Assembly: GCA_002505585.1 (NCBI GenBank) | Contig: DAVM01000021.1 | Span: forward strand, 11,660 to 75,659 | Direction of reading: 5' to 3' | From: Candidatus Woesearchaeota archaeon UBA489 | GTDB taxonomy: Archaea; Nanobdellota; Nanobdellia; SCGC-AAA011-G17; UBA489 | Length of the DNA: 64,000 nucleotides | Shown here: in pieces, positions 1-64,000 of the stretch | How the letters are laid out: each line of letters starts with the position of its first letter | Position numbering within the stretch: the stretch's first letter is position 1 | Notes under the pieces: model-generated | Databases searched by the model: none | What the model was told of the DNA's origin: nothing | What the model saw: only the letters and a program-made list of their open reading frames with translations | Position numbers and translations under genes: made by a program

Positions 1-562
1 AAACAAATCAATATTTGGTCTTGACGTTGATACTGTTTGTCCACTAACACCTCTAGAAGAACCAGGAGTATGTATTTTAAAAAATAAAGGAGATTCAATA
101 AACCTTACAACATTTCCAATACAAACAGCAGGATATTATTATCTCTTAACTAAAACAGATAACATAGGACTGCCACTCAATTCTATAACTGAAACACTTA
201 CAGCAACAATAGCAGGTGAAACAGGTACACCACAAGTAAAACCTATAGCCTTACCCTATTACGATCTTACTGATCTCTATGTCTTTGCAGGAGGAACAGG
301 CTCAGATATTCTTCATTATTTTAACGCAGGAGTGAATATAATTACTTTTACCAATAATCATAACGAACCCATTACGCTAGAATGGTTTAAAGTACTAGGT
401 GACGACTCTTACGCACTAGAACATGACATAACCACACCAGACAATAGATTTGTAGGAACAGGAGAAAGAATAGTAGCAGTAGCTAACGGAAACACTTTTC
501 ATGGATTTTATAATGTGAGGTATATGATATGGCTCAAATCAACAATTTCAACTGCAACTTAA
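1..562 (+). CDS. C-terminal part of a secreted/surface protein; the 5' end lies outside the window. The ORF is open in frame 2 from the window edge, and its stop overlaps the next start as TAATG.
   Basis: No stop codons in frame 2 from nt 2 to the TAA at 560-562. G/T/N-rich extracellular-like composition. The listed 76-aa ORF 332..562 is only its last internal Met. Confidence 0.5.
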   Translation, partial: NKSIFGLDVDTVCPLTPLEEPGVCILKNKGDSINLTTFPIQTAGYYYLLTKTDNIGLPLNSITETLTATIAGETGTPQVKPIALPYYDLTDLYVFAGGTGSDILHYFNAGVNIITFTNNHNEPITLEWFKVLGDDSYALEHDITTPDNRFVGTGERIVAVANGNTFHGFYNVRYMIWLKSTISTAT

Positions 563-1584
563 TGCCAAGAAAAACCAAAGGAGTACTTCTCACTTTAGGA
601 ATCACTTTCTTAGCATTAGTAGTACTCACCTTAGCAACACTTATTCTCCGCAATGCAGAAACATCAGAAGAAAGATTAGTAGAACTAGCAGGTATAGATA
701 GACTTTATAACTTAGGAAGCTCCACAGAAAGAAGCTTAGCAGAATCACTCTATCCTTATACAGGAGTTTATTTTAACATAACAAATGACACCATTATAAT
801 AGCAAGACAAATGCATCCATGGCCAGATAATACTCTATGGAGTATAGACTGGAGATTCTTTGATTACAAACTAACACTAATGACTATCTTCCCAAATTAT
901 ATCAACTCAGTAAGTAAAGGAGTTAATAGTCTTAACAAACTAGATGCTGCATTCAATAGAATAATGCTTCTTTTTGAACCAAGCGGTTCAATGTACTGGT
1001 TAAGTACAATTCCTTTTCATGTGGAAGATTATGGTTATCCAAATTTAACAATAAATAATGAAACATTTGAAAATTCAAATGTTTATTCAACATATCAATT
1101 TTTTGTTCCTCCAGCAGTAACAGACCCTACTTATCCAACCTCTTACACTTTTTACTTCAAAAGCACTGACGCAAACCCAATTATTAATTGGAGCAGGAAA
1201 GCAACTGAAGGTAATCCAAAAGTTAATCTAAAAATAATTGTTGAAGGACTTAATGGGTATCATGACGAAGTATCTGCTCTTGTTCCTCTAAATGCAACAG
1301 GAACACTATTTCCTCATGTTATCTATCTAGATAATCTTACAGCAGAAGCGAAATTACCACCACCTTTTAATATTGAAAAAACAGAAAAAAAACCCTCTAT
1401 TAGGTTTTATGAATCAAACAAAACAAATAACCTCTTTGCAATCTTTAATTTTGATGTAGAACTCTACACAGAAGTAATAATAAAACTTAATACAACTTAT
1501 ACAGAAGCATATACTTTACAAGAAATAACCACACAATTACCAGGATTTGGTATGAAACGCACAAGATTAGCTCGTTATGCTTAA
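562..1584 (+). CDS. Putative pilin-like / surface glycoprotein with a class-III-like (prepilin-type) signal peptide, positioned upstream of the pilus assembly genes.
   Basis: N-terminus MPRKTKG followed by a ~22-aa hydrophobic stretch, which is a KG-then-hydrophobic prepilin-like motif. At least 8 N-x-S/T sequons (NITNDT, NLTINNET, NWS, NATG, NLTA, NKTNN, NTTYT). The start ATG at 562 overlaps the upstream stop as TAATG; the alternative upstream ATG at 529 is less likely. Confidence 0.5.
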   Translation: MPRKTKGVLLTLGITFLALVVLTLATLILRNAETSEERLVELAGIDRLYNLGSSTERSLAESLYPYTGVYFNITNDTIIIARQMHPWPDNTLWSIDWRFFDYKLTLMTIFPNYINSVSKGVNSLNKLDAAFNRIMLLFEPSGSMYWLSTIPFHVEDYGYPNLTINNETFENSNVYSTYQFFVPPAVTDPTYPTSYTFYFKSTDANPIINWSRKATEGNPKVNLKIIVEGLNGYHDEVSALVPLNATGTLFPHVIYLDNLTAEAKLPPPFNIEKTEKKPSIRFYESNKTNNLFAIFNFDVELYTEVIIKLNTTYTEAYTLQEITTQLPGFGMKRTRLARYA

Positions 1585-1657
1585 TCACTACGCTAAAAGT
1601 GTAACTATTGATGAAGTAAAACAAGCATTAATAAAGACTTAAAGAGGTATTCAAACT

Positions 1658-3175
1658 ATGTATATGGCAGTTATTTTCAGAGGTATTTTCTGGTTAGGCA
1701 TAATTATATCTCTACTCTCTTTATTTGTCCATATAGATGCATTCTTAGCAGTATTAATCCTAGGAACTCTTTGCATACTCTACTCACTATATGAACAACA
1801 CCGTATCAAATCCATCCAAACAATTTCAACACCACAAACAAAACCAACACTACAACCACAAAAAACAGTAGCAAAAACACTCCGTCTACCAGCAAAAACA
1901 ACACAAAAACCGCTCAAAAAAACTCATGCTTCATTTTTCACAAAAGTTCTACAATTTTTCAAAAGAAAAAAACAACCAAAACAAGAAATGATTAAACATG
2001 ACTTCATAAAACACACACCACAATTTGAAAAAATGAAAAAACTCTTCCAAGAAACAGTAACACCAAATAAACCACTTACAAAAGAAACAAAACAACCTTA
2101 TAACTTAAAACAAATAGTAGCAAAAAAATTCACAAAAACACCTAACCAAAAACAAACACAATTCTTTCCTTGGGAAAAAGAAGAACACTACATTCCAACA
2201 GGAGCAGACCACCTACAACCAATAGACCTAGAGAGAGATGAAATAGCACAACAAAAAGATGAAAGATACACAACAGTTCCAATAGGAACAATACAAAAAA
2301 CAAAAGCAACACCAACAACAGAAAGATTATTGGCAACACCAAAAATAGGACTCTTAAAAAAACTCCTCTCTTCGAAGATAACATCAACAAAACAACCCTT
2401 AATAACACCAAACTTAGGGTCAATTAAAGAAATTACTTTACCAAAAGGAGAACCAACACTACAACCAAAAGCAAAAGTAGCTCCATTACCAAAAGAAGGC
2501 ATACAACAGATAGTACACCAAAAAACAACAACAAAAGAAAAAGACTTAGAACAACTCAAAAAATACATTAGAGAATCACAAAAACAAAACTATCCAATAG
2601 AACACATCAAAGCAGCAGTAACAAAAGCAGGCTGGCCAAAAGAAATGATAACACAAGCATTTAAAGCAGAAACAATAACAACCAAAAAGAAAAAATTCAT
2701 AATCCTAGGAGTCATGTTCCTTGTTCTAATACTACTCTTAATAGTTCTAAACACAATGGACCTCTTACTCTTAGATTATCTCTTTGAAACAATACAACAC
2801 GCAAGCATGGGCTTCTACATAGGAGCTAGTGTAGTATTCTTACTCATTATAGGAATTATAATCTTTAAAACAAAAAATATTCTTCAAGAGAAAAAAACAC
2901 ATCATAAAGAAGAAGAAACAAAACATGTACAAGAAATAAAAACAGAACTAGAAGCAAGCAAAGAAGGATTTGAAACAGACTTTGACAGACTCTACAAACT
3001 CATAGAAGAAAAAAAGAAACTAACATTAAGAGAAATAGCAGCAGGCTTTGGCATAAAAAGAAGCAAAGCAGAAGAATGGGGAAAAATATTAAAAGAACAA
3101 GGACTTATAGAATTAAACTATCCAGCAGTAGGAGAACCAGAATTACAATGGAAAAAATTGATGAGTACAAAATAA
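1658..3175 (+). CDS. Lys/Thr/Gln-rich polytopic membrane protein with low-complexity K-T-P-Q repeats and a C-terminal wHTH-like segment; function unknown.
   Basis: N-terminal TM helices and a second TM cluster near aa 350-400. Long low-complexity KTKPTLQPQKT-type stretch. Lies immediately upstream of, and overlaps, the FlaI-like ATPase gene. Confidence 0.45.
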   Translation: MYMAVIFRGIFWLGIIISLLSLFVHIDAFLAVLILGTLCILYSLYEQHRIKSIQTISTPQTKPTLQPQKTVAKTLRLPAKTTQKPLKKTHASFFTKVLQFFKRKKQPKQEMIKHDFIKHTPQFEKMKKLFQETVTPNKPLTKETKQPYNLKQIVAKKFTKTPNQKQTQFFPWEKEEHYIPTGADHLQPIDLERDEIAQQKDERYTTVPIGTIQKTKATPTTERLLATPKIGLLKKLLSSKITSTKQPLITPNLGSIKEITLPKGEPTLQPKAKVAPLPKEGIQQIVHQKTTTKEKDLEQLKKYIRESQKQNYPIEHIKAAVTKAGWPKEMITQAFKAETITTKKKKFIILGVMFLVLILLLIVLNTMDLLLLDYLFETIQHASMGFYIGASVVFLLIIGIIIFKTKNILQEKKTHHKEEETKHVQEIKTELEASKEGFETDFDRLYKLIEEKKKLTLREIAAGFGIKRSKAEEWGKILKEQGLIELNYPAVGEPELQWKKLMSTK

Positions 3176-4626
3176 AAGCAGACGACTTAATCATTCCAGT
3201 AGCAATACTAGGAGGAAAAGGCATAACAAAACAGTACCACGTCTATATACCAACAATAGCACCAGGAACAAAAGCATTAATGGACTACATAAAACATGGA
3301 CTAGTATCAGAAGTAGCAATAAGCACAAAAGAAATCCTAGACCCAAAAGCAATAAACATACTCAAAGGAAAATTTACTAAAAGAGCAAAAATCTTAATAC
3401 AAGACAAACTACCAAATATTTCACAAGACACAGCAATACTCTTAATAAACATTTTAATGCAAGAAATGTTAGGACTAGGAGACATAGAATACTTATTAGC
3501 AGACGAAAATTTAGAAGAAATAGTAATAACTTCATCAAAGGAACCAATAAGAATCTACCACAAAAAACATGGATGGCTAGAAACAAACATAGCAATAGAA
3601 AACGAAGAAAAAATACTAAATTATGCAAACATCATAGGAAGAAGAGTAGGAAGACAAATCACTACACTAAGTCCACTATTAGATGCACACTTAGTAACAG
3701 GAGACAGAGCAAATGCAGTATTATTTCCCATATGTACAAAAGGACACACCATTACTATCAGAAGATTTGCGAGAGATCCTTGGACTCTAACAGACTTTAT
3801 CAAAAATAAAACAATCAACTCAAAATTATTAGCACTCATATGGCTAGCAATACAATACGAAATGAATGTATTAATAAGTGGAGGAACAGCAAGCGGAAAA
3901 ACAAGTTTCTTGAATATTTGCATGCCCTTTATCCCTAGTAATCACAGAATAGTAAGCATAGAAGATACAAGAGAATTACAACTCCCAAAATACCTCTATT
4001 GGTGCCCACTCACAGTAAGACAACCAAACCCAGAAGGAAAAGGAGAAGTAAACATGCTTGACTTACTCATTAACTCCCTACGTATGAGACCTGACAGGAT
4101 AATATTAGGAGAAATGAGAAGAAAAGACCAAGCAGCAGTACTATTCGAAGCAATGCACACAGGACACTCAGTATGTGCAACAGTACACGCAGACTCAGTA
4201 GCAGAAACCATAGAAAGACTAGTTAATCCACCCATAGAAGTACCAAAAAATCTTCTTTTAGGAGTAAATTTAAATGTAGTAATGTTTAGAGACAGAAGGA
4301 GAGGATTAAGAAGAGTGTTCCAAATAGGAGAATTCTTACCAACAATGGAAGAAGGAACAACCAATATTAAACCACACATCCTTTACAGATGGAAACCAGC
4401 AACAGACGAAATGGTAGAACACTCAACATCAGCAAGACTTTTTGAAGAATTAAGCAGACATACAGGAATGACCTTAAGCCAAATAGAAAAAGATTTGATG
4501 AAGAAAAAAGCTATACTCGATTGGATGGTTAAAAACAACATAAGACATGTTGATCAAGTAGGAGAACTCATCAAGAACTATTACTTAGATCCTGACTCAA
4601 TACTTGAGAAAGTAGGAGGGGTTTAA
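3148..4626 (+). CDS. Type II/IV secretion-system ATPase of the FlaI/TadA/VirB11 superfamily; the pilus or archaellum-type assembly ATPase.
   Basis: Walker A LISGGTASGKTSFLN, Asp box IVSIEDTRELQL, Walker B/His box RPDRIILGEMRRKD...HTGHSVCATVHA. The likely start is MEKIDEYKIK at 3148, internal to listed ORF 3076..4626. Confidence 0.85.
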   Translation: MEKIDEYKIKADDLIIPVAILGGKGITKQYHVYIPTIAPGTKALMDYIKHGLVSEVAISTKEILDPKAINILKGKFTKRAKILIQDKLPNISQDTAILLINILMQEMLGLGDIEYLLADENLEEIVITSSKEPIRIYHKKHGWLETNIAIENEEKILNYANIIGRRVGRQITTLSPLLDAHLVTGDRANAVLFPICTKGHTITIRRFARDPWTLTDFIKNKTINSKLLALIWLAIQYEMNVLISGGTASGKTSFLNICMPFIPSNHRIVSIEDTRELQLPKYLYWCPLTVRQPNPEGKGEVNMLDLLINSLRMRPDRIILGEMRRKDQAAVLFEAMHTGHSVCATVHADSVAETIERLVNPPIEVPKNLLLGVNLNVVMFRDRRRGLRRVFQIGEFLPTMEEGTTNIKPHILYRWKPATDEMVEHSTSARLFEELSRHTGMTLSQIEKDLMKKKAILDWMVKNNIRHVDQVGELIKNYYLDPDSILEKVGGV

Positions 4627-5505
4627 ATGATAAAAATACCATTTGCTTTTCTTCCACCTAAACTTCTTTATAAATATTCTAAACTTTTTTATGGAATAGC
4701 ACAAAGATTAGAAAAAAGATTCAATTTTTTAACATTACACTTAGAACAAACAGAAGCACACATCAAACCAATAGAATACATAAGTATGTGTTTAGCATCA
4801 CTCACCATATTCTTTGTTTTCATGTTATTTGTAGCTTTAATGGTAGCAACATTTGACATACCATTTCTCATAGGACTCTTAGGAGCAATACTAGTAAGTT
4901 TCTTTGTTTTTTTACAACAAATGGCCTACCCAAAACTAGTAGCCTCAAGAAGAATCAAAGGTATAGAGATAAACTTGTTACCAGCACTCCAAGACATGTA
5001 CATACAACTCAACTCAGGAGTACCACTCTTTAACATACTCATGAACATCTCAACTAGCGATTACGGAGGAGTTTCACTAGAATTTAGTAAAGCAGTGAGA
5101 GAAATAAACGCAGGAAGATCAAACCTAGAAGTGTTTGAACTTATGGCAATCAGAAACCCTAGCATACTTTTTAGAAGAGCACTCTGGCAACTTGCAAGTG
5201 GTATGAAAGAAGGATCAGACATTTCCACACTCATTCACGAAGTAATACAATCAATAGCAGACGAACAAGTCATGCAAATACAAAGATATGGTGGACAACT
5301 AAGCCCACTAGCACTCTTTTATATGCTTATAGCAGTAATTGCACCATCACTAGGCATAACCTTCATCATTATCCTATCATCATTTATAGCACTATCAGAA
5401 TTAGCAACAAAAGCAATCTTTTACGGACTCTTAATAGTAACCATATTTTTCCAACTCATGTTCTTAGGAATGATTAAAACAAGAAGACCAACATTAATGA
5501 ACTAA
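4627..5505 (+). CDS. TadC/FlaJ-like polytopic membrane protein (T2SS-F domain), first half of a split pilus platform.
   Basis: T2SSF-like segment LPALQDMYIQLNSGVPLFNILMNIS...AVREINAGRSNLEVFELMA flanked by TM helices. SD-like GGAGGG lies 8 nt upstream. Directly follows the ATPase gene. Confidence 0.75.
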   Translation: MIKIPFAFLPPKLLYKYSKLFYGIAQRLEKRFNFLTLHLEQTEAHIKPIEYISMCLASLTIFFVFMLFVALMVATFDIPFLIGLLGAILVSFFVFLQQMAYPKLVASRRIKGIEINLLPALQDMYIQLNSGVPLFNILMNISTSDYGGVSLEFSKAVREINAGRSNLEVFELMAIRNPSILFRRALWQLASGMKEGSDISTLIHEVIQSIADEQVMQIQRYGGQLSPLALFYMLIAVIAPSLGITFIIILSSFIALSELATKAIFYGLLIVTIFFQLMFLGMIKTRRPTLMN

Positions 5506-5510
5506 AAACA

Positions 5511-6485
5511 ATGTACAAATTTATCTACAAGATTTATCCAAAGAAACTTAAAGAGAACTATCAAAAACTCTTAGATTATTGTACAATAGAAACACCACTC
5601 ATTAACTTCTTAGGACTCCATTTTATAATAGGACTAGTAACAGCAATACTTTTAGCACTTTTCTTAAAAATCTTCATTAATTTTCCCACAACAATCTTAT
5701 TCATTGGCTTTTTCTTCCTCTATCAAGGAATAATTTATGCATGGCTAGTCTTAACAGCAGACTCTAGAGCAAAATTCATAGAAACACTACTACCAGACGC
5801 ACTACAATTAATGGCTTCAAACTTAAGAGCAGGACTCACCATAGACAGAGCACTCCTTCTTTCAGCAAGACCAGAATTTGGAAGATTTAAAGATGAAATT
5901 AATAGAGTAGGAAAAGAACTAGCAACAGGAAAAGAACTAGGTGAAGCTTTAATGACCTTAAGCAGCAGAGTAAAATCAGAGAAATTAAAGAAAACATTTC
6001 AAATTATAGTATCTGCAATGGCATCAGGAGGAGAACTAGCAGATTTACTAGAACAAACAGCAAGCAATTTGAGACAACAAAAATTGATAGAACAAAGAAT
6101 AAGAGCAAGCGTTCTAGTTTATGTAATATTTATTTTTTCAGCAATAGGCTTTGGATCACCAATGCTGTTTGGATTAAGCACCTTCTTAGTAGAAGTCATC
6201 ACAGATGTTTTTAGCAAAGTACAACTTCCACCCGCAAGCACAACAGGAAGCATGCCCATATCATTCTCACAAGTATCCATCTCAGTAGATTTCATTAACA
6301 CCTACACTTTAATTTCATTAGTTTTAACATCAATAATGGGATCATTAATACTAGGACTTATAGCAAAAGGAAAAGAAAAAGAAGGAATAAAATACATGCC
6401 AATACTTATACTCTTAACTATATCACTCTTTTTTATAGTAAAATGGTTAATATCATCACTCTTAGGAGGATTATTTGACTTTTAA
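5511..6485 (+). CDS. TadC/FlaJ-like polytopic membrane protein (T2SS-F domain), second half of a split platform.
   Basis: Segment LPDALQLMASNLRAGLTIDRALLL...KELATGKELGEALMTLSSR flanked by TM helices. The two T2SSF domains are on separate genes. Confidence 0.75.
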   Translation: MYKFIYKIYPKKLKENYQKLLDYCTIETPLINFLGLHFIIGLVTAILLALFLKIFINFPTTILFIGFFFLYQGIIYAWLVLTADSRAKFIETLLPDALQLMASNLRAGLTIDRALLLSARPEFGRFKDEINRVGKELATGKELGEALMTLSSRVKSEKLKKTFQIIVSAMASGGELADLLEQTASNLRQQKLIEQRIRASVLVYVIFIFSAIGFGSPMLFGLSTFLVEVITDVFSKVQLPPASTTGSMPISFSQVSISVDFINTYTLISLVLTSIMGSLILGLIAKGKEKEGIKYMPILILLTISLFFIVKWLISSLLGGLFDF

Positions 6486-7130
6486 TCACTTCCTATAATT
6501 ACGTAATAATTTTCCTTTCTTCTTATTTAAAGAACTCTTCTTTTTCATAACTTTCTTAATCTTCTCAGACTGAGCAGAAAAACCAAACTCTTTCCCTATA
6601 GTATACACCTTATAAGAAGCCAATACAAAAGTAGTATACACAAAAATCATAATAATATAACGGACATATACTAACATTCCTTTTAATCCTAAAAGATTAA
6701 TTGCAGCATCCCAAATCGAAAAAATAAGCACAAAAAGTAAACAAAAAAAGAAACTAGTAGCATACTTCCTCATAGAAGAACCAGGAGACAAAACACTTCT
6801 AGCATTAAGAGTCCAAATAATAGCCCAAACACCAAAAGTTAAAGAAACTAAAGCACTAATTAATTCAATATCTTGCACATACTTAAACAAAGCCCCTAAA
6901 CCAACTAAAATAGCAATAACACTGATTAACTGCTTAAAAAAATGCTTTAAATCATCTTTATGCATAAAGAAAAATAAACAAAGAACTGCAACAATGAGTA
7001 CACCAATAAGAACATTTACTACACTCGAAGAAAAATAAAATTTTACAATAGTCTTACCAACCAACAACAAAACAACAACTAATAACAAACTAAAACACCA
7101 CACACCCAATTTACGATTAGTTTCTTTCAT
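6486..7130 (-). CDS. Polytopic membrane protein with a Lys-rich cytoplasmic tail; unknown function.
   Basis: Five to six predicted TM helices. Coding strand follows the host A-rich bias. Convergent with the pilus genes. Confidence 0.5.
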   Translation of the reverse strand: MKETNRKLGVWCFSLLLVVVLLLVGKTIVKFYFSSSVVNVLIGVLIVAVLCLFFFMHKDDLKHFFKQLISVIAILVGLGALFKYVQDIELISALVSLTFGVWAIIWTLNARSVLSPGSSMRKYATSFFFCLLFVLIFSIWDAAINLLGLKGMLVYVRYIIMIFVYTTFVLASYKVYTIGKEFGFSAQSEKIKKVMKKKSSLNKKKGKLLRNYRK

Positions 7131-7132
7131 TT

Positions 7133-7693
7133 TTATAACTCCAATAAGATATCACAAAACTGACTTAATTCATCCAATAACTCTTTATTTGAATCCTTCT
7201 CAAGAGAAACAATAATTCCCTTCACATTCCAAACACGCATCTTTCCAGATAAAAAATGAATAAACTTAGCAACAGTAGTAGGTTTATTATACACCAACAA
7301 AGTATCTAAACTATCAAAAAAAAGAAACTTTTTATCACCAGGAACAGCACGAACAGCCTGATCCATAGCAAGAGAAATATCGCTCAAATTATCAGGACTA
7401 CCAATAAACAAACACTTCTCAGTTTTTTTAACATCACCACCAGAAGTCTTAGTAACAGCATCAATAAAAATAATCATATCAGTATTAATACCTTTCTTCA
7501 CAAGAAAAGGTTGCATCACAGAAAAAGGCTTGTTTAAAGTAACATACACACCAGGAACCTCATCATCAACAGTCAGATACTTAATCATTTCAAGATTACT
7601 ATCTTGATATTTACTAGCAGTAACTTTAGCTAAAGCAACATAATTCTCGTTACCATTAAGAGACTCTTTTATTTTATTCCTAACCTCTTCCAT
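7133..7693 (-). CDS. Degenerate KaiC/RecA-like domain protein lacking a Walker A motif (DUF835-like).
   Basis: RecA-fold-like strand/helix pattern (MIIFIDAVTK, FLFFDSLDTLLVYN) but no GxxGxGKT. Divergent from the KaiC-like pair and shares an intergenic region containing two opposed TATA boxes. Confidence 0.5.
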   Translation of the reverse strand: MEEVRNKIKESLNGNENYVALAKVTASKYQDSNLEMIKYLTVDDEVPGVYVTLNKPFSVMQPFLVKKGINTDMIIFIDAVTKTSGGDVKKTEKCLFIGSPDNLSDISLAMDQAVRAVPGDKKFLFFDSLDTLLVYNKPTTVAKFIHFLSGKMRVWNVKGIIVSLEKDSNKELLDELSQFCDILLEL

Positions 7694-7750
7694 ACAAAAG
7701 AAAACAACTCCTTCAAACGATATAAACCTTTCGTTCCAATTGTAGAAAGA

Positions 7751-7758
7751 TATTTATA
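7751..7758 (+). promoter_or_regulatory. Archaeal TATA box for the KaiC-like operon; an opposed TATA at 7711-7721 on the minus strand serves the DUF835-like gene.
   Basis: tatttata is centred ~30 nt upstream of the ATG at 7785. cgatataaacc on the minus strand lies ~23 nt upstream of the start at 7693. Confidence 0.4.
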
Positions 7759-7784
7759 CCCCAACATCTAACTAAAAACAAGTT

Positions 7785-8486
7785 ATGGAAAAGATAAAAA
7801 CAGGTGTCCAAGGTCTAGACGAAGTATTAGAAGGAGGTATTCTTTCAACTAGCTCAGTACTCTTAGCAGGAGTACCAGGAACAGGAAAAACCCTCTTTGG
7901 CATGCAATACATCTTACAAGGAGCCTTAGAAGGACAACCAGGACTCTTTATAAGTTATGAAGAACTAGAATCTACTATAGTAAAACATGCACATAATTTT
8001 GGACTAGACTTCACAACACACATAAAAAAAGGACTCATAACAGTAGTAAACCAAGAAATAAGCGGAAAACTCATAAGCTTTAGAGCACTTCTAGACTTAA
8101 TGCAAAAAAGAAACATCAAAAGAGTTTTCTTAGACTCCATAACACTCTTTGAATATATCATCTTTGACAAAAAAGCAGACTTTAGGAAAGAAGTACTAGA
8201 ATTCACAAGAGCACTAAAAAAATTAGGCATAACACTTCTCGCAACATCAGAAAAAAAAGAAACAGACATAGATAATATAGCTTATAACCCCGAAGACTTT
8301 TTATTTGAAGGACTAATACACTTAACAAAAATAAGAAAAGGAGCATCATTCGAAAGATGTCTTTCAGTAGCAAAAATGAGAGGACAATCACATATGATGG
8401 GAATTTATCCCTTCACAATAAATGAAGAAGGAATAATTATTTACCCAAAACAAATACCTTTCTCACTAATAGAAAAAGATTCATGA
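7785..8486 (+). CDS. KaiC/RadB-like RecA-superfamily ATPase.
   Basis: Walker A LLAGVPGTGKTLFGMQYI, then GLFISYEE, and Walker B-like VFLDSI. TATA box at 7751-7758. Confidence 0.75.
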   Translation: MEKIKTGVQGLDEVLEGGILSTSSVLLAGVPGTGKTLFGMQYILQGALEGQPGLFISYEELESTIVKHAHNFGLDFTTHIKKGLITVVNQEISGKLISFRALLDLMQKRNIKRVFLDSITLFEYIIFDKKADFRKEVLEFTRALKKLGITLLATSEKKETDIDNIAYNPEDFLFEGLIHLTKIRKGASFERCLSVAKMRGQSHMMGIYPFTINEEGIIIYPKQIPFSLIEKDS

Positions 8487-9190
8487 CAACAATGGTAGAC
8501 AACACAAGAATAGCATCAGGAATACCAGGACTAGACCCACTAATAGAAGGAGGGTTTAAAACAGGAAGCATAAATTTAGTAGTAGGAACAGCAGGATCAG
8601 GAAAAACAACATTCGCAATGCAATTCTTAATAGATGGACTAGCAAAAGGAGAACCAAGCATCTTTGTAACATTTGAAGAAAAGAAAAAAAAGCTCTACGA
8701 AGACATGAAATCATTCGGATGGGACTTAATTAAATTTGAAGAACAAGGACTCTTTAAATTCTTAGAATACACACCAGAACAAATCAAAAGAGTACTAGTA
8801 GAAGGAGGAGGAACCATAGACTCTTTAATAACAGAAATGAACGTAAAAAGACTAGTAATAGACAGTATAAGCTCATTCGCACTCCTCTTCCAAGATCAAT
8901 TAACCCAAAAAGAATCATCACTAGCACTCTTCGACCTCATCAACAGCTGGGGATGTACAGCAGTACTAACATCACAAGCAGTACAAATAGGGCCAGATGA
9001 TTTAACCTCACAACTCCAATTTGAAGTAGACGCAATAATTTTATTGTATCACTTTAAGAAAAAAGGAATAAGACAAAGAGCATTAGAAGTACTCAAAATG
9101 AGAGGAACACAAACAACAGAAAAAACAGTTAGATTAATCATCAACACTAAAGGTATAAGTGTCAATGCAACAGAGATAGTTAGTCTGTAG
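8483..9190 (+). CDS. KaiC/RadB-like RecA-superfamily ATPase, tandem paralog of the previous gene.
   Basis: Walker A LVVGTAGSGKTTFAMQFL, then SIFVTFEE and LVIDSI. 4-nt ATGA overlap with the upstream gene. Confidence 0.75.
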   Translation: MTTMVDNTRIASGIPGLDPLIEGGFKTGSINLVVGTAGSGKTTFAMQFLIDGLAKGEPSIFVTFEEKKKKLYEDMKSFGWDLIKFEEQGLFKFLEYTPEQIKRVLVEGGGTIDSLITEMNVKRLVIDSISSFALLFQDQLTQKESSLALFDLINSWGCTAVLTSQAVQIGPDDLTSQLQFEVDAIILLYHFKKKGIRQRALEVLKMRGTQTTEKTVRLIINTKGISVNATEIVSL

Positions 9191-10160
9191 TCTGTTTCTT
9201 AATAGCAAGGAAAATATACAAAAGTGTAACAAGAACTAAAATTATTAATACACCTAAAAATAATTTAGGAGCTAAAGAAGATTTTTGCTCACCACACTTT
9301 TTCCAAGAACAAACTAAAGACAAACACTCAAAATCTTCCGCACAAGAAACCTCATCACTCTTCTGAGCTAACCACTCACCTGAAGAAGCAACACAAAACT
9401 TTCCACTATCAATAGTTCCATCAACAACACACTGCTCTTTTAAACTACAACCAACCTCTTTAGAAACACTACAACGTTTAGGTGATCCAGAACAAGTATG
9501 AGTAGTACAAGCATCATTATCTTCACAATCCTTGTTAGTTTGACACTTATCAACAGTTTTACAATCAGCATCTTCTGCAGTATCACAAGCTTCAGGACAA
9601 CAAGCATCACCAGCCTTACACACTGCAATTGCAGTATGCACACACTTACTAGGATAATTAGCATCATCACAAGTATCAATAGTGCAAGAATTATCATCAT
9701 TACAATCTGCAGCAGCATTACATTCATTATTTGCCTGAGAACTAGTAATATTTTCAATACAACGATTTCTTGAACAAGCAAACTTTGAACTCAAACACCC
9801 ACAATCAGTACAACAAACAACTTGATCTTCACCAGCACCACAAACCTTATCACCACAAATAATATTTACAGTAATATCCAAAATTGCTTTAGGAGGAGAA
9901 CGAGAAAAACCAACAACATAAATAAACACACCATTAACCATCTTAGATCTATTATCTTTAATATTTTCAGTTACTCCATCAACATCAACATTTATGCTAT
10001 CCCTTACAATACCAAGAACAGAAATATTTTTTCCACTCAAGACTTTATTACCAGGAATATCTAAAATAACCTTCTCTTGAGCAGCAGAAACAGTTAGAAC
10101 TAAAAAACTTAGACAGCATAAAGCATAAACTATTTGGAGAACTCTTTTACTCATAACCAT
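9180..10160 (-). CDS. Cysteine-rich secreted protein with a signal peptide and a C-terminal TM anchor.
   Basis: N-terminal signal peptide (LQIVYALCCLSFLVLTVSAA) and a C-terminal hydrophobic anchor plus KKQTTD tail. About 50 Cys in 326 aa in CxxDxxC-type repeats. Confidence 0.6.
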   Translation of the reverse strand: MVMSKRVLQIVYALCCLSFLVLTVSAAQEKVILDIPGNKVLSGKNISVLGIVRDSINVDVDGVTENIKDNRSKMVNGVFIYVVGFSRSPPKAILDITVNIICGDKVCGAGEDQVVCCTDCGCLSSKFACSRNRCIENITSSQANNECNAAADCNDDNSCTIDTCDDANYPSKCVHTAIAVCKAGDACCPEACDTAEDADCKTVDKCQTNKDCEDNDACTTHTCSGSPKRCSVSKEVGCSLKEQCVVDGTIDSGKFCVASSGEWLAQKSDEVSCAEDFECLSLVCSWKKCGEQKSSLAPKLFLGVLIILVLVTLLYIFLAIKKQTTD

Positions 10161-11086
10161 TTTTTGTTATTAAAAACTAGGAGCATCACAACAATACAAG
10201 CAATTATAATGCCAAAAACAATCCAAAAAGCTTGTTGATGTTCTTGAAAAGGCAAAACAACATTCATACCATATAAACCTGTAATAAGCATAGGCAACAA
10301 CAATACAGAAGCGATGACTGTAAAGTATTTCATAACAACATTAATCTTATTAGAAATATTACCAGTATTAATCTCCAAAATACTAGTTAAACGTTCACGA
10401 TAAATCTCTAAAGTATCACTAACTTGCATCATTTCAACATTTAATTCAGCAAACAAAGCCTTTTCCTTAATAGCAGGAACATCCTTTATTAAATCATTAA
10501 TAACAGAACGATTTCCAGAAACAGATTTTTTTAAATATAATAATTTGTTTTTCAAAGCAAAAATTCTTTTAACTATATGCTCATGAGCAGCAGATAAAAC
10601 ATCATCTTCAATACTTTCTAGACTATCTTCAATAACTTCTAATAACTTATGTTTTGATTTAATAAGATTATACAAAATACGTAATAAAATAATTTCTGTA
10701 CCATTATGAAACATATGTTTAGTCATATCAGCGTTTAAGTCAAGTTCATCAATAAAAGGCAACTTACTAAGATGAATAGCAATTAAATGTCTTCTAGTGA
10801 AGAAAAAACCAATAGGACCACAACGCTTTAAGTCTTCTTCACAATGAGACTGGCTATAAATTATTAAAGTGTATTCTTTAGTTTGTTTAATCCTAGGACT
10901 TTCGTAATTATCAAGACAAGCATTAATATCAGCAATAGAAATCTTAAATCTCTCATGCAATTGATTAACTTCACTCAAAGAAGGATTAGTAACATCCACT
11001 AAACTAATATTCCGCTTTAAATTTACTTGCTTTAAGTTAGACTCAACAACACGAGCGTGAGCACCAGCAGTTATCACCCTTATCAT
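10151..11086 (-). CDS. corA: CorA-family Mg2+/Co2+ transporter.
   Basis: C-terminal two-TM region with the YGMN signature (LITGLYGMNVVLPF). Typical ~310 aa length. Confidence 0.85.
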   Translation of the reverse strand: MIRVITAGAHARVVESNLKQVNLKRNISLVDVTNPSLSEVNQLHERFKISIADINACLDNYESPRIKQTKEYTLIIYSQSHCEEDLKRCGPIGFFFTRRHLIAIHLSKLPFIDELDLNADMTKHMFHNGTEIILLRILYNLIKSKHKLLEVIEDSLESIEDDVLSAAHEHIVKRIFALKNKLLYLKKSVSGNRSVINDLIKDVPAIKEKALFAELNVEMMQVSDTLEIYRERLTSILEINTGNISNKINVVMKYFTVIASVLLLPMLITGLYGMNVVLPFQEHQQAFWIVFGIIIACIVVMLLVFNNKKWL

Positions 11087-11109
11087 ATACTAAGTAGTCA
11101 TGTATTCTG

Positions 11110-11148
11110 CTATATAAATCTACTGTTGATAGGAAACTATATAAAAAC
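11110..11148. promoter_or_regulatory. Divergent promoter region with two TATA boxes between corA (minus) and the thioredoxin-like gene (plus).
   Basis: ctatataaat at 11110-11119 is ~28 nt upstream of the corA start. actatataaaaa at 11137-11148 is ~25 nt upstream of the ATG at 11167. Confidence 0.4.
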
Positions 11149-11166
11149 CTATTTCTTCAAAAAAAC

Positions 11167-11655
11167 ATGGTGCACATAAAAAAGAGCAGACATAGCATAA
11201 AACAAGCAAAAAGAGAAGCTAGACAAAAACAGCAAGTAGAAGAACAAACACAGAGACATGCTGTGACAAAAAAGAGGAAAATAAAACATTACAGCATATT
11301 TTCAGTCATAGGAATCATAGTACTTATTGCATTATTCTTCCTTTTCTCTTCAATTGAAGACAAACCAGGACCACATGATGCATTTGCCCAATGTTTAACA
11401 GAAGAAGGAGCAACCATGTACGGAGCATTCTGGTGTCCACACTGTGCAGAACAAAAAAAGATGTTTGGTAAATCATTTAAGTATGTGGACTATGTAGAAT
11501 GTGACCCTAAAGGAAAGAATGCAAATCCTGAAAAATGTAATCAAGCAGGAATAACTTCCCATCCAACATGGATAATAAAAGGAGAAAAGTACAATGGACA
11601 ACAACCACTTCCAATATTAGCAGAAGCGACAAGTTGTGAGTTAACAAAAACTTAG
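11167..11655 (+). CDS. Membrane-anchored thioredoxin-fold thiol:disulfide oxidoreductase (DsbA-like, CPHC active site).
   Basis: N-terminal TM helix followed by WCPHC and a thioredoxin-fold pattern (second Cys pair CDP...C). Upstream of VKOR. Confidence 0.7.
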   Translation: MVHIKKSRHSIKQAKREARQKQQVEEQTQRHAVTKKRKIKHYSIFSVIGIIVLIALFFLFSSIEDKPGPHDAFAQCLTEEGATMYGAFWCPHCAEQKKMFGKSFKYVDYVECDPKGKNANPEKCNQAGITSHPTWIIKGEKYNGQQPLPILAEATSCELTKT

Positions 11656-11772
11656 AAAAAGCTTTAAATACTATCATTTATTCTTATTCTTATGCCAGGA
11701 AAAGGAAAAAAAGGGAAACCAACAAAAAAGAAAAAACCTAATATTTGTGACATGTGTTAGGAAGTACTTCTA

Positions 11773-12303
11773 ATGAATGAACACAAGAGGCTATATAAGA
11801 TACAAGTAATTTCTATAATAGCAATACTTATCTCAATATTTTTATCATTTCATTATTATCAACCTCAAACTAGTAATTTTTGTCCTTTTGGAGAATCATT
11901 TAATTGTAATGTAATCAATAAAAGTCCTTATGCAACCATAGATGGTATTTTTTATTTTTTAACAACTGACATGAATCTAGATGTTCCTTTAGTGAAGATA
12001 CCATTACCAAATGCCACAGTAACTCTTGTAATCTTCTTAATCATTTTTGGAGCAGCATATAGTATAGGAAAAAATAAACCATTCTGGGGAATGAAAAGAG
12101 AAAAATTATTACAATTACTAAGAGTGTTGTTATACATAAGCTTAGCATATGCGATTTATTTAGCGTACGTAGAAGCATTTATTCTATTAAATTACTGCAT
12201 TTTCTGTATTTTATTAGACGTTTGTATAATTGCAGCATTATGGTTAGTGATAGGCATAAAGAAGAAAGCGAAGAAAAAAGTAAAGAGAAGAAAAAGACGA
12301 TAA
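11773..12303 (+). CDS. Vitamin K epoxide reductase (VKOR) family membrane protein; a DsbB-analogous disulfide generator.
   Basis: Four to five TM helices. Loop Cys pair FCPFGESFNC with 7-residue spacing as in VKORC1. TM CxxC motif NYCIFC (compare human TCIVC). Confidence 0.7.
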   Translation: MNEHKRLYKIQVISIIAILISIFLSFHYYQPQTSNFCPFGESFNCNVINKSPYATIDGIFYFLTTDMNLDVPLVKIPLPNATVTLVIFLIIFGAAYSIGKNKPFWGMKREKLLQLLRVLLYISLAYAIYLAYVEAFILLNYCIFCILLDVCIIAALWLVIGIKKKAKKKVKRRKRR

Positions 12304-12322
12304 GCTTTCTTATATACCAAAA

Positions 12323-12333
12323 CCTATATAAAG
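12323..12333 (+). promoter_or_regulatory. TATA box for the MNT/HEPN operon.
   Basis: cctatataaag is centred ~27 nt upstream of the ATG at 12355. Confidence 0.4.
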
Positions 12334-12354
12334 ACTGTTTATTTTATTAAACAG

Positions 12355-12948
12355 ATGTTCAAAGAACTAAACATACTCCAACACTTCTTTAAAGAGCCAA
12401 TAAGGCAGTTTAACGTAAGAGAACTAGCAAGAATACTCAAACAAGCGCCGGCAACAGTAAGTAAAGAATTAAAAGCATTAGCAAAGAAAGGAATATTACA
12501 ACAAGAAAAAGAAAGAAGATTTCATCTATATAAGGCAAACATAGACAGTGAATACTACAAAGACCTGAAAGTCTATTATACTATTAGACAAATAAAAGAA
12601 ACAGGGTTACTAGAAGCATTAAATAAATTTTATTGGCATCCAGATATAACTTTATTTGGATCAGCAGCAAGAGGTATGGACACAGAAACAAGTGACATAG
12701 ATCTACTTCTAATTACAGACAAAACCGAATATTGTCACGAATTAAAACAATTTGAGAAAAAATTACACAGAGAAATACAAATCTTTCCGGTTAAACATGT
12801 AAAAAGTATAGGAAATAAACACTTAGTTTCAAATATGATGGATGGCATACCAATCCAAGGACAAATAGAATGGATCTGGACACCTGCTTCAAAAAAGGTC
12901 TCATTAAAAAGACGCTTATCAACAAAAAACTCATCCAAGCATTTATAG
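12355..12948 (+). CDS. Winged-HTH plus minimal nucleotidyltransferase (MNT) domain protein; the antitoxin-like partner of HEPN.
   Basis: N-terminal wHTH (ELARILKQAPATVSKELK). NTase motif GSAARGMDTETSDIDLLLI (GS...DxD). TATA box at 12323-12333. Confidence 0.7.
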   Translation: MFKELNILQHFFKEPIRQFNVRELARILKQAPATVSKELKALAKKGILQQEKERRFHLYKANIDSEYYKDLKVYYTIRQIKETGLLEALNKFYWHPDITLFGSAARGMDTETSDIDLLLITDKTEYCHELKQFEKKLHREIQIFPVKHVKSIGNKHLVSNMMDGIPIQGQIEWIWTPASKKVSLKRRLSTKNSSKHL

Positions 12949-13286
12949 AAATGTCAAACATTAAAGAACAAACAGTAGTAGAAGCATCGATTACAGAATA
13001 CAACATTTCAGCCTATGTTTCACTAGCATATGATGCACTAAGAGAAATACTAGAAGCACTTTGTATGCTCCATGGCTATAAAGTACTATCACATGTTTGT
13101 GTAGGAGAACTATTAAACGAATATTTAGAAGACTTTGACTACCATGGATTCAATAAACTTCGTTGGGTTAGAAATAGCATAAATTATTATGGAGAGAAAG
13201 TACCTTATGACCAAGGAAAACAAGCTATTCAACAAATCTTCACCCTCAAGAAAAGCATAGCAGAAACCTACTTTGACCAAACATAA
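12870..13286 (+). CDS. HEPN-domain protein, partner of the MNT; the true start may be the internal Met at 12951.
   Basis: All-alpha ~115-aa protein immediately after, and overlapping, the MNT gene. Conserved R-x(4-6)-H-like region (RNSINYYGEKV). Assignment is by genomic context. Confidence 0.5.
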   Translation: MDLDTCFKKGLIKKTLINKKLIQAFIEMSNIKEQTVVEASITEYNISAYVSLAYDALREILEALCMLHGYKVLSHVCVGELLNEYLEDFDYHGFNKLRWVRNSINYYGEKVPYDQGKQAIQQIFTLKKSIAETYFDQT

Positions 13287-13725
13287 CTTATATAAACACT
13301 TTTTGTTTAGTAGCTTTATAGACTATGAAGAACAGAAGAGAAGATTAGATGCCCTGCCAAGAGAATTGGTAGTAAATTACCTCAGAAAAGCACGTTTAGC
13401 ATGTGAACATGCAGGATTAGTAGCAGAGAACCCCATTTCATCCTCAGCTCTTAAATTTCTCATTGAGAGAAACAAAAGAGGATTAGCAGAAGCAGAAACA
13501 ACATTAGTGCAAGCTATACGCTGCGAAGAAATTGTTGTTACAGGTCCTGAATTAACTCATTATTTGCTCACTTATGCTAGAGCACTTCACAGAGAACAAC
13601 GAGCAGTAAATGCAGAATACCAAAAAAAAGGAGCACCAGAAGGCTTACGCCAGGTTGGTGAAGAAGAGGAAGAAAGTCTTCAGCTTTTGATTGAACAAGG
13701 CTTAGAACAAAGCTTCCAATCATAA
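13273..13725 (+). CDS. Hypothetical acidic alpha-helical protein with atypical codon usage.
   Basis: Uses CTC/CGC/CGT/GCC codons that are rare elsewhere in the window. E/Q/L-rich. No recognisable motif. Confidence 0.4.
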   Translation: MTKHNLYKHFLFSSFIDYEEQKRRLDALPRELVVNYLRKARLACEHAGLVAENPISSSALKFLIERNKRGLAEAETTLVQAIRCEEIVVTGPELTHYLLTYARALHREQRAVNAEYQKKGAPEGLRQVGEEEEESLQLLIEQGLEQSFQS

Positions 13726-13739
13726 ATTATTTAAACACA
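13725..13739 (+). promoter_or_regulatory. TATA-like box for the P-type ATPase gene.
   Basis: aaattatttaaacac lies ~28 nt upstream of the ATG at 13759. Confidence 0.35.
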
Positions 13740-13758
13740 CTTCCATCCTCTTTTATCC

Positions 13759-16305
13759 ATGGGTTATCATGACACAGAAATAAAAGAGGTATTGGCACAA
13801 AAACGCGCTACTTTTGAAGGATTAACAGGAGCAGAAGCAAAAACAAGACTCCAATCCTTTGGAGAAAACAAATTATCAGAAGAAAAACAAATAACCTTAG
13901 CGAAACTTTTCTTAAGACAATTTAATGATTCAGTAATATACATCTTACTAGCAGCAACACTCATTTCCTTTTTTATTAAAGAATATATAGATGCAATAAT
14001 AATATTAAGTATTTTAATTTTTAATTCATTCTTAGGATTTTCTCAAGAATATAAAGCAGAAAGAGCAGTAGCGTTGTTGAAACAACTAACAACTCTTAAA
14101 ACAAAAGTATTGAGAGATGGAAAAATAATAGAAATAAGTTCAACAGACTTAGTCGTTGGAGATGTAGCACGTTTAGAAGCAGGAGATAAAGTACCAGCAG
14201 ACTTGAGAGTTTTTGAAGCAAATAACTTACTCACAAATGAAGCACCCTTAACAGGAGAAAGTATGCCTTGCAGTAAACAAACTGGAGTACTAAAAAGATT
14301 AACAAATTTAGCAGAAAGAAGCAACATGTTGTATTCAGGAACAATAATAGTAAGAGGAACAGGAAAAGCAATAGTAGTAAATACAGGTATGCAAACAGAG
14401 ATAGGAAAGATAGCAAAAATGGTGCAAGAAGCAGAAGTACGAGAAACACCATTACAAAGGAAATTAAAAGACTTAGGAAAATTCATAGGAGCACTAGTCA
14501 TAGGCGTTTGTGTACTAGTTTTTGTATTAGGATTACTAAGAGATATGACCTTAACAGAAACATTACTTACAGCTATAAGCCTAGCGGTAGCAGCAATACC
14601 AGAAGGATTACCAGCAGTAGTCACTATTTGCTTAGCACTAAGTGTGCAACATATGATCAAGAAAAAAGCGTTGATAAAGAGACTGAAAAGTATAGAAACT
14701 TTGGGAAGTGTAACAGCAATTTGTAGTGATAAAACTGGGACTTTAACAAAAAATGAAATGACAGTGAAGAAGTTGTATGTTAATGATCACATAATAGAAA
14801 TAAGTGGAGAAGGCTATAACGCAGAAGGAACCTTTAGTAGCGAAAATAAAAGAACAGATTCAAGATCACTGAATAGATTACTAACAATAGCAGCAAGTTG
14901 TAACAATGCAACAGAAACAATAGGGGATCCAACAGAGATGGCATTGTTGTATGCAGCAAAAAAAGCAGGAGTAGGAAAAGAAGAAAGAACAGGAGAAATA
15001 CCCTTTGAAACAGAAAAAAGATTCATGGCAACATTCCACAAAGGAATAGATTATTACAAAGGTGCACCAGAAGTAATTTTAGCAATGTGTAGTTACATAG
15101 AAATTAATGGGCAAACAAGAAGGTTAATTGATAGAGATAGAGCAAAAATATTAGAATTAAATGAAAGTTTTGCAAAACAAGCACTAAGAGTTCTAGCAAT
15201 GGCCTACAAAAAACAAGGCAACTATTACTTTGTAGGATTAATGGGAATGATAGACCCACCAAAAGAAGGAGTAAAAGAAGCAATACAACTTTGTAAAGAA
15301 GCAGGCATACAATCCATAATGATAACAGGAGATCATCCACTAACAGCAGCAGCAATAGCACACCAAATAGGGCTCAATGATGCACAAGCAGTAACAGGCA
15401 TGGAAATAGAGAAGATGAGTGACAAACATTTGCAAACAGTAGTAAGAGAACATAGTATTTTTGCAAGAGCAAGCTCAGCACACAAAGTAAAGATTTTGAA
15501 AGCATTACAAGCAAATGGAGAAATAGTAGCAATGACAGGAGATGGCATAAATGATGCACCAGCACTAAAAAATGCAAACGTAGGAGTAGCAATGTCATTG
15601 AAAGGAACAGATGTGAGCAGAGATGCAGCAGATATGGTACTAACAGATGACCATTATGCATCTATAGTAGCAGCAATAGAACAAGGAAGAATAGTTTATG
15701 ACAATATTAAAAGATTTGTAAATTATTTGTTAAGTGCAAATGCAGCAGAAGTAGGAGTAATTCTAGTTGCATTATTGTTCGGACTCCCATTACCCTTATT
15801 ACCAATACATATACTTTGGATTAATCTAATGACAGATAGTTGGCCAGCACTAGCACTAGGAGCAGAAAAAGGCAGTAAAGAAATAATGAAGCGGAAACCA
15901 AGAGATCCAAAAGAAAATTTTATGAAAGGATTAAAAAGTGTAATTTTAATAACAGGAATAGTTGGAACCTTAGTAACATTAGGAATCTTTCAATGGGAAT
16001 TAATGCAAGGAAGTAGTTATATAAAAGCCACAACAATGGCATTAACAACACTAATTATGTTTGAAGTAATGAGAGCCTATAGTTGTAAAAGTAGAAGGCC
16101 ATTTGCTAATTTACTAATGAATAAATGGCTACATATAGCAGTACTAGTAAGTATTATTTTACAATTAGCTATTCTGTATACACCACTTAGTGGAGCATTT
16201 AAAGTAGAACCATTAGCATTAGCAGATTGGGGAAAAGTGTTAATCTTAGCATTTGCAGGCTATATAGTGTTAGAAATTAGTAAACTCTTTAGGAAGAGAA
16301 GTTAA
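13759..16305 (+). CDS. P-type cation-transporting ATPase (P2-type, Ca2+-ATPase-like).
   Basis: Phosphorylation motif [18 protein letters not shown] (TGDN-like). [19 protein letters not shown]. About 10 TM helices. 848 aa. Confidence 0.9.
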
Positions 16306-16341
16306 GAAAGCCTTTAAAACCTTTTAATTCTTACTTATTCT

Positions 16342-17286
16342 ATGAGATATTCAAGACAAGAGCTCTATTTAGGCAAAGAAAGCCAAGAAGTATTAAAGAA
16401 GAAGCATGTAGTACTAGTGGGAGTAGGAGCACTAGGAAGTGTAGCAGCAGAATTACTAACAAGAGCAGGTATAGGAAAATTAACACTTATAGATAGAGAT
16501 GTAGTAGAATTACATAATTTACAAAGACAAAGCTTGTATGAAGAAAAAGATGAAGGAGAAGCAAAAGTACTAGCAGCAAAGAAACATTTAGAAAGAATAA
16601 ATAAAGAAGTACAAATAACAGCAAAAGTAGAAGATATAACACACGAAAATGTAGAATTGTTGAAAAGTGATTTAATCTTAGATGGAACAGACAACCTAGT
16701 AACAAGATTCTTGATCAATGAATACAGTAAGAAAAATAAAATACCCTGGATTTATGCAGCAGCAGTAAGTGACAAAGGCTATGTAAAAATCTACTTACCA
16801 GAAACAGACTGCTTTCAGTGCACTTTTACAGAAACAACAGGACTAGATAGTTGTGATACGGCAGGAGTATTAAACACTTTAACACATACAGTAGCAAGCA
16901 TACAAGTAACAGAAGCATTCAAAGTGTTGTTACAAAAAGTTCAAGAAACACCACTTTTCCATTTAAACATATGGGAAAATAGTTTAACAAGACTAAAAAC
17001 ACAAAGAAAAGAAGGATGTGAAGTATGTAAAGGAAACTATAACTATTTAATGGGGAAGAAAGAAAAAGAAATAATCAAATTCTGTGGATCAGGAAGCTAT
17101 CAAATAAAAGGAAAAGTGAAGTTAGAAGAAATAAAAGAGAAGTTGGAAAAACTAGGAAAAGTAGAATCATTTGAGCATGGCATACAATTTAATCAACTTA
17201 TGATATTCAAAGATGGAAGAGTATTAATAAAAGCAAAAGACGAAAAAGAAGCGAAATCTTTATATGCACAATATATAGGAGAATGA
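16342..17286 (+). CDS. E1-like ThiF/MoeB/UbaA-family adenylyltransferase; a candidate SAMP-activating enzyme.
   Basis: Rossmann GxGxxG (LVGVGALGSVAAELL) with a conserved ...DRD.VE.HNLQRQ block. CxxC pairs CFQC and CEVC, plus a C-terminal extra domain. Confidence 0.8.
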   Translation: MRYSRQELYLGKESQEVLKKKHVVLVGVGALGSVAAELLTRAGIGKLTLIDRDVVELHNLQRQSLYEEKDEGEAKVLAAKKHLERINKEVQITAKVEDITHENVELLKSDLILDGTDNLVTRFLINEYSKKNKIPWIYAAAVSDKGYVKIYLPETDCFQCTFTETTGLDSCDTAGVLNTLTHTVASIQVTEAFKVLLQKVQETPLFHLNIWENSLTRLKTQRKEGCEVCKGNYNYLMGKKEKEIIKFCGSGSYQIKGKVKLEEIKEKLEKLGKVESFEHGIQFNQLMIFKDGRVLIKAKDEKEAKSLYAQYIGE

Positions 17287-17290
17287 GTAG

Positions 17291-17533
17291 ATGGTGAAGT
17301 ACAAAATAATCTTTGATAGAGAAGGGTGTATCGGAGCATTAGCATGCGCAGGAGTAGCAGAAGAATACTGGATACCAGCAGAAGACGGAAAAGTAGACTT
17401 GAAAGGAGCAACCTTTAATGAAGAAACCAAAAAATGGGAATTAATAGTAGGTGAAGAAGCAATAGATGTAAACAAAGTAGCAGTAGATGTCTGCCCAGTA
17501 CAAGTAATAATAATAGAAAAAATAGAAGATTAA
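17291..17533 (+). CDS. Small ferredoxin-like protein (single-cluster ferredoxin type).
   Basis: CIGALAC ... CP arrangement resembling Pyrococcus-type single-cluster ferredoxin. 80 aa. Confidence 0.5.
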   Translation: MVKYKIIFDREGCIGALACAGVAEEYWIPAEDGKVDLKGATFNEETKKWELIVGEEAIDVNKVAVDVCPVQVIIIEKIED

Positions 17534-17770
17534 TTACTCATTCCTTCTACAACCACAACCGCCTTCTCTACCGCAACCGCCCTTCTTTTCAGAAGCAGTG
17601 TTATCCTCAGCATACACATAAGTCTTCTCTTCAACTTCAGCAGCACAAGCACGATGAGAGCCATCACAAAAAGGTTTAGCTTTAGATAAACCACAAGCAC
17701 AAATCCATTTACCAACATCCTCCTCAGTAATCTTAACAGGATGCCTTTCTTTGATTTTAATTAAGCGAGC
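17534..17770 (-). CDS. CDGSH iron-sulfur domain protein (mitoNEET-like).
   Basis: Exact CDGSH signature WICACGLSKAKPFCDGSH. Gly/Cys-rich C-tail. Start chosen at MARLIKIK. Confidence 0.75.
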   Translation of the reverse strand, partial: ARLIKIKERHPVKITEEDVGKWICACGLSKAKPFCDGSHRACAAEVEEKTYVYAEDNTASEKKGGCGREGGCGCRRNE

Positions 17771-17811
17771 CATACACAACACATAAAAAAGAGAACTTCT
17801 TAAGCTTTTCT

Positions 17812-18495
17812 ATGGCACAAAAAGAAAGACCATTTTTGAACTTACTCATAAACATTGTTATACCAGTATTTATTCTCCTTAAGTTAAGTAAAGAACAATA
17901 CTTAGGACCATTCTATGGACTCATAGTTGCGTTAGCATTTCCAATACTTTATGGATTGTATGAAGTAGTGAAAGAAAAAAAATATAACTTTTTATCAATA
18001 CTAGGAGTAGTAAGTATACTTTTAACAGGAGGCATAGGATTGTTGCAACTAAATAATAATTGGTTAGCAGCAAAAGAAGCAGGAGTACCACTATTAATCG
18101 CAATAGCAATATTAGTTTCATTAAAAACAAACTACCCACTAGTAAAAAAATTAATCTACAATGACAGCATCATGAATATAGCAAAGATAGAAGAAGCACT
18201 AGAGGAAAAGAAGAGTAAAGAACAACTAGAAAAACAACTCAAAAAAGCATCTTATTACGTAGCAGGAACATTTGTCTTTTCAGCATTCTTAAACTATATT
18301 CTAGCGAAAATTATAGTGGTAAGTGAACCAGGAAGCGTAGCATACAATACAGAACTAGGAAGAATGACGGCACTAAGTTTTCCAGTCATAGCACTACCAT
18401 CAACAATATTATTAGTCATAGTGATCTTCTCTTTAGTTAAGAAAATAAAGCAATTAACAGGATTAGAAATGGAAGAAGTGTTTAAAGCAAAATAA
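17812..18495 (+). CDS. Polytopic membrane protein of unknown function.
   Basis: Six TM helices with a central amphipathic KEQLEKQLKK segment. TATA box at 17781-17791. Confidence 0.5.
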   Translation: MAQKERPFLNLLINIVIPVFILLKLSKEQYLGPFYGLIVALAFPILYGLYEVVKEKKYNFLSILGVVSILLTGGIGLLQLNNNWLAAKEAGVPLLIAIAILVSLKTNYPLVKKLIYNDSIMNIAKIEEALEEKKSKEQLEKQLKKASYYVAGTFVFSAFLNYILAKIIVVSEPGSVAYNTELGRMTALSFPVIALPSTILLVIVIFSLVKKIKQLTGLEMEEVFKAK

Positions 18496-18855
18496 TTATT
18501 CTTGAGTATATTTTTCATCCAAAGCTAAAGCAAACTCAGCTTTCTTTAATTCTTTTCCTAAATAAGCAGCATGATCAAGACGAGTAAACCAATCCAACTT
18601 ATGTTCTTTAGCATACTCAAAAATAGCATGATACAAATCCTGAGCTCTTTTTCCACGAAACTCTTTCAAAAGAACATGTTCATTAGTACAAATACCCACA
18701 CCAATTTCTTGAGAAGAAGGATACAAACGAATTAAAACATAACACTTATCAGGACGATAATCCTTAATAGCATCACAAGTAGCAACCTGAATAACTTCAA
18801 AATCAGGAGCAGTAGTCTTCTCTTTAATCCAAGCAGGTTTTGGAGATTCCATCAA
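18496..18855 (-). CDS. Hypothetical protein.
   Basis: 119-aa ORF with host-like codon usage and no recognisable motif. Confidence 0.45.
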   Translation of the reverse strand: MMESPKPAWIKEKTTAPDFEVIQVATCDAIKDYRPDKCYVLIRLYPSSQEIGVGICTNEHVLLKEFRGKRAQDLYHAIFEYAKEHKLDWFTRLDHAAYLGKELKKAEFALALDEKYTQE

Positions 18856-18898
18856 TTACCATTACAATTCTCTCTTTAAAAACCTTTCAGTAAATTTT

Positions 18899-19423
18899 TT
18901 AGTTATTTCTACTCCAATGAGCTATATATGAAGTAATACTAGTCCTTGACACTCCAACTAACCTTTTATCTTCATAGATTTCATCATTAGCTACTCCAGC
19001 ATCCTTAGCACCATGAACTATTCCTTTAATCTGATCTTTTGTTAGTTCTGTTGCCTTCTCTACTCTTTGAGGTTTTCCTTCAGTAGCAAATATCTTATCC
19101 AATAAAGTTGTGAACTTAGTTAGTTCTCTTTCATTTAATTTTCCAACTACTTGATCTGTTGGAACAATAACATAGTCACTACCTACATATTGTTCTAACC
19201 CTTTTTCACCTTTAGGATTAGAGTTGCTAGGAGAACTTGCTTTTTGTTCAGCTCGAGTATTATGTGCTTTATATGCACCAACACTAGTAGTGCTTATTTG
19301 CAATCCATAAGCAATTCTTTCAGTGGAAAGCTCTAAACTATCTAATTCTTTCACAATTTGCCTAGTATCCATTCCTCCATCACGTAACTCTTTTACTTTT
19401 ACTCTAGTTTCTTTCTTATTCAT
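18899..19423 (-). CDS. Hypothetical protein with an N-terminal HTH-like segment, in an island of atypical codon usage.
   Basis: T-ending codons are frequent on the coding strand, unlike host genes. 4-nt overlap with the upstream gene. Confidence 0.5.
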   Translation of the reverse strand: MNKKETRVKVKELRDGGMDTRQIVKELDSLELSTERIAYGLQISTTSVGAYKAHNTRAEQKASSPSNSNPKGEKGLEQYVGSDYVIVPTDQVVGKLNERELTKFTTLLDKIFATEGKPQRVEKATELTKDQIKGIVHGAKDAGVANDEIYEDKRLVGVSRTSITSYIAHWSRNN

Positions 19424-19995
19424 TTTTGACCTCCATCCTCTTTTGTTTGTTTTACGAAATAAGCTTGGAAACCCATCCTGTCAGTTCCATCTTGGTAGTC
19501 TTTCCCTCTAGGAAGAATACTTCCATCAAATACATGATCAACTACTTCGAATCCATTATTTCCAAAGATATTCCAAGCATTATAAAAAATAGTGTCAGGA
19601 ATCTCAGCTACTTTTAGTCCTGAACTACGCTGATGATTTACTCTAGAAGCAAGATTAAAAGTTGTAGCAACCATAGCTTGACCATTTAATCTTCGCTTTA
19701 CTAAACTTTCTAAAACCTTTGCTCTCTTCTCAGAAGTTGCACCTAAATAATCTAGGAATACTACATCAAATTTTCCTTCAAATCTATCTTGTACAGTAGT
19801 AAGAAACTCTTCAGATATACTGAACTTTTCTTGTAAGTAAGTTGGAGCATCACTATTTTCTTCAAGTTCATCAAGTAATTTATCATAATCTTTTAAAAGA
19901 ATCTTTTCACCTTTATCATTTCCTTTGTAATTTACTTCAAACTTACCATCTCTTTTTCTTACACTCATTCCAGGATCTTTAACAAAATCTAACAA
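19420..19995 (-). CDS. Hypothetical protein in the atypical codon-usage island.
   Basis: 191-aa ORF. Motif DVVFLDYLGA. No confident family assignment. Confidence 0.5.
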   Translation of the reverse strand: MLDFVKDPGMSVRKRDGKFEVNYKGNDKGEKILLKDYDKLLDELEENSDAPTYLQEKFSISEEFLTTVQDRFEGKFDVVFLDYLGATSEKRAKVLESLVKRRLNGQAMVATTFNLASRVNHQRSSGLKVAEIPDTIFYNAWNIFGNNGFEVVDHVFDGSILPRGKDYQDGTDRMGFQAYFVKQTKEDGGQK

Positions 19996-20005
19996 AATAA
20001 GATCA

Positions 20006-20446
20006 TCAATATCTATTTAAATTACTAGAAAGTCTATCATCTGCACGGAATTCTCCACTTGGAACAAAAACTTTAGGAACAAATTCCAAACCAGCACGTT
20101 GTAATGTTGCTGTTAAAACACCATTTCTTTCTGCATTTAAATTTTTATTATGTTTAGGAGTAAATTTATACAACACTTTAACTTCTTCTCCTCCAGAAAA
20201 TTTTAGAGTTACGTCAGTCATATACCCACCATTATAAATACCAGTCCCTTCTTGTCTTCTTACATCTTCTGTAATTTGAACACAATGACCCTTTATGCCA
20301 TTTTCTTTTTGTATTTCTTTAATAACTGCATTAAAATAATCATCATCCATAGTTCTTGCTATAGAAACTGGATTTGCTCTTAATCTCTCTACAGCTCCTT
20401 CAGCAAAAAACTGATTAACAAAATACTTCATAGCATCAATAACCAT
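20006..20446 (-). CDS. Hypothetical protein in the atypical codon-usage island.
   Basis: 146-aa ORF, first of three co-directional closely spaced genes. 212-nt upstream intergenic region. Confidence 0.5.
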   Translation of the reverse strand: MVIDAMKYFVNQFFAEGAVERLRANPVSIARTMDDDYFNAVIKEIQKENGIKGHCVQITEDVRRQEGTGIYNGGYMTDVTLKFSGGEEVKVLYKFTPKHNKNLNAERNGVLTATLQRAGLEFVPKVFVPSGEFRADDRLSSNLNRY

Positions 20447-20658
20447 ACCTGTACCAAGACTATATCCTCAACTAAAGGCCTTGGTGGAACGTTCTTCATT
20501 TTTTATGGAATGGCTTTTTTACATAAATACACTCTCGCTATTAAGCATATTCTTCTAACTAGAGACCATTTTAACTCATTTTATTTTATTCTGAGACTAT
20601 ATAAAACTTCCTATTGTAGTCACTTATTAGTAATTAAATAAAAGCTATTTCTCTTGTT

Positions 20659-21804
20659 CTACCAATTAACAGCAGATAAATGAACAAATTGCACTAAAAA
20701 AGCAACCACAAACATCCACAATAAACCAGGAATAAACAAAGCTAAAACAAGAATAAGCACTCTACCAAGACCAAGATGCAACTCTCGAAATAAGAAAAAA
20801 CTACCAATTCTCTTAGTTTTTTCAGCATGACCATAAATCAATTTACTCAAAGAAATATTCACCATAGAACTAGTCACAGCACCCAAAAAATTATTAATAA
20901 ACAACCCAACAGGAGATAAAAAAAGTAAACGAATAATCCAAAAAGGAGCATTCAAAAAAACACCTCGCTTCAAAGTTTTCTTAACATTTTTGTCAACTAA
21001 ACCACCAATATATACAATAAAAACAACCAACAATAAAGAAGTCATAGAAACAATAGCACCCAAAGTTACCACATTCTTAACAGCCAAATAAATAAACACA
21101 GGCCAAAAAACACCACCAACCAAATTTAAAACACCCTCAGCCTGATAAATAAACATCCTCTTTTTAGGTTGCGCAGTTAAAACACTCTTAATAGAAATAA
21201 CCTCTTTCTTCATTCTTTTATCAGGAGTAAAAAACAAAGGAAGAATAGCTAAAAACAAAATACCAGCAACAACAAAAAACACAAACTCAAAAGATTGAGA
21301 AGCAATAAAAAAAGAACCAATCAAAGGACCTAACACACCAGCAAGAACAGCAAAAGCACTAAGAATAGAAACTTCCTCACCCTCTTTTTTTTCACAAGCA
21401 GACTTAGCAAACTCAACATGAAAAGCAGCATAATAAAAACCAGTACTAACACCAAACAAAACAGCAAGAGGAACATAAGACAATCCACCACTAATTTGAT
21501 TAACAAAATAGTAAAACACAACCAAAAAAGCAATACCCAAACTCATAGTCTTCTTAATACCAAAATGACTATTACACCACATACCAGGAAACATAAAAAT
21601 GAAAGCAGAAGAAAAATTTATTAAAAAATACAAAGCAATATCAGCAATACTATACCCTAAAGTAAGCAAATAAATAGGGATAAATAAATTAATCATAGAC
21701 AAAGCAAAAGACTTCAAGAAAAAAGAAAGGTAAAGCTCATCCAACTCTTTATTACTGAAATAATGCACTAACAAATCATGAATATGTGGTCTAGTTAGTG
21801 GCAT
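20659..21804 (-). CDS. Major facilitator superfamily transporter.
   Basis: About 12 TM helices across 381 aa. A loop motif with a basic cluster lies between TM6 and TM7. Confidence 0.7.
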   Translation of the reverse strand: MPLTRPHIHDLLVHYFSNKELDELYLSFFLKSFALSMINLFIPIYLLTLGYSIADIALYFLINFSSAFIFMFPGMWCNSHFGIKKTMSLGIAFLVVFYYFVNQISGGLSYVPLAVLFGVSTGFYYAAFHVEFAKSACEKKEGEEVSILSAFAVLAGVLGPLIGSFFIASQSFEFVFFVVAGILFLAILPLFFTPDKRMKKEVISIKSVLTAQPKKRMFIYQAEGVLNLVGGVFWPVFIYLAVKNVVTLGAIVSMTSLLLVVFIVYIGGLVDKNVKKTLKRGVFLNAPFWIIRLLFLSPVGLFINNFLGAVTSSMVNISLSKLIYGHAEKTKRIGSFFLFRELHLGLGRVLILVLALFIPGLLWMFVVAFLVQFVHLSAVNW

Positions 21805-21871
21805 ACAAACACCCCTTGCATATATTTAACCATCTCATAAACTTTAAATACCTTCCTATTAAGGCAGGAAT

Positions 21872-22078
21872 ATGCAAATAACAGCCTATATTGAAAGAGA
21901 AAACAAAGAAAGAATAGTAGAACTAGAAGAGCAAGCAACAGTAGAAAAACTCTTAGAAAAGCTCAAAATTAACCCAGAAACAGTATTAGTAGTAAAAAAT
22001 GAAGAAGTACTCTTAAAAGAAGTAAAATTAGAAGATAAAGATACAATAAAAATTCTCTCAGTAGTCTCAGGAGGGTAA
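21872..22078 (+). CDS. SAMP/ThiS/MoaD-like ubiquitin-fold small protein with a C-terminal GG.
   Basis: 68 aa, ending ...SVVSGG-stop. Beta-grasp-like pattern. Lies immediately upstream of the tRNA thiolase gene. Confidence 0.75.
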   Translation: MQITAYIERENKERIVELEEQATVEKLLEKLKINPETVLVVKNEEVLLKEVKLEDKDTIKILSVVSGG

Positions 22079-22079
22079 A

Positions 22080-22988
22080 ATAGCCTGTAAATCTTGTGAA
22101 AAAAAACCAGTATATGTTAGTCAAGGAGGGACAAAACTCTGCAAAGAAGACTACCTCCACTACTTTGAAAAAAAAGTACTAAAAACCATAAGACAACATA
22201 ACCTCTTAGGAAAGAAAGAAAAAGTAATCTGTGCACTCTCAGGAGGAAAAGATAGCGTAACAGTAGCACATATAGTAAATAAAATACTGAAAGAAAGAAA
22301 AGAAAAATTAACAGCACTCTTAATAGATGAAGGAATACATGGTTATAGAGCTTCAACAATAGAAGATGCTAAAAAGTTTTGCAAAGAAGAAGGAATAGAA
22401 TTAAAAATAATCTCTTTTAAACAACGATTTGGATTTACTTTAGATGAGTTTATAAAAAAACACAAAATAAATCCTTGCTCAGTATGTGGAGTAATAAGAA
22501 GATATTTGATGAACAAAGGAGCAAGAGAAGCAAAAGCAACACTCTTGTTAACAGGACATAACTTAGATGACGAAACACAAAGTTTGTTAATGAATCAATT
22601 TAAAGGAAACATGCAACTTAGTGCAAAATTAGGACCAATATCAGGAGCAGTTAGTCATGAAAAATTTGTGAAGAAAGTAAAACCCTTATATTATATGACA
22701 GAAAAAGAAGTAGCGTTGTATGCATTTTTAAAAAAGTTTCCAGTACAATTTGTAGAATGCCCAAATAGCCCAGGAACATTTAGGCAACAAGTAGGAGAAT
22801 TATTAAATAATTTAGAAAACAGTTATCCAGGGACGAAGCAAGGAATTTTGAAATCCTTTTTAACAATTTTGCCAGACTTAAAAAAACAATATGAGAATCA
22901 AACAATAGCAAATTGTGAACTTTGTGGAGAACCAGCAGCACAAAAACAGTGCAAAGTATGTATCTTATTAGAAAAAGAGAAAAAATAA
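22080..22988 (+). CDS. NcsA/TtuA/Ncs6-family tRNA 2-thiouridine synthase (PP-loop ATPase with Zn fingers). There is no canonical start codon for the N-terminal domain.
   Basis: N-terminal CxxC...C (KIACKSCEKKP...LCKED). PP-loop SGGKDS. Central PCSVCG and C-terminal CELCGEP...CKVC. The frame is open from 22065, just after a TAG, and the first ATG is at 22506, about 140 codons downstream. The 5' end is assigned to the ATA at 22080. Confidence 0.8.
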   Translation: MACKSCEKKPVYVSQGGTKLCKEDYLHYFEKKVLKTIRQHNLLGKKEKVICALSGGKDSVTVAHIVNKILKERKEKLTALLIDEGIHGYRASTIEDAKKFCKEEGIELKIISFKQRFGFTLDEFIKKHKINPCSVCGVIRRYLMNKGAREAKATLLLTGHNLDDETQSLLMNQFKGNMQLSAKLGPISGAVSHEKFVKKVKPLYYMTEKEVALYAFLKKFPVQFVECPNSPGTFRQQVGELLNNLENSYPGTKQGILKSFLTILPDLKKQYENQTIANCELCGEPAAQKQCKVCILLEKEKK

Positions 22989-23072
22989 AGCTATTTCTTT
23001 AAAAAATTTTACCCCTAATGTGGAGTGATAAAAAGCATACTTTTATAAAGAGGAGTTCAAAAGTTTACTCAT

Positions 23073-24404
23073 ATGACAACTACAATTACAGAACCAAAAC
23101 TACTCGAAGAACCACAAGAGAGGCCCCATAGGACGGTTATTCTAGATGGTGAAATGACTCATAAAGATGTTGCAAGAGAACTAAGAAACTCACCAGAACC
23201 AAATACTATAACACACCTTTGGACAAGAGATGAAGTAACACTCCTCAGAGAATTTTCTCCCTCAACCTATCATAAACTAGCACAAGATCCAACATTAGGA
23301 TTAGAATCTTTCACAGACATTGAACATCGCCTTCCACAACTAGCACTTCAATTACAAACAGAAGTAAGCCATAGATCAGCAACAATGGATTGTTATGTTT
23401 TAGGCCCAAAAAAAGGTGATGAGGGTACTTTAAGAAGTAAATTCCATCATCTTAGTAGACTCACAACACTCTTTGACCTTCTAAATATACCACATCCAGG
23501 AGCTTTATCTCCAGATTTATTAGAAGGAACTCCTGATCTTAGAGAATTATTTATTGAAACAAGACTAAGATATGCAGAACTTTTGCAAAACATGCCAGAA
23601 TGGGCAAACCCAGAAATAACAACTTCAACAGAAACAAAAACAGCAAACTTTAGAAAACTCCCAATAGAACAACAAAGAAGATTTGGTTATGTAGATCACA
23701 TTAAAAGATTGGTAGGGGAAAAAAATTTAGTAGCAGTAGCGGTATATGGATCAGCAACACAAACAACAGAGAACGGAGATTATGACAATTATGTAGTTAT
23801 ACAAGATGGAAGCTTGCCCACTGTATGTCATAGACTCCTTGATCAAGACTTTGTTAATCAAGAAGATGGCAAACATGTAGGAATGAACATCTTGCAAGAA
23901 GGAGCGTTTAGTAAATTTATTCGTATGAACCAAGACTCATATGAAAGAAGAGTAACAGGAATTCTGCTTTATGGAAGCCTACAATTTCCAATATTATCTG
24001 ATGAAGAAGATATAGAAAGAGGAATTAGTTCAACAATGTTAAGGAGAAGAACATTAGGAGGGGCAGCAACACATCTTACTCATGATCCAGAAAGATTACT
24101 AGGAAGACCAGATCTCTTTCAATTCTTCCAAAAAACCTTGCGTAGTATGGAAAAAGCTGGATTAAACTTAAGAGAAGGAATATTTTCAAGAAGTAATGCA
24201 ACATTAGATGCAAGACTTGAACAAGATGGTATACATATAAGACCTTACAAAGATGATTTAGCATATCTTCATGATGGTATTTATGATGCACTAGCAGCAG
24301 CAACCCATTTAACACATAAATATTTTGCAGGAACAGAATTTAAAGGAAATTTTTTGGAAGTAACAACACATGATACTCCATCGACTAAACCTTTAGAAGT
24401 TTAA
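23073..24404 (+). CDS. Hypothetical 443-aa protein with a nucleotidyltransferase-like GS...DxD motif and atypical composition.
   Basis: AVAVYGSATQTTENGDYDNYVVI (GS-x9-DxD). Codon usage is richer in G/C- and T-ending codons than host genes. Confidence 0.5.
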   Translation: MTTTITEPKLLEEPQERPHRTVILDGEMTHKDVARELRNSPEPNTITHLWTRDEVTLLREFSPSTYHKLAQDPTLGLESFTDIEHRLPQLALQLQTEVSHRSATMDCYVLGPKKGDEGTLRSKFHHLSRLTTLFDLLNIPHPGALSPDLLEGTPDLRELFIETRLRYAELLQNMPEWANPEITTSTETKTANFRKLPIEQQRRFGYVDHIKRLVGEKNLVAVAVYGSATQTTENGDYDNYVVIQDGSLPTVCHRLLDQDFVNQEDGKHVGMNILQEGAFSKFIRMNQDSYERRVTGILLYGSLQFPILSDEEDIERGISSTMLRRRTLGGAATHLTHDPERLLGRPDLFQFFQKTLRSMEKAGLNLREGIFSRSNATLDARLEQDGIHIRPYKDDLAYLHDGIYDALAAATHLTHKYFAGTEFKGNFLEVTTHDTPSTKPLEV

Positions 24405-24689
24405 TTACCAACCCATTAAAGTTTTAACTTCTTTACTAGGTTCCCAAGGAGGATCAAAAACTAATTCAACTTCAGGATCCTTAAAACCAATTTCAGTTAA
24501 CCCTTTCTTAACTTCCAACATCATGTGTTGAGCCATAGGACAAAAAGGAGTAGTTAAAGTCATCTTAATATGTACTTTATCCTTATCAATAGCAATATCA
24601 TAAATAAAACCCAAAGTCCAAATATCTAAACCAATCTCAGGGTCTTTAATCTTTTGTAAAGCACCAATAGCATCTTCTTTCTTTAACAT
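24405..24689 (-). CDS. DUF59/MIP18-family (SufT-like) Fe-S cluster assembly protein.
   Basis: Conserved ...DPEIGLDIW.LG.IYDI... and TPFCP motif. 94 aa. Confidence 0.75.
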   Translation of the reverse strand: MLKKEDAIGALQKIKDPEIGLDIWTLGFIYDIAIDKDKVHIKMTLTTPFCPMAQHMMLEVKKGLTEIGFKDPEVELVFDPPWEPSKEVKTLMGW

Positions 24690-24694
24690 TTTTA

Positions 24695-26503
24695 TTACCC
24701 AAAATATTTTTCTCTATAAAACCTAATAAGTTCTTCAACAGCAGGAATCACTTCAGGACTACCAATACCAACTTTTAATTTCTTTTGTACTTTTTCCAAA
24801 GTATCAGCACCTTCTAAGACAGCTTCTTCAATATCTTTATCAGTAACTTTAGTAGTTGGATCAACAATTCGAGCAGATTCAACAATAATACGATCAGTTT
24901 GCTCAGATTTACGAAAAAAATCGTTAATAGCAGAACGTAAAGCTTTGTCTCCTAAAACAGAACAATGGAACTTCTTAGCTGGAAGACCACCTAAACGCTC
25001 CATAATATCTTGAGGTTTTAATACTAAAGCATCATTAATCTTCATACCACCATTTTCTGAAATCATAACAGATAACATAGAAGTAGAGCCAATAGCTGAA
25101 GCACAACCAAAAGTTTGCCATTTACATTCTGTAATTCTATCTTGTTCTTTATCAACCTTAATCCACATCTTCATAGCATCACCACAATTATGAAGAGTGA
25201 AAGCATCACTAACATAAGAATGTGTTTTAGCTACTTCTAGATTATGTAAACGTCCACTAAATTGAGATTTTTCAACTTTCCTAATAGGCATATAAAAGTA
25301 GTTTTTGTCAAACCAAGAATGTTTAGCAATCCTTGATACTTTAGGATAAGAAAACTTAACTTTTAGTAGCTTACTCATTTTCTTTAAAGCTTCGTAATCA
25401 CCAACATGAATTCTATAACACTCAGCATGATTTACTCCTTTCACAACTTTAGCTTCTTCAAAATAAATAGAATGTTCAATCTTTTGACGAAGTAATAACA
25501 CTTTTAATTCTTGAGCTAAAATCCAAGAAGCAGTAGCATATTCAGCTCTAGGTTTTTTCTTTTCTAAATCAATATATCCATCACTATGCCAAACACCATA
25601 CAAAAAACTTTTTTGTAACTCAGGTTCTAAAAAAATGATAAATTCTGGGATTTTCTTGTTATAAGAAAGAGTGCCACAATTTTTTCTTAAATATCTAGCA
25701 AGATGAATACTGTTTGTAGTTACATCAATCCTATTTCTATCTTCTCTTTTTTTAACATAAGTATCTAACTTGAATATCTTTTTAAGAAGTTTGATAACGT
25801 CCTCAACAAATTTTTCTTCAGTGATGCCGAAGGTAAAACCAATTTCTCCTTTACGCGTATGTCCTTCGGCAACAAAATAACCAAATAAACGTAAAAGATC
25901 TTTAGTTACTTTAATCTTTGTAGGGATTGTCTTACTTTTATAATCAAAGTTTTTCTTAGTAACAGGAATTTCAATATATTCAACTTCTTTTACTTCTTTA
26001 GGAATAGGATAAGGACAAATATCTCCTTTTTGTAAGTTACCAGCATGCACCCAAGAGACAGGAAGCTTTCTTTTGTATTTATTATGTGCCCAAGAACCTT
26101 TTTCAGGGATTTGCATAGCATAGACTAAATGATCAGGAGTTAGAACAACATCTCCAAATTGGTTTTTTACTTTGACTATTTTTCCATCATACTTGGGATG
26201 ATAGAATTTAGTTATTTTATTATAAGAACCATCATGAGATAATACTTTGTGTCCTTTAGTAAGATTATCCATTTGTTGCACATCAAAATTAACATGAATC
26301 AAAGTTTTTCCTTCAGTACAAGCAGGACTTCCAACCATACCAATACCATCAGCTTTGTAAGTAGCAACTTCTTCTTCAGTTTTGAAAATATTTTTAGGAT
26401 TAAAAAAGTGTTCACGAACTGTTGGAGTGTAGAACCATTTTCTTGCATCTACCATAGACTTTACATCCTCATGAGTTACAGGTTGTATTTTTGGTTTTTC
26501 CAT
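24695..26503 (-). CDS. iscU: IscU/NifU-like Fe-S scaffold interrupted by a 378-aa intein.
   Basis: Exteins carry the IscU motifs (GMVGSPA | CGDAMKMW..., then ...HCSVLGD). The intein starts with Cys and ends TLHN followed by Cys. Confidence 0.85.
   Translation of the reverse strand: MEKPKIQPVTHEDVKSMVDARKWFYTPTVREHFFNPKNIFKTEEEVATYKADGIGMVGSPACTEGKTLIHVNFDVQQMDNLTKGHKVLSHDGSYNKITKFYHPKYDGKIVKVKNQFGDVVLTPDHLVYAMQIPEKGSWAHNKYKRKLPVSWVHAGNLQKGDICPYPIPKEVKEVEYIEIPVTKKNFDYKSKTIPTKIKVTKDLLRLFGYFVAEGHTRKGEIGFTFGITEEKFVEDVIKLLKKIFKLDTYVKKREDRNRIDVTTNSIHLARYLRKNCGTLSYNKKIPEFIIFLEPELQKSFLYGVWHSDGYIDLEKKKPRAEYATASWILAQELKVLLLRQKIEHSIYFEEAKVVKGVNHAECYRIHVGDYEALKKMSKLLKVKFSYPKVSRIAKHSWFDKNYFYMPIRKVEKSQFSGRLHNLEVAKTHSYVSDAFTLHNCGDAMKMWIKVDKEQDRITECKWQTFGCASAIGSTSMLSVMISENGGMKINDALVLKPQDIMERLGGLPAKKFHCSVLGDKALRSAINDFFRKSEQTDRIIVESARIVDPTTKVTDKDIEEAVLEGADTLEKVQKKLKVGIGSPEVIPAVEELIRFYREKYFG
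25187..26320 (-). mobile_element. Intein with a LAGLIDADG homing-endonuclease domain, inserted in iscU immediately before the cluster-ligand Cys of the ACGD motif.
   Basis: Block A CTEGKTLIHVN. Block B TPDHLVY. LAGLIDADG-like LFGYFVAEGH and LYGVWHSDGYID. Blocks F/G ...HSYVSDAFTLHN followed by +1 Cys. Confidence 0.8.
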
Positions 26504-27678
26504 TATGCGTACAACTCCGGTCTAACATTTACAGGTGAAATAGCTCTTAATTTTTTAATAACATCTGGTAAAACTTTTAGTACGTGATCCATACCTTCTT
26601 TAGTAGAAGACTTTCCTAAAGTAAAACGAACACTTCCATGAGCAGTCTCAAAAGGAACACCTAAAGCTAAAATAACATGAGAAGGATCTAAAGTTTTAGA
26701 AGTACAAGCAGAACCTGTTGAAACACAAATACCATATTCATTTAAGTATAAAATTAAAGCTTCACCTTCAATATCCATGAAAGAAATATTAACATTATTA
26801 GGTAAACGTTTAGTTGCATGACCATTTAATCTAGTCTTAGGAATAGTTTTGAGAATGTTAGCAATTAAATAATCACGAAGCCTAGTCAACCTAATATTTT
26901 CAGTTTCTTTCTCTTCTTGAGCAAGTTCTAAAGCTTTAGTCAAACCTCTAATAGCAGGAACATCTTCAGTGCCAGAACGCAAATCCCTCTCTTGTCCACC
27001 ACCATGAATAACAGGCTTTAATTGCGTACCTTGCTTCACAAACAAAGCACCAACACCCTTAGGACCATAGAGTTTACTTCCATTAATAGACAATAAATCA
27101 ACATTTAAATTTTCAACATTAATATCTAAAGCACCAGCAGCCTGACAAGCATCAGAATGAAATAAAACCTTTTTAGCCTTACAAATTTCTCCAATCTCTT
27201 TAATAGGATTAATAGTACCAATTTCATTATTAGCATACATAATAGAAACTAAAATAGTCTTATCAGTAATAGCAGCTTCAACATCTTTAGGATTAACAAT
27301 ACCATCCTTACCAACAGGCAAGAAAGTAACATTATACCCTTCTTTTTGTAAAAATTCACAAGAATGAAGAACAGCATGATGCTCAGCTTTCGTAGTAATA
27401 ATATGATTCCCTTTATGTTTGTAACCTTTAGCAACACCAAGAATAGCTAAGTTAACACTTTCAGTACCAGAACCAGTAAAAATAACTTCCAAAGGTTTGG
27501 AATGAAAAATAGTAGCAACTCTAGCGCGAGCATCTTCAATAGCATCTTTAGCTTCTAAACCAAAAGAATGAAAACTTCCAGGATTACCAAAAACTTCAGA
27601 ATAATATTTATCCATCTCTTGTTTTACTCTAGGATCAACAGGAGTAGTAGCAGCGTGGTCTAAGTAAACAGTTTTCAT
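26503..27678 (-). CDS. iscS: Cysteine desulfurase (IscS/NifS class).
   Basis: TVYLDHAATTPVDPRV N-terminus. PLP-Lys region SINGSKLYGPKGVGALFV. Active-site loop SGSACTS. Start chosen at MKTVYLDH. Confidence 0.85.
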   Translation of the reverse strand: MKTVYLDHAATTPVDPRVKQEMDKYYSEVFGNPGSFHSFGLEAKDAIEDARARVATIFHSKPLEVIFTGSGTESVNLAILGVAKGYKHKGNHIITTKAEHHAVLHSCEFLQKEGYNVTFLPVGKDGIVNPKDVEAAITDKTILVSIMYANNEIGTINPIKEIGEICKAKKVLFHSDACQAAGALDINVENLNVDLLSINGSKLYGPKGVGALFVKQGTQLKPVIHGGGQERDLRSGTEDVPAIRGLTKALELAQEEKETENIRLTRLRDYLIANILKTIPKTRLNGHATKRLPNNVNISFMDIEGEALILYLNEYGICVSTGSACTSKTLDPSHVILALGVPFETAHGSVRFTLGKSSTKEGMDHVLKVLPDVIKKLRAISPVNVRPELYA

Positions 27679-28058
27679 TTTACTACACCACCAAAACAAC
27701 CAATTAAATTAGTATGACACTCATCAGGAATTTGAGAAATTTTTTTATGTACTTCACAAATAACACCAGAAGTTCTAGCCAGATGGATTAACCTTTGTGT
27801 TTCACGTAATAAAGAAATCTTATCATTAATCAAGATAGTAGATTTTTTCACTTCTTTTTTTAACTCTTCAGGAAGAGAAATTTGAGCACCACGTTTTTTA
27901 TTAATATATTGACTAACAGTAGCATCTTCAATATGAAGGATTTGAGCAATCTCCTTTTGCTTTAAACCTTGTTCTTTGAAAGCAAGAGCTAATTGACGCT
28001 TAAGAGCAGGAATAATATAATGTACTTCAATTTCTTGGGGATAAAGCAATTGTTTCAT
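27675..28058 (-). CDS. Small HTH transcription regulator with a C-terminal Cys/His cluster, first gene of the isc-like operon.
   Basis: HTH-like KQKEIAQILHIEDATVSQYINKK. C-terminal CEVHKK...DECHTNLIGC. Overlaps iscS by 4 nt. Start chosen at the internal Met at 28058. Confidence 0.55.
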   Translation of the reverse strand: MKQLLYPQEIEVHYIIPALKRQLALAFKEQGLKQKEIAQILHIEDATVSQYINKKRGAQISLPEELKKEVKKSTILINDKISLLRETQRLIHLARTSGVICEVHKKISQIPDECHTNLIGCFGGVVK

Positions 28059-28142
28059 AGAAAAATTAACAATAGTTAACTTTATAAAAGTTTTGTTTAA
28101 AAAATAATATTTATAAAGAGCAATAACTAAAAGAAGGTTATT

Positions 28143-28460
28143 ATGGGTACTATAATTGATCCTGAAGAATTTAGAAGAAGTAGAGAACAAAGAAGACTAG
28201 ATGATTCAGTACAAAGACCAGAAAATCCATTAGAAGGAAATCTTGCAGATTATCAAGGAGACCCTAACCAACTAGTAGAACAATTAAAAAGAGAAGGATA
28301 TACAAAACAACCACCACCAAGAACACAATACCATTCTAGAAGTACTTTAAGTGATAAAATAAGCCATTTATCCGCAAGCATTACCCCAACTACACTTCTT
28401 GTAGTAGGCACAGTAACTACGCTAACAGCCTATGCAATCTATCATTGGGTAACAAATTAA
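28143..28460 (+). CDS. Hypothetical tail-anchored small protein.
   Basis: Hydrophilic N-terminal part with a single C-terminal TM helix. Codon usage deviates from the host. Confidence 0.4.
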   Translation: MGTIIDPEEFRRSREQRRLDDSVQRPENPLEGNLADYQGDPNQLVEQLKREGYTKQPPPRTQYHSRSTLSDKISHLSASITPTTLLVVGTVTTLTAYAIYHWVTN

Positions 28461-28540
28461 AACAAAGAGCTCAACTCTATAAAGAAGTATTAAATGCAAG
28501 GACAGCACCTTTAAATACTTTCTAACCCACCTAATTTTTT

Positions 28541-29020
28541 ATGGGATATTATAGTGGAATAGCAGAAGGCTATGATCAACTACACGAAGAAGAACAATTA
28601 AAGAAAATAAAAATATTAGAAAAAGAAGCAGACATTAAAGGATTAATTCTAGATGTAGGAGCAGGAACCTGCATAGTAGCAAAATATTTTCATAAGAAAG
28701 GGAAGCAAGTCATATCCTTAGATCCAAGCCAAAAATTATTAGACCAAGGAGAAGGAGCAGCAATACTAGGAAAAGCAGAAAAATTACCCTTCAAAGACGA
28801 AACATTTGACACAGTATTATCAGTAACAGCACTCCATCATTGTAACATAGAAAAAGCATTGAAAGAAATTAAAAGAGTAGCTAAACAAAAAGCAACCATA
28901 GCAATAAGTTTTTTAAAAAAATCATCAAAGTTAAAAGAATTTGAAAAAATGTTTAAGAAAGTATTTGGTGAAGGGAAAAGAATAGATGAAGGAAAAGATA
29001 TAATTCATGTTAAGAATTAA
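28541..29020 (+). CDS. Class I SAM-dependent methyltransferase (type-11-like).
   Basis: Motif I ILDVGAGTCIV. Motif post-I ISLDPS. LPFKDETFDTVLS. Confidence 0.7.
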   Translation: MGYYSGIAEGYDQLHEEEQLKKIKILEKEADIKGLILDVGAGTCIVAKYFHKKGKQVISLDPSQKLLDQGEGAAILGKAEKLPFKDETFDTVLSVTALHHCNIEKALKEIKRVAKQKATIAISFLKKSSKLKEFEKMFKKVFGEGKRIDEGKDIIHVKN

Positions 29021-29409
29021 AGATAGTCCCAATTTACCATTGAATAACCACGACCTTCTTCAAAAAATCGTTTAACTCCTTTTTGACCTTCAATGACTGA
29101 TCTTACATTTGCTTCTTCACCTGAAACAACAAAACCAACTATATGTGATCTTGTTCTTTCCCCAGGAGTTCTATTAACTGGAGTTGAGTTTTGTTGATGC
29201 TCTACTGTTAAAGTATTATCTGCATTAGCATAGTGTCTTAAAGATGCGAAACCCATGTTTCTTATTCCTTCAGCCATTACTAAACCATGTTGTCTTAACA
29301 AACTGGTTAAACTTTGTTCATCAAGGTCTAAATCTGCCATACCTTTATCTTCTATAAAATCAAGAGGGACAATTTTAGATGCTGCGTAAATACCTGTTAT
29401 TCTTGCCAT
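29017..29409 (-). CDS. Hypothetical protein with non-host codon usage.
   Basis: 130-aa ORF whose coding strand is T-rich, unlike host genes. No motif recognised. Confidence 0.45.
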   Translation of the reverse strand: MARITGIYAASKIVPLDFIEDKGMADLDLDEQSLTSLLRQHGLVMAEGIRNMGFASLRHYANADNTLTVEHQQNSTPVNRTPGERTRSHIVGFVVSGEEANVRSVIEGQKGVKRFFEEGRGYSMVNWDYL

Positions 29410-29487
29410 TTTCTTTAATATTGTAACTATTATAGAGTAATAGTATTTAAAAGTATCTATTCTTTAAAAAAAAGACTAAAAACCCCT

Positions 29488-29679
29488 TTAACGCTCTAAA
29501 GGAACAATAATCCAAGCAATAATATAAGCCAAAAGACCAGCACCACTAAATAATAGAAGAATACAAATTAAACGAATTAACACAGGATCAACACTAAAAT
29601 AAGCAGCAATACCACCACAAACACCACCTAAAATCTTATCAGAACGAGAGCGAAACAAACGCTTAACATTACTCCTCAT
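29488..29679 (-). CDS. PspC-domain small membrane protein.
   Basis: LGGVCGGIAAYFSVDPVLIRL matches the PspC consensus, followed by a TM helix. Start ATG overlaps the upstream gene's stop (ATGA). Confidence 0.7.
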   Translation of the reverse strand: MRSNVKRLFRSRSDKILGGVCGGIAAYFSVDPVLIRLICILLLFSGAGLLAYIIAWIIVPLER

Positions 29680-29944
29680 ACTTCATCCTCCAACAACTTA
29701 TCCAATTCACCTTTCTCATCCAACTCAGCCAAATCATCATACCCACCAACAAACTTCTTATTAATAAAAACATAGGAGCAGTAGACCAATTATCAGTCTT
29801 TTCAGACACCTTTGCCAACTCATCAGGAGACAAATTATAATAATCTACAGTTTTGTACTTAACACCCTTCTTAACAAACAAATCCTCAGCAGCAGCACAA
29901 AAAGGACAACCAACTTTAATATACATTAGAATATCAAGTTTCAT
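29676..29944 (-). pseudogene. Glutaredoxin-like (CPFC) gene with a -1 frameshift in an A5/T5 homopolymer; possibly a sequencing artefact or a slippage site.
   Basis: N-terminal part YIKVGCPFCAAAEDLFVKKGVKYKTVDY is in one frame. The canonical C-terminus INKKFVGGYDDLAELDEKGELDKLLEDEV is in the -1 frame. The junction is the A-run at plus 29766-29770 (T TTT TTA on the coding strand). Confidence 0.6.
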
Positions 29945-29950
29945 AATAAA

Positions 29951-31882
29951 TCACCAATCAAACATGTTAAATAAACCTTTCTTTTTTTCAGGAACATCTT
30001 TTTCTTCCTCGCCCTTAAAAGGATCAACCTTCTCAGACTCATTAGGCTCAGGGTCTTTCCAAACAGGCTCACGAGAATCATTAAATTTCTCAACCTCTCT
30101 AGGCATAGTATAGCTACTCTTAACTTTTTTCTTAGGAAGCTCCATAATAAACTCATCATCACGCTTCTTAAAATTAAAATGTAAAGGAGTCTTTAATTTA
30201 TCAACACGTTCAGAAATATCTTGACGAAACTTTTGCACATGATCACTATCAGAGCGATGACGCTTATGTTGCTTTTGATGAGTTCGATGCCTTCTCCTAC
30301 GAGAAGAACCTTTTCTCTTAAACAAAAACCAGAGAACAACTATAACAATAATACCAACAAAAATACCATTCCAAGGAATCACAAAAGAAGACTTAGACTT
30401 AACAATAGAAACACCCTCAAAAGATCTCCCACCAACACTAACAGTATAAACACCAGGATTTGTACCACGAGCTAAATCAACAGAAACACTTTTACCAGGG
30501 CGTAACTTAACTTCCTTAACCATTTCACGATTATTCAATTCATTAGAAGAAGCAAAAGTAATAACAAAAGACTCTTCTAAAACAACATTACCCTTATTAG
30601 CAATAGTTAACACTTCACCATCAACAACAAAAGAAGTACTCCCACGCTCTAAAACCGAAAGAACCTTTTCATTAGTAACATCCAAACCTTGCACAACAAG
30701 CTTCCAAGAACCAGGAATAGCATCTTCAGGAAGAGTCAAAGCAGTCTGTTCATTACTCTTAACAACCTCCTCAAAAACAATTACTTTATCAGCATCAAAC
30801 AAAACAACCTCTAAATCAGCAACAAGAAGATCACCAGCTTGATCAACTAAAGAAGGATGAATAGTTAATTGAGAAGTAGGCTCAAGAGCATCACTATTAG
30901 TAACAACTTTTATTTCAGTAGGAACAGGAATAATAGAAACTTCTAAAACAACCTCTTTTCTATTACCAAAAGAATCCTCAGCAAGGATATTTATATTATG
31001 AGCACCGCTCTTAATAGTTTTAGCAATAGGAACAGTAAACTTAAAATTTCCACGACTAATCTTAGCTTCAAACTCTTCTTCATTAAACAACAAAGAAACA
31101 ACACCTTCTTTCACTTTAACATCACCAGCTAAAGCAGTACCAGAAATCTTCATAGACTCTTCAGGAAGGAACTCAGTTTTAGAAATTTCAGCAGTCAAAG
31201 TAATAGCACCCAAAATAGTAAAATCTTCAACAACAAAAACTTGTTTATTATTATAAGCATCAGCAACTTCAATCTCAACCTTATAAGTGCCAGCAGGATT
31301 ATCCTTAGTGTCATAAGAGTAAGAAAACTTTCCTTTAGTTACAGGAACAACTTGCTGTAAAAAAACAATATCATCTTTTTTGAAAATAATCTTAGCAGAA
31401 CCACTCACTTTAGAACTATCAGGACGAGAAATAACACCAGCAATAGTAATCTCTTCACCCAATTGAACAGAAGTTTTATCCAAAGAAATTTCTCCAAGCA
31501 ACTCACGAGTTAAAGCAAAAGGAGAAGACTGAGCAGACTCAACTTTAGCACTATTCACTTCTAAAAAAGCTTCAACAACACAAGAACCTTCCAAAAATTC
31601 ATTCATAGCAATAGACTCAGAAAACTCTTTTTGAACAGAAGCTTTTAAACTAATAGATTTAATTAAAACAGTTTCTCTCTCATTACACACTAACTCAAAT
31701 TTGAATAATCCAAACATATCAGAAGACTGCAAAACATAACCAGACAATTGAATATCTTCACCTAAACTTACCTTAGTCTTCCCAGGACCATTTACATTAA
31801 TTTCTGCAGAGATAGAAGGAATAAATACTAAAAAAAGTAAGCTCCACAACAAAAACACCTTCTTTTTCATGGTAGAATTCAA
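29951..31882 (-). CDS. Large secreted surface protein with a signal peptide, beta-rich repeats, a C-terminal TM anchor and a long basic cytoplasmic tail.
   Basis: Signal peptide MKKKVFLLWSLLFLVFIPSISA. TM IFVGIIVIVVLWFLF followed by RRRRHRTHQKQHKRHR and a ~120-aa charged tail. Confidence 0.6.
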   Translation of the reverse strand: MNSTMKKKVFLLWSLLFLVFIPSISAEINVNGPGKTKVSLGEDIQLSGYVLQSSDMFGLFKFELVCNERETVLIKSISLKASVQKEFSESIAMNEFLEGSCVVEAFLEVNSAKVESAQSSPFALTRELLGEISLDKTSVQLGEEITIAGVISRPDSSKVSGSAKIIFKKDDIVFLQQVVPVTKGKFSYSYDTKDNPAGTYKVEIEVADAYNNKQVFVVEDFTILGAITLTAEISKTEFLPEESMKISGTALAGDVKVKEGVVSLLFNEEEFEAKISRGNFKFTVPIAKTIKSGAHNINILAEDSFGNRKEVVLEVSIIPVPTEIKVVTNSDALEPTSQLTIHPSLVDQAGDLLVADLEVVLFDADKVIVFEEVVKSNEQTALTLPEDAIPGSWKLVVQGLDVTNEKVLSVLERGSTSFVVDGEVLTIANKGNVVLEESFVITFASSNELNNREMVKEVKLRPGKSVSVDLARGTNPGVYTVSVGGRSFEGVSIVKSKSSFVIPWNGIFVGIIVIVVLWFLFKRKGSSRRRRHRTHQKQHKRHRSDSDHVQKFRQDISERVDKLKTPLHFNFKKRDDEFIMELPKKKVKSSYTMPREVEKFNDSREPVWKDPEPNESEKVDPFKGEEEKDVPEKKKGLFNMFDW

Positions 31883-31912
31883 ATAACAGAGATTTATATC
31901 CTTTTCGTTACA

Positions 31913-32830
31913 TTATGCTTGTAATAATTTAGCATTTACAATGCTTAAAGACTGATTAGCCATCTTAGAAACCAACATTCCAACAGCTTGATCACTAGAT
32001 TTTGGCAAAGAAAAAAGCTTTTTACGAAGAAATCTGCGTTGTTCCTCAAACTCCATTAATACTTCCTTAGAAGGAGAATAATAAAACTTTTCAACCAAAG
32101 CAAAGACAGTTTTTAAAGCAAGTAAAACTTCAACTATTTCCTTAGTAGCTTTTTGTTTTGTTAAGTTAGCAGCAATATATTTCAAAGCATCACCCATTTC
32201 CTCTAGTTGGATAATGACAGTATACAGAGTTTGGTGTAAATTAGTTGTTTTAGAAATAATACGAATACAATAATCAGCAAATTTATTGATGTTAGTATCA
32301 CTATGCTCAAAAATATGTTGTAATGCTTTTTGGTCATTCTTGTTACTAGCACTTAAAATATCATCAAACATATTAGTAATAGAAAAGAAAATTCTGCGTT
32401 GCATAATGTTAAATTCACTTTCTTTTAAAGAAGAAATTTCACGAACAAAATACTGAGTGTTAGTATTTCGAACAATTTCCATACCAATAAAAGAATCAAC
32501 AACAGATTTTAAGAAATCAAACATGTTTAAAGTTTTTCCTTGAGTAGCATCTTCAATAACATCTTTAGAAAAATGAATACTTATTTCTTCAGCACCAGAA
32601 CGATAAGCAGCAGTTAAATAATACCAAGCTAAAGAAGTATTGAAATTATCTAAGTGCACAGCAGTTTTTTCAATAACTCTGACAACAGATTTATTAGAAA
32701 TAACTAAACTCTGCTCTTTCTCTACAACTTCCAACTCATCACCTTTCTTGATTTGGTGTTCCTTCACCCATCTGCTTGGCAGAGAAACCATCAAAGTACT
32801 AGGTCCAATCAAAGCAACCTTGCGCCCCAT
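31913..32830 (-). CDS. AbrB/SpoVT-type N-terminal domain fused to a PhoU-like domain; an archaeal PhoU-family regulator.
   Basis: Swapped-hairpin motif VSLPSRWVKEHQIKKGDELEV. C-terminal helical PhoU-like repeats. Confidence 0.7.
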   Translation of the reverse strand: MGRKVALIGPSTLMVSLPSRWVKEHQIKKGDELEVVEKEQSLVISNKSVVRVIEKTAVHLDNFNTSLAWYYLTAAYRSGAEEISIHFSKDVIEDATQGKTLNMFDFLKSVVDSFIGMEIVRNTNTQYFVREISSLKESEFNIMQRRIFFSITNMFDDILSASNKNDQKALQHIFEHSDTNINKFADYCIRIISKTTNLHQTLYTVIIQLEEMGDALKYIAANLTKQKATKEIVEVLLALKTVFALVEKFYYSPSKEVLMEFEEQRRFLRKKLFSLPKSSDQAVGMLVSKMANQSLSIVNAKLLQA

Positions 32831-32996
32831 ACAAAATAGAAAAGTTAAGGAAGTATATAAACTTTTGTCAACATTATAATGTTATAATAGATCATTATAA
32901 TATAAGGACAAAATATAAACAATTCTCCGAGAATACAACAATATCTTCGGAAAAAATAAAATAAAAACAAAAAAACCGAAGAAAAGAGGTAAAAAA

Positions 32997-33473
32997 ATGC
33001 ATAAACATACAAAAAAAGAATTATTAATCTTAACCTACCTACGACAAAACTCAAGACTAAAACTAACAAAACTCTCAAAACTAACAGGAATACCCATAAG
33101 CACCATATTCGACAGAATTAAAACAGGAAGCAGACTCATACAAAAACACACAACACTCATCAACTTCCAAGAACTAGGATACACAACAAGAGCAACCATA
33201 ACCATAAAAACAAAAAAAGAACAAAGACAAGACCTACAAAAACACTTAATAAACCACTCACAAATTAACTCAACATATAGAATAAATAATGGCTATGACT
33301 TTCTAATAGAAGGAATTTTTAGACATATCAAAGAACTAGAAGATTTCTTAGAAACACTAGAAGAGAAGTTTGTAATAAAAGCAAAACAAGTCTATTACAT
33401 CATAGAAGACTTGAAAAGAGAAGCGTTTATGAGTAGACCAGAAAATGTGCAGATGATTATGGAAGAAGACTAA
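32997..33473 (+). CDS. Lrp/AsnC-family transcription regulator.
   Basis: HTH KLSKLTGIPISTIFDRIK plus a C-terminal RAM-like domain (YDFLIEGIFRHIKELEDFL). Confidence 0.8.
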   Translation: MHKHTKKELLILTYLRQNSRLKLTKLSKLTGIPISTIFDRIKTGSRLIQKHTTLINFQELGYTTRATITIKTKKEQRQDLQKHLINHSQINSTYRINNGYDFLIEGIFRHIKELEDFLETLEEKFVIKAKQVYYIIEDLKREAFMSRPENVQMIMEED

Positions 33474-33814
33474 GCTTCTGTTCTAAACAACTCACCTTCT
33501 GTAATAGAACCAGGCTTAGCTTTAGGATTTTCTTTAGCATAATCAGCAATTAATTCACGCTCTGCATCTAAAGTTAACAAATGTACAATTGTAGTTAAAC
33601 CAGAAAAAGCTAATTCAGTATGACCATCCCCTCTTCGATTAACAGCAGCAAGATTAAACAAATTCTGTTCTTCAGATTCTCTAGGAATACGAGTATCATA
33701 CACAAAAAAATATCTAGCAAAATCCTTTTCAGAAGGAGCATACCTCATTCTTCTCATGGAATGATTAACATGAACTCCAAATAACTCTGAAGATGGACTA
33801 AATTGAAATTGCAT
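33470..33814 (-). CDS. Hypothetical protein with atypical codon usage.
   Basis: 114-aa ORF with no motif. Convergent with lrp. Confidence 0.4.
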   Translation of the reverse strand: MQFQFSPSSELFGVHVNHSMRRMRYAPSEKDFARYFFVYDTRIPRESEEQNLFNLAAVNRRGDGHTELAFSGLTTIVHLLTLDAERELIADYAKENPKAKPGSITEGELFRTEA

Positions 33815-33876
33815 AAAAAAACCAACAATAATTAGCTTATAAACCTTTTTAAACTACAACAACCCCAAATTCTTTT

Positions 33877-34665
33877 ATGACCTTCCTCGAACCCATTATC
33901 TTAGGTATTATTCAAGGCATTACAGAATGGTTGCCAATTAGTAGCGAAGGAATAACATCATTAATTATGCTAAAATTTTTTAACAAAACACTAAGTGAAG
34001 CAGTAATCTACTCCATTTGGTTACACTTAGGAACAGTACTAGCAGCAATCATTTATTTTAGAAAAGATTTAAAACAAATATTAAAAACACTCCCAAGTTA
34101 TATTAAAAATCCAAAGAAGAAAGAGTATAAATTAACAAACTTTTTAGTCCTAACAACAATCATAACAGGAATCATAGGAACACCATTACTTCTTTATTCC
34201 TTAGATAAACTCCCATTTACTAGAGGAATAGCAATAGCACTCATAGGACTTTTTTTAGTGTTAACAGGAATCTTACAACTTTTTGCAAAAAAAGAATCAC
34301 AACTACAAAAAGAACCAACAACAGTAATTGCAATCATAACAGGAATAGTACAAGCATTTGCAGCACTACCAGGATTAAGTAGATCAGGATTAACAACAGC
34401 AACACTCTTATTTGCAAAGTACGATGCAAAACAAGCACTAAAACTAAGTTTTTTAATGAGCATACCAATCATCTTAGTAGCACAAATAGGACTAGGACTC
34501 CTAGGAGAAATAACTTTTGACTTTGCTTCCTTAATAGCAATACTTTTTTCTTTTACCTTTGGATTAGGAACACTAAAACTTTTCTTAAGAATAGCAGAAA
34601 AAATAAACTTCGGATGGTTCTGTATAGGACTAGGAATACTCAGTATGTTACAATTATTCTTCTAA
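33877..34665 (+). CDS. uppP: Undecaprenyl-diphosphate phosphatase (UppP/BacA).
   Basis: N-terminal IQGITEWLPISSEG motif. Central SRSG block (PGLSRSGLTTAT). Eight TM helices. Confidence 0.85.
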   Translation: MTFLEPIILGIIQGITEWLPISSEGITSLIMLKFFNKTLSEAVIYSIWLHLGTVLAAIIYFRKDLKQILKTLPSYIKNPKKKEYKLTNFLVLTTIITGIIGTPLLLYSLDKLPFTRGIAIALIGLFLVLTGILQLFAKKESQLQKEPTTVIAIITGIVQAFAALPGLSRSGLTTATLLFAKYDAKQALKLSFLMSIPIILVAQIGLGLLGEITFDFASLIAILFSFTFGLGTLKLFLRIAEKINFGWFCIGLGILSMLQLFF

Positions 34666-34702
34666 CCAAACATTTTTATAGCTCTAAAAATACTAAATAA
34701 CC

Positions 34703-34915
34703 ATGTTAAAGAAAGTATCCAAGATGCAAGGAGCACAACAAATACTTTTTGCCATAATTATAGGAGTTGCAGTAATCTCATTCTGGAGAGGAATATGGGG
34801 ATTAATGGACGAATACCTATTTCCAAACAATTTAGAAATAAGTTATACAATTTCAGTACTCATAGGCATACTCATACTTTATATAACTCATTACATAGTT
34901 AGAGAACTTACTTGA
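34703..34915 (+). CDS. Small two-TM membrane protein.
   Basis: 70-aa ORF with two hydrophobic helices. Confidence 0.35.
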   Translation: MLKKVSKMQGAQQILFAIIIGVAVISFWRGIWGLMDEYLFPNNLEISYTISVLIGILILYITHYIVRELT

Positions 34916-34974
34916 TTATACTTCTTTTCTAACCACTAAATATTTATAAATCAAAAAAATACTCAAAATTAGTT

Positions 34975-35397
34975 ATGGGAATACCAACAGTTGACGTTAA
35001 TTTAGTTGCAGTCGTAGTAACAGCAATAATAGTAATGGTTATAGGAGCATTATGGTACTCACCACTCTTTTTTGGAAAAACATGGGCGAAACATAGTGGT
35101 ATGACAAAAAAAGACATAGCAAAAACAAAGAAAAAAAGCATGAATAAACAATACTTTTTAGGCTTTGTAACAACACTAATCATGACCTATGTACTAGCAT
35201 ACTTTTTAGCAATACTCAACATAACAACAGCAAGAGAAGGAATGCAAATAGCATTCTGGATATGGATAGGATTCTTTGCAACAACACAATTTGGCACAGT
35301 ACTTTGGGAAGGAAAATCAGCACAGTTGTATTACTTGAATGCAACACACTATTTAGTAAGCTTATTAATAATGGGATTACTATTAACAGTTTGGTGA
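34975..35397 (+). CDS. DUF1761-like membrane protein.
   Basis: WYSPLFFGKTW motif and four TM helices. Confidence 0.5.
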   Translation: MGIPTVDVNLVAVVVTAIIVMVIGALWYSPLFFGKTWAKHSGMTKKDIAKTKKKSMNKQYFLGFVTTLIMTYVLAYFLAILNITTAREGMQIAFWIWIGFFATTQFGTVLWEGKSAQLYYLNATHYLVSLLIMGLLLTVW

Positions 35398-35438
35398 AAG
35401 ATACCTTTTTAAATAAAGAATAAACTTTTTTCTTACAG

Positions 35439-35891
35439 ATGGCACAAATACAAATAACTTTTCCAGACCTTGTAGCAAAAATAATGCATGGACTAAAACA
35501 AGACATAGGAAAAAGAGAAGAAGGACTAGTACACATATTTGGACCAGAAAGTTACACAACAATAGACACAAGAAGAGAACCAGTAAAAAGCGTTGATTTT
35601 AAGACAAGAAAACCAACAATAAGTTGTCTTAGTCTCTGGCAAGGACTTCCTTATGGAACAAATCCAATTGCAACAATTGATGCATTATTATTAAATAAAA
35701 CAACCACAGGATTTACTTTAATGGATCAAAGAATAGCAGCCTACATAGAAAGAACAGGACTCTTAAATCTAGATGCCCAAAATAGACCACTCACTTATCA
35801 TAGAGGAAAAAGAGAATATACCATCTTCACAGGAGCACCACTAAGCACTGAAGGAATCCTAATGGCAAGAGAAATGCCACAAGCTTTATAA
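35439..35891 (+). CDS. Hypothetical protein immediately upstream of rtcB.
   Basis: 150-aa ORF with no recognised motif. The rtcB TATA box lies inside its 3' end. Confidence 0.45.
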   Translation: MAQIQITFPDLVAKIMHGLKQDIGKREEGLVHIFGPESYTTIDTRREPVKSVDFKTRKPTISCLSLWQGLPYGTNPIATIDALLLNKTTTGFTLMDQRIAAYIERTGLLNLDAQNRPLTYHRGKREYTIFTGAPLSTEGILMAREMPQAL

Positions 35892-35893
35892 GA
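35884..35893 (+). promoter_or_regulatory. TATA box for rtcB.
   Basis: ctttataaga is centred ~27 nt upstream of the ATG at 35916. Confidence 0.4.
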
Positions 35894-35915
35894 ATACTTT
35901 AATCTCAAAAAAGAG

Positions 35916-37442
35916 ATGTCAACCATTCCAAAAGAATTACAAAAAGTAACAGATACAGTATGGGAACTACCAACTTCTTATAAACAAGGAATGAACGTTC
36001 CTGCAAGAATTATAGCAACAAAAAAACTCTTAGATGGAATGGATGCAGGAGTCTTTGATCAAGTAACCAACGTAGCATGTATGCCAGGAATATTGAAGTA
36101 TTCTTATTGTATGCCAGATGCACATTATGGTTATGGAATGCCAGTAGGAGGAGTAGCAGCATTCGACGCAGAAACAGGAATTATTTCACCAGGAGCAGTA
36201 GGCTTTGACATCAATTGTGGTATGAGATTATGTACAACAAACTTAACTTATAAAGAAGTACAACCAAAGTTGAAAGAATTAATCAATACTTTTTTCAAAA
36301 CAGTACCAGCAGGAGTAGGATGTAAAGGATTCTTGAAAGTAAATAATCAACAATTTGATGACATTATAGAAACAGGAGTAAAATGGTGTGTAGACAATGG
36401 ATATGCATGGGAAGATGACTTAAAAAAATGCGAAGGAAAAGGGAAAATAGACTGGGCAGAAGCAGGAAGCATAAGTGACAAAGCAAGGAAAAGAGGAATA
36501 AACCAACTAGGAACCTTAGGATCAGGAAATCATTATTTAGAAGTACAAGTAGCAAAAAAAGAAAATATCTTTGATGCAAAACTAGCAAAACAATTAGGTA
36601 TAGTACTAGATGATCAAGTAGTAGTCATGCTCCACTGTGGAAGCAGAGGATTTGGTCATCAAGTAGCAACAGACTACCTAAAAACCTTCAATGAAGTCAT
36701 GCCCAAATACAACATACAAATAAAAGACAAAGAACTAGCATGCGCACCATTCCAATCAAAAGAAGGACAACATTATTACAAAGCAATGGCATGCGCAGCA
36801 AACATGGCATTCGCAAATAGACAAGTGATATTGCATAGAATAAGAGAAGGATTTAGTAAAGTCTTCGGACAAAGCGCAGAAGACTTAGGAATAAACTTAG
36901 TATATGACGTAGCACATAATGTAGCAAAAGTAGAAGAACACAAAATAGATGGACACAAAAAGAAAGTAGTAGTACACAGAAAAGGAAGCACTAGAGCATT
37001 CCCACCAGGACACCCAGAGTTGATTCCGAAGTATCAAGAAACAGGACAACCAATAATAGTAGGAGGAAGCATGGAAACTGGCAGTGCACTATTAGTAGGG
37101 ACACAAAAAGCAATGGACGAAACCTTTGGAAGCACTTGTCACGGCAGTGGCAGAGTCATGTCCAGAACAAGAGCAAAAAAAGAATTTAGAGGAGAACAAC
37201 TACAAAAAAATATGGAGAAAAAAGGCATTTATGTGAAAGCAGTATCCATGCAAGGACTAGCAGAAGAAGCAGGAGGAGCCTATAAAGAAATAGGAGATGT
37301 ACTAGACGCAGTAGAAAAAGCAGGTATATCAAAACCAGTGACACTACTTCGTCCGATAGGAAATGTGAAAGGTACTGCTAGTATAATGCTAAACTTTCTT
37401 TTAGCAACACTGATTCTTTTATTCTCATTTTTAGTGTTTTAA
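35916..37442 (+). CDS. rtcB: RtcB RNA-splicing ligase (tRNA ligase) with an unusual 22-aa hydrophobic C-terminal extension.
   Basis: Motifs GSGNHYLEVQ, STCHGSGR and FDINCGMR. Ends ...RPIGNVKG followed by TASIMLNFLLATLILLFSFLVF. Confidence 0.9.
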   Translation: MSTIPKELQKVTDTVWELPTSYKQGMNVPARIIATKKLLDGMDAGVFDQVTNVACMPGILKYSYCMPDAHYGYGMPVGGVAAFDAETGIISPGAVGFDINCGMRLCTTNLTYKEVQPKLKELINTFFKTVPAGVGCKGFLKVNNQQFDDIIETGVKWCVDNGYAWEDDLKKCEGKGKIDWAEAGSISDKARKRGINQLGTLGSGNHYLEVQVAKKENIFDAKLAKQLGIVLDDQVVVMLHCGSRGFGHQVATDYLKTFNEVMPKYNIQIKDKELACAPFQSKEGQHYYKAMACAANMAFANRQVILHRIREGFSKVFGQSAEDLGINLVYDVAHNVAKVEEHKIDGHKKKVVVHRKGSTRAFPPGHPELIPKYQETGQPIIVGGSMETGSALLVGTQKAMDETFGSTCHGSGRVMSRTRAKKEFRGEQLQKNMEKKGIYVKAVSMQGLAEEAGGAYKEIGDVLDAVEKAGISKPVTLLRPIGNVKGTASIMLNFLLATLILLFSFLVF

Positions 37443-37465
37443 CTTCTCTTAAAAAATTTAAAGAA

Positions 37466-38113
37466 TTATTTTTTATCAATCTGTTTCTTCACTAACTTAA
37501 AGAGTAGATTTAACTTCTCTTTAGGTATATCGAGTTTCATTTTATATTTTAAATGTTCTAAGAAACAACCTAGTTCAAAAAAAGCAGATTCCTTGCCTAA
37601 TTTAAATTGATTTCTAGCTTCTTCAATAATTAAGTCCCAATCTACTCCTTTTAATTCCATTATCCTTCTCACATCATCTTTATCTTTCTGCCTATCAGTA
37701 GCACATTTCATTAAAATGATATCATTATGGTTAGCAACTTTTACAATTAATTTATCTTCAAAGTCTAAAGTTATTTCTGTTCTTCTCTTCATTTCTTTTG
37801 AGAAAATAAAATGTATTACTTCATCAAGGAATAAATCAAATCTTTCATCTTTTAACTTTAACATCTCTGGTTGATTTCTTTTAGTTCCATATACTTGCAC
37901 TGAGTCTATTTTACGATACCCTATATCTTCTGCAGCTTCTTTGAAAATAGCTCTCTCTTCTTTATTTCCAAAAACTAAGTCAATATCTAGAGTAGCATCT
38001 TTAACTCCAAGAAACATCATAGCAGTTCCTCCAATTGCATACACTGTAATTCTTTTTTTTAATCTTCTAGCAATGTTAGCTAATAATAGTTCTTGGTCCT
38101 TTACTGAAATCAT
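37466..38113 (-). CDS. Nucleotidyltransferase-fold protein (AbiEii / DUF1814-like toxin candidate).
   Basis: AIGGTAMMFLGVKDATLDIDLV (GG...DxD). 4-nt ATGA overlap with the upstream wHTH gene. Non-host codon usage. Confidence 0.6.
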   Translation of the reverse strand: MISVKDQELLLANIARRLKKRITVYAIGGTAMMFLGVKDATLDIDLVFGNKEERAIFKEAAEDIGYRKIDSVQVYGTKRNQPEMLKLKDERFDLFLDEVIHFIFSKEMKRRTEITLDFEDKLIVKVANHNDIILMKCATDRQKDKDDVRRIMELKGVDWDLIIEEARNQFKLGKESAFFELGCFLEHLKYKMKLDIPKEKLNLLFKLVKKQIDKK

Positions 38114-38730
38114 TTATAGTCCTCTAAATCTTTATAATTGAAAGGTAGATAAATTCTCCATTTAGTCTCGATAGATTTAAAATCTTTAGATTTCAGTTTA
38201 GGGATAATATAATTAAACTTATACTTTTTTTTAGGCAAAGCTTTGTTTATAAAATGCTTATCTATTCTTCTAGTCTTCATAATTTTCCTTGCTACTTCAT
38301 ACAAAGCACCAACTTGTCTTTCTACATGATTATCTTTAGCTAATTGGTAGAGTAATTTCCAATTGTCTATTTTCTTAAATAAACTTAGTGCAGCAAAAAT
38401 TGTTCTAAAGCTTTTTGTTTTTATGGCGTAAACAAAAGTTTCCTCTAAAGATGGGTTTTTTCTATAAATATAATAATTTTTTGGTATGACTATTTTAGTT
38501 GGAGCATATGTGTTAATTATTTCTTCATATTTAATGCCACCTAACTTATTATCTAAAGAAATATAATAGACTCTCTTGTTATCATTTAATCGTTTAGTTT
38601 TAACATATCCTTTCTTTCTTAATTTGTAGACTTGAAAAATAGCTTTCTTTTTTGGTAGCTTTAATAGAGACATAATAGAATCTATAGTATGGACTCCTTC
38701 AACCTTTTTTAGTAACTCTATTAGTTTCAT
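38110..38730 (-). CDS. Winged-HTH protein (AbiEi-like antitoxin/regulator candidate).
   Basis: N-terminal wHTH-like segment. Paired with the downstream NTase. Duplicated promoter upstream. Confidence 0.5.
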   Translation of the reverse strand: MKLIELLKKVEGVHTIDSIMSLLKLPKKKAIFQVYKLRKKGYVKTKRLNDNKRVYYISLDNKLGGIKYEEIINTYAPTKIVIPKNYYIYRKNPSLEETFVYAIKTKSFRTIFAALSLFKKIDNWKLLYQLAKDNHVERQVGALYEVARKIMKTRRIDKHFINKALPKKKYKFNYIIPKLKSKDFKSIETKWRIYLPFNYKDLEDYK

Positions 38731-38733
38731 TTT

Positions 38734-38837
38734 TAAATGTAGACTTTATATTATATAAACTTTTCTATTTTTTGAGTGAATAATTTAAATGTAGACCTTA
38801 TATTATATAAAACTTTCTATTTTCTGCCAAAACATTT
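38734..38837. repeat. Tandem direct repeat of ~52 bp (two copies, 2 mismatches in the 38-nt core), containing a TATA-like box, upstream of the wHTH-NTase operon.
   Basis: Copy 1 is 38734-38772 taaatgtagactttatattatataaacttttctatttt. Copy 2 is 38786-38823 taaatgtagaccttatattatataaaactttctatttt. Confidence 0.6.
38746..38759 (-). promoter_or_regulatory. TATA box (within copy 1 of the tandem repeat) for the wHTH-NTase operon.
   Basis: ttatattatataaa lies 16-29 nt upstream of the minus-strand start at 38730. Duplicated at 38798-38811. Confidence 0.4.
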
Positions 38838-38927
38838 ATAAACACTCTACCTTTAAATAGAAGTCCAAATACTGAACTAATTAGTCCACAAAGCGGAGAA
38901 AACCCAACAAAAGAGACAATCTAAACA

Positions 38928-39356
38928 ATGAAAAAATACAAATTCTTACCAGACATCGCAGTAGCAGACATAGCATTTGAAGCATACGGCAAAACACTAC
39001 CAGAACTCTTTGTGCATTGTGCAGAAGCAATATTTGTAGAAATGGTAGACTTTACAACAGTAGAAGCAAAAGAAATGAAAGAATTTAGTGTAGAAGGAGA
39101 CACCATAGAACAAGCATTGTATAACTTTTTAGAAGAACTCATTTATTTGAAAGACGTAGAAGTGATGGTGTTTAAAGAATTCAAAGTACAAATAGTAGAA
39201 GGAAAACCAATAAGAGTACATGCAGAAGTTAAAGGAGAAGAAATAAATCAAAAAAAACATAAATTAGGCAACGATGTGAAAGCAGTGACCATGCACCAAT
39301 TTGAAGTGAAAAAAGAAAAAAGGCAATGGGTTGCTAGAATAATAATAGATATATAA
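38928..39356 (+). CDS. Archease (RtcB cofactor).
   Basis: N-terminal FLPDIAVADIAFEAYGKTLPELF and C-terminal KAVTMHQFEV. 142 aa. Confidence 0.8.
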   Translation: MKKYKFLPDIAVADIAFEAYGKTLPELFVHCAEAIFVEMVDFTTVEAKEMKEFSVEGDTIEQALYNFLEELIYLKDVEVMVFKEFKVQIVEGKPIRVHAEVKGEEINQKKHKLGNDVKAVTMHQFEVKKEKRQWVARIIIDI

Positions 39357-39488
39357 GAATTCTAAAGAAAATTAACAAAAGATTTATATAGTGCTTGAAA
39401 GTAAAAAAACACTCCGAAGAGGTTCTTGAGTACATAAATTAGATGAATACAACATAAAATATAGTTCTATTCTTCTAGAGACTGGACA

Positions 39489-40685
39489 ATGACGCAAAGA
39501 GAAGTATCTTATGAACAAATACATCAAAAATTTGTAGATAATGTAATAATTCCTAATAATCAATCAATAACTCCAGTAAGTGCCATTATTCCTACATATA
39601 ATCGTGCACCTCAACCTTTAGGATTAGACGCTAACCCACTAGCTTGGTGTTTAGAATCCTTATTAGCACAAGAAAATGCAAATCTTGCAGAAATTATAGT
39701 AGTAGATGATTGTTCAACAGATAATACTGAAGCAGTTTTTGAATTCTACGCAGCAGAAGCAGAAAGAAGAAGAATTAAACCAAAACTAATAAGAAATAAC
39801 AAAAATAGAGGCTCAGCTATTAGTAGAAATAAAGGAGTTCTTGCTAGTGAAAGCCCATTTATATTCTTTGGAGATGATGATTGTGTTTTTGATCCACGCA
39901 TGATTGCCGGAGCAACAATTACTTTAGAAAAATTAACAGAAGCAGCAGCAGTACTTCACCTACCTATTTATCATAGAACATCTAAACCTGAACTTGTAGA
40001 TTTAAAAAATATAGGAATGCTTGATTTAGCAAACGGAATTATGACAGGAAATTATGGAGGATTTCCAAGAGAATACTTAACAGACCCAGAAAGTTTCTTA
40101 TTAGATCCTGAATTAAAACTTTTTAGACCAATCGAGATCCAAAATTTAGGAGGAGTCTCTTTAACAAAAAAAGATGCTTTCCTTAGAGTAGGATTATTCC
40201 CAGAAAGTTTTACTTGGAGAAACTCTTATCGTGAAGAAACTTATTTATCAATGCGTTTCACAACTCAAGGATATAAATTATTCTTTACTCCTGACCCAAA
40301 ATTAGCTTCTATACATTTTAAATATGGAGCACAAGAAGAAACAGATACTATAGGGTTAGATAAAACTTTAGCTTATCGTATTAAAGAGAGTAGTATTGGA
40401 ACAGTTGACACAGGAAATAGAGTGACTTCAGAAGAATGGTTCCATAATGTTCTTCTAAGCACTTTTGTAACAATTCATAGAGAAAGTCCAGTAGCAGCAG
40501 AAAATTATGCACAAAGAATGCACAGAAAATTTGTAGTAGCAAATAACTTTGAAGTAACAGGTGTAGGTACAAAAATTGAAGATATGCCAAAGCGTAATGA
40601 AATCTATGAAAGAGCAATGTCTGATGCAAGAACTTTTGTTAAAAATGGGCATCCTATTGAAGTTTCAACACCTATTCACCAGTAA
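39489..40685 (+). CDS. Family-2 glycosyltransferase.
   Basis: AIIPTYNR ... IIVVDDCSTDNT ... FFGDDDC (DxD). Confidence 0.75.
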   Translation: MTQREVSYEQIHQKFVDNVIIPNNQSITPVSAIIPTYNRAPQPLGLDANPLAWCLESLLAQENANLAEIIVVDDCSTDNTEAVFEFYAAEAERRRIKPKLIRNNKNRGSAISRNKGVLASESPFIFFGDDDCVFDPRMIAGATITLEKLTEAAAVLHLPIYHRTSKPELVDLKNIGMLDLANGIMTGNYGGFPREYLTDPESFLLDPELKLFRPIEIQNLGGVSLTKKDAFLRVGLFPESFTWRNSYREETYLSMRFTTQGYKLFFTPDPKLASIHFKYGAQEETDTIGLDKTLAYRIKESSIGTVDTGNRVTSEEWFHNVLLSTFVTIHRESPVAAENYAQRMHRKFVVANNFEVTGVGTKIEDMPKRNEIYERAMSDARTFVKNGHPIEVSTPIHQ

Positions 40686-40738
40686 CGAAATGCTTAAAAA
40701 CAAAGTGAATCGTTAAAAAGAAAGAGGTTGAAAACTAT

Positions 40739-41371
40739 ATGATACGTTTTATCAAAGACTTTATCAAACGCATGATTACTAATATATTCAAGCAGAAAAA
40801 ACACCTTAAACTAGGATTATACGGTCCTCCAAATGCAGGAAAAACAACCCTAGCAAACAAAATTTGTAAAGACTGGCTAGGAGAAAAAATGGGAACTGTT
40901 TCTAATGTAGCTCATGAGACAAGAGAAGTACAAGTAAAAGAACAAGTACATATTAAACACAAAAATAAAGAAATGAGTTTTAACCTAGTAGACACACCAG
41001 GCATAGCAACAAAAATAGACTATGAAGATTTTATGAAACACAAAATGACTCAGAAAGTGGCGAAGCAAAGAGCAAAAGAAGCAACAAAAGGAGTTATAGA
41101 CGCAATAAGATGGTTAGATGACATGGATTGTGTTATGGTAGTATTAGACGCAACACAAAACCCTTACTCACAAGTCAACGTAACAATCATAGGAAACTTA
41201 GCAGCAAGAGACATACCAGTATTAATAGTAGGAAATAAAGTAGATAAGAAAAAAGCAAACATTAAAAAAATAGAAAGTGCATTTCCTCAATACGAAGTTG
41301 TACCAGTATCAGCAACAAAAGGGAAAAATATGGAGGAACTATACGAGTCACTCATTGGATTAATGAAATAA
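40739..41371 (+). CDS. Small P-loop GTPase (TRAFAC class).
   Basis: G1 GPPNAGKTT. G3 DTPG. G4 NKVD. G5 SATKG. Confidence 0.75.
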   Translation: MIRFIKDFIKRMITNIFKQKKHLKLGLYGPPNAGKTTLANKICKDWLGEKMGTVSNVAHETREVQVKEQVHIKHKNKEMSFNLVDTPGIATKIDYEDFMKHKMTQKVAKQRAKEATKGVIDAIRWLDDMDCVMVVLDATQNPYSQVNVTIIGNLAARDIPVLIVGNKVDKKKANIKKIESAFPQYEVVPVSATKGKNMEELYESLIGLMK

Positions 41372-41386
41372 AGAGGTGGAAAGAAC

Positions 41387-41836
41387 ATGTTAACATTACA
41401 ATTTGTGCCATACGGAGAAATAGAACACTTAAACATAGGGGAAAGAATAGATAAATTATTAGAGATAGTAAAAAAAGATAGAGTAGTCTTAATGCAAGGA
41501 AGACTCCACCCCGAAGAAGAAACACAATTAATCCAAGAAACTATGACACAAATCCATGAAGGATTTAAAGGCATAGAAATTTGCACCATCTTTCCAGAAG
41601 AAAAAGACTTACAACTCTTTAAAAGACTAAAAAAAGAAATGATGAAAGCAATAGTTGGCAATAGAGATGGCATGACCATTATAGGACCAGCAACCATAGT
41701 AAAAGAAATTAAAAGAGATCCAAACAAAATCATGTTGTTAACAAACACAAGAACACCAATTAAAAGTACTAAAAGTAGAAGTACTGCAAGAAGAAGAACA
41801 AAAAGAAAACCAGCGAGAAGACAACGGAGAAGATAA
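41387..41836 (+). CDS. DUF2073-like protein with an Arg-rich tail, GTPase-associated.
   Basis: Conserved position after the small GTPase. Basic tail RRRTKRKPARRQRRR. Assignment is from gene order. Confidence 0.45.
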   Translation: MLTLQFVPYGEIEHLNIGERIDKLLEIVKKDRVVLMQGRLHPEEETQLIQETMTQIHEGFKGIEICTIFPEEKDLQLFKRLKKEMMKAIVGNRDGMTIIGPATIVKEIKRDPNKIMLLTNTRTPIKSTKSRSTARRRTKRKPARRQRRR

Positions 41837-42211
41837 ATGCCGCACCAATGCGTAAGATGTTCAAGTATGTATGAAGATGGAGCAACAGAATTACTCCAAG
41901 GTTGTAAGTGTGGCGGAAAATTCTTTTTCTACATGAAAAAACAAGACATAAAAACTGTACAAGAAATGACAGTAAAATTAACAAAAGAAGATAAACAACA
42001 AATGGAGTCAGACGCACTGGACTTAGTTGGAGAAAAAAAACCCAGCATGCCAGTAGTATTAGACTTAGAATCCATAAGGGTATTAAAACCTGGCAAATTT
42101 GAAATAGACCTAGTAGACTTGTTTAAAGGAAAGCCGTTAGTATACAAATTAGAAGATGGTAAATACATCATAGATATTGTTTCTACCTTTAATAGCACAA
42201 AAGACAATTAG
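41837..42211 (+). CDS. Zn-ribbon protein (DUF2072-like).
   Basis: CVRCSSMY...GCKCGG Zn-ribbon at the N-terminus. Third gene of the GTPase triad. Confidence 0.55.
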   Translation: MPHQCVRCSSMYEDGATELLQGCKCGGKFFFYMKKQDIKTVQEMTVKLTKEDKQQMESDALDLVGEKKPSMPVVLDLESIRVLKPGKFEIDLVDLFKGKPLVYKLEDGKYIIDIVSTFNSTKDN

Positions 42212-42251
42212 AAATCTTTATAATGCTCTAAGAATTCTCAAAATACCTCTA

Positions 42252-42339
42252 AGGGGTCATAGCATAATCCGGTTAGTGTTGCCGGCTCCAAAAAATTTAG
42301 GAGTCACCGGTAGATCCAGGTTCGAATCCTGGTGACCCC
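42252..42339 (+). tRNA. tRNA-Trp (anticodon CCA) with a ~14-nt intron at the canonical 37/38 position.
   Basis: Acceptor GGGGTCA / TGACCCC with discriminator A. T-arm CCAGG-TTCGAAT-CCTGG. Anticodon stem GCCGG / CCGGT. Loop CTCCAAA. Intron at 42291-42304. Confidence 0.8.
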
Positions 42340-42391
42340 ATATAATCCTTCTAGAAATATTTATAAACCTACACTATTCCTTAGTAGTCCT

Positions 42392-42979
42392 ATGAAACTT
42401 ATTTGGGGGCTTATGAATTTAACTATTCTTTTAGCCCTAGCTGTACAAGCAGAACCTTTAACTTCAAAACCCATCTACAAAGTTGAGGTAAAAGAACTCT
42501 TGATAAACCACTATGATTTACAGTGTAAAGAGAGTATTACTTCAATAATCAATCTCCATAATAGAGGTAATTTAGATGCAACAGTATCAGTAGAACTAGT
42601 CAATAGTAAGCTTGGAGTAGCAGAAGTCTCTCCTAGTATTAGAATTCAAGCAGGAAGACAACAAGGCATAATTGTACCTTTCAAAATAGCAAAAGATGTA
42701 TATGGAGCTTATGAATTTGAGATTAGACTCTATACAGAAGAAGGGATCAAAAGATTGTTTCAAACTGTCCATTTTCAAGAGTGTGATAAACCAAAAATCA
42801 CTTCTTTGATTAGAGATAGTAAACCATTACAACAAACTCAACAAGAGGAAGAAGAGAAACAATCTCCTCCATTACCTTTCCATTTCTTAATAGGGATAGG
42901 TCTTTTAGGAGTGCTAGCACTACTTTCAGCACTCTTTATCATCCATTCTTCACTTCAAAAAACACAACCAGAAACATGA
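42392..42979 (+). CDS. Secreted protein with a signal peptide and a C-terminal TM anchor.
   Basis: The listed start at 42332 lies inside the tRNA, so the start is assigned to MKLIWGLMNLTILLALAVQA. C-terminal helix IGIGLLGVLALLSALFII. Confidence 0.5.
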   Translation: MKLIWGLMNLTILLALAVQAEPLTSKPIYKVEVKELLINHYDLQCKESITSIINLHNRGNLDATVSVELVNSKLGVAEVSPSIRIQAGRQQGIIVPFKIAKDVYGAYEFEIRLYTEEGIKRLFQTVHFQECDKPKITSLIRDSKPLQQTQQEEEEKQSPPLPFHFLIGIGLLGVLALLSALFIIHSSLQKTQPET

Positions 42980-43084
42980 AAACGTTACTACCGAAAGGTT
43001 TATATAGAGGTCATAACTCTTTGATAACAACAATCTTTAAATAGAAAATAAAATATATATGTTACATGGGGGCTCGAAATAACA

Positions 43085-44389
43085 ATGAAATATAAAACGT
43101 CAGGAACACTCTTATTATTCTTAATAGCATTACTAACTTTTACTGGCATTGCACAAGCAGCACCAGAATATGAAATTAAAAAAGTACTTGTAGACAATTT
43201 AGACATCACAGGTAGCTCATTCGATGTAAAAAGAGACAGTGATGTACTCATAGAAGTATGGATAGAAGGAACTGGAAACGAAACAATACCTGACGTAAGA
43301 GCAGAAGCAAAAGTATTAGGTTATGAATTTGGAGTAATTTCAGACTTAACAAACATCTTTGCAATAGAAGGTGGAAGATTATATAAAAAAACATTAAGAT
43401 TACACATACCAAAAGACATCGATGCATCTGAAGAATACACACTAAGAATCGAAGTATCAGATAAAAAAGAAGAAATTAAAAAAGAACTTAACTTCCACAT
43501 CGATGAACAAAGACACAGCTTGAACATTTTTGACATAGTACTAAACCCAAGTTCAAGAATACAAGCAGGACAAGCATTGTTCCCATCAGTAGTAGTTGAA
43601 AACTTAGGGGCAATGAAAGAAGAAAACATCAAAGTAACTGTAAGCGTTCCAGAACTAGGAATAACAGCAGTAAACTACTTAGATGAACTTATTACTCAAA
43701 GACAAGAAGAAAGAAGAACATTCAACTTAAGAGAAGAAAGCTCAGAAAGAATAGACTTCTTGCTAAGAGTACCTGAAGATACAAAAACTGGAGAATACAC
43801 ACTCAAAATAGAAGTACTCTACAACAGAGGACATAGTGTATTAAGCTCAACAAGAACCTTTGCAGTACAAGGTGTAGAAACAAAAGAAGTAGATACAGTC
43901 ATTAACATAGACAGCACTTCAAAAAGTACAGAAGCAGGAAAAGAAGTAATCTACAAAGTAATGTTTGCTAACTTAGGAACAGAAAGAGGCATATACTCAG
44001 TACAAGTGGACGGCGTAAGCTGGGCACAACACAGAGTAGAACCTGGATTTGTAACAGTAGCACCTGATGCAACAGCAGAAGCATTAATCTACATAACACC
44101 AAACAGTAATGTAGAAGCTAAAAACTATGTATCAGTAGTACGAGTAATGTTAGGAAGAGAAATCATAAACGAATTCACTCTAAACACAAACGTACAAAGT
44201 GCAACTGAAGAACAAGCAACAACAAGTGCATTAAAAACAACACTAGCAGTAGTATTTAGTGTGTTAGTAATAGCACTAATCATTTTGGGATTAGTTATAG
44301 CGTTCAGAAAAATCGGAAAATCTGATGAAGATGAACCAGTAACAAACATTCCAGAAGGACAAACATACTATTACCATCCTAGAAGGTAA
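43085..44389 (+). CDS. Cell-surface protein with a signal peptide, beta-rich ectodomain and a C-terminal TM anchor.
   Basis: Signal peptide LLLFLIALLTFTGIAQA. C-terminal LAVVFSVLVIALIILGLVIAF followed by an acidic tail. Confidence 0.6.
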   Translation: MKYKTSGTLLLFLIALLTFTGIAQAAPEYEIKKVLVDNLDITGSSFDVKRDSDVLIEVWIEGTGNETIPDVRAEAKVLGYEFGVISDLTNIFAIEGGRLYKKTLRLHIPKDIDASEEYTLRIEVSDKKEEIKKELNFHIDEQRHSLNIFDIVLNPSSRIQAGQALFPSVVVENLGAMKEENIKVTVSVPELGITAVNYLDELITQRQEERRTFNLREESSERIDFLLRVPEDTKTGEYTLKIEVLYNRGHSVLSSTRTFAVQGVETKEVDTVINIDSTSKSTEAGKEVIYKVMFANLGTERGIYSVQVDGVSWAQHRVEPGFVTVAPDATAEALIYITPNSNVEAKNYVSVVRVMLGREIINEFTLNTNVQSATEEQATTSALKTTLAVVFSVLVIALIILGLVIAFRKIGKSDEDEPVTNIPEGQTYYYHPRR

Positions 44390-44569
44390 TAGAACCCACT
44401 TTTCTTCTTATTTTCTTATTTTTTAATCCGCAATCTTTTCAGAGAATTCTGAGATAGCTTTATAAATAAGCAAGCCTTATAGCTTTTATAAGTTATTTGG
44501 GGGAATACTTACCTAGAATGAGTGCACAAACAAAACACATTAAATATTGAGAAAATAAGAAGTAAAACA

Positions 44570-44983
44570 ATGAAAAAAAGAACAATTATAGGAATTATAG
44601 CAGTTTTTGTACTTCTTTTGCTTAGTACAAGCCTTGCACAAGAAGATCTGTTACCTATGATGATTGAAGAGGAAGTACTAGAAGATAATACTAATATTCA
44701 GGAAGAACTTATTGAAGAACCAGTAGAAGAACTACAAGAACTTATTGTAGAAGAAGAGCTTCCAGAGACTAAAAAAGAAGAACCAATACAAATAGCTCCA
44801 ATTCCAATTATAACAGGAAAAGTAGTCCAACCAGAACCAAAAAATGCTGAAGAAGTATTCCTAGCAGCAATTTTAGAGCAACTAACACCAGCAGAACAAG
44901 AGAAAGTTAAAGCAAGATTAAAGCATTTTGAGAAGAGAAATCCATTAGAATATATGATGGAAATGGCATTACAAGTAAATTAA
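44570..44983 (+). CDS. Secreted acidic (Glu-rich) protein.
   Basis: Signal peptide, then a region of more than 30% Glu (EEEVLEDNTNIQEELIEEPVEELQELIVEEELPE). Confidence 0.45.
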   Translation: MKKRTIIGIIAVFVLLLLSTSLAQEDLLPMMIEEEVLEDNTNIQEELIEEPVEELQELIVEEELPETKKEEPIQIAPIPIITGKVVQPEPKNAEEVFLAAILEQLTPAEQEKVKARLKHFEKRNPLEYMMEMALQVN

Positions 44984-45113
44984 CTTACCAAAAACTTCTT
45001 TTTTTGAACCATAATATTTATAAAGTGTAGTGCAACCTTTAATGTAACTAAAAGGGGTAATTCTTACTAACAATAGTGAGAAAAAAATTAGATAAAAAGG
45101 GGTTAGAAGCTCA

Positions 45114-45287
45114 TTGTATAAAAAATACATTCTAAAAAGAGGAAAGAGAATAGGACCATATTTCTACACTAGTGCTCGCTTAAAAGATGGCAGAGTAAAA
45201 ACAGTCTACTTAGGTAGTAATGAAAAACTTGCACGTCAGAAAGAAAGAACACAACAACTCATTAAGGTGGTGAAAAGGAAAGGATGA
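45114..45287 (+). CDS. Putative small basic protein (TTG start) translationally coupled to the giant gene by an ATGA overlap.
   Basis: 57 codons, K/R-rich (LYKKYILKRGKRIGPYFY...). The stop TGA overlaps the ATG of the 2355-aa ORF. Confidence 0.3.
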   Translation: MYKKYILKRGKRIGPYFYTSARLKDGRVKTVYLGSNEKLARQKERTQQLIKVVKRKG

Positions 45288-48200
45288 AACACCAACTTAC
45301 ACTTATTGATAAAGAAAGAGAATTACGAAGCCTTATCTTACAAGCAGAAACACACAAAAAACAAATAAGAAGAGTAATCAGACAAATAACAGAACACTAT
45401 AAACACGGAAAAATAACACATGAAGAATACAAAACAAGAATACAAGAAGCATTTGGTCAACAAACACCAACAGCACTCATAAAACATTATGATACTTGTA
45501 TAAAACAATACCAACAAGAACTAAAACAAAACAAACAACTAACAACCCAACAAAAAACAAATACACCACTTTACTTAATTGCTTTCCTCTTACTCATAGG
45601 AGGAATAGTTTTCTCCAACACAGACTTCACAGGATTCTTCATAGCAGAAGGAACACCACACAAAACAACAGTAAACCTGATAACAAACGAAGACATAACA
45701 TACACCTTACCTCAACCAATAGAAGGAAAAATTACAGCATTAGCAATTAGTGGAACAATAGAAGGAGATGGAGAAGTACAAATTTATTTAGAAAATATAG
45801 ACAACCTCCTTTATGACAGTACAAAAAAAGAAGCAAAAAAAGGACTCTTTGGCAAACTCACAGGATTAGTAACTGCACCAACAAACCAAACACCCCAAAA
45901 TAAACTACAACTCTATGACGAAGATAGAAATATTCTAGAAGCAGAAGAAACAACCACAAAAACAAGCTTAGTAACAAAACCAACAACCATACTACAAATA
46001 CAAAAAATAACATTCCAAAACTTAAAAGGGAAAAAACTAGGCATTAGCACCAAAGCAAGAGGAATAGTAGCACCACAAGGAAAGAAATTCAACACTATTT
46101 ATTCCTTTGACACAACAGAACTCACCTTTGACGAAGCAACAGCACAAATTACAGCAACAGGCAACGAACTCTACAAATGTAATATCTGGGACTTTAGTCT
46201 AAGCATATGTTTAAGCACATGGGAACAATTTACAACAATTGAACAAACAAAAGCATATAAAATCACCTTACCAAAAGGAACAATAGCATTCGCAGAAGCA
46301 AATACCATAAATACAACAACTAGCAAAAAACCACAAACATTCCCACTCCAACCACTAACAGTAGCAGTTAAACAATTCAACCTAGGAGAAATAGCAAAAT
46401 TTGACATACTAGTCAAAAACACACAAAAGACCACTACACCTGCACAAGCACAAATACAATTAACAAACAACAAAACAACCATTGCAAACTTCAACAGCAC
46501 CAAAGAAAACATAACACAAAACCAACCAAAAGCACTATTAGCGTATTGGGACACAACAAACACAGAATCAGGAACTTATGAAGGAACACTTAAACTAATA
46601 GCAAATAAAGAAACTAAAGAATATCCAATCAAAGTAATAGTAACAGAAAAAACAATACACACAGAAATCATAGGCATAACAGGAAAAGTAGTTACTAAAA
46701 CACAAGAACAACCAAAGAAAAACCAAAAAAAGAAAACATTTATAGCAGAATGCAAAGATGCATGCACACTTGAAGGACTTAACAAAACACCACACAAACT
46801 TATAATTATTATCAAAGATGCACTACTCAACCTTACTAATATAGATTACACTATAAAAACAAATGGAACAAATATAACAATAAACAAAACAAAAATAAAA
46901 TTCCAATTAGACCAAAAACAACACAAGAAAAAAATAAAAAAACTCAAAATAGACAAAACAAAAATAACTCACAGAGATGAAAAGAAGAAAATACACAAAA
47001 TCCAAAGACATGCATCAAAAAACATTACAGATGGAGGCCTTGGTTGGGAAAGAGAATGCATTGATAGCATTTGCAAACACACCATCTATCAGAATGTTGA
47101 ACATTATCATAAAGAAGACAGTAATTTTGGCGCAATAAAAAACGCATTAACAGATCAAAATTGTGCAATAGACGAAGAATTATGTATTAAGAGCAAAAAA
47201 CACAAAATAAGCTTCAAAGAAAAAGCAACACAAGAAGCAACAATTAACCTAACAATAAACAATGCCACCATCTCCTTTACACCACTACAACTAAGACACA
47301 GTATGGGAGAAGAACAAACAATCCTAAGTAGTGCAAATCCAGTCACAGGAGAAGGAACAGACAATATCTTCACCTATAATAATATTTTCGGCCAAGGAAT
47401 CAATATGAAACTAACTTATTTAGCAGACCAAATAAAAGAAGAAATTATACTTACAGACAATAGTTTCCTAGGAAATATACCCCTAACAAATACAACTAAC
47501 ACAACAATAACTATAGACTATATAGTAACAAAATCACCAGAACTACAATGGAAAATAGGAAATGTAATACAAACACCACTTGCAATAGATGAACAAATAC
47601 AAACACCACAAGCACTACAACTTCAAGACACAAAAGGAACAAAATTTATCCTTCCAAAACCAATAGCATATAGTGGAAAAGAAACACAACCACTTAGTTA
47701 TAGTCTTACACAAACAGACAAACAAGAAATACTAAGTATAGAAATACCACTCACTTACTTACAAACAACACCTTATCCAATAATCATAGATCCAACAATA
47801 GTACTTGATTATGCTAGTGTTCTCTTTGACGGTTATGTAACATCTGGTATCTCAGGTGGAAGTTACACAAGAGCAAGTAGTCCGGACCCAGTCTTTGTAG
47901 GCCAAACAGATCAAGGAGGTCCATTTGATACTTACAGAGCAGACATAGACTGGGATATCTCATCAGTACCAACAAACGCATTTGTTACACAACTCACATT
48001 AGACCTCTACGTAAAACAAATAGGTAACCCAGATACCACAATTTATGTAAACCAAATGAGTGGCAACAGCACAACCTATCCAGATGATGATTCAGGAAAC
48101 ACTGATTTTTATACTGATATGCAAGACACCAATTATGCTTCTATAATGTTAGGTGGTGCACAAGCATATGAAGCAATAGATTTCACAGCAGACCAATCAT

Positions 48201-51200
48201 TATTAGATTTTCACAACCAACTCGAAAACAAATCAACATGGTTCTCAGTTGGACTAAGCACTGATGAAAGTGGAAGTGGAGGAGCAACACCCAGCAAATT
48301 TACAGGAGCAACTAGTGGTAACCCAGATGAAATACCACAATTGACAATAGTATATGATTTACCACCACCAACAATAACACTCAACGCACCAGCAAACAAC
48401 TCCTATTATAGTGCCTTTATCAACGAAACATTAAACGCAACAATCAAAGACAACGAACCAACAATACAAGAAGTAATCTATTACGGAGGAACAACACTAC
48501 CACCAAGAGCAGAAGACATACTATTCATCCAATACAATGTAACCAACGGAACACAATTAGCAGTTAATTGGACAACAGAAGTATATAAAGCAGACGGAGA
48601 CACACAACTCCTACTACACTTCGACAACAGAAGTGAATTTGGAGAAAACGACACAATAGTTTTCGACTTTTCTAACCAAACAAATAATGGAACTATAACA
48701 GATGCAGGAGGACTACTAAATCTTCAGGAAACAGACGGAAAACTAGGAGGAGCAGTCAATTTCCAACCAATCCCAGGAGATGGAGGAAAAAGCAACATAA
48801 CCTTTGGAGATCAAGATGAACTCATAGGAGCAAATCATACTTACATGATGTGGCTTAAAATAAAAAACCAAGCAGAAGCAGCAACAATATTTACTAAATA
48901 CAATGCAGATGAAAACGAAGGAATGAAAGTTAATTATAGCAACGCTGGAGCAACATTAGGCATTACAACAGACACAAAAATGGTAGAAATAAAAAATTTC
49001 TTTGACATAGACCAATATACACATTTAGCAATAACAATAGATACAGTAGGAGAAATGAAAGTATACAAAAATGGCATCTTCAATAGCTCAACAACAGGAC
49101 ATGAAATAACACCAAATACCATACCATTTGATATAGTTTTTACAGACGAAAGCACACCAATACCAATAGATGTAGCAGACTTAGATGAATTTGTCATCCT
49201 TAACAGAACACTCAGTGCATGGGAAATATTAGATGCATACAGATTGAAAGGAGGAGTCTACTATTGGTATGTAAATGCAACAGACGCAAGCGGTAAACCA
49301 ACTGGTATGAATATGTCAGAAATAAGAAAGCTAACAATAAACCATCCACCAGAAATAACCCTAAACTTACCCTTAAACAACACACTCTTTGCAGGAGTAG
49401 GAGCAATCATTCTTAACAGCACAATTATTGAAAGAGAATTGGACACAGTAATAGTAGAAATTTTTGGAGGAAATACAACAACACCTGACATGGAAGACCT
49501 TTTGTATAAAAATATAAGTGTAGCAAATGGTACAACAATACTCTATAATTGGACAGCACCAATACTAAAAGCCTTACCAGAAACAGCACTCCTTTACCAC
49601 TTTGATAACAGGAGTGAATTCGGAGAACACGCAACATCCATCTATGACTTTACAGGACTAGGCCACACAGGAACAATACAAGGAGATGGACTCATAAATT
49701 TATCCAATGAAATCTTTGCAGGACACTTAGAACTAGACGGAACAGGTGACAGAGTATTAGTATCTAATTGCGGTTATGAATGCATACAACTCAGAGATGC
49801 AACATTCATCATGTGGTTAAACCCTAATGATGAATCAACTATAGGAGGGCTTACAGGATCTTTAGCTACAGTTGCATCACTAGGGTTTGGAATATACAAA
49901 AATACTGATGATCTAGCAGTAGTAGGAGATGGGAATGTAGGAGTAGCAGATGTAGACTTCTTTACAGGAGAAACAGGAAATTGGATACACCTAGCAGCAA
50001 CAACCCTAGCCAATGGCACCTCAAAAATCTACAAAAACGGAGTACTACAAGAAACAGGAGTAATAAATGCTATTTTTAACGTATTCATCTTTGGGTGGAG
50101 TTATTGGGTAGGAGAAGTAGACGCAGTACAAGCAAGTTTTCTCTTTGATGGGTCAATAGATGAATTTACTATAATCAACAGAACATTAAGTGACGCAGAG
50201 ATACAAGAACGTTACCAATTAGGTAATGGAACTTATTATTGGTTTGTCAATGCAACAGATAACTTTAGTATTGGTCACAATACACAATCACAAACAAGAC
50301 AATTCGTCATTTCAGACACAGTAAGAATAACAGCAGCAGAAATTAACGAAAGTACACCGGTAGAATCAAATACTTTTGTTAAAGTAAATGCAAGTATAGA
50401 ATCAGAAGTAAACACTCTGAACACAACTTATGTTACAGCAACACCACCACTCTCTAACGAATTTAATATAACACTACACCAAAACGGCAATGAACACTTT
50501 AATGTAACAGTAAAACTCAACGAATCAGGAAACTGGACATTCACCTTCCACGCAAATGATAGCGAAGGAAATGAAGCAACAGCAGTAAAAGCAATAGAAC
50601 AAAGTGCTACTGGATACCCATACATTACAGTAGCATGGAATGGAAGTGATAGCTTTGGCTATAGAGGAAAAGATATACACGCAATAAGCGGACCAAGTTA
50701 CTTTTATACAAACATAAGCAGACCAGAAATAGCACTAGGACTATCAGATGATGGCCTATCAGTAGCCACCCCAATAGGATTTGATTTTAAATTTTATAAT
50801 AACCTCTCAGCAACACATATAAGAATTTGTAATAACGGATTTATTAGTTTTGATGTCTCTATTGACAGCTGTCCTTTTAATAATGTAGCACTAGGTACAG
50901 ATGGAGATCCAGAAGAAATTGCAGCAGTATTCTGGGGTGACCTTGCAGAAGGAGGAGATTTATACAATGAAACAAGAGGAACAGCACCAAACAGAATATT
51001 TATTGTACAATGGGATAGAAACTTCTTCGGAGGAGGATCAACTGACCGTATTGATGCACAAATAGTTCTTTACGAAAACTCAAGTGATATACAATTTAAT
51101 TATTTAGATACAGTCTCAAGCACAGGTGGTTCTTTAGGTGCTGGAGCATCAATAGGAATAGAAAATAGAGGGTCAGACTTCTTCATACAAAGATCCTTAA

Positions 51201-52351
51201 ATCAAGCAATACTTTATAACAGCTATGCATTGAGATTTTATTATCCAAACTTAGCCAACACAACAGCAGTAGTAACAACACCAAACCCAGCAAACACAAC
51301 AGACACACTCAACTGTACTTTTACAGTAACAGACATAGACACAGAAGAAGGACTGTCAGCAAACATAACATTCTACAACAGAAGCACAGACGGCATACAC
51401 TTTACAGTTTATGAAAGCTATAACATCTCAGTAACAAACGGAACAGAATTCACTCAAGATATGACAGCAACATCACAAGTCAAAAATGAAGTGTGGAAAT
51501 GTGGCATAGTACCTTTTGATGGAATTAAAGACGGAACACCAAGAAACTCTTCAACAGTTACTATAGTTAACAGTGTACCAGGAACACCAACACTAGGAGG
51601 ACCAGTAGATAATTATCAAACAACAGAGTTAGCACTAAACTTTAATTGGACTAACATTACAGATGCAGATGGGGATCCAGTAAACTACACTTTTAACTTA
51701 ACTTGTTATTCAACAGCAGGAGGAGGCTGTACAGCACCAGGAGATGATAGAATCTTTAATATAACAACAAATAGCACATCATCAGATGGAGATTTAAACT
51801 TCAGAATTGATGACGGATTTTATTATAACTGGACAGTTCTAGCACATGATGGAACAAACCAAAGCACTTATGCACAAGCAAGAACCTTTAATATAAGTGT
51901 CTTAGTAGCCATATCTTTCATTAGCGGAAGTAATGTAGACTTCCACACTTTAGGATTAGGACTAAGTAATCGAACTATAGAATCAGTAGAAGATTCAGGA
52001 CCAAACGCATTTGAATTACAGAATGATGGAAATAGTTTCATAGAAGTAAACATAACAGCAATAGGCAGTGATCTTTTTTCAGCATCACCAATACCATCAG
52101 ATGCATTCCTTTTCAAAGGAACTGTACCAATAGCAGCACCAATACCAACCCCAATTAACCAAACAAGATCAATTTCAAGTTATACTAATGTAACTAGAAC
52201 AAACCAAACAGTACTAGCAGGATTCAATTACTCTGATGCAACAGACGAAGCACTCGTTCACGTTAAAATCACAGTACCATTAGATGAACCAAGTGGCACT
52301 AAAGGAGCAACATTAGTACTAACAGGATATTACTTTGGAGGAAGAACTTAA
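45284..52351 (+). CDS. Giant (2355 aa) N-terminally anchored surface protein with two LamG-like (concanavalin-type) domains, internal repeats and very many N-glycosylation sequons.
   Basis: Cytoplasmic N-terminal ~95 aa then TM PLYLIAFLLLIGGIVF. Two LamG_3-like segments (LLLHFDNRSEFGEN... and ALLYHFDNRSEFGEH...IMWLNPND). Repeated YYW[YF]VNATD. Dozens of N-x-S/T sites. Confidence 0.8.
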   Translation: MKHQLTLIDKERELRSLILQAETHKKQIRRVIRQITEHYKHGKITHEEYKTRIQEAFGQQTPTALIKHYDTCIKQYQQELKQNKQLTTQQKTNTPLYLIAFLLLIGGIVFSNTDFTGFFIAEGTPHKTTVNLITNEDITYTLPQPIEGKITALAISGTIEGDGEVQIYLENIDNLLYDSTKKEAKKGLFGKLTGLVTAPTNQTPQNKLQLYDEDRNILEAEETTTKTSLVTKPTTILQIQKITFQNLKGKKLGISTKARGIVAPQGKKFNTIYSFDTTELTFDEATAQITATGNELYKCNIWDFSLSICLSTWEQFTTIEQTKAYKITLPKGTIAFAEANTINTTTSKKPQTFPLQPLTVAVKQFNLGEIAKFDILVKNTQKTTTPAQAQIQLTNNKTTIANFNSTKENITQNQPKALLAYWDTTNTESGTYEGTLKLIANKETKEYPIKVIVTEKTIHTEIIGITGKVVTKTQEQPKKNQKKKTFIAECKDACTLEGLNKTPHKLIIIIKDALLNLTNIDYTIKTNGTNITINKTKIKFQLDQKQHKKKIKKLKIDKTKITHRDEKKKIHKIQRHASKNITDGGLGWERECIDSICKHTIYQNVEHYHKEDSNFGAIKNALTDQNCAIDEELCIKSKKHKISFKEKATQEATINLTINNATISFTPLQLRHSMGEEQTILSSANPVTGEGTDNIFTYNNIFGQGINMKLTYLADQIKEEIILTDNSFLGNIPLTNTTNTTITIDYIVTKSPELQWKIGNVIQTPLAIDEQIQTPQALQLQDTKGTKFILPKPIAYSGKETQPLSYSLTQTDKQEILSIEIPLTYLQTTPYPIIIDPTIVLDYASVLFDGYVTSGISGGSYTRASSPDPVFVGQTDQGGPFDTYRADIDWDISSVPTNAFVTQLTLDLYVKQIGNPDTTIYVNQMSGNSTTYPDDDSGNTDFYTDMQDTNYASIMLGGAQAYEAIDFTADQSLLDFHNQLENKSTWFSVGLSTDESGSGGATPSKFTGATSGNPDEIPQLTIVYDLPPPTITLNAPANNSYYSAFINETLNATIKDNEPTIQEVIYYGGTTLPPRAEDILFIQYNVTNGTQLAVNWTTEVYKADGDTQLLLHFDNRSEFGENDTIVFDFSNQTNNGTITDAGGLLNLQETDGKLGGAVNFQPIPGDGGKSNITFGDQDELIGANHTYMMWLKIKNQAEAATIFTKYNADENEGMKVNYSNAGATLGITTDTKMVEIKNFFDIDQYTHLAITIDTVGEMKVYKNGIFNSSTTGHEITPNTIPFDIVFTDESTPIPIDVADLDEFVILNRTLSAWEILDAYRLKGGVYYWYVNATDASGKPTGMNMSEIRKLTINHPPEITLNLPLNNTLFAGVGAIILNSTIIERELDTVIVEIFGGNTTTPDMEDLLYKNISVANGTTILYNWTAPILKALPETALLYHFDNRSEFGEHATSIYDFTGLGHTGTIQGDGLINLSNEIFAGHLELDGTGDRVLVSNCGYECIQLRDATFIMWLNPNDESTIGGLTGSLATVASLGFGIYKNTDDLAVVGDGNVGVADVDFFTGETGNWIHLAATTLANGTSKIYKNGVLQETGVINAIFNVFIFGWSYWVGEVDAVQASFLFDGSIDEFTIINRTLSDAEIQERYQLGNGTYYWFVNATDNFSIGHNTQSQTRQFVISDTVRITAAEINESTPVESNTFVKVNASIESEVNTLNTTYVTATPPLSNEFNITLHQNGNEHFNVTVKLNESGNWTFTFHANDSEGNEATAVKAIEQSATGYPYITVAWNGSDSFGYRGKDIHAISGPSYFYTNISRPEIALGLSDDGLSVATPIGFDFKFYNNLSATHIRICNNGFISFDVSIDSCPFNNVALGTDGDPEEIAAVFWGDLAEGGDLYNETRGTAPNRIFIVQWDRNFFGGGSTDRIDAQIVLYENSSDIQFNYLDTVSSTGGSLGAGASIGIENRGSDFFIQRSLNQAILYNSYALRFYYPNLANTTAVVTTPNPANTTDTLNCTFTVTDIDTEEGLSANITFYNRSTDGIHFTVYESYNISVTNGTEFTQDMTATSQVKNEVWKCGIVPFDGIKDGTPRNSSTVTIVNSVPGTPTLGGPVDNYQTTELALNFNWTNITDADGDPVNYTFNLTCYSTAGGGCTAPGDDRIFNITTNSTSSDGDLNFRIDDGFYYNWTVLAHDGTNQSTYAQARTFNISVLVAISFISGSNVDFHTLGLGLSNRTIESVEDSGPNAFELQNDGNSFIEVNITAIGSDLFSASPIPSDAFLFKGTVPIAAPIPTPINQTRSISSYTNVTRTNQTVLAGFNYSDATDEALVHVKITVPLDEPSGTKGATLVLTGYYFGGRT

Positions 52352-52831
52352 ATGAAAGATCATCACAAAATAAAAGGATTCTGGATATTAGTAGCACTAA
52401 CTTTAGTAAGCCTCCTCTTCACCAATGTACCACTAACGCCAAAATATGGAATGGAAACAACAAACACAAAAATAACTTTTAGAAGTATAGGAACAGCACA
52501 AAACATACTTTTAGATGACAACCCAAGCTTCACAACACCAACATTACTTCCACTAAGAGAACCAATACCATTAGAACCAGGAACTTATTATTGGAAAACA
52601 ACAGGTATGAGTTTAGTTACAACATTCACCATACTTTCACACACAGCACTAACAATAGAACAAAAAGAAGACAACTATGAAGTTAGCAACAAAGGAAATG
52701 TTCCTCTAGATATAGAAACAAAACAAGAAGGATTACTTACAGGATCATTTGTAATAAACACAAAAGGAAAACTACAACTACAACTAGACAAAGAAACAGA
52801 AATAAAAGGAGTGCAAAGAAATGAAAAATAA
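52352..52831 (+). CDS. Membrane-anchored small protein.
   Basis: N-terminal TM GFWILVALTLVSLLF. Beta-rich. Confidence 0.45.
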   Translation: MKDHHKIKGFWILVALTLVSLLFTNVPLTPKYGMETTNTKITFRSIGTAQNILLDDNPSFTTPTLLPLREPIPLEPGTYYWKTTGMSLVTTFTILSHTALTIEQKEDNYEVSNKGNVPLDIETKQEGLLTGSFVINTKGKLQLQLDKETEIKGVQRNEK

Positions 52832-54062
52832 ACAATTCTTACAACTCCTAACACTCTTCTTAACACTACTTTTAGTGACAACAACAGTAACAGCACTAGG
52901 AATTAGTCCAGGAAGAATACAAGCAGACTTTACACCAGGATTAGAAGTAACCAAGAAACTAACAATTTATAATACAGAACACAAAGATAAAGACATTATT
53001 CTTTATGCAGAAGGAGACTTAGGAGAATACATCAAACTCTCAGAAACACAATTCCACTTCACAGCAGAAGAAAGTGAAAAAGAAATAACTTATACAGTAA
53101 GACTACCAAACCACTTAGGAGCACCAGGAACACATAGAGGAAGAATAGTAGCAAGAGAATTAGGAACCAAACAAGAAGGAGAAATAGTAGTCCAAGCACT
53201 AGTCGCTGTAGCATCAGCATTTGACGTGCAAGTACCTTACCCAGGAAAATATTTAACAACACAATTCTATGTAGCAACAACAAAAGCACAAGAACCAATA
53301 CCACTCTTAGTGCAAGCACATAACTTAGGAACACAAGACATCATACATGCAAAAACAATCATAACAATCACAGATAATAAAGAAAAAATTGTAACAACAA
53401 TAGAAAGCGATGAAACACTAATCAAAGCACGAAAAAGAGTAGAACTACTAAGTTATTGGGAAACAAATTTGAGTTATGGACAATACACAGCACACGCAAC
53501 AACACACTATGACGGAGCAAAAACAGAAACAACAAAACAAAGATTCCAAATAGGAGAATTTATACTAGAACCAATAGACATCTCAGTAAAAAACTTCAAA
53601 CTAGGAGAAGTAGCAAAATTCAACATCTTAGTAAAAAATAAAGCAGAACAAAAAATTGAAAAAGCACTAGCACAAATACTTTTCCATGACAAAGAAGAGA
53701 AAAATATAGCAGACTTTACAAGTGCAGACACAACAATCAACACACTAGCAACAAAAGCACTCTTAGCTTACTGGGATACAGAAAACATAGAACAAGGAAC
53801 TTACGAAGGAAAACTCATCTTAAGAGCAGATGAAGCAACATCAGAAAATAGGTTAAGAACGACAATAACAGAAGAAGAGATAATAACAGAACTCTTAGAC
53901 ATCACAGGGAAGAGCATATCCACACAAATAACAAGCGCAAAAGTCCTTAGTAAACAAGCCTCAATAGCTTTATTAACTATAGTTATTATTTTAGGAAATG
54001 TCATAGGATGGTTTGTGTACTTTAAACGAAAAGACAAGGGAAAAATCATGGATAATTTTTAA
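52821..54062 (+). CDS. Surface protein paralog with a signal peptide and a C-terminal anchor; it shares a ~110-aa module with the giant protein.
   Basis: Signal peptide LLTLFLTLLLVTTTVTA. C-terminal ALLTIVIILGNVIGWFVYF. Shared module VKNFKLGEVAKFNILVKN...KALLAYWDTENIEQGTYEGKL. Confidence 0.6.
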   Translation: MKNKQFLQLLTLFLTLLLVTTTVTALGISPGRIQADFTPGLEVTKKLTIYNTEHKDKDIILYAEGDLGEYIKLSETQFHFTAEESEKEITYTVRLPNHLGAPGTHRGRIVARELGTKQEGEIVVQALVAVASAFDVQVPYPGKYLTTQFYVATTKAQEPIPLLVQAHNLGTQDIIHAKTIITITDNKEKIVTTIESDETLIKARKRVELLSYWETNLSYGQYTAHATTHYDGAKTETTKQRFQIGEFILEPIDISVKNFKLGEVAKFNILVKNKAEQKIEKALAQILFHDKEEKNIADFTSADTTINTLATKALLAYWDTENIEQGTYEGKLILRADEATSENRLRTTITEEEIITELLDITGKSISTQITSAKVLSKQASIALLTIVIILGNVIGWFVYFKRKDKGKIMDNF

Positions 54063-54148
54063 ACAAAAGCATAATCTGAAAAAGCAAAAAGCTTAAAAAA
54101 GAATAAAATGATACATATACACAAATTAAAAGGTATTAAGGGATCTTT

Positions 54149-54382
54149 GTGAAAAAACTTATGAGCACAGAAAAAGAAATAAAAAAAGAAGTGTTTGCCA
54201 TTACCCTTATTGTAATTATATTTATCTCCCTCATAGGGACTTTCACTATCTTAAGCGTTACAGAAAAATTCAAACCAAAAACTACAGAAAAAGTAACTAG
54301 TTCTCCAGGAGTATCACTGACAATCTTAGAAGAACCAAAAACTGAACAAAAAGAAGGTGAGACAACAAGTGGAGATAAGTGA
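54149..54382 (+). CDS. Small N-anchored protein.
   Basis: 77-aa ORF with TM VFAITLIVIIFISLIGTFTIL. Confidence 0.3.
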   Translation: MKKLMSTEKEIKKEVFAITLIVIIFISLIGTFTILSVTEKFKPKTTEKVTSSPGVSLTILEEPKTEQKEGETTSGDK

Positions 54383-55004
54383 CCAAACACTAGTAATACT
54401 TACAGTCATAGCACTCATAACAACAATAGGAGGAACAGTTTTAATTCTCCAAAAATTAGGACCTGATATACCAGCACTCACAGGATTAGCATCCGCAGTA
54501 ACAGGAACAGTAAATGTAAGCATAGATTCAACAGTGAGCATAATTTTAAACGTAGACCACATAAACTTTAGTGGAGGATCAGTAGTATCAGGATTATCAA
54601 TCACAGAATTAAACACAACAGGAGCAGATGGAGGAGGATCAAATCCCTCAACATTTGCAGATCCAGGAGACTTCTTAATAGAGAATAATGGAAATGTAGA
54701 TGTTAATTTAACTATCAATGGTACACCAGCAGCAAACTGGATAGGAGGAACAAGTCCAACTTATAGATTTTCCCATAATGCACCAGGCACAGATGATGGA
54801 TGTGCCAACAACAGAACAAATACAGCACCAACAACTTTAAATGCAGATCTGCTAGAATTTTGTATAAATTTAACATTCACAGATGCAGCAGACACAACAA
54901 ATATTAGTATCTACTTAGGAATCCCATCAGATATACCAGCAGGATCCATAACAGATCCAGCAGTACTGATTACAGCAGCACAAGCCACAAATTTTGTAGG
55001 CTAG
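54357..55004 (+). CDS. N-anchored Gly/Thr/Asn-rich extracellular protein; candidate pilin-like or adhesin subunit.
   Basis: GTG start. TM TLVILTVIALITTIGGTVLIL. G/T/N/S/D-rich ectodomain with NxS/T sequons. Confidence 0.4.
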   Translation: MRQQVEISDQTLVILTVIALITTIGGTVLILQKLGPDIPALTGLASAVTGTVNVSIDSTVSIILNVDHINFSGGSVVSGLSITELNTTGADGGGSNPSTFADPGDFLIENNGNVDVNLTINGTPAANWIGGTSPTYRFSHNAPGTDDGCANNRTNTAPTTLNADLLEFCINLTFTDAADTTNISIYLGIPSDIPAGSITDPAVLITAAQATNFVG

Positions 55005-55066
55005 TCTTTTAAACTCTCTATTTTTTAAAGAAATTAGTAAAAAAGCTTAAATACCTAAAAAGAGTT

Positions 55067-56215
55067 ATGAATTCCATGGGAAAAAGGTGGTTATGGTTAG
55101 TATTTCTTCTACTTCTACCACTTAGTGTGCAAGCAATAAGCTTATCACCAGCACAACAAGAAATTAATTTTCAACCAAACCTAGAAGAAAATCATATAAT
55201 AAAAGTAGGTAATCCTGGAAAAAGAGAAAGCAAAATTATTTTAGGATTTGAAGGAGAATTAGCACAATATATAGAATTTAAAGAATCAGCAGTAATCCTT
55301 CCTCCAAATGGAGCACACCAATTCACTTTTACTCTTAAATTTCCAGAGAACATAGCAAAACCAGGAAGACAATTAGTTAAGATTCATGCGACAGAAGAAC
55401 CATTCGGCATTAGCGAAGGCATACTTCCAAGAACAAGTGTTACAGCACTTTTATGGATTAATGTACCTTATACTGGAAAGTATGCAGAACTAACTGTAAC
55501 TACAAAAAATGTTAATACAGGAGAACCAGTACCCTTTACTATATTAATGGAAAACTTAGGAATAGAAGCCATAACAAATGCAATTACAACACTTAACATC
55601 TATAATATTCATGAAATACTTGTTGAAACACTTACAACTACACCAAGTGCTATAAAAGGATTATCATCACAAGAAAAACTATTACACTTTCCAACAGAAG
55701 ACCAAGAACCAGGAGATTACAAAGTTATAGCAGTACTAGATTATGACGGAAAATTAAGCAAAGCACAAGAGTTAGAGTTTCTCATTGGCACACTCTATGT
55801 GGATATAAGAAATTATACAAAATATTTTAAAACAGATACAGTAAATCAATTTGATATAGAAGTAACAAGCAGATGGAATTCACCAGTGCAACACCTACAT
55901 GGAGAAATACAGATTCATCAAAAGGGGAAACCAATAAGTGGTTTATTAAAAACACCCTCAGTAGCTTTACAACCATGGGAAACAAAAACTTTAACCACCT
56001 TTTGGGACACACAAGGACTAGAACCAGGAGACTACACAGCAACCATCACACTTCATTACCAAGACAAAACAACCACAAAAACAGTAGAAGTAACAATTGC
56101 TAAAACATTCGAATTGAACACAACAATTATTTTAACAACAATCATTATCCTCATACTCCTCATAGACTTCACCATATGGCTAGTACACAAAAGGAGAACA
56201 GATGAAGAAGACTAA
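55067..56215 (+). CDS. Surface protein paralog with a signal peptide and a C-terminal anchor.
   Basis: Signal peptide WLWLVFLLLLPLSVQA. N-terminal half is homologous to the 413-aa protein. C-terminal TM IILTTIIILILLIDFTIWL. Confidence 0.6.
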   Translation: MNSMGKRWLWLVFLLLLPLSVQAISLSPAQQEINFQPNLEENHIIKVGNPGKRESKIILGFEGELAQYIEFKESAVILPPNGAHQFTFTLKFPENIAKPGRQLVKIHATEEPFGISEGILPRTSVTALLWINVPYTGKYAELTVTTKNVNTGEPVPFTILMENLGIEAITNAITTLNIYNIHEILVETLTTTPSAIKGLSSQEKLLHFPTEDQEPGDYKVIAVLDYDGKLSKAQELEFLIGTLYVDIRNYTKYFKTDTVNQFDIEVTSRWNSPVQHLHGEIQIHQKGKPISGLLKTPSVALQPWETKTLTTFWDTQGLEPGDYTATITLHYQDKTTTKTVEVTIAKTFELNTTIILTTIIILILLIDFTIWLVHKRRTDEED

Positions 56216-56603
56216 TATTATTTTATTAAACATAGTTATTTTTCTCTTTATTATTTTAGTTATTAGCCTCCTCTTTCAAATCATCAACCCCTACACTATA
56301 AAAAAAGTCCCTATATTTCTAGAAGTAGGAAGTACTGTAGGCATAGATGTTAATACAACTGCAATCACTTTTAGTGTAGTAAGACCAGGAGCAAGAGCAG
56401 AAAGAACTTTAGTTTTCAGATCAAATGTTACAGAAACCATCACGCTTTATGTAAAAGACATACCTTTTGTTTCTGTAGCAAATGAAGAATTTATTGTCAG
56501 ACCTAATGAAACTGTAATAAATGTGATTATAGCAGCACCACCAAAAAATACTCCAAGCGGAAACTATACAGGAACACTTCTCATAGTAAGCAAAGAACAA
56601 TGA
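56202..56603 (+). CDS. Small N-anchored beta-rich protein.
   Basis: TM IILLNIVIFLFIILVISLLF followed by a beta-rich domain. Confidence 0.4.
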   Translation: MKKTNIILLNIVIFLFIILVISLLFQIINPYTIKKVPIFLEVGSTVGIDVNTTAITFSVVRPGARAERTLVFRSNVTETITLYVKDIPFVSVANEEFIVRPNETVINVIIAAPPKNTPSGNYTGTLLIVSKEQ

Positions 56604-57577
56604 ACAAAAGAAAAAACTACGCATTAGCTGTACTTCTCTTAACCTTTATCTTAGTAGGATTGTTTGGTTTTGATTATGTAATTACACAAATAATCATGAC
56701 AACAGGACAAGCATCAAATGATCCAGGAACAGTAAGCTTAACAATTCTAGGAGCAAACGAAACAACAAATGACACACCAACACCAACTCCAGGACCACAA
56801 AAGAGTGGCAGAGGAATAAGAAAAGAAGTATCAGTAAGCATAAGCACGATTGACAAAATAAATATTCAATCATTACACATCAAAGCAAATGCCAAAGAAG
56901 AAAAACAAGTAACACTAAAACTCAAAAATACTGGAAGCATAACATTAAACCTAAAATTAAAAAATACCATCCCCATACTTTCCTTGAATAAAAAAACCAT
57001 AACACTTCGTCCAGAAGAAGAAACAATACTTATTTTAACCATCTACACAGAAAACATAGACACTTATACAGGACTCCTCACCTTTGAAGATGACTATTTA
57101 CAAACCCAACTACCCACAATCATAATAGTAAATCCAAAAGAAATAAACTACTTAGTTGCTGTTACCATCCCACCACCATTTAAGACAGTACAACCAGGAA
57201 AAGAAGTATTTGCAAAAATCAGAGTAACCAAACTCACAAGAGGATCACTAGTCCTTCATTACTTATTAAAAGACATGCGAGATAGAATCATACACGAAGA
57301 ATATGAAAGAATAGGAGTTAAAAACGAACTAGCAATAGATAAAACCATTAAACTACCAGACAACACAGAACTAGGAGAACATGCATTTATAGCAACAGTA
57401 GACTACCAAGGAACAAGTCTCTCAGACGCAGACACTTTTGTTGTAGCACAAGAAACACCATTACAAAAAGAACAACCACAACAAACAAAAAAAGACAACA
57501 AAATCATACTCTTACTCTTATTAATATTCCTTATTTTAATAGCACAATTATTATTACACAAAATAAGAAAAAACTAA
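56600..57577 (+). CDS. Secreted protein with an N-terminal TM/signal and a C-terminal anchor.
   Basis: N-terminal LAVLLLTFILVGLFGF. C-terminal IILLLLLIFLILIAQLLL followed by KIRKN. Confidence 0.5.
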   Translation: MNKRKNYALAVLLLTFILVGLFGFDYVITQIIMTTGQASNDPGTVSLTILGANETTNDTPTPTPGPQKSGRGIRKEVSVSISTIDKINIQSLHIKANAKEEKQVTLKLKNTGSITLNLKLKNTIPILSLNKKTITLRPEEETILILTIYTENIDTYTGLLTFEDDYLQTQLPTIIIVNPKEINYLVAVTIPPPFKTVQPGKEVFAKIRVTKLTRGSLVLHYLLKDMRDRIIHEEYERIGVKNELAIDKTIKLPDNTELGEHAFIATVDYQGTSLSDADTFVVAQETPLQKEQPQQTKKDNKIILLLLLIFLILIAQLLLHKIRKN

Positions 57578-60500
57578 ATCTTCAAACTAACAACCTTACT
57601 CATACCAGTCTGCTGCATAGAAACACCATAAATTTGTTCAGCCTCAGAAATAACAGCATCATTATGAGAAATCAAAATATACTGAGCACGGTTAGCATAC
57701 CTAGCAACTAACTTAGACAACAACTCAGAATTCTTCTTATCCAAAGCAGCATCAACCTCATCAAGAATATAAAAAGAACCAGGCTTACATTCCTGAATAG
57801 CAAAAATAAAAGCCAAAGCAGTCATAGTCTTCTCACCACCAGACAAAGACTTAATATCAAGAAACTTATTTCCAAGTAAACGAACACGAATATCAACACC
57901 AGCAGACAAAGGATCATCTTTATCCTCTAAAAGCAACATAGCATCACCCTTAGCAGACAAAGAAGAAAAAATATTAGCAAAATTCTTAGCAATCTCCTTA
58001 AAAGTAGTTAAGAACAAATCCTTCTTCTTACCCTCAATCTCATCAATCATCTCCAAAACATCATCCTTCTCACTCTTCAACTTATCAGCCTTACCTAACA
58101 AAGACTCATACTCTTTAAGAATATCCTCATACACCTCTAAAGCACGTAAATTTACATTCCCAATCTTTTGGATTAATACTTCAAACTTCTTAATATCATC
58201 CTTTAACTTCTCAGCAGAAATCTGTCTTCGTAAAGGAACACCCTTAAACTCTTCAAACTCTTTTTCTAAACCCTCAAGCTCACCAACAATCTTCGCACGA
58301 GCAATAGATTTCTCATTCATACGATTAGCAATCTCCTTAATCTTCATATCCTCAATACTAATACTAGACTCACGCTTTTGTGTTTCTTCATTTAATTTAT
58401 TCCTTCTAACAAACAAATCTTTGTATTCCTTTTTGAATTTTTCAGACTTAGACTCTTTTTCCTTCAAAATCTTACTATGATCCTTCACTAACCCTTCCAA
58501 CTTTTTAGCTTCCTCAACAAAAGAAGTAACCTCTTTATCATGCTGTTTAATAATTTGCAAAGTTTTTTCTTTCTCAGGAAGATAAATATTAGTAATCTGC
58601 GTATCAATATTTTTCATCTCAGTATTTAATTGCACAATTTCTTCACGAGACTTTTGTCTTTTTAATTCCAACTTATCCAAAGTAGCAGCAATTTCAGGAT
58701 GACGAAGATCTTTCATAGAAGCACGCATCTTCTCCTTATCCTTTTTAGCAGTAATTAATTGCAAAGACACAGCAGCAAGATTACTCTCAATATTCTTTAA
58801 ATCATGGAATACTTCATCTTGTACTAAAACATCACGCTCTTGTTTCAAAGCACGAATATCAACAGAACCAATACTCTTCTCAGCCTTAATTAAATCCCCT
58901 TCCAAAACACTTTTCTCTTGACGGAAACGATCAATATCTTGGTGATTTTCAGCTCTTCGCTTTTCCAAAGCAGCCTTTACTTTTTCTAATTTACTAATAG
59001 AAAGTTCCAAATCAGAAGAAGACCCAGCAACAGACTTTTCTTGGAAACCAACACCACGAGACTTATGACGAAAACCACCAATCATAGCACCGGACATCTC
59101 AGTTAAATCACCCTCCAAAGTAACCATACGAGCCTTCCCAACACCAATACGACGAGCAGTATCCAAAGAATCAACAACAACAGCATTACCCAAAGCAAAA
59201 GAAAAAACATTCTTGAACTTAGAATCAAAAGAAACCAAATCAAGAGCATTACCAATAACACCAGAACCACGAACATTAGAAGTTATACGAGCTTTCAATT
59301 TATTAATAGGAAGGAAAGTAGCAGTACCTAATCTTTCTTTTTTGAGAAGCTTAATACACTCAGCAGCAATCTTCTCATCATGCACAACAACATTATTCAT
59401 CCGAGAACCAGCAGCAACTTCTAAAGCTAAAGCATACTTTTTATCAACCTTACCTAGTTGCGAAACAGTACCAAAAATACCAGGATTCTTCAAAGAAAGA
59501 ATTTTCTTCAAAGCAGCATTATTCATCAAAGAACTTTTCCTACCAGCATCTTGCGCTTGGAGAACAAACAACTGCTCTTCCTTCTTCATCAACTCATCCT
59601 TCACTTCACCCAACTGAGAAGCAAAAAAACTATCTTCGTTTAAACATTTTCTTAAAGACTTATCCAAAGAATCAACAGTCTTTTGTAGTTTATCAATACT
59701 CATACCCTTAGTTAAACTTTGCAACCCCTTAATCTTCTCATCCAACTGAGTGATTTGAGCCTCAATCTGGAATTTTCTTTGCAACAACTCTTGCTGCTCA
59801 ACCTGAATTTCTTGCACATTCTTAGATAAATTCTCAACCTCTTTCTCAACATTATCAAAATCACTAGCAGAATCAGCAACACCATGCTTCAACTTGAAAG
59901 CTTTAACCTCCTTAGTATCCTTAGTTTCTTTAGTAGTTAAGACTCTAATTCTTTCATCCAAATCATTCTTAGACTTCTTTAAATCAGTAATAGTATTCTC
60001 AACATCACTCACAGTCTCTTGCAACTGCTTCTTTCTTTCTTGCACCTTAGAAATCTCATTCTTACAAGTGTTTAAACGCTCAGACTGCTTCACCATATCA
60101 GTCTTAATATTCTCTAAATCCTTTTGTAAGAGAACAGACTCTTTCTCGCCCTTCTCTTCAATAGTATGAGCAACATTCTCTAACTCATCCTTCTTTTTTT
60201 GAATAACAACTTTAGTCTCTTTAATCTTAGCATTAATCTTTTCAATATCAACCTCATGCTTTTTAATTTTTGATTCAATCTCTTCTTTCTTTTTAACTTT
60301 CTCAACAATTTGTAAATGCAAAAAAGTAGCTTTATTACTCTTGACATTCTTTTCTAAATCTCTATATTTTACAGCCTGATCACGTTCTTTTTTTAATTCA
60401 CGCAAATAAGATTCACGCTCAGTCAAAATAATAGTAGCCTCATTTAAACGACCATCAACTTTAGTTAATTCACTCATAGCCTTAATCTTACGATCTTCAT

Positions 60501-61011
60501 ACATACTAATACCAGCAATCTCCTCAATCATCTCACGACGATCATCAGTCTTCATCTCCATAAAACGAACAATGTCACCCTGCAAAATAATATTATGACC
60601 ATTAGGATCAACCTTAGCAGAAGACAACACTTCAACCACTTGTTGACGAGTACGTTGCTCACCATTAATCTTGTACACGGACTGACCAGGTTGTTTCAAA
60701 ATACGAGAAATCTTAATCTCTTTATCATCCAAAGGAAACTCTTTTTGATCATTATCAAAAAATATAGAAACTTCAGCTTCCTTCATAGCATTCCCTTTTT
60801 TTCCACCATTCCAAATTAAATTAGCAGACTTTTCAGCACGCATAGACTTAGCAGAAATTTTTCCAAGAACAAAACAGAGAGCATCCATAATGTTAGATTT
60901 ACCAGAACCATTAGGCCCAATAATAGTAGAAAAGCCCTTACTAAACTCCATATCTAAAGGCTTAGCGAAGCTTTTAAAGCCCTTTAAATGCATCTTTTTA
61001 ATCCAAGTCAT
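57574..61011 (-). CDS. smc: SMC chromosome segregation ATPase.
   Basis: N-terminal Walker A IIGPNGSGKSN. Long coiled coils with a hinge. C-terminal signature LSGGEKTMTALAFIFAIQ and Walker B FYILDEVDAALD. Confidence 0.9.
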   Translation of the reverse strand: MTWIKKMHLKGFKSFAKPLDMEFSKGFSTIIGPNGSGKSNIMDALCFVLGKISAKSMRAEKSANLIWNGGKKGNAMKEAEVSIFFDNDQKEFPLDDKEIKISRILKQPGQSVYKINGEQRTRQQVVEVLSSAKVDPNGHNIILQGDIVRFMEMKTDDRREMIEEIAGISMYEDRKIKAMSELTKVDGRLNEATIILTERESYLRELKKERDQAVKYRDLEKNVKSNKATFLHLQIVEKVKKKEEIESKIKKHEVDIEKINAKIKETKVVIQKKKDELENVAHTIEEKGEKESVLLQKDLENIKTDMVKQSERLNTCKNEISKVQERKKQLQETVSDVENTITDLKKSKNDLDERIRVLTTKETKDTKEVKAFKLKHGVADSASDFDNVEKEVENLSKNVQEIQVEQQELLQRKFQIEAQITQLDEKIKGLQSLTKGMSIDKLQKTVDSLDKSLRKCLNEDSFFASQLGEVKDELMKKEEQLFVLQAQDAGRKSSLMNNAALKKILSLKNPGIFGTVSQLGKVDKKYALALEVAAGSRMNNVVVHDEKIAAECIKLLKKERLGTATFLPINKLKARITSNVRGSGVIGNALDLVSFDSKFKNVFSFALGNAVVVDSLDTARRIGVGKARMVTLEGDLTEMSGAMIGGFRHKSRGVGFQEKSVAGSSSDLELSISKLEKVKAALEKRRAENHQDIDRFRQEKSVLEGDLIKAEKSIGSVDIRALKQERDVLVQDEVFHDLKNIESNLAAVSLQLITAKKDKEKMRASMKDLRHPEIAATLDKLELKRQKSREEIVQLNTEMKNIDTQITNIYLPEKEKTLQIIKQHDKEVTSFVEEAKKLEGLVKDHSKILKEKESKSEKFKKEYKDLFVRRNKLNEETQKRESSISIEDMKIKEIANRMNEKSIARAKIVGELEGLEKEFEEFKGVPLRRQISAEKLKDDIKKFEVLIQKIGNVNLRALEVYEDILKEYESLLGKADKLKSEKDDVLEMIDEIEGKKKDLFLTTFKEIAKNFANIFSSLSAKGDAMLLLEDKDDPLSAGVDIRVRLLGNKFLDIKSLSGGEKTMTALAFIFAIQECKPGSFYILDEVDAALDKKNSELLSKLVARYANRAQYILISHNDAVISEAEQIYGVSMQQTGMSKVVSLKI

Positions 61012-61079
61012 TTCCCTTAGAATTGGCAGTTTTGAGCTTTATAAAGGTTACGAGGTAATTTGAGAACAACAAAAATTAG

Positions 61080-61730
61080 TCAAAATTCGTCCAAACCTTT
61101 TTGTTTTTTAGCGTTAGAAAATTTCTTCCAAGAAGCCCAAGACTTACGAAACAAACCAGAATGTTTATCCCAATTATCTCTTAAAAATTGTTGCGTAGTA
61201 GGATCAGAAGGATAACCAGAACCAATGTTGCCAAACTTTTCTTTTAATTTTGTAACAACTTCTTCTCTTAGACATTTAGCCAAAATAGAAGCAGCAGCAC
61301 AAGCAACATAATTTAAGTCAGCTTTGTGTTCAACAATTAACTTAATATCTTTATCAATATGAGGACGAACATAATCTTCATACTTTTTAGGAACAGTAGA
61401 AGGACAATCAAGAATAACAACATCAGGATCAAGTTTTTTAATAATCTCAATAGACTTATCAGCTTCAAGCCAATTCAAATTAGTAGAAGTAGAATCAACA
61501 GCAGCATCAATCTCATCAACAGGAACAGTAATGACGAAGTAATCATCAGCCTCACGTTTAATGAAGTTAGCTAATTTAACACGTTGAGGTTGAGTCAATA
61601 ACTTACTATCTTTAACACCTGCTTCACGGAAGGAATCTTCCTTAGATTTATTTAATAAGACGCCAGCTATGATTAAGGGGCCGATTACTGGGCCACGTGC
61701 AGACTCATCAATACCACAAATTAAAGTCAT
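61080..61730 (-). CDS. rnhB: Ribonuclease HII.
   Basis: N-terminal ICGIDESARGPVIGPL motif. 216 aa. Confidence 0.9.
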   Translation of the reverse strand: MTLICGIDESARGPVIGPLIIAGVLLNKSKEDSFREAGVKDSKLLTQPQRVKLANFIKREADDYFVITVPVDEIDAAVDSTSTNLNWLEADKSIEIIKKLDPDVVILDCPSTVPKKYEDYVRPHIDKDIKLIVEHKADLNYVACAAASILAKCLREEVVTKLKEKFGNIGSGYPSDPTTQQFLRDNWDKHSGLFRKSWASWKKFSNAKKQKGLDEF

Positions 61731-61769
61731 AATTATTATTAGTTCTTTAGTAATTTATAAACATATGGC

Positions 61770-62696
61770 CTATTTTTCTTTAAATTCTTGCAAAAGTTGT
61801 TCCATAGCCTCCTTAGAAGCAGCCTTAGTAAGCTTATCTCTTAAGCTAGGAGAGCCAGGAATACCCTTAGTGAAATGCTGAGCAACCATTTTCCACTTAG
61901 GCAAGCTACCAGAAGGATCCAAAGAGAAGTATTCGAAAATCAAACCAATCTTCTCCTCCTTAGAAGTCTCGATAATCTTCCCAGTCTTGAAAAAATGGAG
62001 AATATCACGAAAAATAAGAGGATTATTCATAGCAGCACGACCAATCATAATAAAATCACAACCAGTAGAATCCAACAACTCTTTAGCAGACTCAGGAGAA
62101 GTAACATCACCATTCCCAATAATAGGAATTGAAACAACATCTTTAGCTTCTTTAATAATACCCCAATCAGCCTTACCAGAATATTTCTGAGCTTGAGTAC
62201 GAGCGTGGAGAGTAATAGCAGCAGCACCAGCATCCTCCATAACTTTGACTAACTTAACAGCCTCAACTTGTTTAAACCCAGAACGCATTTTGACAGTAAT
62301 AGGTTTGTTACAATGTTTAACTAAAACAGCAATAATTTTATGAATACGATCTTTCTCTTTCAACAAAGCAGAACCATACCCTTGAGCAACAACCTTCTTA
62401 GAAGGACACCCAAAATTCAAATCAATAACATCAAAATTAGCACCAACTTTTTTAGCAGCCTCAACCAAAACATCAGGATTACGACCAAACAACTGCAACC
62501 CAACAGGACAATCTTTAGGAGAAGTTACAGCAAAAGACAAACTCTTAAGATTATTTCTTATTAAAGCAACAGCAGAAATTTGTTGAGTGTAAGCCATGGC
62601 AGCACCATACTTCTTACAAAGTAAACGAAAAGGAAGATTAGAAACATCCTCCATAGGAGCTAAGATTAATTTATTTTTGAGTTTAGGGAAATTCAT
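61770..62696 (-). CDS. tRNA-dihydrouridine synthase (Dus family).
   Basis: LAPMEDVSNLPFRLL, DLNFGCPSKKV and the TIM-barrel FMN-binding pattern. Confidence 0.85.
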   Translation of the reverse strand: MNFPKLKNKLILAPMEDVSNLPFRLLCKKYGAAMAYTQQISAVALIRNNLKSLSFAVTSPKDCPVGLQLFGRNPDVLVEAAKKVGANFDVIDLNFGCPSKKVVAQGYGSALLKEKDRIHKIIAVLVKHCNKPITVKMRSGFKQVEAVKLVKVMEDAGAAAITLHARTQAQKYSGKADWGIIKEAKDVVSIPIIGNGDVTSPESAKELLDSTGCDFIMIGRAAMNNPLIFRDILHFFKTGKIIETSKEEKIGLIFEYFSLDPSGSLPKWKMVAQHFTKGIPGSPSLRDKLTKAASKEAMEQLLQEFKEK

Positions 62697-62716
62697 TTTA
62701 GTAAATTAGCTCTTTT

Positions 62717-62902
62717 CTATAGTAAGAAAAGAATATGCTCACCATGTTTTTTAAGACTAACTATATATCTTTGTATTGCATCTTTAATATTTGCAAGAGC
62801 TTCCTCCTTAGTTTTTCCTTCAGAAATACAACCAAGAAAATTTGGGCATTCAACTATGTAAAAATTATCCTCATCTCTTTCCATGATAATCCTATATTTC
62901 AT
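62717..62902 (-). CDS. HicB-family antitoxin-like protein (UPF0150); appears orphaned.
   Basis: YRIIMERDEDNFYIVECPNFLGCISEGKTKEEALANIKDAI matches the HicB N-domain. No intact HicA was found upstream. Confidence 0.7.
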   Translation of the reverse strand: MKYRIIMERDEDNFYIVECPNFLGCISEGKTKEEALANIKDAIQRYIVSLKKHGEHILFLL

Positions 62903-63078
62903 AATCTTTATTTGATTTTTTCTGATTTATATATTCTATGTAAACCTCTGTAAACCTTTCGAAAAGCCCCGGAAATTTTCTGGGAAAAGGTGAAGAAGGC
63001 ATATAAAAACAATACACTTCTTTAGAGAATACCAAAAACTTATAAAGGAATTAATATCATAAAATATTAAATAATAGT

Positions 63079-63309
63079 ATGGATGTTTCAAAATATGAAG
63101 TTAGAATAACCAAACATGCATTTGATTAAGCACTAAAAAGAGGCATACATCTAGACATGATTGAAGAAACACTCTTAAAAGGACAACTGAAAAAATATGG
63201 GAAGTAAGGAGTGAAACTTGTCAAAAAAGGAACGAAGAAAACAATAATTTGTGTTGGAACAATCATAGGAACAACAATAAAAATATTTACTATAGAAGAA
63301 GGCAACTAA
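63079..63309 (+). pseudogene. DUF4258-like toxin-family gene disrupted by two in-frame TAA stops.
   Basis: A single frame gives MDVSKYEVRITKHAFD, stop, ALKRGIHLDMIEETLLKGQLKKYGK, stop, GVKLVKKGTKKTIICVGTIIGTTIKIFTIEEGN. The stops are at 63127-63129 and 63205-63207. Confidence 0.5.
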
Positions 63310-63311
63310 CA

Positions 63312-63614
63312 ATGAAAAACTGTACACAATGTGAAGGGAAGATGAAAGAACACACAGCAAAAACACCAGAGAACATCTCATATAACTATTATAAATGCCA
63401 AAAATGTGGAGAAGAAATAGTAGCAATGAACCAACTTCATAAAGTAGCAGATAAATACAGAACACTAAAAAGATATCAGGTAAAACTTTCAAAATGGGGG
63501 TTAAGCTTAGGGCTAAGAATACCAAAAGAATTAGTGGAATACTACAAATTAAAAGAAGAGAAAAAAGTTGTGATACTACCAGAAAAGAAAGGAATCAAGA
63601 TTATAACAGAATAA
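63312..63614 (+). CDS. Zn-ribbon plus AbrB/SpoVT-like small protein; antitoxin-like partner of the decayed toxin.
   Basis: CTQCEGKM...CQKCGE Zn-ribbon. C-terminal LSKWGLSLGLRIPKELVEYYKLKEEKKVVIL swapped-hairpin-like. Start lies 3 nt after the pseudogene stop. Confidence 0.5.
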   Translation: MKNCTQCEGKMKEHTAKTPENISYNYYKCQKCGEEIVAMNQLHKVADKYRTLKRYQVKLSKWGLSLGLRIPKELVEYYKLKEEKKVVILPEKKGIKIITE

Positions 63615-63684
63615 AAAAATAGCGCGGGAAGGATTTGAACCTTCGACCTCCGGGTTATGAGCCCGACGGACACTCCTGACTGTC
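63610..63684 (-). tRNA. tRNA-Met (anticodon CAT), initiator-like.
   Basis: On the minus strand: acceptor AGCGCGG / CCGCGCT with A1:U72, D-stem GGAC / GTCC, anticodon stem with three G:C pairs, loop CTCATAA, and T-arm GAAGG-TTCAAAT-CCTTC. Confidence 0.85.
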
Positions 63685-63832
63685 CTACCGCGCTAAGCAA
63701 AATAACACAGTAAGACGTTTTTAAAGGTTTGCAAAAAGAGAAAAACTATCATAACTCAAGAATAGTATACACTTACCAAAACATTTATATGGGGGAAAAC
63801 ACCAAAGAAACTTCAAAGGAGGTGTATGGATT

Positions 63833-64000
63833 ATGGCAGGATCACTCGTCTATTTTGTTATAGGACTTATAATTGGGTACTTAGTAGGGAAATCAGGTTC
63901 TAAAAAATCATCAGCTGCAAGATCATCTTCAGCTCCAGTAGCAAGAGCAGCTCCGAAAAGAAGAGCAGCTCCAAAGAGAAGAGCAGCTAAAAGAAGACCA
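63833..64000 (+). CDS. Partial CDS (3' end outside the window): a small membrane protein with a basic AAPKRR-repeat tail.
   Basis: SD-like GGAGGTG lies 8 nt upstream. N-terminal TM LVYFVIGLIIGYLVG followed by RAAPKRRAAPKRRAAKRR repeats. Confidence 0.4.
   Translation, partial: MAGSLVYFVIGLIIGYLVGKSGSKKSSAARSSSAPVARAAPKRRAAPKRRAAKRRP

Follow-up and report, generated by a model that had tools for sequence, protein, structure and literature searches.

The distal part of a ten-gene operon, very probably for an Epd/Tad-like type IV pilus, in a marine woesearchaeal archaeon

The Epd pilus of Methanococcus maripaludis and the wider Epd-like clade are assembled by one ATPase of the FlaI/TadA family and two platform proteins, each with a single T2SSF domain and encoded by adjacent genes (PMC6668835; PMC3875500). 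Epd loci further contain several pilins whose leader ends in Gly and is followed by Gln at +1 and Glu at +5 (the PF04021/DUF361 signature), larger minor pilins beside small ones, and KaiC/FlaH-like ATPase genes nearby. Leaders ending in G, Gln+1 and Glu+5 characterize the substrates of the EppA peptidase (PMC3875500). Bacterial Tad/Flp (type IVc) systems are adhesive as well; they likewise possess a split platform (TadB, TadC) and a CpaF-like ATPase, together with pseudopilins and a large N-terminally anchored, TadG-like protein. Epd-like and Tad systems are defined by the split platform and, in addition, by a secondary ATPase, which is FlaH-like in the former and TadZ in the latter (PMC6668835). 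Similarly, split platforms are common in the systems of euryarchaeal clade 2 (Haloferax PilB3/PilB4-type), which takes in some Nanoarchaea. Their loci often hold two tadC-like genes with KaiC-family ATPases nearby and have their own set of pilins, including a FlaFind-positive, all-beta minor pilin of 250-550 aa, arCOG02911 (PMC4858521). Within DPANN, Hamm et al. (2024, PMC11291902) described conserved type IV pilus loci in cluster-2 lineages (Woesearchaeota, Pacearchaeota, Nanoarchaeota and others) that encode a CpaF-like ATPase, a TadC-like platform, PilA-like proteins, long-coiled-coil proteins and a P-loop NTPase.

Extent of the locus and comparison with its relatives

An archaeal operon of ordinary type, coding for an adhesion pilus (type IV pilus), is represented by its downstream two-thirds in the window, that is the whole 64-kb stretch of DNA analysed here. 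We regard the region as very probably the distal part of a ten-gene operon, Epd/Tad-like in gene content, of an ultra-small marine Woesearchaeal (DPANN) archaeon. A sequence-only reading had already proposed a pilus locus at 1-6485; the ORFs it singled out were found where it had placed them, and its interpretation is supported by the grouping of the ATPase and by class III signals on neighbouring genes.

The start of the window cuts the operon, the rest of which is visible on an identical Tara Oceans contig, L001 (100% identity). Five further prepilin genes lie upstream of the p340 gene on this contig, and the fifth, p295, reaches into the window with its 3' end at 2-562, so that four and a half of six consecutive genes with class III signals lie outside the window on its left side. 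The gene order is six prepilin-like genes, p505, the ATPase, and the N-terminal and C-terminal halves of the platform. The synteny of these ten genes holds in eight Woesearchaeota/Nanoarchaeota genomes, and in most of them it takes in a neighbouring membrane protein, a KaiC-like pseudo-ATPase and a pair of KaiC-like ATPases as well. As a functional unit, the locus probably continues to about 9190 at its right-hand end and for about 2.7 kb beyond the left edge of the window. Close spacing runs through the operon: a TAATG at 560-564 couples p295 to p340 by an overlap of 1 nt, the p505 and ATPase genes overlap by 28 nt, the next ATG abuts the ATPase stop codon (4626/4627), and 5 nt separate the two platform genes. 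Of the TAATG and ATGA couplings from which a single operon had been proposed, the first was thus recovered; the sole ATGA overlap lies outside 1-6485, at 8483-8486, where it joins the two KaiC-like genes.

Several features set the locus apart from its relatives. Here the ATPase gene precedes the N-half and C-half genes, whereas in Epd the platform genes come before the ATPase; in bacteria the order is the reverse of the N-then-C arrangement found here, TadB being similar to the C-half and TadC to the N-half (PMC6668835). The smallest pilin-like genes encode 136 and 139 aa (about 130 aa mature), compared with about 60 aa in Epd, and are also larger than Flp major pilins. Epd has an EppA-type peptidase, for which we found no counterpart in or near the locus, and p505, the DUF7504 pseudo-ATPase and a six-TM protein are extras not described for Epd. 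Concerning Tad, no gene of the locus has a Pfam or NCBIfam match to the secretin RcpA, TadD, a Flp-motif pilin or TadV, and a scan of window ORFs brought up no TadZ, ParA or MinD-like ATPase. The pilus ATPase has its best PDB match in the Archaeoglobus GspE (2OAP), which offers a link to clade 2; Glu+5, present in the pilins here, is reported to be absent from Haloferax pilins (PMC3875500). The account of the cluster-2 DPANN loci (PMC11291902) describes neither six pilin genes in series nor a split platform nor a winged-helix (wHTH) protein. Split platform, KaiC neighbours and large minor pilins are documented archaeal features, and the understanding of type IV filaments is unchanged by this locus.

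Assembly ATPase, p505 and the split platform

The pilus assembly ATPase of the FlaI/TadA/GspE family (3148-4626, + strand, 492 aa) matches PF00437 (T2SSE) at 9.8e-34, in agreement with the FlaI/TadA-type assignment made from the sequence. A Walker A motif (GGTASGKTS), Asp box, Walker B and His box are all visible. The best PDB matches are the A. fulgidus GspE 2OAP (2.9e-68), FlaI (7e-52) and CpaF (7e-45), which places the protein among the ATPases of archaeal pili, archaella and Tad systems rather than with VirB11 or KaiC families, the grouping that would have spoken against a pilus locus. Orthologues in eight loci match at E-values of 1e-250 to 1e-285, and all of them keep the start at 3148 (MEKIDEY...).

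The preceding gene encodes p505 (1658-3175, + strand, 505 aa), a membrane protein rich in Lys, Gln, Thr and Pro. It was described earlier as Lys/Thr-rich, which its 14.5% Lys and four hydrophobic segments bear out. The predicted layout comprises two TM hairpins, a disordered linker of about 230 residues, a small three-helix domain and a C-terminal winged-helix-like domain, with all soluble parts predicted to be cytoplasmic. The C-terminal 65 residues are almost invariant among 14 homologues, and the AF2 secondary structure at 441-487 reads H-b-H-H-wing. All wHTH matches in Pfam are sub-threshold, and the Foldseek list consists mostly of wHTH regulators, none of them significant, for a model of low to moderate confidence. 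We propose that p505 anchors the ATPase at the membrane or regulates it.

Downstream of the ATPase follow two platform proteins with one T2SSF domain each, at 4627-5505 (+ strand, 292 aa; PF00482, 1.2e-13) and 5511-6485 (+ strand, 324 aa; PF00482, 1.6e-18). The first aligns to positions 5-248 of 555 of an ArlJ model and the second to positions 193-463 of 465, so that by alignment they are collinear with, respectively, the N-terminal and C-terminal halves of two-domain platforms of the ArlJ/PilC type; the two halves are 24% identical to each other. In all seven related loci that reach this position the C-half gene adjoins the N-half gene. Among the best 150 of 1122 homologues of the N-half, nearly all are about 290 aa long, and judged from these lengths the one-domain, split platform is the rule for this family. 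The two T2SSF proteins noticed earlier are therefore real, but the departure from a norm that had been read into them is not, as the split state is normal for this class of pili.

Prepilin-like genes and candidate pilin roles

The gene just upstream of p505 encodes p340 (562-1584, + strand, 340 aa), which begins with MPRKTKG followed by VLLTLGITFLALVV, a class III-type signal with VLLTLGITF... after the Gly. It is the only ORF in the 64 kb that fits a class III pattern plus hydrophobic stretch, in a scan of ORFs of at least 40 aa with a FlaFind-style regular expression. The signal, which had been noted on an ORF ahead of the ATPase, is kept in homologues: K/R-G and the ensuing hydrophobic stretch are invariant, and the N-terminal 60 residues are nearly so across 12 sequences, with the remainder far less conserved and an overall identity of only about 30%. 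The residue at +1 is Val, and neither +5 nor +6 is acidic. The abundance of N-glycosylation sequons also holds up, with nine compared to 4.4 +/- 1.9 expected from composition (p about 0.03); seven of these positions are kept in at least nine of the 12 homologues, at about 30% identity. No oligosaccharyltransferase was seen, so that N-glycosylation of p340 is a prediction from the conserved sequons. The AF2 model (pLDDT 62.7, pTM 0.64) combines a helix at 6-67 with a beta domain, and at this low to moderate confidence it has no significant match to a pilin among solved structures. GspK-type tip pilins lack Glu5 as well. From the long helix, the beta domain, the conserved sequons and the missing acidic residue at +5/+6, p340 is most likely a glycosylated minor or tip pilin rather than the main subunit of the filament. 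The suggestion of a large glycosylated prepilin thus stands as far as signal and sequons go, with a minor or tip role more likely than a major one.

The other five prepilin-like proteins are known in full from L001. The first ORF of the window (2-562, + strand, frame open to the window edge) is not a complete gene; it is a fragment that covers the C-terminal 186 of the 295 aa of p295. The N-terminus of p295, MEINKLTKKG followed by VVFSLDAAIAV..., lies at L001:5049, and the signal peptide is found 326 nt to the left of the window. Its orthologues in seven related loci keep K/R-G followed by [IVL][IV]F[AS]LD, and p295 matched no Pfam family. The signals of p136, p139 and p324 have Gly at -1, Gln at +1 and Glu at +5; p167 has Gly and Gln with Asp at +6, and p295 has Gly and Val with Asp at +6. 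Orthologues retain these signals with G or A at -1, and counting the genes on L001, class III signals are carried by six consecutive genes, consistent with their presence on neighbouring ORFs as first proposed. p136 matches PF04021 at 5.5e-5, its 23.4 bits falling just under the cut-off of 23.7, and of the 48 pilin-like orthologues only four matched this family (E<=0.01). A short major pilin of about 60-75 aa was not found, and the window has no smaller class III ORF of at least 40 aa. From size, gene order and the +5 residue we propose, by analogy, major, minor and tip roles, in which p136 and p139, just outside the window, are likely better major-pilin candidates than p340. p324 carries a Cys-rich C-terminal module.

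Alternative explanations and a possible mechanism

The VirB11 equivalog model matches the ATPase at 1.2e-43, which could indicate a conjugation or type IV secretion system, but the 149 bits fall under the cut-off of 250, VirB11 structures reach 1e-21 and about 80 bits compared with 234 bits for archaeal GspE, and the flanking genes are T2SSF platform genes and prepilins, not VirB4/VirD4-like genes; model score and PDB comparison effectively refute this identity. An archaellum, the rotary motility filament, is highly improbable. Although the best NCBIfam matches are the FlaI and ArlJ models, public pipelines label the genes K07332/K07333 (FlaI/FlaJ) and KaiC-like (ArlH-like) genes are close by, both scores stay below their equivalog cut-offs (272 and 35 bits, respectively, compared with 550 for each), the platform is split, unlike ArlJ, the pilins carry the Epd-type Gln+1/Glu+5, and Pfam and NCBIfam searches found no archaellin, ArlF, G, X or CDE in the locus. 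The public FlaI/FlaJ labels on these genes are therefore misleading.

Accepting a pilus-like machine, its product and the place of p340 can be questioned. DPANN archaea rely on imported nucleotides and lipids. A short pseudopilus for protein secretion, bindosome-like surface display or DNA uptake could use the same core of ATPase, platform and pilins, which is common to all type IV filament functions (PMC6668835). We consider this quite improbable: the similarity to the BasE bindosome ATPase is weak (122 bits, far under the cut-off of 1000), the locus has no substrate-binding proteins with class III signals, the Cys-rich, adhesin-like module of p324 and the glycosylated tip candidate favour an exposed filament, and the characterized relatives Epd and Tad are adhesion pili (PMC6668835). 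Closer to the pilus interpretation, p340 and perhaps p295 may be uncleaved bitopic machinery proteins (PilN/PilO/GspM- or TadG-like) whose membrane anchor mimics a class III signal. Val or Ile at +1, compared with Gln in the four upstream pilins, the absence of Glu or Asp at +5/+6 in p340, its conserved N-terminus, as expected for machinery contact, and the missing structural match to any solved pilin agree with this idea. It is nonetheless unlikely, as the invariant K/R-G and hydrophobic stretch fit the class III pattern, the helix-plus-beta-domain architecture is that of pilins, and tip pilins of the GspK type do without Glu5 too. A further point against it is that FlaFind-positive minor pilins of 250-550 aa are known from archaeal type IV pilus loci (PMC4858521).

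For the Epd/Tad-like pilus, cleavage, docking and filament growth can be outlined from established type IV filament biology. Prepilins would enter the membrane and have their short basic leader cut after Gly/Ala by a class III signal peptidase encoded elsewhere. The ATPase, as a hexamer, would dock on a heteromeric platform of the two half-proteins, like TadB/TadC or EpdJ/EpdK, and through ATP use lift pilins from the membrane into the growing helical filament. p136 and p139, with Gln+1/Glu+5, are the likely bulk subunits, p324 with its Cys-rich module the likely adhesin, and p167, p295 and p340 may form a priming or tip complex; p340, putatively N-glycosylated and without an acidic +5/+6 residue, would therefore occupy the extreme tip, like the minor pilins of the GspK type. 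p505 may tether or regulate the ATPase, and the adjacent KaiC-like proteins could act in an ArlH/FlaH-like regulatory role.

The abundant, uncultured Woesearchaeota of marine waters are presumed to adhere to other cells, and the structure that most obviously suggests itself for this is a pilus. The likely role of the filament is attachment to surfaces or host cells. A more far-reaching proposal, possible though doubtful, is that p505, the KaiC-like pair, the DUF7504 pseudo-ATPase and the six-TM protein paired with it form a lineage-specific docking and control module that replaces TadZ, ArlX or ArlH and gates extension of a host-attachment pilus, with p340 and p324 setting host specificity in these uncultured episymbionts. 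With a complete, conserved parts list, the locus is now well enough defined to be targeted by metatranscriptomics, heterologous expression and cryo-ET.

Peptidase search and right-hand neighbours

The absence of a prepilin peptidase from the window, claimed in the sequence-only reading, was confirmed and extended. We looked for an A24/FlaK/PibD-type peptidase, as an ORF with at least three TM segments bearing a GxGD motif or an A24 Pfam match, throughout the 64-kb window, in 5.4 kb of sequence on its left and 10 kb on its right, and in the flanks of the related loci. None was found, and prepilin processing is for this reason a prediction only. The peptidase is often encoded away from the pilus locus (PMC4858521). 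Next to the platform genes, the ORF at 6486-7130 (- strand) encodes a six-TM membrane protein of 214 aa without Pfam, NCBIfam or PDB match, which is syntenic with the pilus genes in five of the seven related loci that extend past the platform genes. It was considered as the peptidase and rejected, because a GxGD motif is missing and just one Asp is invariant.

At 7133-7693 (- strand) follows a KaiC/RecA-fold pseudo-ATPase of 186 aa (DUF7504; PF24336, 3.1e-8, beside a weak KaiC match), in which an invariant PGVYVTLNKP stands in place of Walker A. Its orthologues are 63-73% identical and syntenic in five of these same seven loci, and we consider it a candidate regulatory partner. Two single-domain KaiC-like ATPases come next. 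The first (7785-8486, + strand, 233 aa; PF06745, 5.2e-54) has an intact Walker A, GVPGTGKT, and is syntenic in four related loci; the second (8483-9190, + strand, 235 aa; PF06745, 7e-54) is 28% identical to it and syntenic in five. Both show weak similarity to ArlH/FlaH models, with scores far below the cut-off, and the synteny of the KaiC-like genes could have causes unconnected with the pilus. Glutaredoxin and CorA are likewise syntenic with the locus.

Organization and conservation of the pilus operon

At the left edge of the window, the open frame 2-562 encodes the C-terminal end of a longer protein, p295 (products are named here by their length in amino acids). An exact-protein look-up found this protein sequence in MAG GCA_002506165.1 and on contigs from Tara Oceans. 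The contig L001 shares 15,505 identical nt with the window; it reaches 5.4 kb further left and carries five more co-directional genes, each with a class III signal. From p136 through the C-half, the operon comprises ten genes in 9.2 kb. Its junctions are a 4-nt overlap (p136/p139), gaps of 15 nt (p139/p324) and 34 nt (p324/p167), overlaps of 10 nt (p167/p295) and 1 nt (p295/p340), a 73-nt gap (p340/p505), a 28-nt overlap (p505/ATPase), a 0-nt gap (ATPase/N-half) and a 5-nt gap (N-half/C-half), where N-half and C-half are one-domain T2SSF proteins matching the two parts of two-domain platforms. An ORF listing recovered all genes of the sequence-only reading. Of the two couplings it had cited for a single operon, TAATG is found at 560-564, at the p295/p340 junction, but ATGA sits at 8483-8486, between two KaiC-like genes outside the operon. 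The public gene call for p340 begins at an upstream ATG, 529; we favor 562 because of the TAATG junction and because orthologs begin at the equivalent Met.

The order p136, p139, p324, p167, p295, p340, p505, ATPase, N-half, C-half is common to eight related loci, of which one lies on a metagenome contig and the other seven in genomes of a one-per-species set. These loci are flanked on the left by a glutaredoxin gene (-) and, in most of them, on the right by genes for a six-TM protein (-), a DUF7504 protein (-), two KaiC-like proteins, a Cys-rich protein (-) and CorA (-). All signal peptides persist in these loci, and their residue -1 is always Gly or Ala. Conservation is highest in the ATPase (E ~1e-250 to 1e-285) and the platform halves and lowest in the pilins. 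A sigma-70 promoter and terminator scan, a method unsuited to an archaeon, gave as many matches as expected from shuffled sequence. Nothing relevant emerged from Rfam and tandem-repeat scans of the region. The sample comes from the mesopelagic at Tara station 039, and its size fraction (0.1-0.22 µm) is consistent with ultra-small cells.

Prepilins and the candidate tip pilin

Class III signals were sought with a FlaFind-style pattern: [KRDE][GA][ALIFQMVED], then three residues that are small or hydrophobic, then a hydrophobic 20-mer. Across the 64 kb, read in all six frames, the single credible match is p340 (562-1584), which begins MPRKTKG/VLLTLGITFLALVV, the slash separating positions -1 and +1. 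The class III signal claimed earlier for this locus is thereby recovered, and the five upstream genes on L001 extend it: p136 (MVDKRG/QAGIEY), p139 (..NKKG/QISTE), p324 (MHKKG/QLSYEY), p167 (..KKRG/QAAVTD) and p295 (..TKKG/VVFSLD). The EppA-processed pilins of Methanococcus maripaludis are marked by Gly as the last leader residue, Gln at +1 and Glu at +5 (PMC3875500). Against PF04021 (Class_IIIsignal, formerly DUF361) p136 scores 23.4 bits (5.5e-5), slightly under the cut-off of 23.7.

Homologs of p340 (18 matches) are confined to Woesearchaeota and Nanoarchaeota MAGs, most full-length ones being ~30% identical. Across 12 of them residues 1-60 are almost invariant ([KR]G-V-LLTLGITF...LRNAE.S..RL.EL), and the remainder is ~30% identical. 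In an AlphaFold2 model of modest confidence (pLDDT 62.7, pTM 0.64), built on a shallow alignment, an N-terminal helix of 62 residues leads into a beta-rich domain, the 'lollipop' shape of pilins. The many N-glycosylation sequons noticed earlier are borne out, with nine N-X-S/T sites against 4.4 +/- 1.9 expected. The site at residue 258 is kept in 12/12 homologs, those at 209 and 244 in 11/12, that at 75 in 10/12, and those at 70, 173 and 330 in 9/12, and this positional conservation is good indirect evidence that p340 would be N-glycosylated.

Alone among the six pilin-like proteins, p340 has no acidic residue at +5/+6. In bacterial systems a minor pilin without Glu5, of the GspK type, caps the tip. 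Because of this likeness, the missing acidic residue, the helix with its beta domain and the conserved sequons, we interpret p340 as a minor or tip pilin that is glycosylated. A comparable minor pilin, FlaFind-positive and 250-550 aa long, is found in euryarchaeal loci (PMC4858521). Less probably, p340 is an uncleaved bitopic assembly protein rather than a pilin.

ATPase, split platform and placement among known systems

The ATPase (3148-4626) carries a T2SSE domain (PF00437, 9.8e-34), and the nearest solved structure is 2OAP, the Archaeoglobus GspE (2.9e-68, 234 bits), followed by Sulfolobus FlaI (7e-52) and Caulobacter CpaF (7e-45), in agreement with the FlaI/TadA type first assigned. An affinity to VirB11 or KaiC, named in that reading as the finding that would speak against it, was checked and is not seen: VirB11 structures score only ~80 bits. 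The top NCBIfam model, FlaI, scores 272 bits where the cut-off is 550, and the TadA and VirB11 models also stay under cut-off; public pipeline labels are K07332/K07333, FlaI/FlaJ. Judged by the structure and NCBIfam scores, the ATPase belongs to the archaeal pilus/archaellum/Tad branch and is not an archaellum equivalog. The ATPase ORFs of three related Woesearchaeota/Nanoarchaeota genomes (L009:6159-10289, L012:12973-16026, L016:2555-7249) are 1017-1564 aa long and interrupted by one or two inteins containing homing endonuclease domains of the LAGLIDADG type (Intein_splicing 2e-48, 9e-21 and 5e-29); the window ATPase has 492 aa and no intein.

The N-half (4627-5505) and C-half (5511-6485) have a single PF00482 (T2SSF) domain apiece (1.2e-13 and 1.6e-18); the two are paralogs, 24% identical across it. 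They are collinear with unsplit platforms, the N-half covering positions 5-248 of 555 and the C-half positions 193-463 of 465 in ArlJ models; a PDB sequence search with either half gave no match. With the N-half as query, HMMER was run exhaustively against 1.8 billion representatives and found 1122 homologs. Among the best 150, down to 27% identity, nearly all are 260-330 aa long, and one homolog of 706 aa has two matched stretches. In L018 (4687-10354), a distant relative with 27% identity in the platform half, a TadZ-like (ParA/MinD) ATPase and an ATPase of 730 aa precede N-half, C-half and a PF04021 pilin; the collinear N-then-C split is therefore found far outside the Woesearchaeal locus. 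That the split arose by a recent frameshift or as a pseudogene at this one locus was rejected, since every related locus keeps it, as does the wider family. Two one-domain platform genes, arisen by fission, define Epd-like and Tad systems (Denise et al., PMC6668835). The split reported earlier is thus real but no departure from a norm: it is the expected state for such systems and homologs.

The gene before the ATPase encodes p505 (1658-3175), which has 14.5% Lys and no sequons. Its 14 homologs share, besides a conserved N-terminal TM hairpin and a conserved helical domain of ~45 residues, the motif KKKK, another two TM helices and a coiled segment; the linker is variable and of low complexity. 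The C-terminal domain of ~65 residues is almost invariant (ETDFDRLY..LT..E.A.GF....AEEWGKILKEQGLIEL.YP.VG..EL.WKK) and is modeled by AlphaFold2 as helix-strand-helix-helix-wing (pLDDT 70-83). Pfam gave sub-threshold winged-helix matches only (TrmB, ArsR, IclR; E ~0.01), and Foldseek no match at E below 1, its listing consisting mainly of winged-helix regulators. All soluble parts are predicted to be cytoplasmic by the positive-inside rule. Since the putative recognition helix is acidic and the gene is translationally coupled to that of the ATPase, p505 may act in protein-protein docking or in regulation rather than bind DNA.

The system has the core features that define the type IV filament superfamily and is predicted to work like an Epd/Tad-type adhesive type IV pilus; it is no archaellum, no bacterial Tad and no T4SS. 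It shares with Epd-like systems the split platform and the Gln+1/Glu+5 pilins but lacks their very short major pilin. Conserved T4P loci have already been reported across cluster-2 DPANN, Woesearchaeota included (Hamm et al. 2024, PMC11291902). This is a known kind of system, correctly identified, in an understudied lineage; only its lineage-specific accessory proteins might hold something new.

Neighboring genes and the prepilin peptidase

Right of the operon lie a six-TM protein of no family (6486-7130, minus strand), a DUF7504 protein (7133-7693, minus strand; 63-73% identity among orthologs) and two single-domain KaiC-like ATPases (7785-8486 and 8483-9190) with intact P-loops, 28% identical to each other. 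The DUF7504 protein has a RecA/KaiC-like fold signature, with PGVYVTLNKP in place of Walker A. KaiC-family ATPases are documented near T4P loci, with a FlaH-like secondary ATPase in Epd (PMC4858521, PMC6668835), and synteny makes it plausible that these neighbors take part in the pilus system.

As previously stated, the window holds no prepilin peptidase: among its ORFs with at least three hydrophobic segments, neither a GxGD-type motif nor an A24 match occurs. Scans of the flanks of related loci and of the sequence next to the window (5.4 kb on its left, 10 kb on its right) found none either, so the gene presumably lies elsewhere, as is common in archaea (PMC4858521). The six-TM protein at 6486-7130 was rejected as a cryptic peptidase because it has only one invariant Asp; it also has no GxGD and no PDB or Pfam match. 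The other membrane ORFs of the window, considered as peptidase or AglB, are MFS, BacA/UppP, P-type ATPase and VKOR, together with a 227-aa six-TM protein (17812-18495) that has no assigned function and lacks GxGD.

At a distance of 1-2 kb from the pilus locus, a membrane-anchored thioredoxin-like protein (WCPHC; 11167-11655, +) and a VKOR homolog (11773-12303, +) could form an extracytoplasmic disulfide-forming pair. Two Cys-rich exported proteins lie nearby, the pilin-like p324 (L001:3546-4520; 14 Cys) and a C-terminally anchored protein of 326 aa (9180-10160, -), syntenic with the locus in 5/8 relatives. A 602-aa NifU/IscU-like protein (24695-26503, -; NifU_N 5e-32 at residues 438-534) has a LAGLIDADG_3 match (2e-14), probably an intein inside an Fe-S scaffold gene, and adjoins a class-V aminotransferase (cysteine desulfurase-like) gene (26503-27699). 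The 88-nt tRNA-Gly(GCC) gene (42253-42340, +) is long for this tRNA and may contain an intron; an ORF called at 42332-42979 overlaps its 3' end. A second cluster of surface/adhesion genes may lie at 45284-57577 (+), where several smaller proteins, weakly matching Ig-like or adhesin domains, come after one of 2355 aa that has Laminin_G_3 and Ig-like domains. Finally, ~6 kb past the right end of the window, on the same 137-kb Tara scaffold, a 218-aa GGDEF-domain protein (L019:3354-4010; PF00990, 1e-28) retains an intact RYGGEEF active-site motif. To our knowledge, c-di-GMP signaling is essentially undescribed in Archaea; this diguanylate-cyclase-like gene is present on a DPANN archaeal contig in three independent assemblies (L019, L020 and L021).

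Follow-up and report, generated by a model that had tools for sequence, protein, structure and literature searches.

A predicted outward-facing VKOR and thioredoxin-like protein pair in a marine, probably DPANN archaeon, with a neighbouring cysteine-rich surface protein and a conserved micro-ORF

Do the genes at positions 9180-12303 of the 64-kb stretch of DNA analysed here (the window) encode a system that forms disulfide bonds outside the cell, and is the cysteine-rich protein encoded alongside one of its substrates? The sample comes from the 0.1-0.22 µm size fraction of Tara Oceans, and the organism is a low-GC marine mesophile, probably a Woesearchaeota/Nanoarchaeota-type DPANN archaeon.

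The VKOR and thioredoxin-like proteins

All four open reading frames named in the original prediction were confirmed in position and strand. The forward strand carries a membrane-anchored thioredoxin (Trx)-like thiol-disulfide oxidoreductase (11167..11655, 162 aa) and a VKOR-family membrane oxidoreductase (11773..12303, 176 aa). On the reverse strand are the cysteine-rich surface protein, a candidate substrate (9180..10160, an ORF of 326 aa), and, between it and the redox genes as had been claimed, a CorA-type Mg2+/Co2+ channel (10151..11086; Pfam PF01544, E=3.7e-52). The latter is the first gene of a corA-Cys-rich operon and has no evident role in disulfide chemistry. The two gene pairs diverge from an 80-bp promoter region (11087..11166) in which two TATA boxes stand back to back, i.e., TTTATATA on the reverse strand (11111-11118), upstream of corA and the Cys-rich gene, and TATATAAA (11138-11145), upstream of the Trx-like gene. 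Their distances to the respective ATGs, -32 and -29, match the leaderless pattern found throughout the window.

The VKOR assignment held up in an HMM search, with the protein matching Pfam PF07884 at 57.0 bits against a gathering cut-off of 27.5 (E=3e-15), over profile positions 4-134 of 134. A bundle of four TM helices was found, followed by a polybasic C-terminal tail. Cysteines are present at residues 37, 45, 142, 145 and 151. As had been noted from the sequence, the first loop bears a shuttle pair, C37-x7-C45 (nt 11881-11907), which is followed by a conserved serine, S51, and the active site, C142-I-F-C145 (nt 12196-12207), lies at the outer end of TM4. C37, C45, S51, C142 and C145 were invariant among orthologues (n=5), and the catalytic residues aligned with human C43/C51/S57/C132/C135 and with their Synechococcus VKOR equivalents.

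By hydropathy and charge, a cytoplasmic tail of 42 residues, polybasic in character, leads into a TM helix at ~43-61 of the Trx-like protein, beyond which the Trx-like domain lies outside the cell; the positive-inside distribution was consistent in three such proteins. Its active site is W89-C90-P-H-C93, with catalytic C90 and C93 (nt 11434-11445); the other cysteines, at 76, 112, 124 and 157, make up two extra pairs, C112/C124 and C76/C157, and the cis-Pro loop is probably S-H-P133-T-W. A phmmer search of the PDB matched residues 47-157 to the Synechococcus VKOR structures 4NV2/3KP9 (E=1.4e-26) and 3KP8 (E=2.9e-26), and in the alignment to the solved Synechococcus domain the WCPHC and S-[HY]-P-T-W motifs were in register. 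Among 35 stand-alone homologues, W89, C90, C93, C112 and C124 were invariant, and C76, P91 and C157 were kept in at least 90%. The proposal of a TM-anchored thioredoxin fold with a WCPHC motif was therefore right by homology to the Synechococcus domain, whereas the Pfam thioredoxin profiles fell below their cut-offs (best Thioredoxin_4, 17.4 bits against 23.2). In NCBIfam, glutaredoxin-like matches were far under cut-off. Some homologues carry precomputed PF00085 hits.

Membership of the DsbA family (PF01323) was rejected, with no match at E<=0.1. The external domain is ~100 aa long and hence too short for the DsbA helical insertion; on sequence grounds, the protein would act in a DsbA-like manner without being a DsbA family member.

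Lysines and arginines of VKOR number 2 at the N-terminus, 5 in the TM2-TM3 loop and 12 in the C-terminal tail, compared with 2 and 0 in the Cys-bearing loops, and this pattern was repeated in four orthologues (five VKORs in total). Under the positive-inside rule, this distribution places both termini in the cytoplasm and all catalytic cysteines outside the cell. VKOR is thus predicted to belong to the outward class, and the predicted topology puts both its Cys pairs and the Trx domain in the extracytoplasmic positions originally proposed. The enzyme might instead face inward, like Aeropyrum pernix ApVKORi, and form cytoplasmic disulfides. Inward-facing archaeal VKORs are known (PMC13486548, citing Hatahet & Ruddock 2013 and Hibender 2017), and the CxxC peptide of an adjoining micro-ORF, described below, is predicted to be cytoplasmic. 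Against this, in addition to the charge distribution, the cognate Trx domain sits behind a signal-anchor or, in freshwater relatives, behind a lipoprotein-type signal, which indicates that the domain is exported, and the host is a marine mesophile rather than a hyperthermophile. We therefore consider an inward orientation very improbable.

Gene linkage and the direction of electron flow

The pair recurs across lineages in more than one arrangement. The order Trx-VKOR of the window is found in its relatives L010 and L021, while in five woesearchaeotal loci (L008, L013, L014, L022, L023) VKOR precedes Trx and stop and start codons overlap. In an Aenigmatarchaeota locus (L031), a VKOR-Trx fusion and a stand-alone Trx lie within 2 kb of each other. 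In CPR Nomurabacteria (L033/L034), the stand-alone Trx family lies directly upstream of DsbB (PF02600); this swapping of partner between analogous quinone-linked oxidases, VKOR and DsbB, argues for a DsbA-like role. The linkage is not universal, VKOR occurring without an adjoining Trx in L007 and L024, and Trx without an adjoining VKOR in L026/L027 and L028. In CPR bacteria, VKOR adjoins a thiol-disulfide oxidoreductase in 88 of 750 genomes and has been tied to pilin folding (PMC6744442).

In several relatives the Trx-like gene shares an operon with a DsbD_TM/CcdA-like reductive transporter, and there the protein could also be kept reduced. This raises the question of whether the Trx-like protein is chiefly a reductant or isomerase, of the type in which CcdA/DsbD serves ResA, CcmG or DsbC, with VKOR not being its physiological oxidant. 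Consistent with such a role, freshwater Woesearchaeota have VKOR-Trx-DsbD_TM(CcdA-like) operons (the third gene of L013 matching PF02683 at 31.9 against 27.1 bits), and in Aenigmatarchaeota L031 a CcdA-like gene separates the stand-alone Trx from the VKOR fusion. However, no CcdA/DsbD-like sequence was detected in the whole 64-kb window (tblastn E>2), and the window clade pairs its Trx-like gene only with VKOR, the same family being paired with DsbB in a CPR bacterium. Furthermore, CPHC is the active-site motif of the oxidising DsbA of E. coli as well as of the Synechococcus Trx-like domain. A mainly reducing role is accordingly quite unlikely.

We consider it likely that the Trx-like protein and VKOR work together, as a two-component system facing outward, to generate disulfides in a marine DPANN archaeon. 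The sequences show membership of the two families, conservation of the catalytic residues, the predicted topology and a gene linkage that recurs; the electron path itself is drawn by homology to the Synechococcus enzyme, from which we infer the direction of flow, the quinone acceptor and the identity of the substrates. Thiols of newly exported proteins would be oxidised by the C90-C93 disulfide (CPHC) of the Trx-like membrane protein, which, once reduced, would be oxidised again by C37/C45 in the VKOR loop. The next step would be electron transfer from C37/C45 to the TM4 pair, C142-IF-C145, on the outer side of the membrane, and from there to a membrane quinone. The original suggestion of a DsbB-analogous oxidative folding pathway is supported by both the VKOR profile match and the predicted topology. 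An archaeal VKOR complements E. coli (PMC13486548, citing Hibender 2017). No quinone-biosynthesis genes are visible in the 64-kb window, which counts against the quinone step, and electron-transport chains are missing from most DPANN lineages (PMC8407392).

The cysteine-rich protein and its neighbourhood

The Cys-rich protein had been described as having a signal peptide, a C-terminal anchor and about 50 cysteines. The signal-like N-terminus, the anchor and the extreme cysteine content all stand, but the count is 32, with 30 of the cysteines lying between the signal-like segment and the anchor. Cysteine makes up 9.8% of the protein, compared with a mean of 1.08% over the ~19,400 residues of window ORFs, and most other signal-bearing window proteins contain 0-2. 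The true start is likely to be the ATG at 10154, which shares the sequence ATGA with the stop codon of corA; public gene calls give 324 aa, and the overlap with corA is repeated in L009.

Behind the N-terminus, a Cys-free β-domain (~25-96) is followed by ~190 residues of small Cys-knotted modules, which hold the 30 cysteines, and by the TM anchor. The AF2 model is β-rich (mean pLDDT 76). Resemblance to a class II membrane-fusion protein (fusexin) was considered and rejected, as no significant structural similarity to the three-domain, β-rich ectodomain of such proteins, with DI, a DII bearing the fusion loop, and DIII, was found. The modules carry Dicty_CTDC-like C-x-D-x-N-x-C-T-x-D-x-C motifs, a type of spacing shared with the Dictyostelium CTDC repeat (PF00526), to which the window protein adds the Cys-free N-terminal β-domain and TM anchor. 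The window protein itself had no Pfam match at E<=0.1, PF00526 included, and no NCBIfam match; PF00526 was matched at E<=1e-3 in 6 of 33 larger, multi-domain relatives (best E=2.4e-6). An exhaustive HMM search with a profile of the protein recovered 1318 cluster representatives (E<1e-3), among which the Cys modules recur as parts of large surface proteins; other domains matched in the 33 relatives were NHL, Kelch, CARDB and S-layer.

Twenty-nine ectodomain cysteines were invariant in 10 homologues and the thirtieth was kept in 9 of the 10. The ectodomain probably forms 15 structural disulfides. Given this conservation, the protein plausibly needs the VKOR/Trx pathway and is a plausible client of it; it may, as originally suggested, also be the major substrate.

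The neighbourhood allows a different account, i.e., that adjacency to Trx-VKOR is inherited gene order without functional meaning, the protein being one client among many or oxidised independently. It would then belong with the KaiC-like ATPase/DUF7504/type IV pilus-like block on its left, for example by supplying the extracellular portion of a signalling or adhesion module of the KaiC type. The most constant neighbours of the Cys-rich gene are indeed KaiC-like/type IV pilus genes and not VKOR. KaiC-like/DUF7504 neighbours are kept at every locus examined, with KaiC-like genes adjoining in the window, L009, L010 and the most distant L011/L012. The gene has neither VKOR nor Trx nearby in L009 or in L011/L012, where it lies within an operon of overlapping genes with DUF7504 genes. 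It adjoins Trx/VKOR only in the window, L010/L021 and L028, and the loci in which it stands beside Trx are all closely related to the window (46-53% identity). Moreover, its Cys modules recur in hundreds of further surface proteins. On the other hand, inherited gene order is compatible with the protein still being a substrate, and 30 conserved extracellular cysteines require an oxidant. The promoter of corA and the Cys-rich gene and that of Trx stand back to back within 80 bp, and in freshwater Woesearchaeota (L013/L014) the gene of an unrelated, 17-Cys lipoprotein is likewise found near VKOR. A purely inherited adjacency is thus a substantial possibility, somewhat short of even.

The micro-ORF and comparison with known systems

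Between the Trx-like and VKOR genes, we identified a previously unannotated micro-ORF (11692..11760, forward strand) encoding the 22-aa peptide MPGKGKKGKPTKKKKPNICDMC. The peptide is polybasic and K-rich, lacks a hydrophobic segment, ends in a CxxC and is predicted to be cytoplasmic. A TATA box, TTTAAATA (11663-11670), lies 29 nt 5' of the ATG, a spacing found in 14 of the 56 genes of the window compared with ~2% by chance, and the transcript is probably leaderless, with the micro-ORF as its first cistron and VKOR further along. Five distinct variants were found (window, L007, L009, L010/L021 and L025), all of which start with MPGK and finish with N-[IV]-C-[DE]-[MV]-C-stop. They differ by synonymous third-position changes and, in length, by whole codons.

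That so short and lysine-rich an ORF, of 22 codons in an A-rich genome, arose by chance, or serves only as a spacer or leader in which the peptide sequence does not matter, has to be weighed, the more so as it matches no database family and copies were absent in a viral_contigs scan. However, both ends of the peptide are kept in the five diverged copies despite these substitutions and indels, and every copy has a TATA box ahead of it at the distance usual for this genome. The degenerate DNA pattern gave a single match in the window and none in 100 shuffles, and in L009, where VKOR and Trx are absent, the micro-ORF is monocistronic with its own TATA box and oligo-T tract. A non-gene is therefore unlikely.

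A joint reading, which we regard as unlikely, takes the micro-ORF to represent a new class of polybasic peptides with a C-terminal C-x-[MV]-C box, recalling a polybasic CaaX-type membrane-targeting tail, that could work at the cytoplasmic membrane face with VKOR and a neighbouring P-type ATPase, and takes VKOR to draw its electron acceptor from a host or neighbour membrane. Its premise is that the ultra-small archaeon itself probably makes no quinone, in which case such an external acceptor would be needed. If so, oxidative folding of the 15-disulfide protein, and hence attachment, would hinge on contact with the partner.

The closest known system to the proposed Trx-VKOR pair is the Synechococcus VKOR-Trx fusion (PDB 3KP9, 4NV2, 4NV5, 4NV6), together with plant LTO1. 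Shared with it are the four-helix VKOR core, the loop Cys pair, conserved Ser and CXXC at TM4, and a homologous Trx-like domain with WCPHC, an x-P-T-W loop and a YVEC…C structural pair. The helix before the Trx-like domain also aligns with TM5. The gene pair is a split form of the cyanobacterial/plant fusion, the break lying in the cytoplasmic loop that joins TM4 of VKOR to the fifth helix, which in the fusion holds the Trx-like domain outside the cell. Unlike in the fusion, where this fifth TM helix provides the covalent link, the window has one gene for each half, Trx first, then the micro-ORF and then VKOR. The VKOR loop is C-x7-C, the spacing of human VKORC1, rather than C-x5-C, and the Trx-like protein adds the conserved C76/C157 pair and the basic cytoplasmic tail. 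The VKOR core is slightly nearer to human VKORC1 (E=1.8e-5) than to Synechococcus VKOR (E=7e-4).

In actinobacteria (VKOR with DsbA/MdbA; M. tuberculosis Rv2968c/Rv2969c and Actinomyces oris), a separate anchored oxidoreductase is likewise re-oxidised by a neighbouring VKOR, and surface and pilus proteins are the clients of actinobacterial and CPR pairs. The window partner differs in being a compact, cyanobacterial-type Trx-like domain without the helical insertion, in an archaeal host. With E. coli DsbA-DsbB the pair shares the logic of a CPHC oxidase, a membrane protein with two Cys pairs and a quinone, although homology between VKOR and DsbB sequences was not detected and DsbB is absent from the window. 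Aeropyrum pernix ApVKORo and ApVKORi are also archaeal VKORs, and such homologues have been shown to support the formation of disulfides in E. coli (cited in PMC13486548); one of the A. pernix paralogues faces inward, whereas the window VKOR is predicted to face outward in a mesophilic DPANN archaeon. Seen against these systems, the VKOR/Trx pair would be ordinary two-gene disulfide machinery of known type, and the new item is the conserved micro-ORF.

A VKOR homologue and its thioredoxin-like partner

The disulfide-forming pathway at the core of the original prediction was upheld: this DPANN archaeon encodes a VKOR/Trx-like pair of known type, split and predicted to face outward. The genes named in that prediction were all present, i.e., a Cys-rich ORF (9180-10160(-)), corA between (10151-11086(-)), a Trx-like ORF (11167-11655(+), 162 aa) and a VKOR ORF (11773-12303(+), 176 aa). 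The identity of the VKOR was borne out by a match of 57 bits to Pfam PF07884 (cut-off 27.5) covering the whole domain, and its cysteines lay as claimed at residues 37, 45, 142 and 145, comprising a C-x7-C pair and a CIFC motif. Scanning with the VKOR profile yielded only eight loci in genome contigs and four in metagenome contigs. C37, C45, S51, C142 and C145 were invariant among orthologues (n=5). Searched against solved structures, the orthologue profile matched human VKORC1 (E=1.8e-5) and Synechococcus VKOR (E=7e-4), with the loop Cys and Ser of the window protein falling on their human and Synechococcus counterparts in the printed alignments. The loop spacing is the same C-x7-C as in human VKORC1, whereas that of Synechococcus VKOR is two residues shorter. 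Hydropathy gave four TM segments, and an AF2 model (pTM 0.61), which was based on a shallow alignment and had a low-confidence loop, placed helices at the same positions.

The ORF upstream of VKOR contained the predicted WCPHC at residues 89-93. Its assignment to the thioredoxin fold held through homology to Synechococcus VKOR (E=1.4e-26), but not by the Pfam thioredoxin model, which scored 17.4 bits against a cut-off of 23.2. Using phmmer against PDB sequences, residues 47-157 aligned with the Trx-like domain of the Synechococcus VKOR-Trx fusion and with the helix preceding it, which makes the gene pair a split form of this known fusion; WCPHC, YVEC…C and S-x-P-T-W were aligned between the two proteins. 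The split point is in the cytoplasmic loop, and both termini created there are strongly basic, the Trx tail having 14 K/R and the VKOR tail 12. An NCBIfam scan of the Trx-like, VKOR, Cys-rich and micro-ORF products yielded nothing above curated cut-offs.

A database search returned 118 Trx-like homologues of 91-225 aa from DPANN archaea and CPR/Patescibacteria, none of which carried a precomputed VKOR domain; most of the homologues listed were without any precomputed Pfam domain. In 35 aligned homologues W89, C90, C93, C112 and C124 were invariant and an extra pair, C76/C157, was at least 90% conserved. The presence of three Cys pairs in a domain of 100 residues fits an extracytoplasmic location. 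CcdA/DsbD, DsbB and paralogues of the Trx-like, VKOR and Cys-rich proteins were absent from the window.

K/R residues in VKOR numbered 2 at the N-terminus, 5 in the TM2-TM3 loop and 12 in the C-tail, as compared with 2 K/R (and 4 D/E) in the C37/C45 loop and none in the short TM3-TM4 turn ahead of CIFC, a pattern repeated in four orthologues. The Trx-like protein consists of a basic N-tail, a single TM helix and then the domain; freshwater relatives have a lipoprotein-type signal ending in Cys instead of the TM anchor. From the charge distribution and the Trx anchor or lipoprotein signal, all catalytic cysteines are predicted to face outward, so that the predicted topology places the Cys pairs outside rather than in the cytoplasm. 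An inward-facing VKOR has a precedent in one Aeropyrum pernix paralogue (PMC13486548); for the window protein this orientation was rejected as unlikely on charge distribution.

Gene starts and a conserved micro-ORF

The window has a low GC content (~33%). Identical VKOR, Trx-like and Cys-rich proteins are carried by Tara Oceans marine contigs, including station 039 (mesopelagic, 0.1-0.22 µm), and by MAG GCA_002506165.1, and the nearest named homologues belong to MAGs of Woesearchaeota, Nanoarchaeota and Aenigmatarchaeota. The source organism is most likely an ultra-small DPANN archaeon. By TATA-box spacing analysis, a strict TATA motif preceded the ATG in 14 of the 56 window genes (~2% expected by chance), mostly at a distance of 29-32 nt, with one gene at 26 nt and one at 34 nt; operon-internal genes had no such motif. 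This spacing supports an archaeal origin and indicates that window transcripts are mostly leaderless, as is the archaeal pattern. A scan with a bacterial σ70 promoter/terminator model, uninformative in an archaeon, gave 10 sites versus 16 expected, and an Rfam scan of the window found two tRNAs only, with no match in the VKOR/Trx locus.

A 22-codon micro-ORF (11692-11760(+)), absent from the original prediction, occupies the gap from Trx to VKOR and encodes MPGKGKKGKPTKKKKPNICDMC. Copies were also found in relatives, at the loci L007 (2127-2201), L009 (1653-1718(-)), L010 (6330-6401(-)), L021 (1051-1122) and L025 (216-290). The relatives have five distinct versions of 21-24 codons, unannotated, and every version has an MPGK start, a Lys-rich stretch and an N-[IV]-C-[DE]-[MV]-C end. 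Variation is synonymous (CCA/CCT, GGA/GGT, AAT/AAC, GTT/GTC/GTG, TAG/TAA) or consists of whole-codon indels. A TATA box stands ~29 nt upstream of every version, the distance usual for this genome; VKOR, which starts 11-15 nt past the micro-ORF stop, has none, and a leaderless transcript of micro-ORF followed by VKOR is therefore likely. The micro-ORF DNA pattern had no match in viral_contigs. No hydrophobic segment occurs in the peptide, whose predicted location is the cytoplasm and which may resemble polybasic CaaX-type tails.

The micro-ORF might alternatively be an N-terminal extension of VKOR reached by TAG read-through, as the two share a frame in the window, L007 and L010, with starts 81, 87 and 87 nt apart. 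This was rejected because in L025 the starts are 86 nt apart and the frames differ; moreover, TAG is the ordinary stop of Trx, and the L009 copy stands alone and ends in TAA. At L009, where VKOR and Trx are missing, the micro-ORF still has its TATA box, as well as an oligo-T tract, and precedes a P-type ATPase gene with a promoter of its own; its persistence there implies that it is not strictly VKOR-dependent.

Downstream of VKOR, at 12355-13725, a gene for an HTH + nucleotidyltransferase (NTP_transf_2) protein and two small ORFs lacking a Pfam match precede a P-type ATPase gene, which in L007 directly follows VKOR; the segment resembles an MNT-type toxin-antitoxin-like cassette that was inserted. 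Cytoplasmic redox genes, i.e., ThiF-like, Fer4_15 ferredoxin, zf-CDGSH and a glutaredoxin-like gene with CPFC, occur at 16342-17782 and 29669-29944, and in L001-L004 and L007 the ThiF/Fer4_15/CDGSH trio keeps its synteny with both VKOR and the P-type ATPase gene.

The cysteine-rich protein as a candidate client

The 326-aa Cys-rich protein had been credited with about 50 Cys; we counted 32, of which 30 lie between a signal-like N-terminus and a C-terminal TM segment. At 9.8% its Cys content is nevertheless in ninefold excess over the window mean (1.08%), and other exported window proteins mostly have 0-2 Cys. At 43085-57577, signal-peptide proteins follow one another that have 0-2 Cys each, unlike the lone hyper-Cys protein close to VKOR; in the same stretch, a 2355-aa protein at 45284-52351 has Laminin_G_3 and Big_7 domains and 17 Cys. 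In ten full-length homologues (BLASTP identity 29-53%), 29 ectodomain cysteines are invariant and the 30th is kept in nine of ten, and such conservation points to 15 structural disulfides. In the AF2 model (mean pLDDT 76, pTM 0.33), a signal helix is followed by a Cys-free β-domain (25-96), a string of small β-hairpin modules and a C-terminal TM helix. The profile, searched exhaustively, yielded 1318 cluster representatives at E<1e-3, with dozens of full-length proteins of ~300-350 aa among the best-scoring matches, and showed the Cys modules to be reused in many larger proteins. Dicty_CTDC was matched by 6 of 33 of the latter; other domains, i.e., NHL, Kelch, CARDB, MG and S-layer, mark them as surface or adhesion proteins.

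The Cys-rich gene is co-transcribed with corA, given their stop/start overlap as ATGA, and the corA and Trx promoters stand back to back within 80 bp. The gene directly adjoins Trx in L010/L021 and L028, all close relatives of the window. At L009 it is present with neither Trx nor VKOR nearby, and at L011/L012 a distant homologue is part of a DUF7504/KaiC-like operon. The genes that most constantly accompany the Cys-rich gene are KaiC-like ATPases and T2SSE/T2SSF pilus-type genes. It is very plausible that the Cys-rich protein is a client of the disulfide pair, adjacency alone being weak evidence for this; the heavily disulfide-bonded surface protein next door plausibly depends on the VKOR/Trx pair.

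The block at 3076-9190 is a type IV pilus-like/KaiC signalling cluster encoding a T2SSE ATPase, two T2SSF membrane proteins, a 214-aa membrane protein, DUF7504 and two KaiC-like ATPases, and clusters of this type are the most conserved neighbour of the Cys-rich family (L009, L010, L011/L012). The T2SSE ATPase gene carries intein domains in L009 (6594-10724; Intein_splicing and LAGLIDADG) and L010 (12612-14627; Intein_splicing) but none in the window (516 aa).

Gene neighbourhoods across lineages and known systems

The order Trx, micro-ORF, VKOR is that of the window clade (window, L010, L021). Freshwater Woesearchaeota have VKOR, Trx with overlapping stop/start and then a DsbD_TM/CcdA-like gene (PF02683, 31.9 vs 27.1 bits), with a divergent HxlR regulator in front (L013 221-3595; L014/L023 3531-6878; L008 6001-7646; L022 421-2048). 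Here an oxidase and a reductive transporter flank one Trx lipoprotein, and an unrelated repeat lipoprotein (17 Cys in ~170 aa) lies 1-2 kb from the operon. In Aenigmatarchaeota (L031 4001-7103), a VKOR-Trx fusion, a CcdA-like gene and a stand-alone CPHC Trx occur within 3 kb; the fusion (341 aa) has a loop C-x7-C, CPLC and, in its Trx part, CPNC, and the cytoplasmic tail of the stand-alone Trx resembles a C2H2 zinc finger (CDICNRKFKTNEALKQHKNVIH). In CPR Nomurabacteria (L033/L034 3421-4959), a cupredoxin-like gene is followed by a stand-alone Trx of the same family, directly upstream of a DsbB homologue (PF02600). VKOR-Trx linkage is frequent but not universal, the exceptions being L007, L024 and L026-L028. 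That the Trx-like family pairs with either of two analogous quinone-linked oxidases, VKOR in DPANN and DsbB in a CPR bacterium, makes the strongest comparative case for its playing the DsbA role, and the family merits a DsbA-like functional label. This is of use for annotation, since the window member of this compact stand-alone family escapes Pfam thioredoxin cut-offs.

Type IV pilin-like genes with class III signal-like N-termini and 3-6 Cys lie a few kb from VKOR in L008 (1617-2153) and L024 (145-1904), and their products are possible further clients.

VKOR requires a quinone. No quinone-synthesis genes were found in the 64-kb window, and electron-transport chains are reported missing from most DPANN phyla (PMC8407392). 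For Clostridia without quinone synthesis, in which the acceptor puzzle was also raised, quinones from neighbouring organisms were suggested (PMC12453122); such a source would fit an episymbiont. Two questions are made concrete here, i.e., what accepts VKOR electrons in organisms thought to lack quinone synthesis, and what role is played by a conserved 21-24-aa polybasic CxxC peptide ahead of VKOR. DPANN archaea, with minimal genomes and often episymbiotic, keep a complete extracytoplasmic disulfide pathway near heavily disulfide-bonded surface proteins, and its retention fits a central role of cell-surface proteins in their lifestyle.

VKOR homologues and Trx fusions have been reported throughout archaea and bacteria (PMC4555120), and in CPR bacteria VKOR adjoins thiol-disulfide oxidoreductases for which a role in pilin folding was proposed (PMC6744442). 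What is new here is limited to the lineage, the split arrangement, whose gene order is the opposite of that in the fusion, the evidence of Trx partner-swapping and the micro-ORF.

Follow-up and report, generated by a model that had tools for sequence, protein, structure and literature searches.

A compositionally foreign DNA segment carrying a truncated homologue of an uncharacterised DPANN protein family

A segment of ~1.8 kb on the minus strand of the window (the whole 64-kb stretch of DNA analysed here), comprising two spacers and three ORFs at 18856..20658, is compositionally foreign to its surroundings, as seen from its fourfold-site and spacer skew. By sequence comparison, ORF3 is a 5'-truncated homologue of a protein family of DPANN archaea, here called B (the truncated copy is B'), and it lies between an orphan ORF and a homologue of C, a small gene recurrently linked to B. 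We think it reasonably likely that the segment is a recently arrived fragment of the chromosomal cluster of another DPANN genome, probably one in decay.

Our analysis bears out two observations of an earlier note on this DNA, which had described three tightly packed minus-strand ORFs and a bounding intergenic region of 212 nt. Read along the minus strand, the segment opens with this upstream spacer (20447..20658), which contains an archaeal TATA-like box, TTTTATATA (20606-20598), as a putative promoter; the spacer has no Rfam match and a folding z-score of -0.02. Next come ORF4 (146 aa; 20006..20446), B' (19420..20016), whose annotated part is ORF3 (191 aa with a TTG start; 19420-19995), ORF2 (174 aa; 18899..19423) and a downstream spacer of 43 nt (18856..18898), where the segment ends on the left. 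The gap between ORF4 and ORF3 is 10 nt, and ORF2 begins within the last 4 nt of ORF3 (ATGA). Stop-free runs of 198, 193 and 153 codons in the three ORFs compare with a 95th percentile of 83 and a maximum of 149 codons in shuffled sequence (n = 2000), and coding periodicity is normal in all three (GC1 of 0.47-0.50 > GC2 > GC3 of 0.11-0.16). ORF2 has a GGAGGT Shine-Dalgarno-like motif 5 nt before its ATG; that ORF3 and ORF4 have none says little, since just 15 of the 60 window genes do. The impression that the ORFs have no recognisable domains agrees with our searches of Pfam, PHROGs, PADLOC and NCBIfam, none of which gave a match above threshold. A fourth ORF on the same strand (18496-18855), also proposed as a member of the island, has to be removed from it: it encodes a DUF4346 pterin-binding protein (Pfam, 6e-14) and has a native skew of +0.85.

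The foreign character of the segment appears as the loss of a strand bias that pervades the window, in which A exceeds T on the plus strand to the same extent for genes of both orientations. At fourfold sites the plus-strand AT skew is +0.67 for the other 57 genes of the 64-kb window (A:T of 5066:1005) and +0.16 for the three island ORFs pooled (104:76; Fisher p = 7e-21 when compared with the genes on the same strand, 2e-15 when compared with all genes). Taken singly, the island ORFs have values of +0.11, +0.12 and +0.25, where other genes average +0.67. Both flanking spacers are also atypical, with plus-strand A:T of 14:19 downstream and 64:85 upstream, that is, skews of -0.15 and -0.14 against +0.215 in all intergenic DNA (p = 6e-7), and 18856-20658 is the longest contiguous low-skew run of the window. 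The A4:T4 ratio of the island resembles that of DPANN genomes without the skew, among them the lineage with the closest B homologue (L113, L114). The heavier use of T-ending codons that had been ascribed to the island relative to its neighbours holds only against plus-strand genes; against same-strand genes it dissolves into a strand effect. T-ending codons are characteristic of all minus-strand genes because the strand bias of the window ignores gene orientation: T3 is 0.5-0.65 in these genes without exception, and the island, at 0.41-0.50, lies below its same-strand neighbours (0.60 for 18496-18855 and 0.65 for 20659-21804). The codon statistics are therefore unlike the background, as had been claimed, in the sense that the island is atypical in fourfold skew, but the deviation runs opposite to the claim and is seen in another statistic. 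As a separate observation, most low-skew genes in the 64-kb window are without a recognised domain.

Word-indexed homology searches with the three ORFs returned self-matches only, and the relatives of ORF3 surfaced with exhaustive HMMER, which gave 47 matches, all in the C-terminal ~180 aa of proteins of 485-730 aa. The best match shares 46-47% identity (phmmer E of 2e-37 to P0004), and identity to this C-terminal region ranges from 38 to 47% across family B, defined in the present analysis as the uncharacterised Pace-/Woesearchaeota proteins P0004-P0049. When the stop-to-stop fragment 19423-20016 is compared with the family HMM, it scores 209 bits over positions 431-606 of 607, and B' corresponds to the C-terminal ~29% of B. 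The homology begins at residue 2 after an in-frame TAA (20017..20019, minus strand), which marks its 5' limit and the truncation point, and reaches 7 codons upstream of the TTG start of ORF3; upstream of the TAA, the same frame has many stops and no similarity to B. Searches in all six frames, over 18300-21000 and over the entire window, for the remaining parts of B revealed nothing more, and neither gene A of the cluster described below nor the N-terminal part of B was found in the 64 kb. Full-length B consists of a SAP-like N-terminal region, an N-domain and a complete C-domain that starts from YLGLEGP, whereas B' is without the first ~430 of 607 profile positions. In the part that it covers, B' shares all conserved C-terminal residues of the B proteins (for example MAG38271.1, a 'hypothetical protein' of Candidatus Pacearchaeota), keeping 10 of 10 invariant and 12 of 12 near-invariant positions, and none of the 13 positions conserved in the absent portion of the domain is present. 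The conservation of these 22 positions, the intact ORFs and the good Shine-Dalgarno motif of ORF2 imply that the truncation is very recent or that the fragment is still under selection. P0022 (198 aa), considered as a natural short form of B, proved to be a scaffold-gap artefact, and once it is discounted no other stand-alone short form of B was found.

In Pace-/Woesearchaeota, B and C are members of a chromosomal cluster, X, Y, A, B, C, situated near ribosomal genes, in which Y is a GHKL-like ATPase, A a Myb-like HTH protein, B (485-730 aa) methyltransferase-like and C a double-HTH protein. The two genes are located on contigs of 179 kb and 62 kb beside genes for L35Ae, L10e, PPDK and RNR, and their composition is native in L108. 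The cluster has no Pfam, NCBIfam or PDB relative. Compared with it, the copy in the window is without A, X and Y, retains C as ORF2, and does not lie in an L35Ae/L10e/PPDK neighbourhood. The description of the island genes as unknown is thus apt for the orphan ORF4 and too broad for ORF3 and ORF2, which have homologues in this conserved cluster.

ORF2 is, as judged from its alignments, a homologue of C. Its counterpart in L104, a gene convergent with B, is 38% identical (E of 7e-25). Identity is 28-38% across C of L104, L107, L109, L110 and L112 and the C-terminal tails of P0006 and P0009, two proteins that are fusions of B with C at its end. C adjoins B in L107, L109 and L110 and is nearby in L112, so that in each of 7 independent contexts it is adjacent to B, close to it or part of a fusion; elsewhere it is convergent with B or fused to it, whereas in the window it is co-oriented with B' and overlaps it. 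A feature of ORF2 is a pair of 'S-[IL]-x-x-Y-[KI]-A-H' HTH-like repeats, both conserved in the homologues, and ORF2 and these homologues have sub-threshold matches to GerE, HTH_Tnp_1, HTH_38 and HTH_7. The spacing of the repeats is HTH-like, as in the tri-helical HTH domains (LuxR/GerE, resolvase HTH_7 and transposase HTH), but ORF2 has no match to these at the curated cut-off and 'S[IL]xxY[KI]AH' fits no named family. An HTH-like segment had earlier been placed in 20006-20446; the HTH-like segments, two in number and sub-threshold, sit in 18899-19423 instead.

ORF4 has no homologues anywhere in our homology searches or in comparison with the cluster families. Its last four codons and stop lie inside the B-derived DNA, indicating that this ORF spans the junction. 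A partial match to REase_II of PADLOC (E of 4.5e-4, 17.7 bits) and a D78...E89-V-K91 pattern on predicted adjacent strands suggest that it may be a PD-(D/E)xK nuclease, a proposal resting on this motif and the one weak match. An apparent collinearity of ORF4 with the middle of B ('KFSGGEEVKVLYKF' ~ 'YKFSGNEQEVMDFKKKF') was rejected, because neither HMM searches nor hhalign linked ORF4 to the B, A, X or Y families. P0064 (155 aa), at first a candidate for an ORF4 with read-through, appears from its sequence to be the same DNA in which TGA has been translated as Trp.

The C-domain of B is a putative Rossmann or methyltransferase-like domain, as suggested by its motif pattern and several sub-threshold matches. 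The series 'YLGLEGPNF', 'EY', 'NIDD', 'FDVVFLDYxG' and 'RRLxDxAVVAxT' resembles motifs I-IV and beta5 of class I SAM-dependent methyltransferases (beta-class N6-adenine or MT-A70-like), with the difference that the place of the catalytic (D/N)PP(Y/W) is taken by D-Y-x-G in B and D-Y-L-G in B', and that motif I, in the putative SAM-binding half, is missing from B'. Sub-threshold matches to Pfam Methyltransf_35 occur in 3 of 33 B members (best E of 0.004) and in 1 of 15 (E of 0.0015); B' has no methyltransferase match in Pfam, hhalign of B against three methyltransferases gives a probability of 0.4%, and the PDB sequences yield no usable match for the three ORFs, the full B profile or the C-domain profile. 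Single-sequence AlphaFold models reach a pLDDT of 43 for ORF3 and 46 for ORF4, and fold searches with both are hints only; with the B' model, the top Foldseek matches are mostly DNA/RNA methyltransferases at E of 1e-3 or worse.

The segment occupies a variable stretch flanked by conserved genes, ThiF-Fer4 on one side and ThiS-NcsA on the other, which in relatives (L011, L091) are adjacent or parted by other genes. The island is carried by 23 contigs of one population that are >99.9% identical; the DNA comes from a Tara mesopelagic scaffold (0.1-0.22 µm), with contigs of up to 137 kb. No empty site was seen in a close relative, the nearest genomes being 47-65% identical in the flanking proteins and rearranged in this region, and a search of GTDB representative genomes gave no relative of the MFS protein. 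The proposal that the segment is viral, plasmid or defence cargo finds no backing in searches for such elements, a weak REase_II match aside: PHROGs gave nothing below an E of 0.029 for the island ORFs; IMG/VR, the GenBank phage collection and an exact-DNA scan gave no match; PLSDB gave none to P0004 in tblastn; and PADLOC-DB v2 gave only the partial match of ORF4, with no partner gene. No integrase ORF was found, flanking att-like repeats are only chance-level matches, and the nearest tRNA gene, at 42253, is ~22 kb off.

The foreign composition and the variable stretch therefore make recent arrival the best reading, and the earlier suggestion of horizontal acquisition is supported by them, through another statistic than the one first invoked. 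We propose that a piece of DNA arrived recently in the chromosome of a tiny marine DPANN archaeon, Woese-/Pacearchaeota-like, whose composition it would not yet have adopted, from a donor that may be another DPANN archaeon without the strand bias. It would have kept the last ~29% of B, corresponding to the second half of the putative domain, together with C and, across the junction, the orphan ORF4. C may still be able to bind DNA. B' alone would be unfit for the job of B, as its N-terminal two-thirds are missing, including the invariant YLGLEGP...EY...R..N.M segment, the putative nucleotide-binding half of the domain, and this loss argues that the island would be a decaying remnant, not a working cassette. 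Against this reading stand the intactness of all three ORFs and the distance of the best homologue, which is 46-47% identical.

The foremost alternative, which we regard as rather unlikely, is a working minimal operon, in which the half-domain of B' acts with C and ORF4 replaces the missing N-terminal parts. The intact ORFs, the tight packing with its 10-nt gap and 4-nt overlap, the normal coding periodicity, the strong Shine-Dalgarno motif at ORF2, the TATA-like box upstream and the retention of 22 of 22 conserved positions in B' are all consistent with it. They have to be set against homology to B that begins before the first start codon that could be used and is interrupted by a stop, the absence of all 13 conserved first-half positions of the domain, an ORF4 found nowhere else, and the lack of any other stand-alone short B after the dismissal of P0022 as a scaffold-gap artefact.

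Improbable to a further degree is an origin in place, by which a native A-B-C cluster was split by inversion or deletion within B, and the low skew would mark a flipped, half re-equilibrated segment and not an import. In relatives, B and C belong to the chromosomal core, the truncation lies inside B, and an inverted native segment would be expected to cross near-zero skew on its way to equilibrium. However, moving from -0.65 to +0.16 requires about one substitution per neutral site, a time over which an unselected AT-rich ORF of 198 codons should have gained stops; moreover, the spacers appear unskewed, not half-reversed, ORF4 is an orphan, and the 64-kb window holds no remnant of A or of the N-terminal part of B. 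Only slightly more doubtful is the idea that selection maintains ORF4, B' and C as a reduced version of a DPANN system not described before, which in its full form (X, the GHKL-type ATPase Y, A, B and C) would modify or organise DNA, with ORF4 as a small PD-(D/E)xK-type nuclease; if true, the island would be a new kind of restriction-modification-like or chromatin module. A viral, plasmid or defence cassette is very improbable; one version would be a small RM-like unit made up of a PD-(D/E)xK nuclease (ORF4), what is left of a methyltransferase (B') and a controller protein (C). The weak REase_II match and the D78...E89-V-K91 pattern of ORF4, the methyltransferases among the Foldseek matches of B' and the foreign composition point towards it. 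Of the methyltransferase motifs I and IV expected in type II restriction-modification, B' is without motif I and has D-Y-L-G for (D/N)PP(Y/W).

As a foreign fragment with a truncated gene, the island itself would be a small event. Its truncated ORF led to a cluster of Pace-/Woesearchaeota that is conserved and unannotated, and this cluster is a better structural and functional target than the island. In this lineage, the neutral-site strand bias (A:T of ~5:1) can by itself mark gene arrival, as recently arrived or flipped genes stand out without a reference genome. In its organization the segment is like a small acquired genomic islet, being a contiguous block unlike its host that contains a truncated gene and an orphan ORF at a variable site between operons. 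Its distinguishing signal is neither GC content nor classical codon bias but the loss of an extreme, orientation-independent strand skew; it has no mobility genes or repeats, and its nearest tRNA gene is ~22 kb away. A further difference lies in the apparent donor, which here would be another DPANN chromosome and not a mobile element.

The three minus-strand ORFs that the earlier note had grouped as a tightly packed island, ORF2 (18899-19423), ORF3 (19420-19995) and ORF4 (20006-20446), are indeed present and closely packed, with a gap of 10 nt between ORF4 and ORF3, a 4-nt overlap (ATGA) between ORF3 and ORF2 and a 212-nt spacer upstream. Chance ORFs are ruled out by their codon-position composition, which is like that of real genes, and by their long stop-free runs of 198, 193 and 153 codons; in shuffled sequence the longest such run reaches 149 codons, with 83 as the 95th percentile. 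The source population of the window is marine and was sampled by metagenomics (Tara mesopelagic, 0.1-0.22 µm fraction), and its gene complement is archaeal, including a SAMP/ThiS-UbaA-NcsA set, RtcB, an intein-bearing NifU and an 88-nt tRNA-Gly; a flanking P-type ATPase shows 65% identity to Candidatus Woesearchaeota proteins from genomes assembled from metagenomes.

The whole window carries a strong strand asymmetry. At 4-fold degenerate sites of the + strand the A:T ratio is 5066:1005 (AT skew +0.67) and the C:G ratio 623:237; the sign of the skew is constant over all 64 kb, and because it is independent of gene orientation (+0.63 in 38 + strand genes, +0.75 in the 19 minus-strand genes that are not part of the island), + strand codons end in A (~60%) and minus-strand codons in T (50-65%). 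The T-ending codons that had been taken for a peculiarity of the island are therefore normal in every minus-strand gene of the window, and T3 in the two same-strand neighbours is 0.60 and 0.65, higher than the island's 0.41-0.50. The composition of the island is atypical all the same, in the direction opposite to that claimed: its ORFs have + strand skews of +0.11, +0.12 and +0.25 (Fisher p = 7e-21 vs same-strand genes, 2e-15 vs all genes). Since both of its spacers are unskewed like the ORFs (-0.15 and -0.14 vs +0.215, p = 6e-7), the atypical unit is 18856-20658, the longest contiguous low-skew run of the window. A fourth ORF that had been counted in (18496-18855) falls outside it; its skew is native (+0.85), and its product is a DUF4346 pterin-binding protein. 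Skew of the same kind is also present on L091 and L108, marine DPANN contigs of 596 kb and 179 kb, and is missing from several relatives (L011, L113 and L114); full-text literature searches turned up no account of such an asymmetry in Woese- or Pacearchaeota.

None of the island ORFs has an above-threshold match in Pfam, PHROGs, PADLOC, NCBIfam or PDB sequences, and a word-indexed search of 5.8e9 proteins matched the same population only. An exhaustive HMMER search of 1.84e9 representatives returned 47 matches for ORF3 (best 46% identity, E 2e-37), all covering the C-terminal ~180 residues of 485-730-aa proteins, which we call family B. A B profile of 607 positions, built from 33 full-length members, matches the stop-to-stop fragment 19423-20016 over positions 431-606 (209 bits) and has no further match in the window in any frame. 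The homology sets in within the first codons that follow an in-frame TAA (20017-20019), which is 7 codons ahead of the earliest possible start codon, a TTG, and reads IDIDDLILLDFVKDP where the family counterpart is NIDDLILLDFVKDP. Within the covered part ORF3 retains all 10 positions that are invariant in the family and all 12 that are near-invariant; of the segment before it (YLGLEGPNF...EY..R..N.M), all 13 conserved positions are missing. The B-derived DNA contains the last four codons and the stop codon of ORF4, an orphan for which the searches gave no relative and which has no similarity to B, to the cluster families A, X and Y described below, or to any B neighbour. A 155-aa ORF4 'variant' (P0064, from a JGI contig of 1405 nt) reading ...NRYWWSYFVRFC equals the window DNA with two TGA codons at 20008-20003 read as Trp; judging from the protein sequence, it is probably an artefact of the translation table used in gene calling rather than a true read-through allele.

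ORF2 also belongs to the surroundings of B. It is homologous to a 159-aa gene convergent to B in the related locus L104 (38% identity, E 7e-25), and its family, C, follows B in all eight distinct contexts surveyed: adjacent in L104/L113, L107, L109 and L110, nearby in L112, joined to B as a fusion in L108 and L111, and in L114 by position only, where the adjoining 133-aa gene is probably C. Proteins P0006 and P0009 carry C fused to the C-terminus of B. C, a putative double HTH protein, has two repeats ending S-[IL]-x-x-Y-[KI]-A-H and sub-threshold HTH matches (three of 9 members match GerE, with a best E of 0.0024; HTH_Tnp_1, HTH_38, HTH_7). Family A (257-403 aa, Myb-like HTH at the N-terminus) lies directly upstream of B wherever upstream DNA is present, the L109 contig ending inside B. 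Two more conserved genes, X (~277 aa) and the GHKL/HATPase_c_3-like Y (520-539 aa), precede A in L112 and the Pacearchaeota genome L114; homologues of Y are present in L107 as well as in L110, whose copy has a weak HATPase_c_3 match and GHKL-type PHROG matches. This X-Y-A-B-C cluster of Pace- and Woesearchaeota (L112:4374-11502, L114:2735-8802, L107, L110, L108:9140-12193) is wholly unannotated, the sole name in any source being 'hypothetical protein [Candidatus Pacearchaeota archaeon]', and it sits on long chromosomal contigs (179 kb, 62 kb) beside L35Ae, L10e, PPDK or RNR genes, often near the first three. In L108 its skew is the one native to that genome, and searches of PLSDB, IMG/VR and the GenBank phage collection yielded no relatives.

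That the island was horizontally acquired is supported by its foreign composition and variable site: ThiF-Fer4 and ThiS-NcsA are conserved among relatives and the intervening genes differ in L011, while ThiS, NcsA and ThiF form one operon in L091. Its neutral-site composition (A4 ~ T4) matches unskewed DPANN genomes such as L114 and L113, the latter representing the lineage with the closest B homologue. As the simplest explanation, we propose that a fragment of another DPANN chromosome would have been imported only a short time ago, one of its junctions falling inside B, and consider a recently arrived, probably decaying fragment the likelier origin. The intact ORFs and fully conserved residues fit recency and equally allow continued selection, the two being inseparable here because all population contigs are >99.9% identical; a maintained minimal operon is unlikely. 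A native cluster broken by inversion seems distinctly improbable. A viral, plasmid or defence cassette, as first suggested, is not supported and very improbable, also in a restriction-modification-like form, which a weak REase_II match and a D...ExK pattern in ORF4 would favour. The feature is a small genomic islet with a truncated gene, an ordinary kind of event; two side products, the unannotated cluster and the skew-based marker of gene arrival, are more interesting than the islet.

Near-zero skew (+0.02 to +0.25) recurs at 529-1584 (+), 13273-13725 (+), 29017-29409 (-), 37466-38730 (-), 39489-40685 (+), 42332-42979 (+) and 56202-56603 (+). Six of the eight other low-skew genes lack a Pfam domain, the remaining two being a DUF6036 nucleotidyltransferase and a GT2 glycosyltransferase; as most are domain-free, low skew seems, in this genome, to mark genes that are accessory or arrived recently. 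The ORF at 42332-42979 begins at the 3' end of the 88-nt tRNA-Gly(GCC) gene (42253-42340, +), which may contain an intron, and could be the remnant of an element integrated there; a search for att-like repeats of the tRNA end within 3 kb found none. The NcsA-like tRNA-thiolation gene (22080-22988, +) is full length (59% identity over 300 aa to the L011 protein) and starts with ATA at 22080, 1 nt past the ThiS stop codon and just downstream of GGAGGG; gene callers shorten it to 159-160 aa from a TTG (22506). Its L091 homologue starts with ATG, and the ATA would fit a G-to-A change driven by strand bias. Between NcsA and the Fe-S assembly genes, a 443-aa ORF without Pfam domain (23073-24404, +; intermediate skew, +0.43) occurs in all population contigs. 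The NifU/IscU-type Fe-S scaffold gene (24695-26503, -; 602 aa) contains a LAGLIDADG intein and has a skew of +0.54, somewhat below its neighbours. The gene at 45284-52351 (+) encodes a protein of 2355 aa that has Laminin_G_3 and Ig-like domains and is probably a giant surface protein; several ORFs that are Ig-like or lack domains come after it.

Full-length B proteins start with a SAP-like region, include a coiled coil and end in a C-domain with an HTH insert. Comparison of B with three methyltransferases by hhalign and PDB profile searches were negative, and a few B members match Methyltransf_35 below threshold. Foldseek on the ORF3 model (pLDDT 43) gave mostly methyltransferases (MT-A70/MTA1, M1.HpyAVI, CcrM, TYW2), at E 1e-3 or worse and TM ~0.25. 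The C-domain has a motif pattern resembling that of class I methyltransferases, and such a fold can be taken only as a lead. On that reading, ORF3 would correspond to the half from strand beta4 onward, without the nucleotide-binding half.
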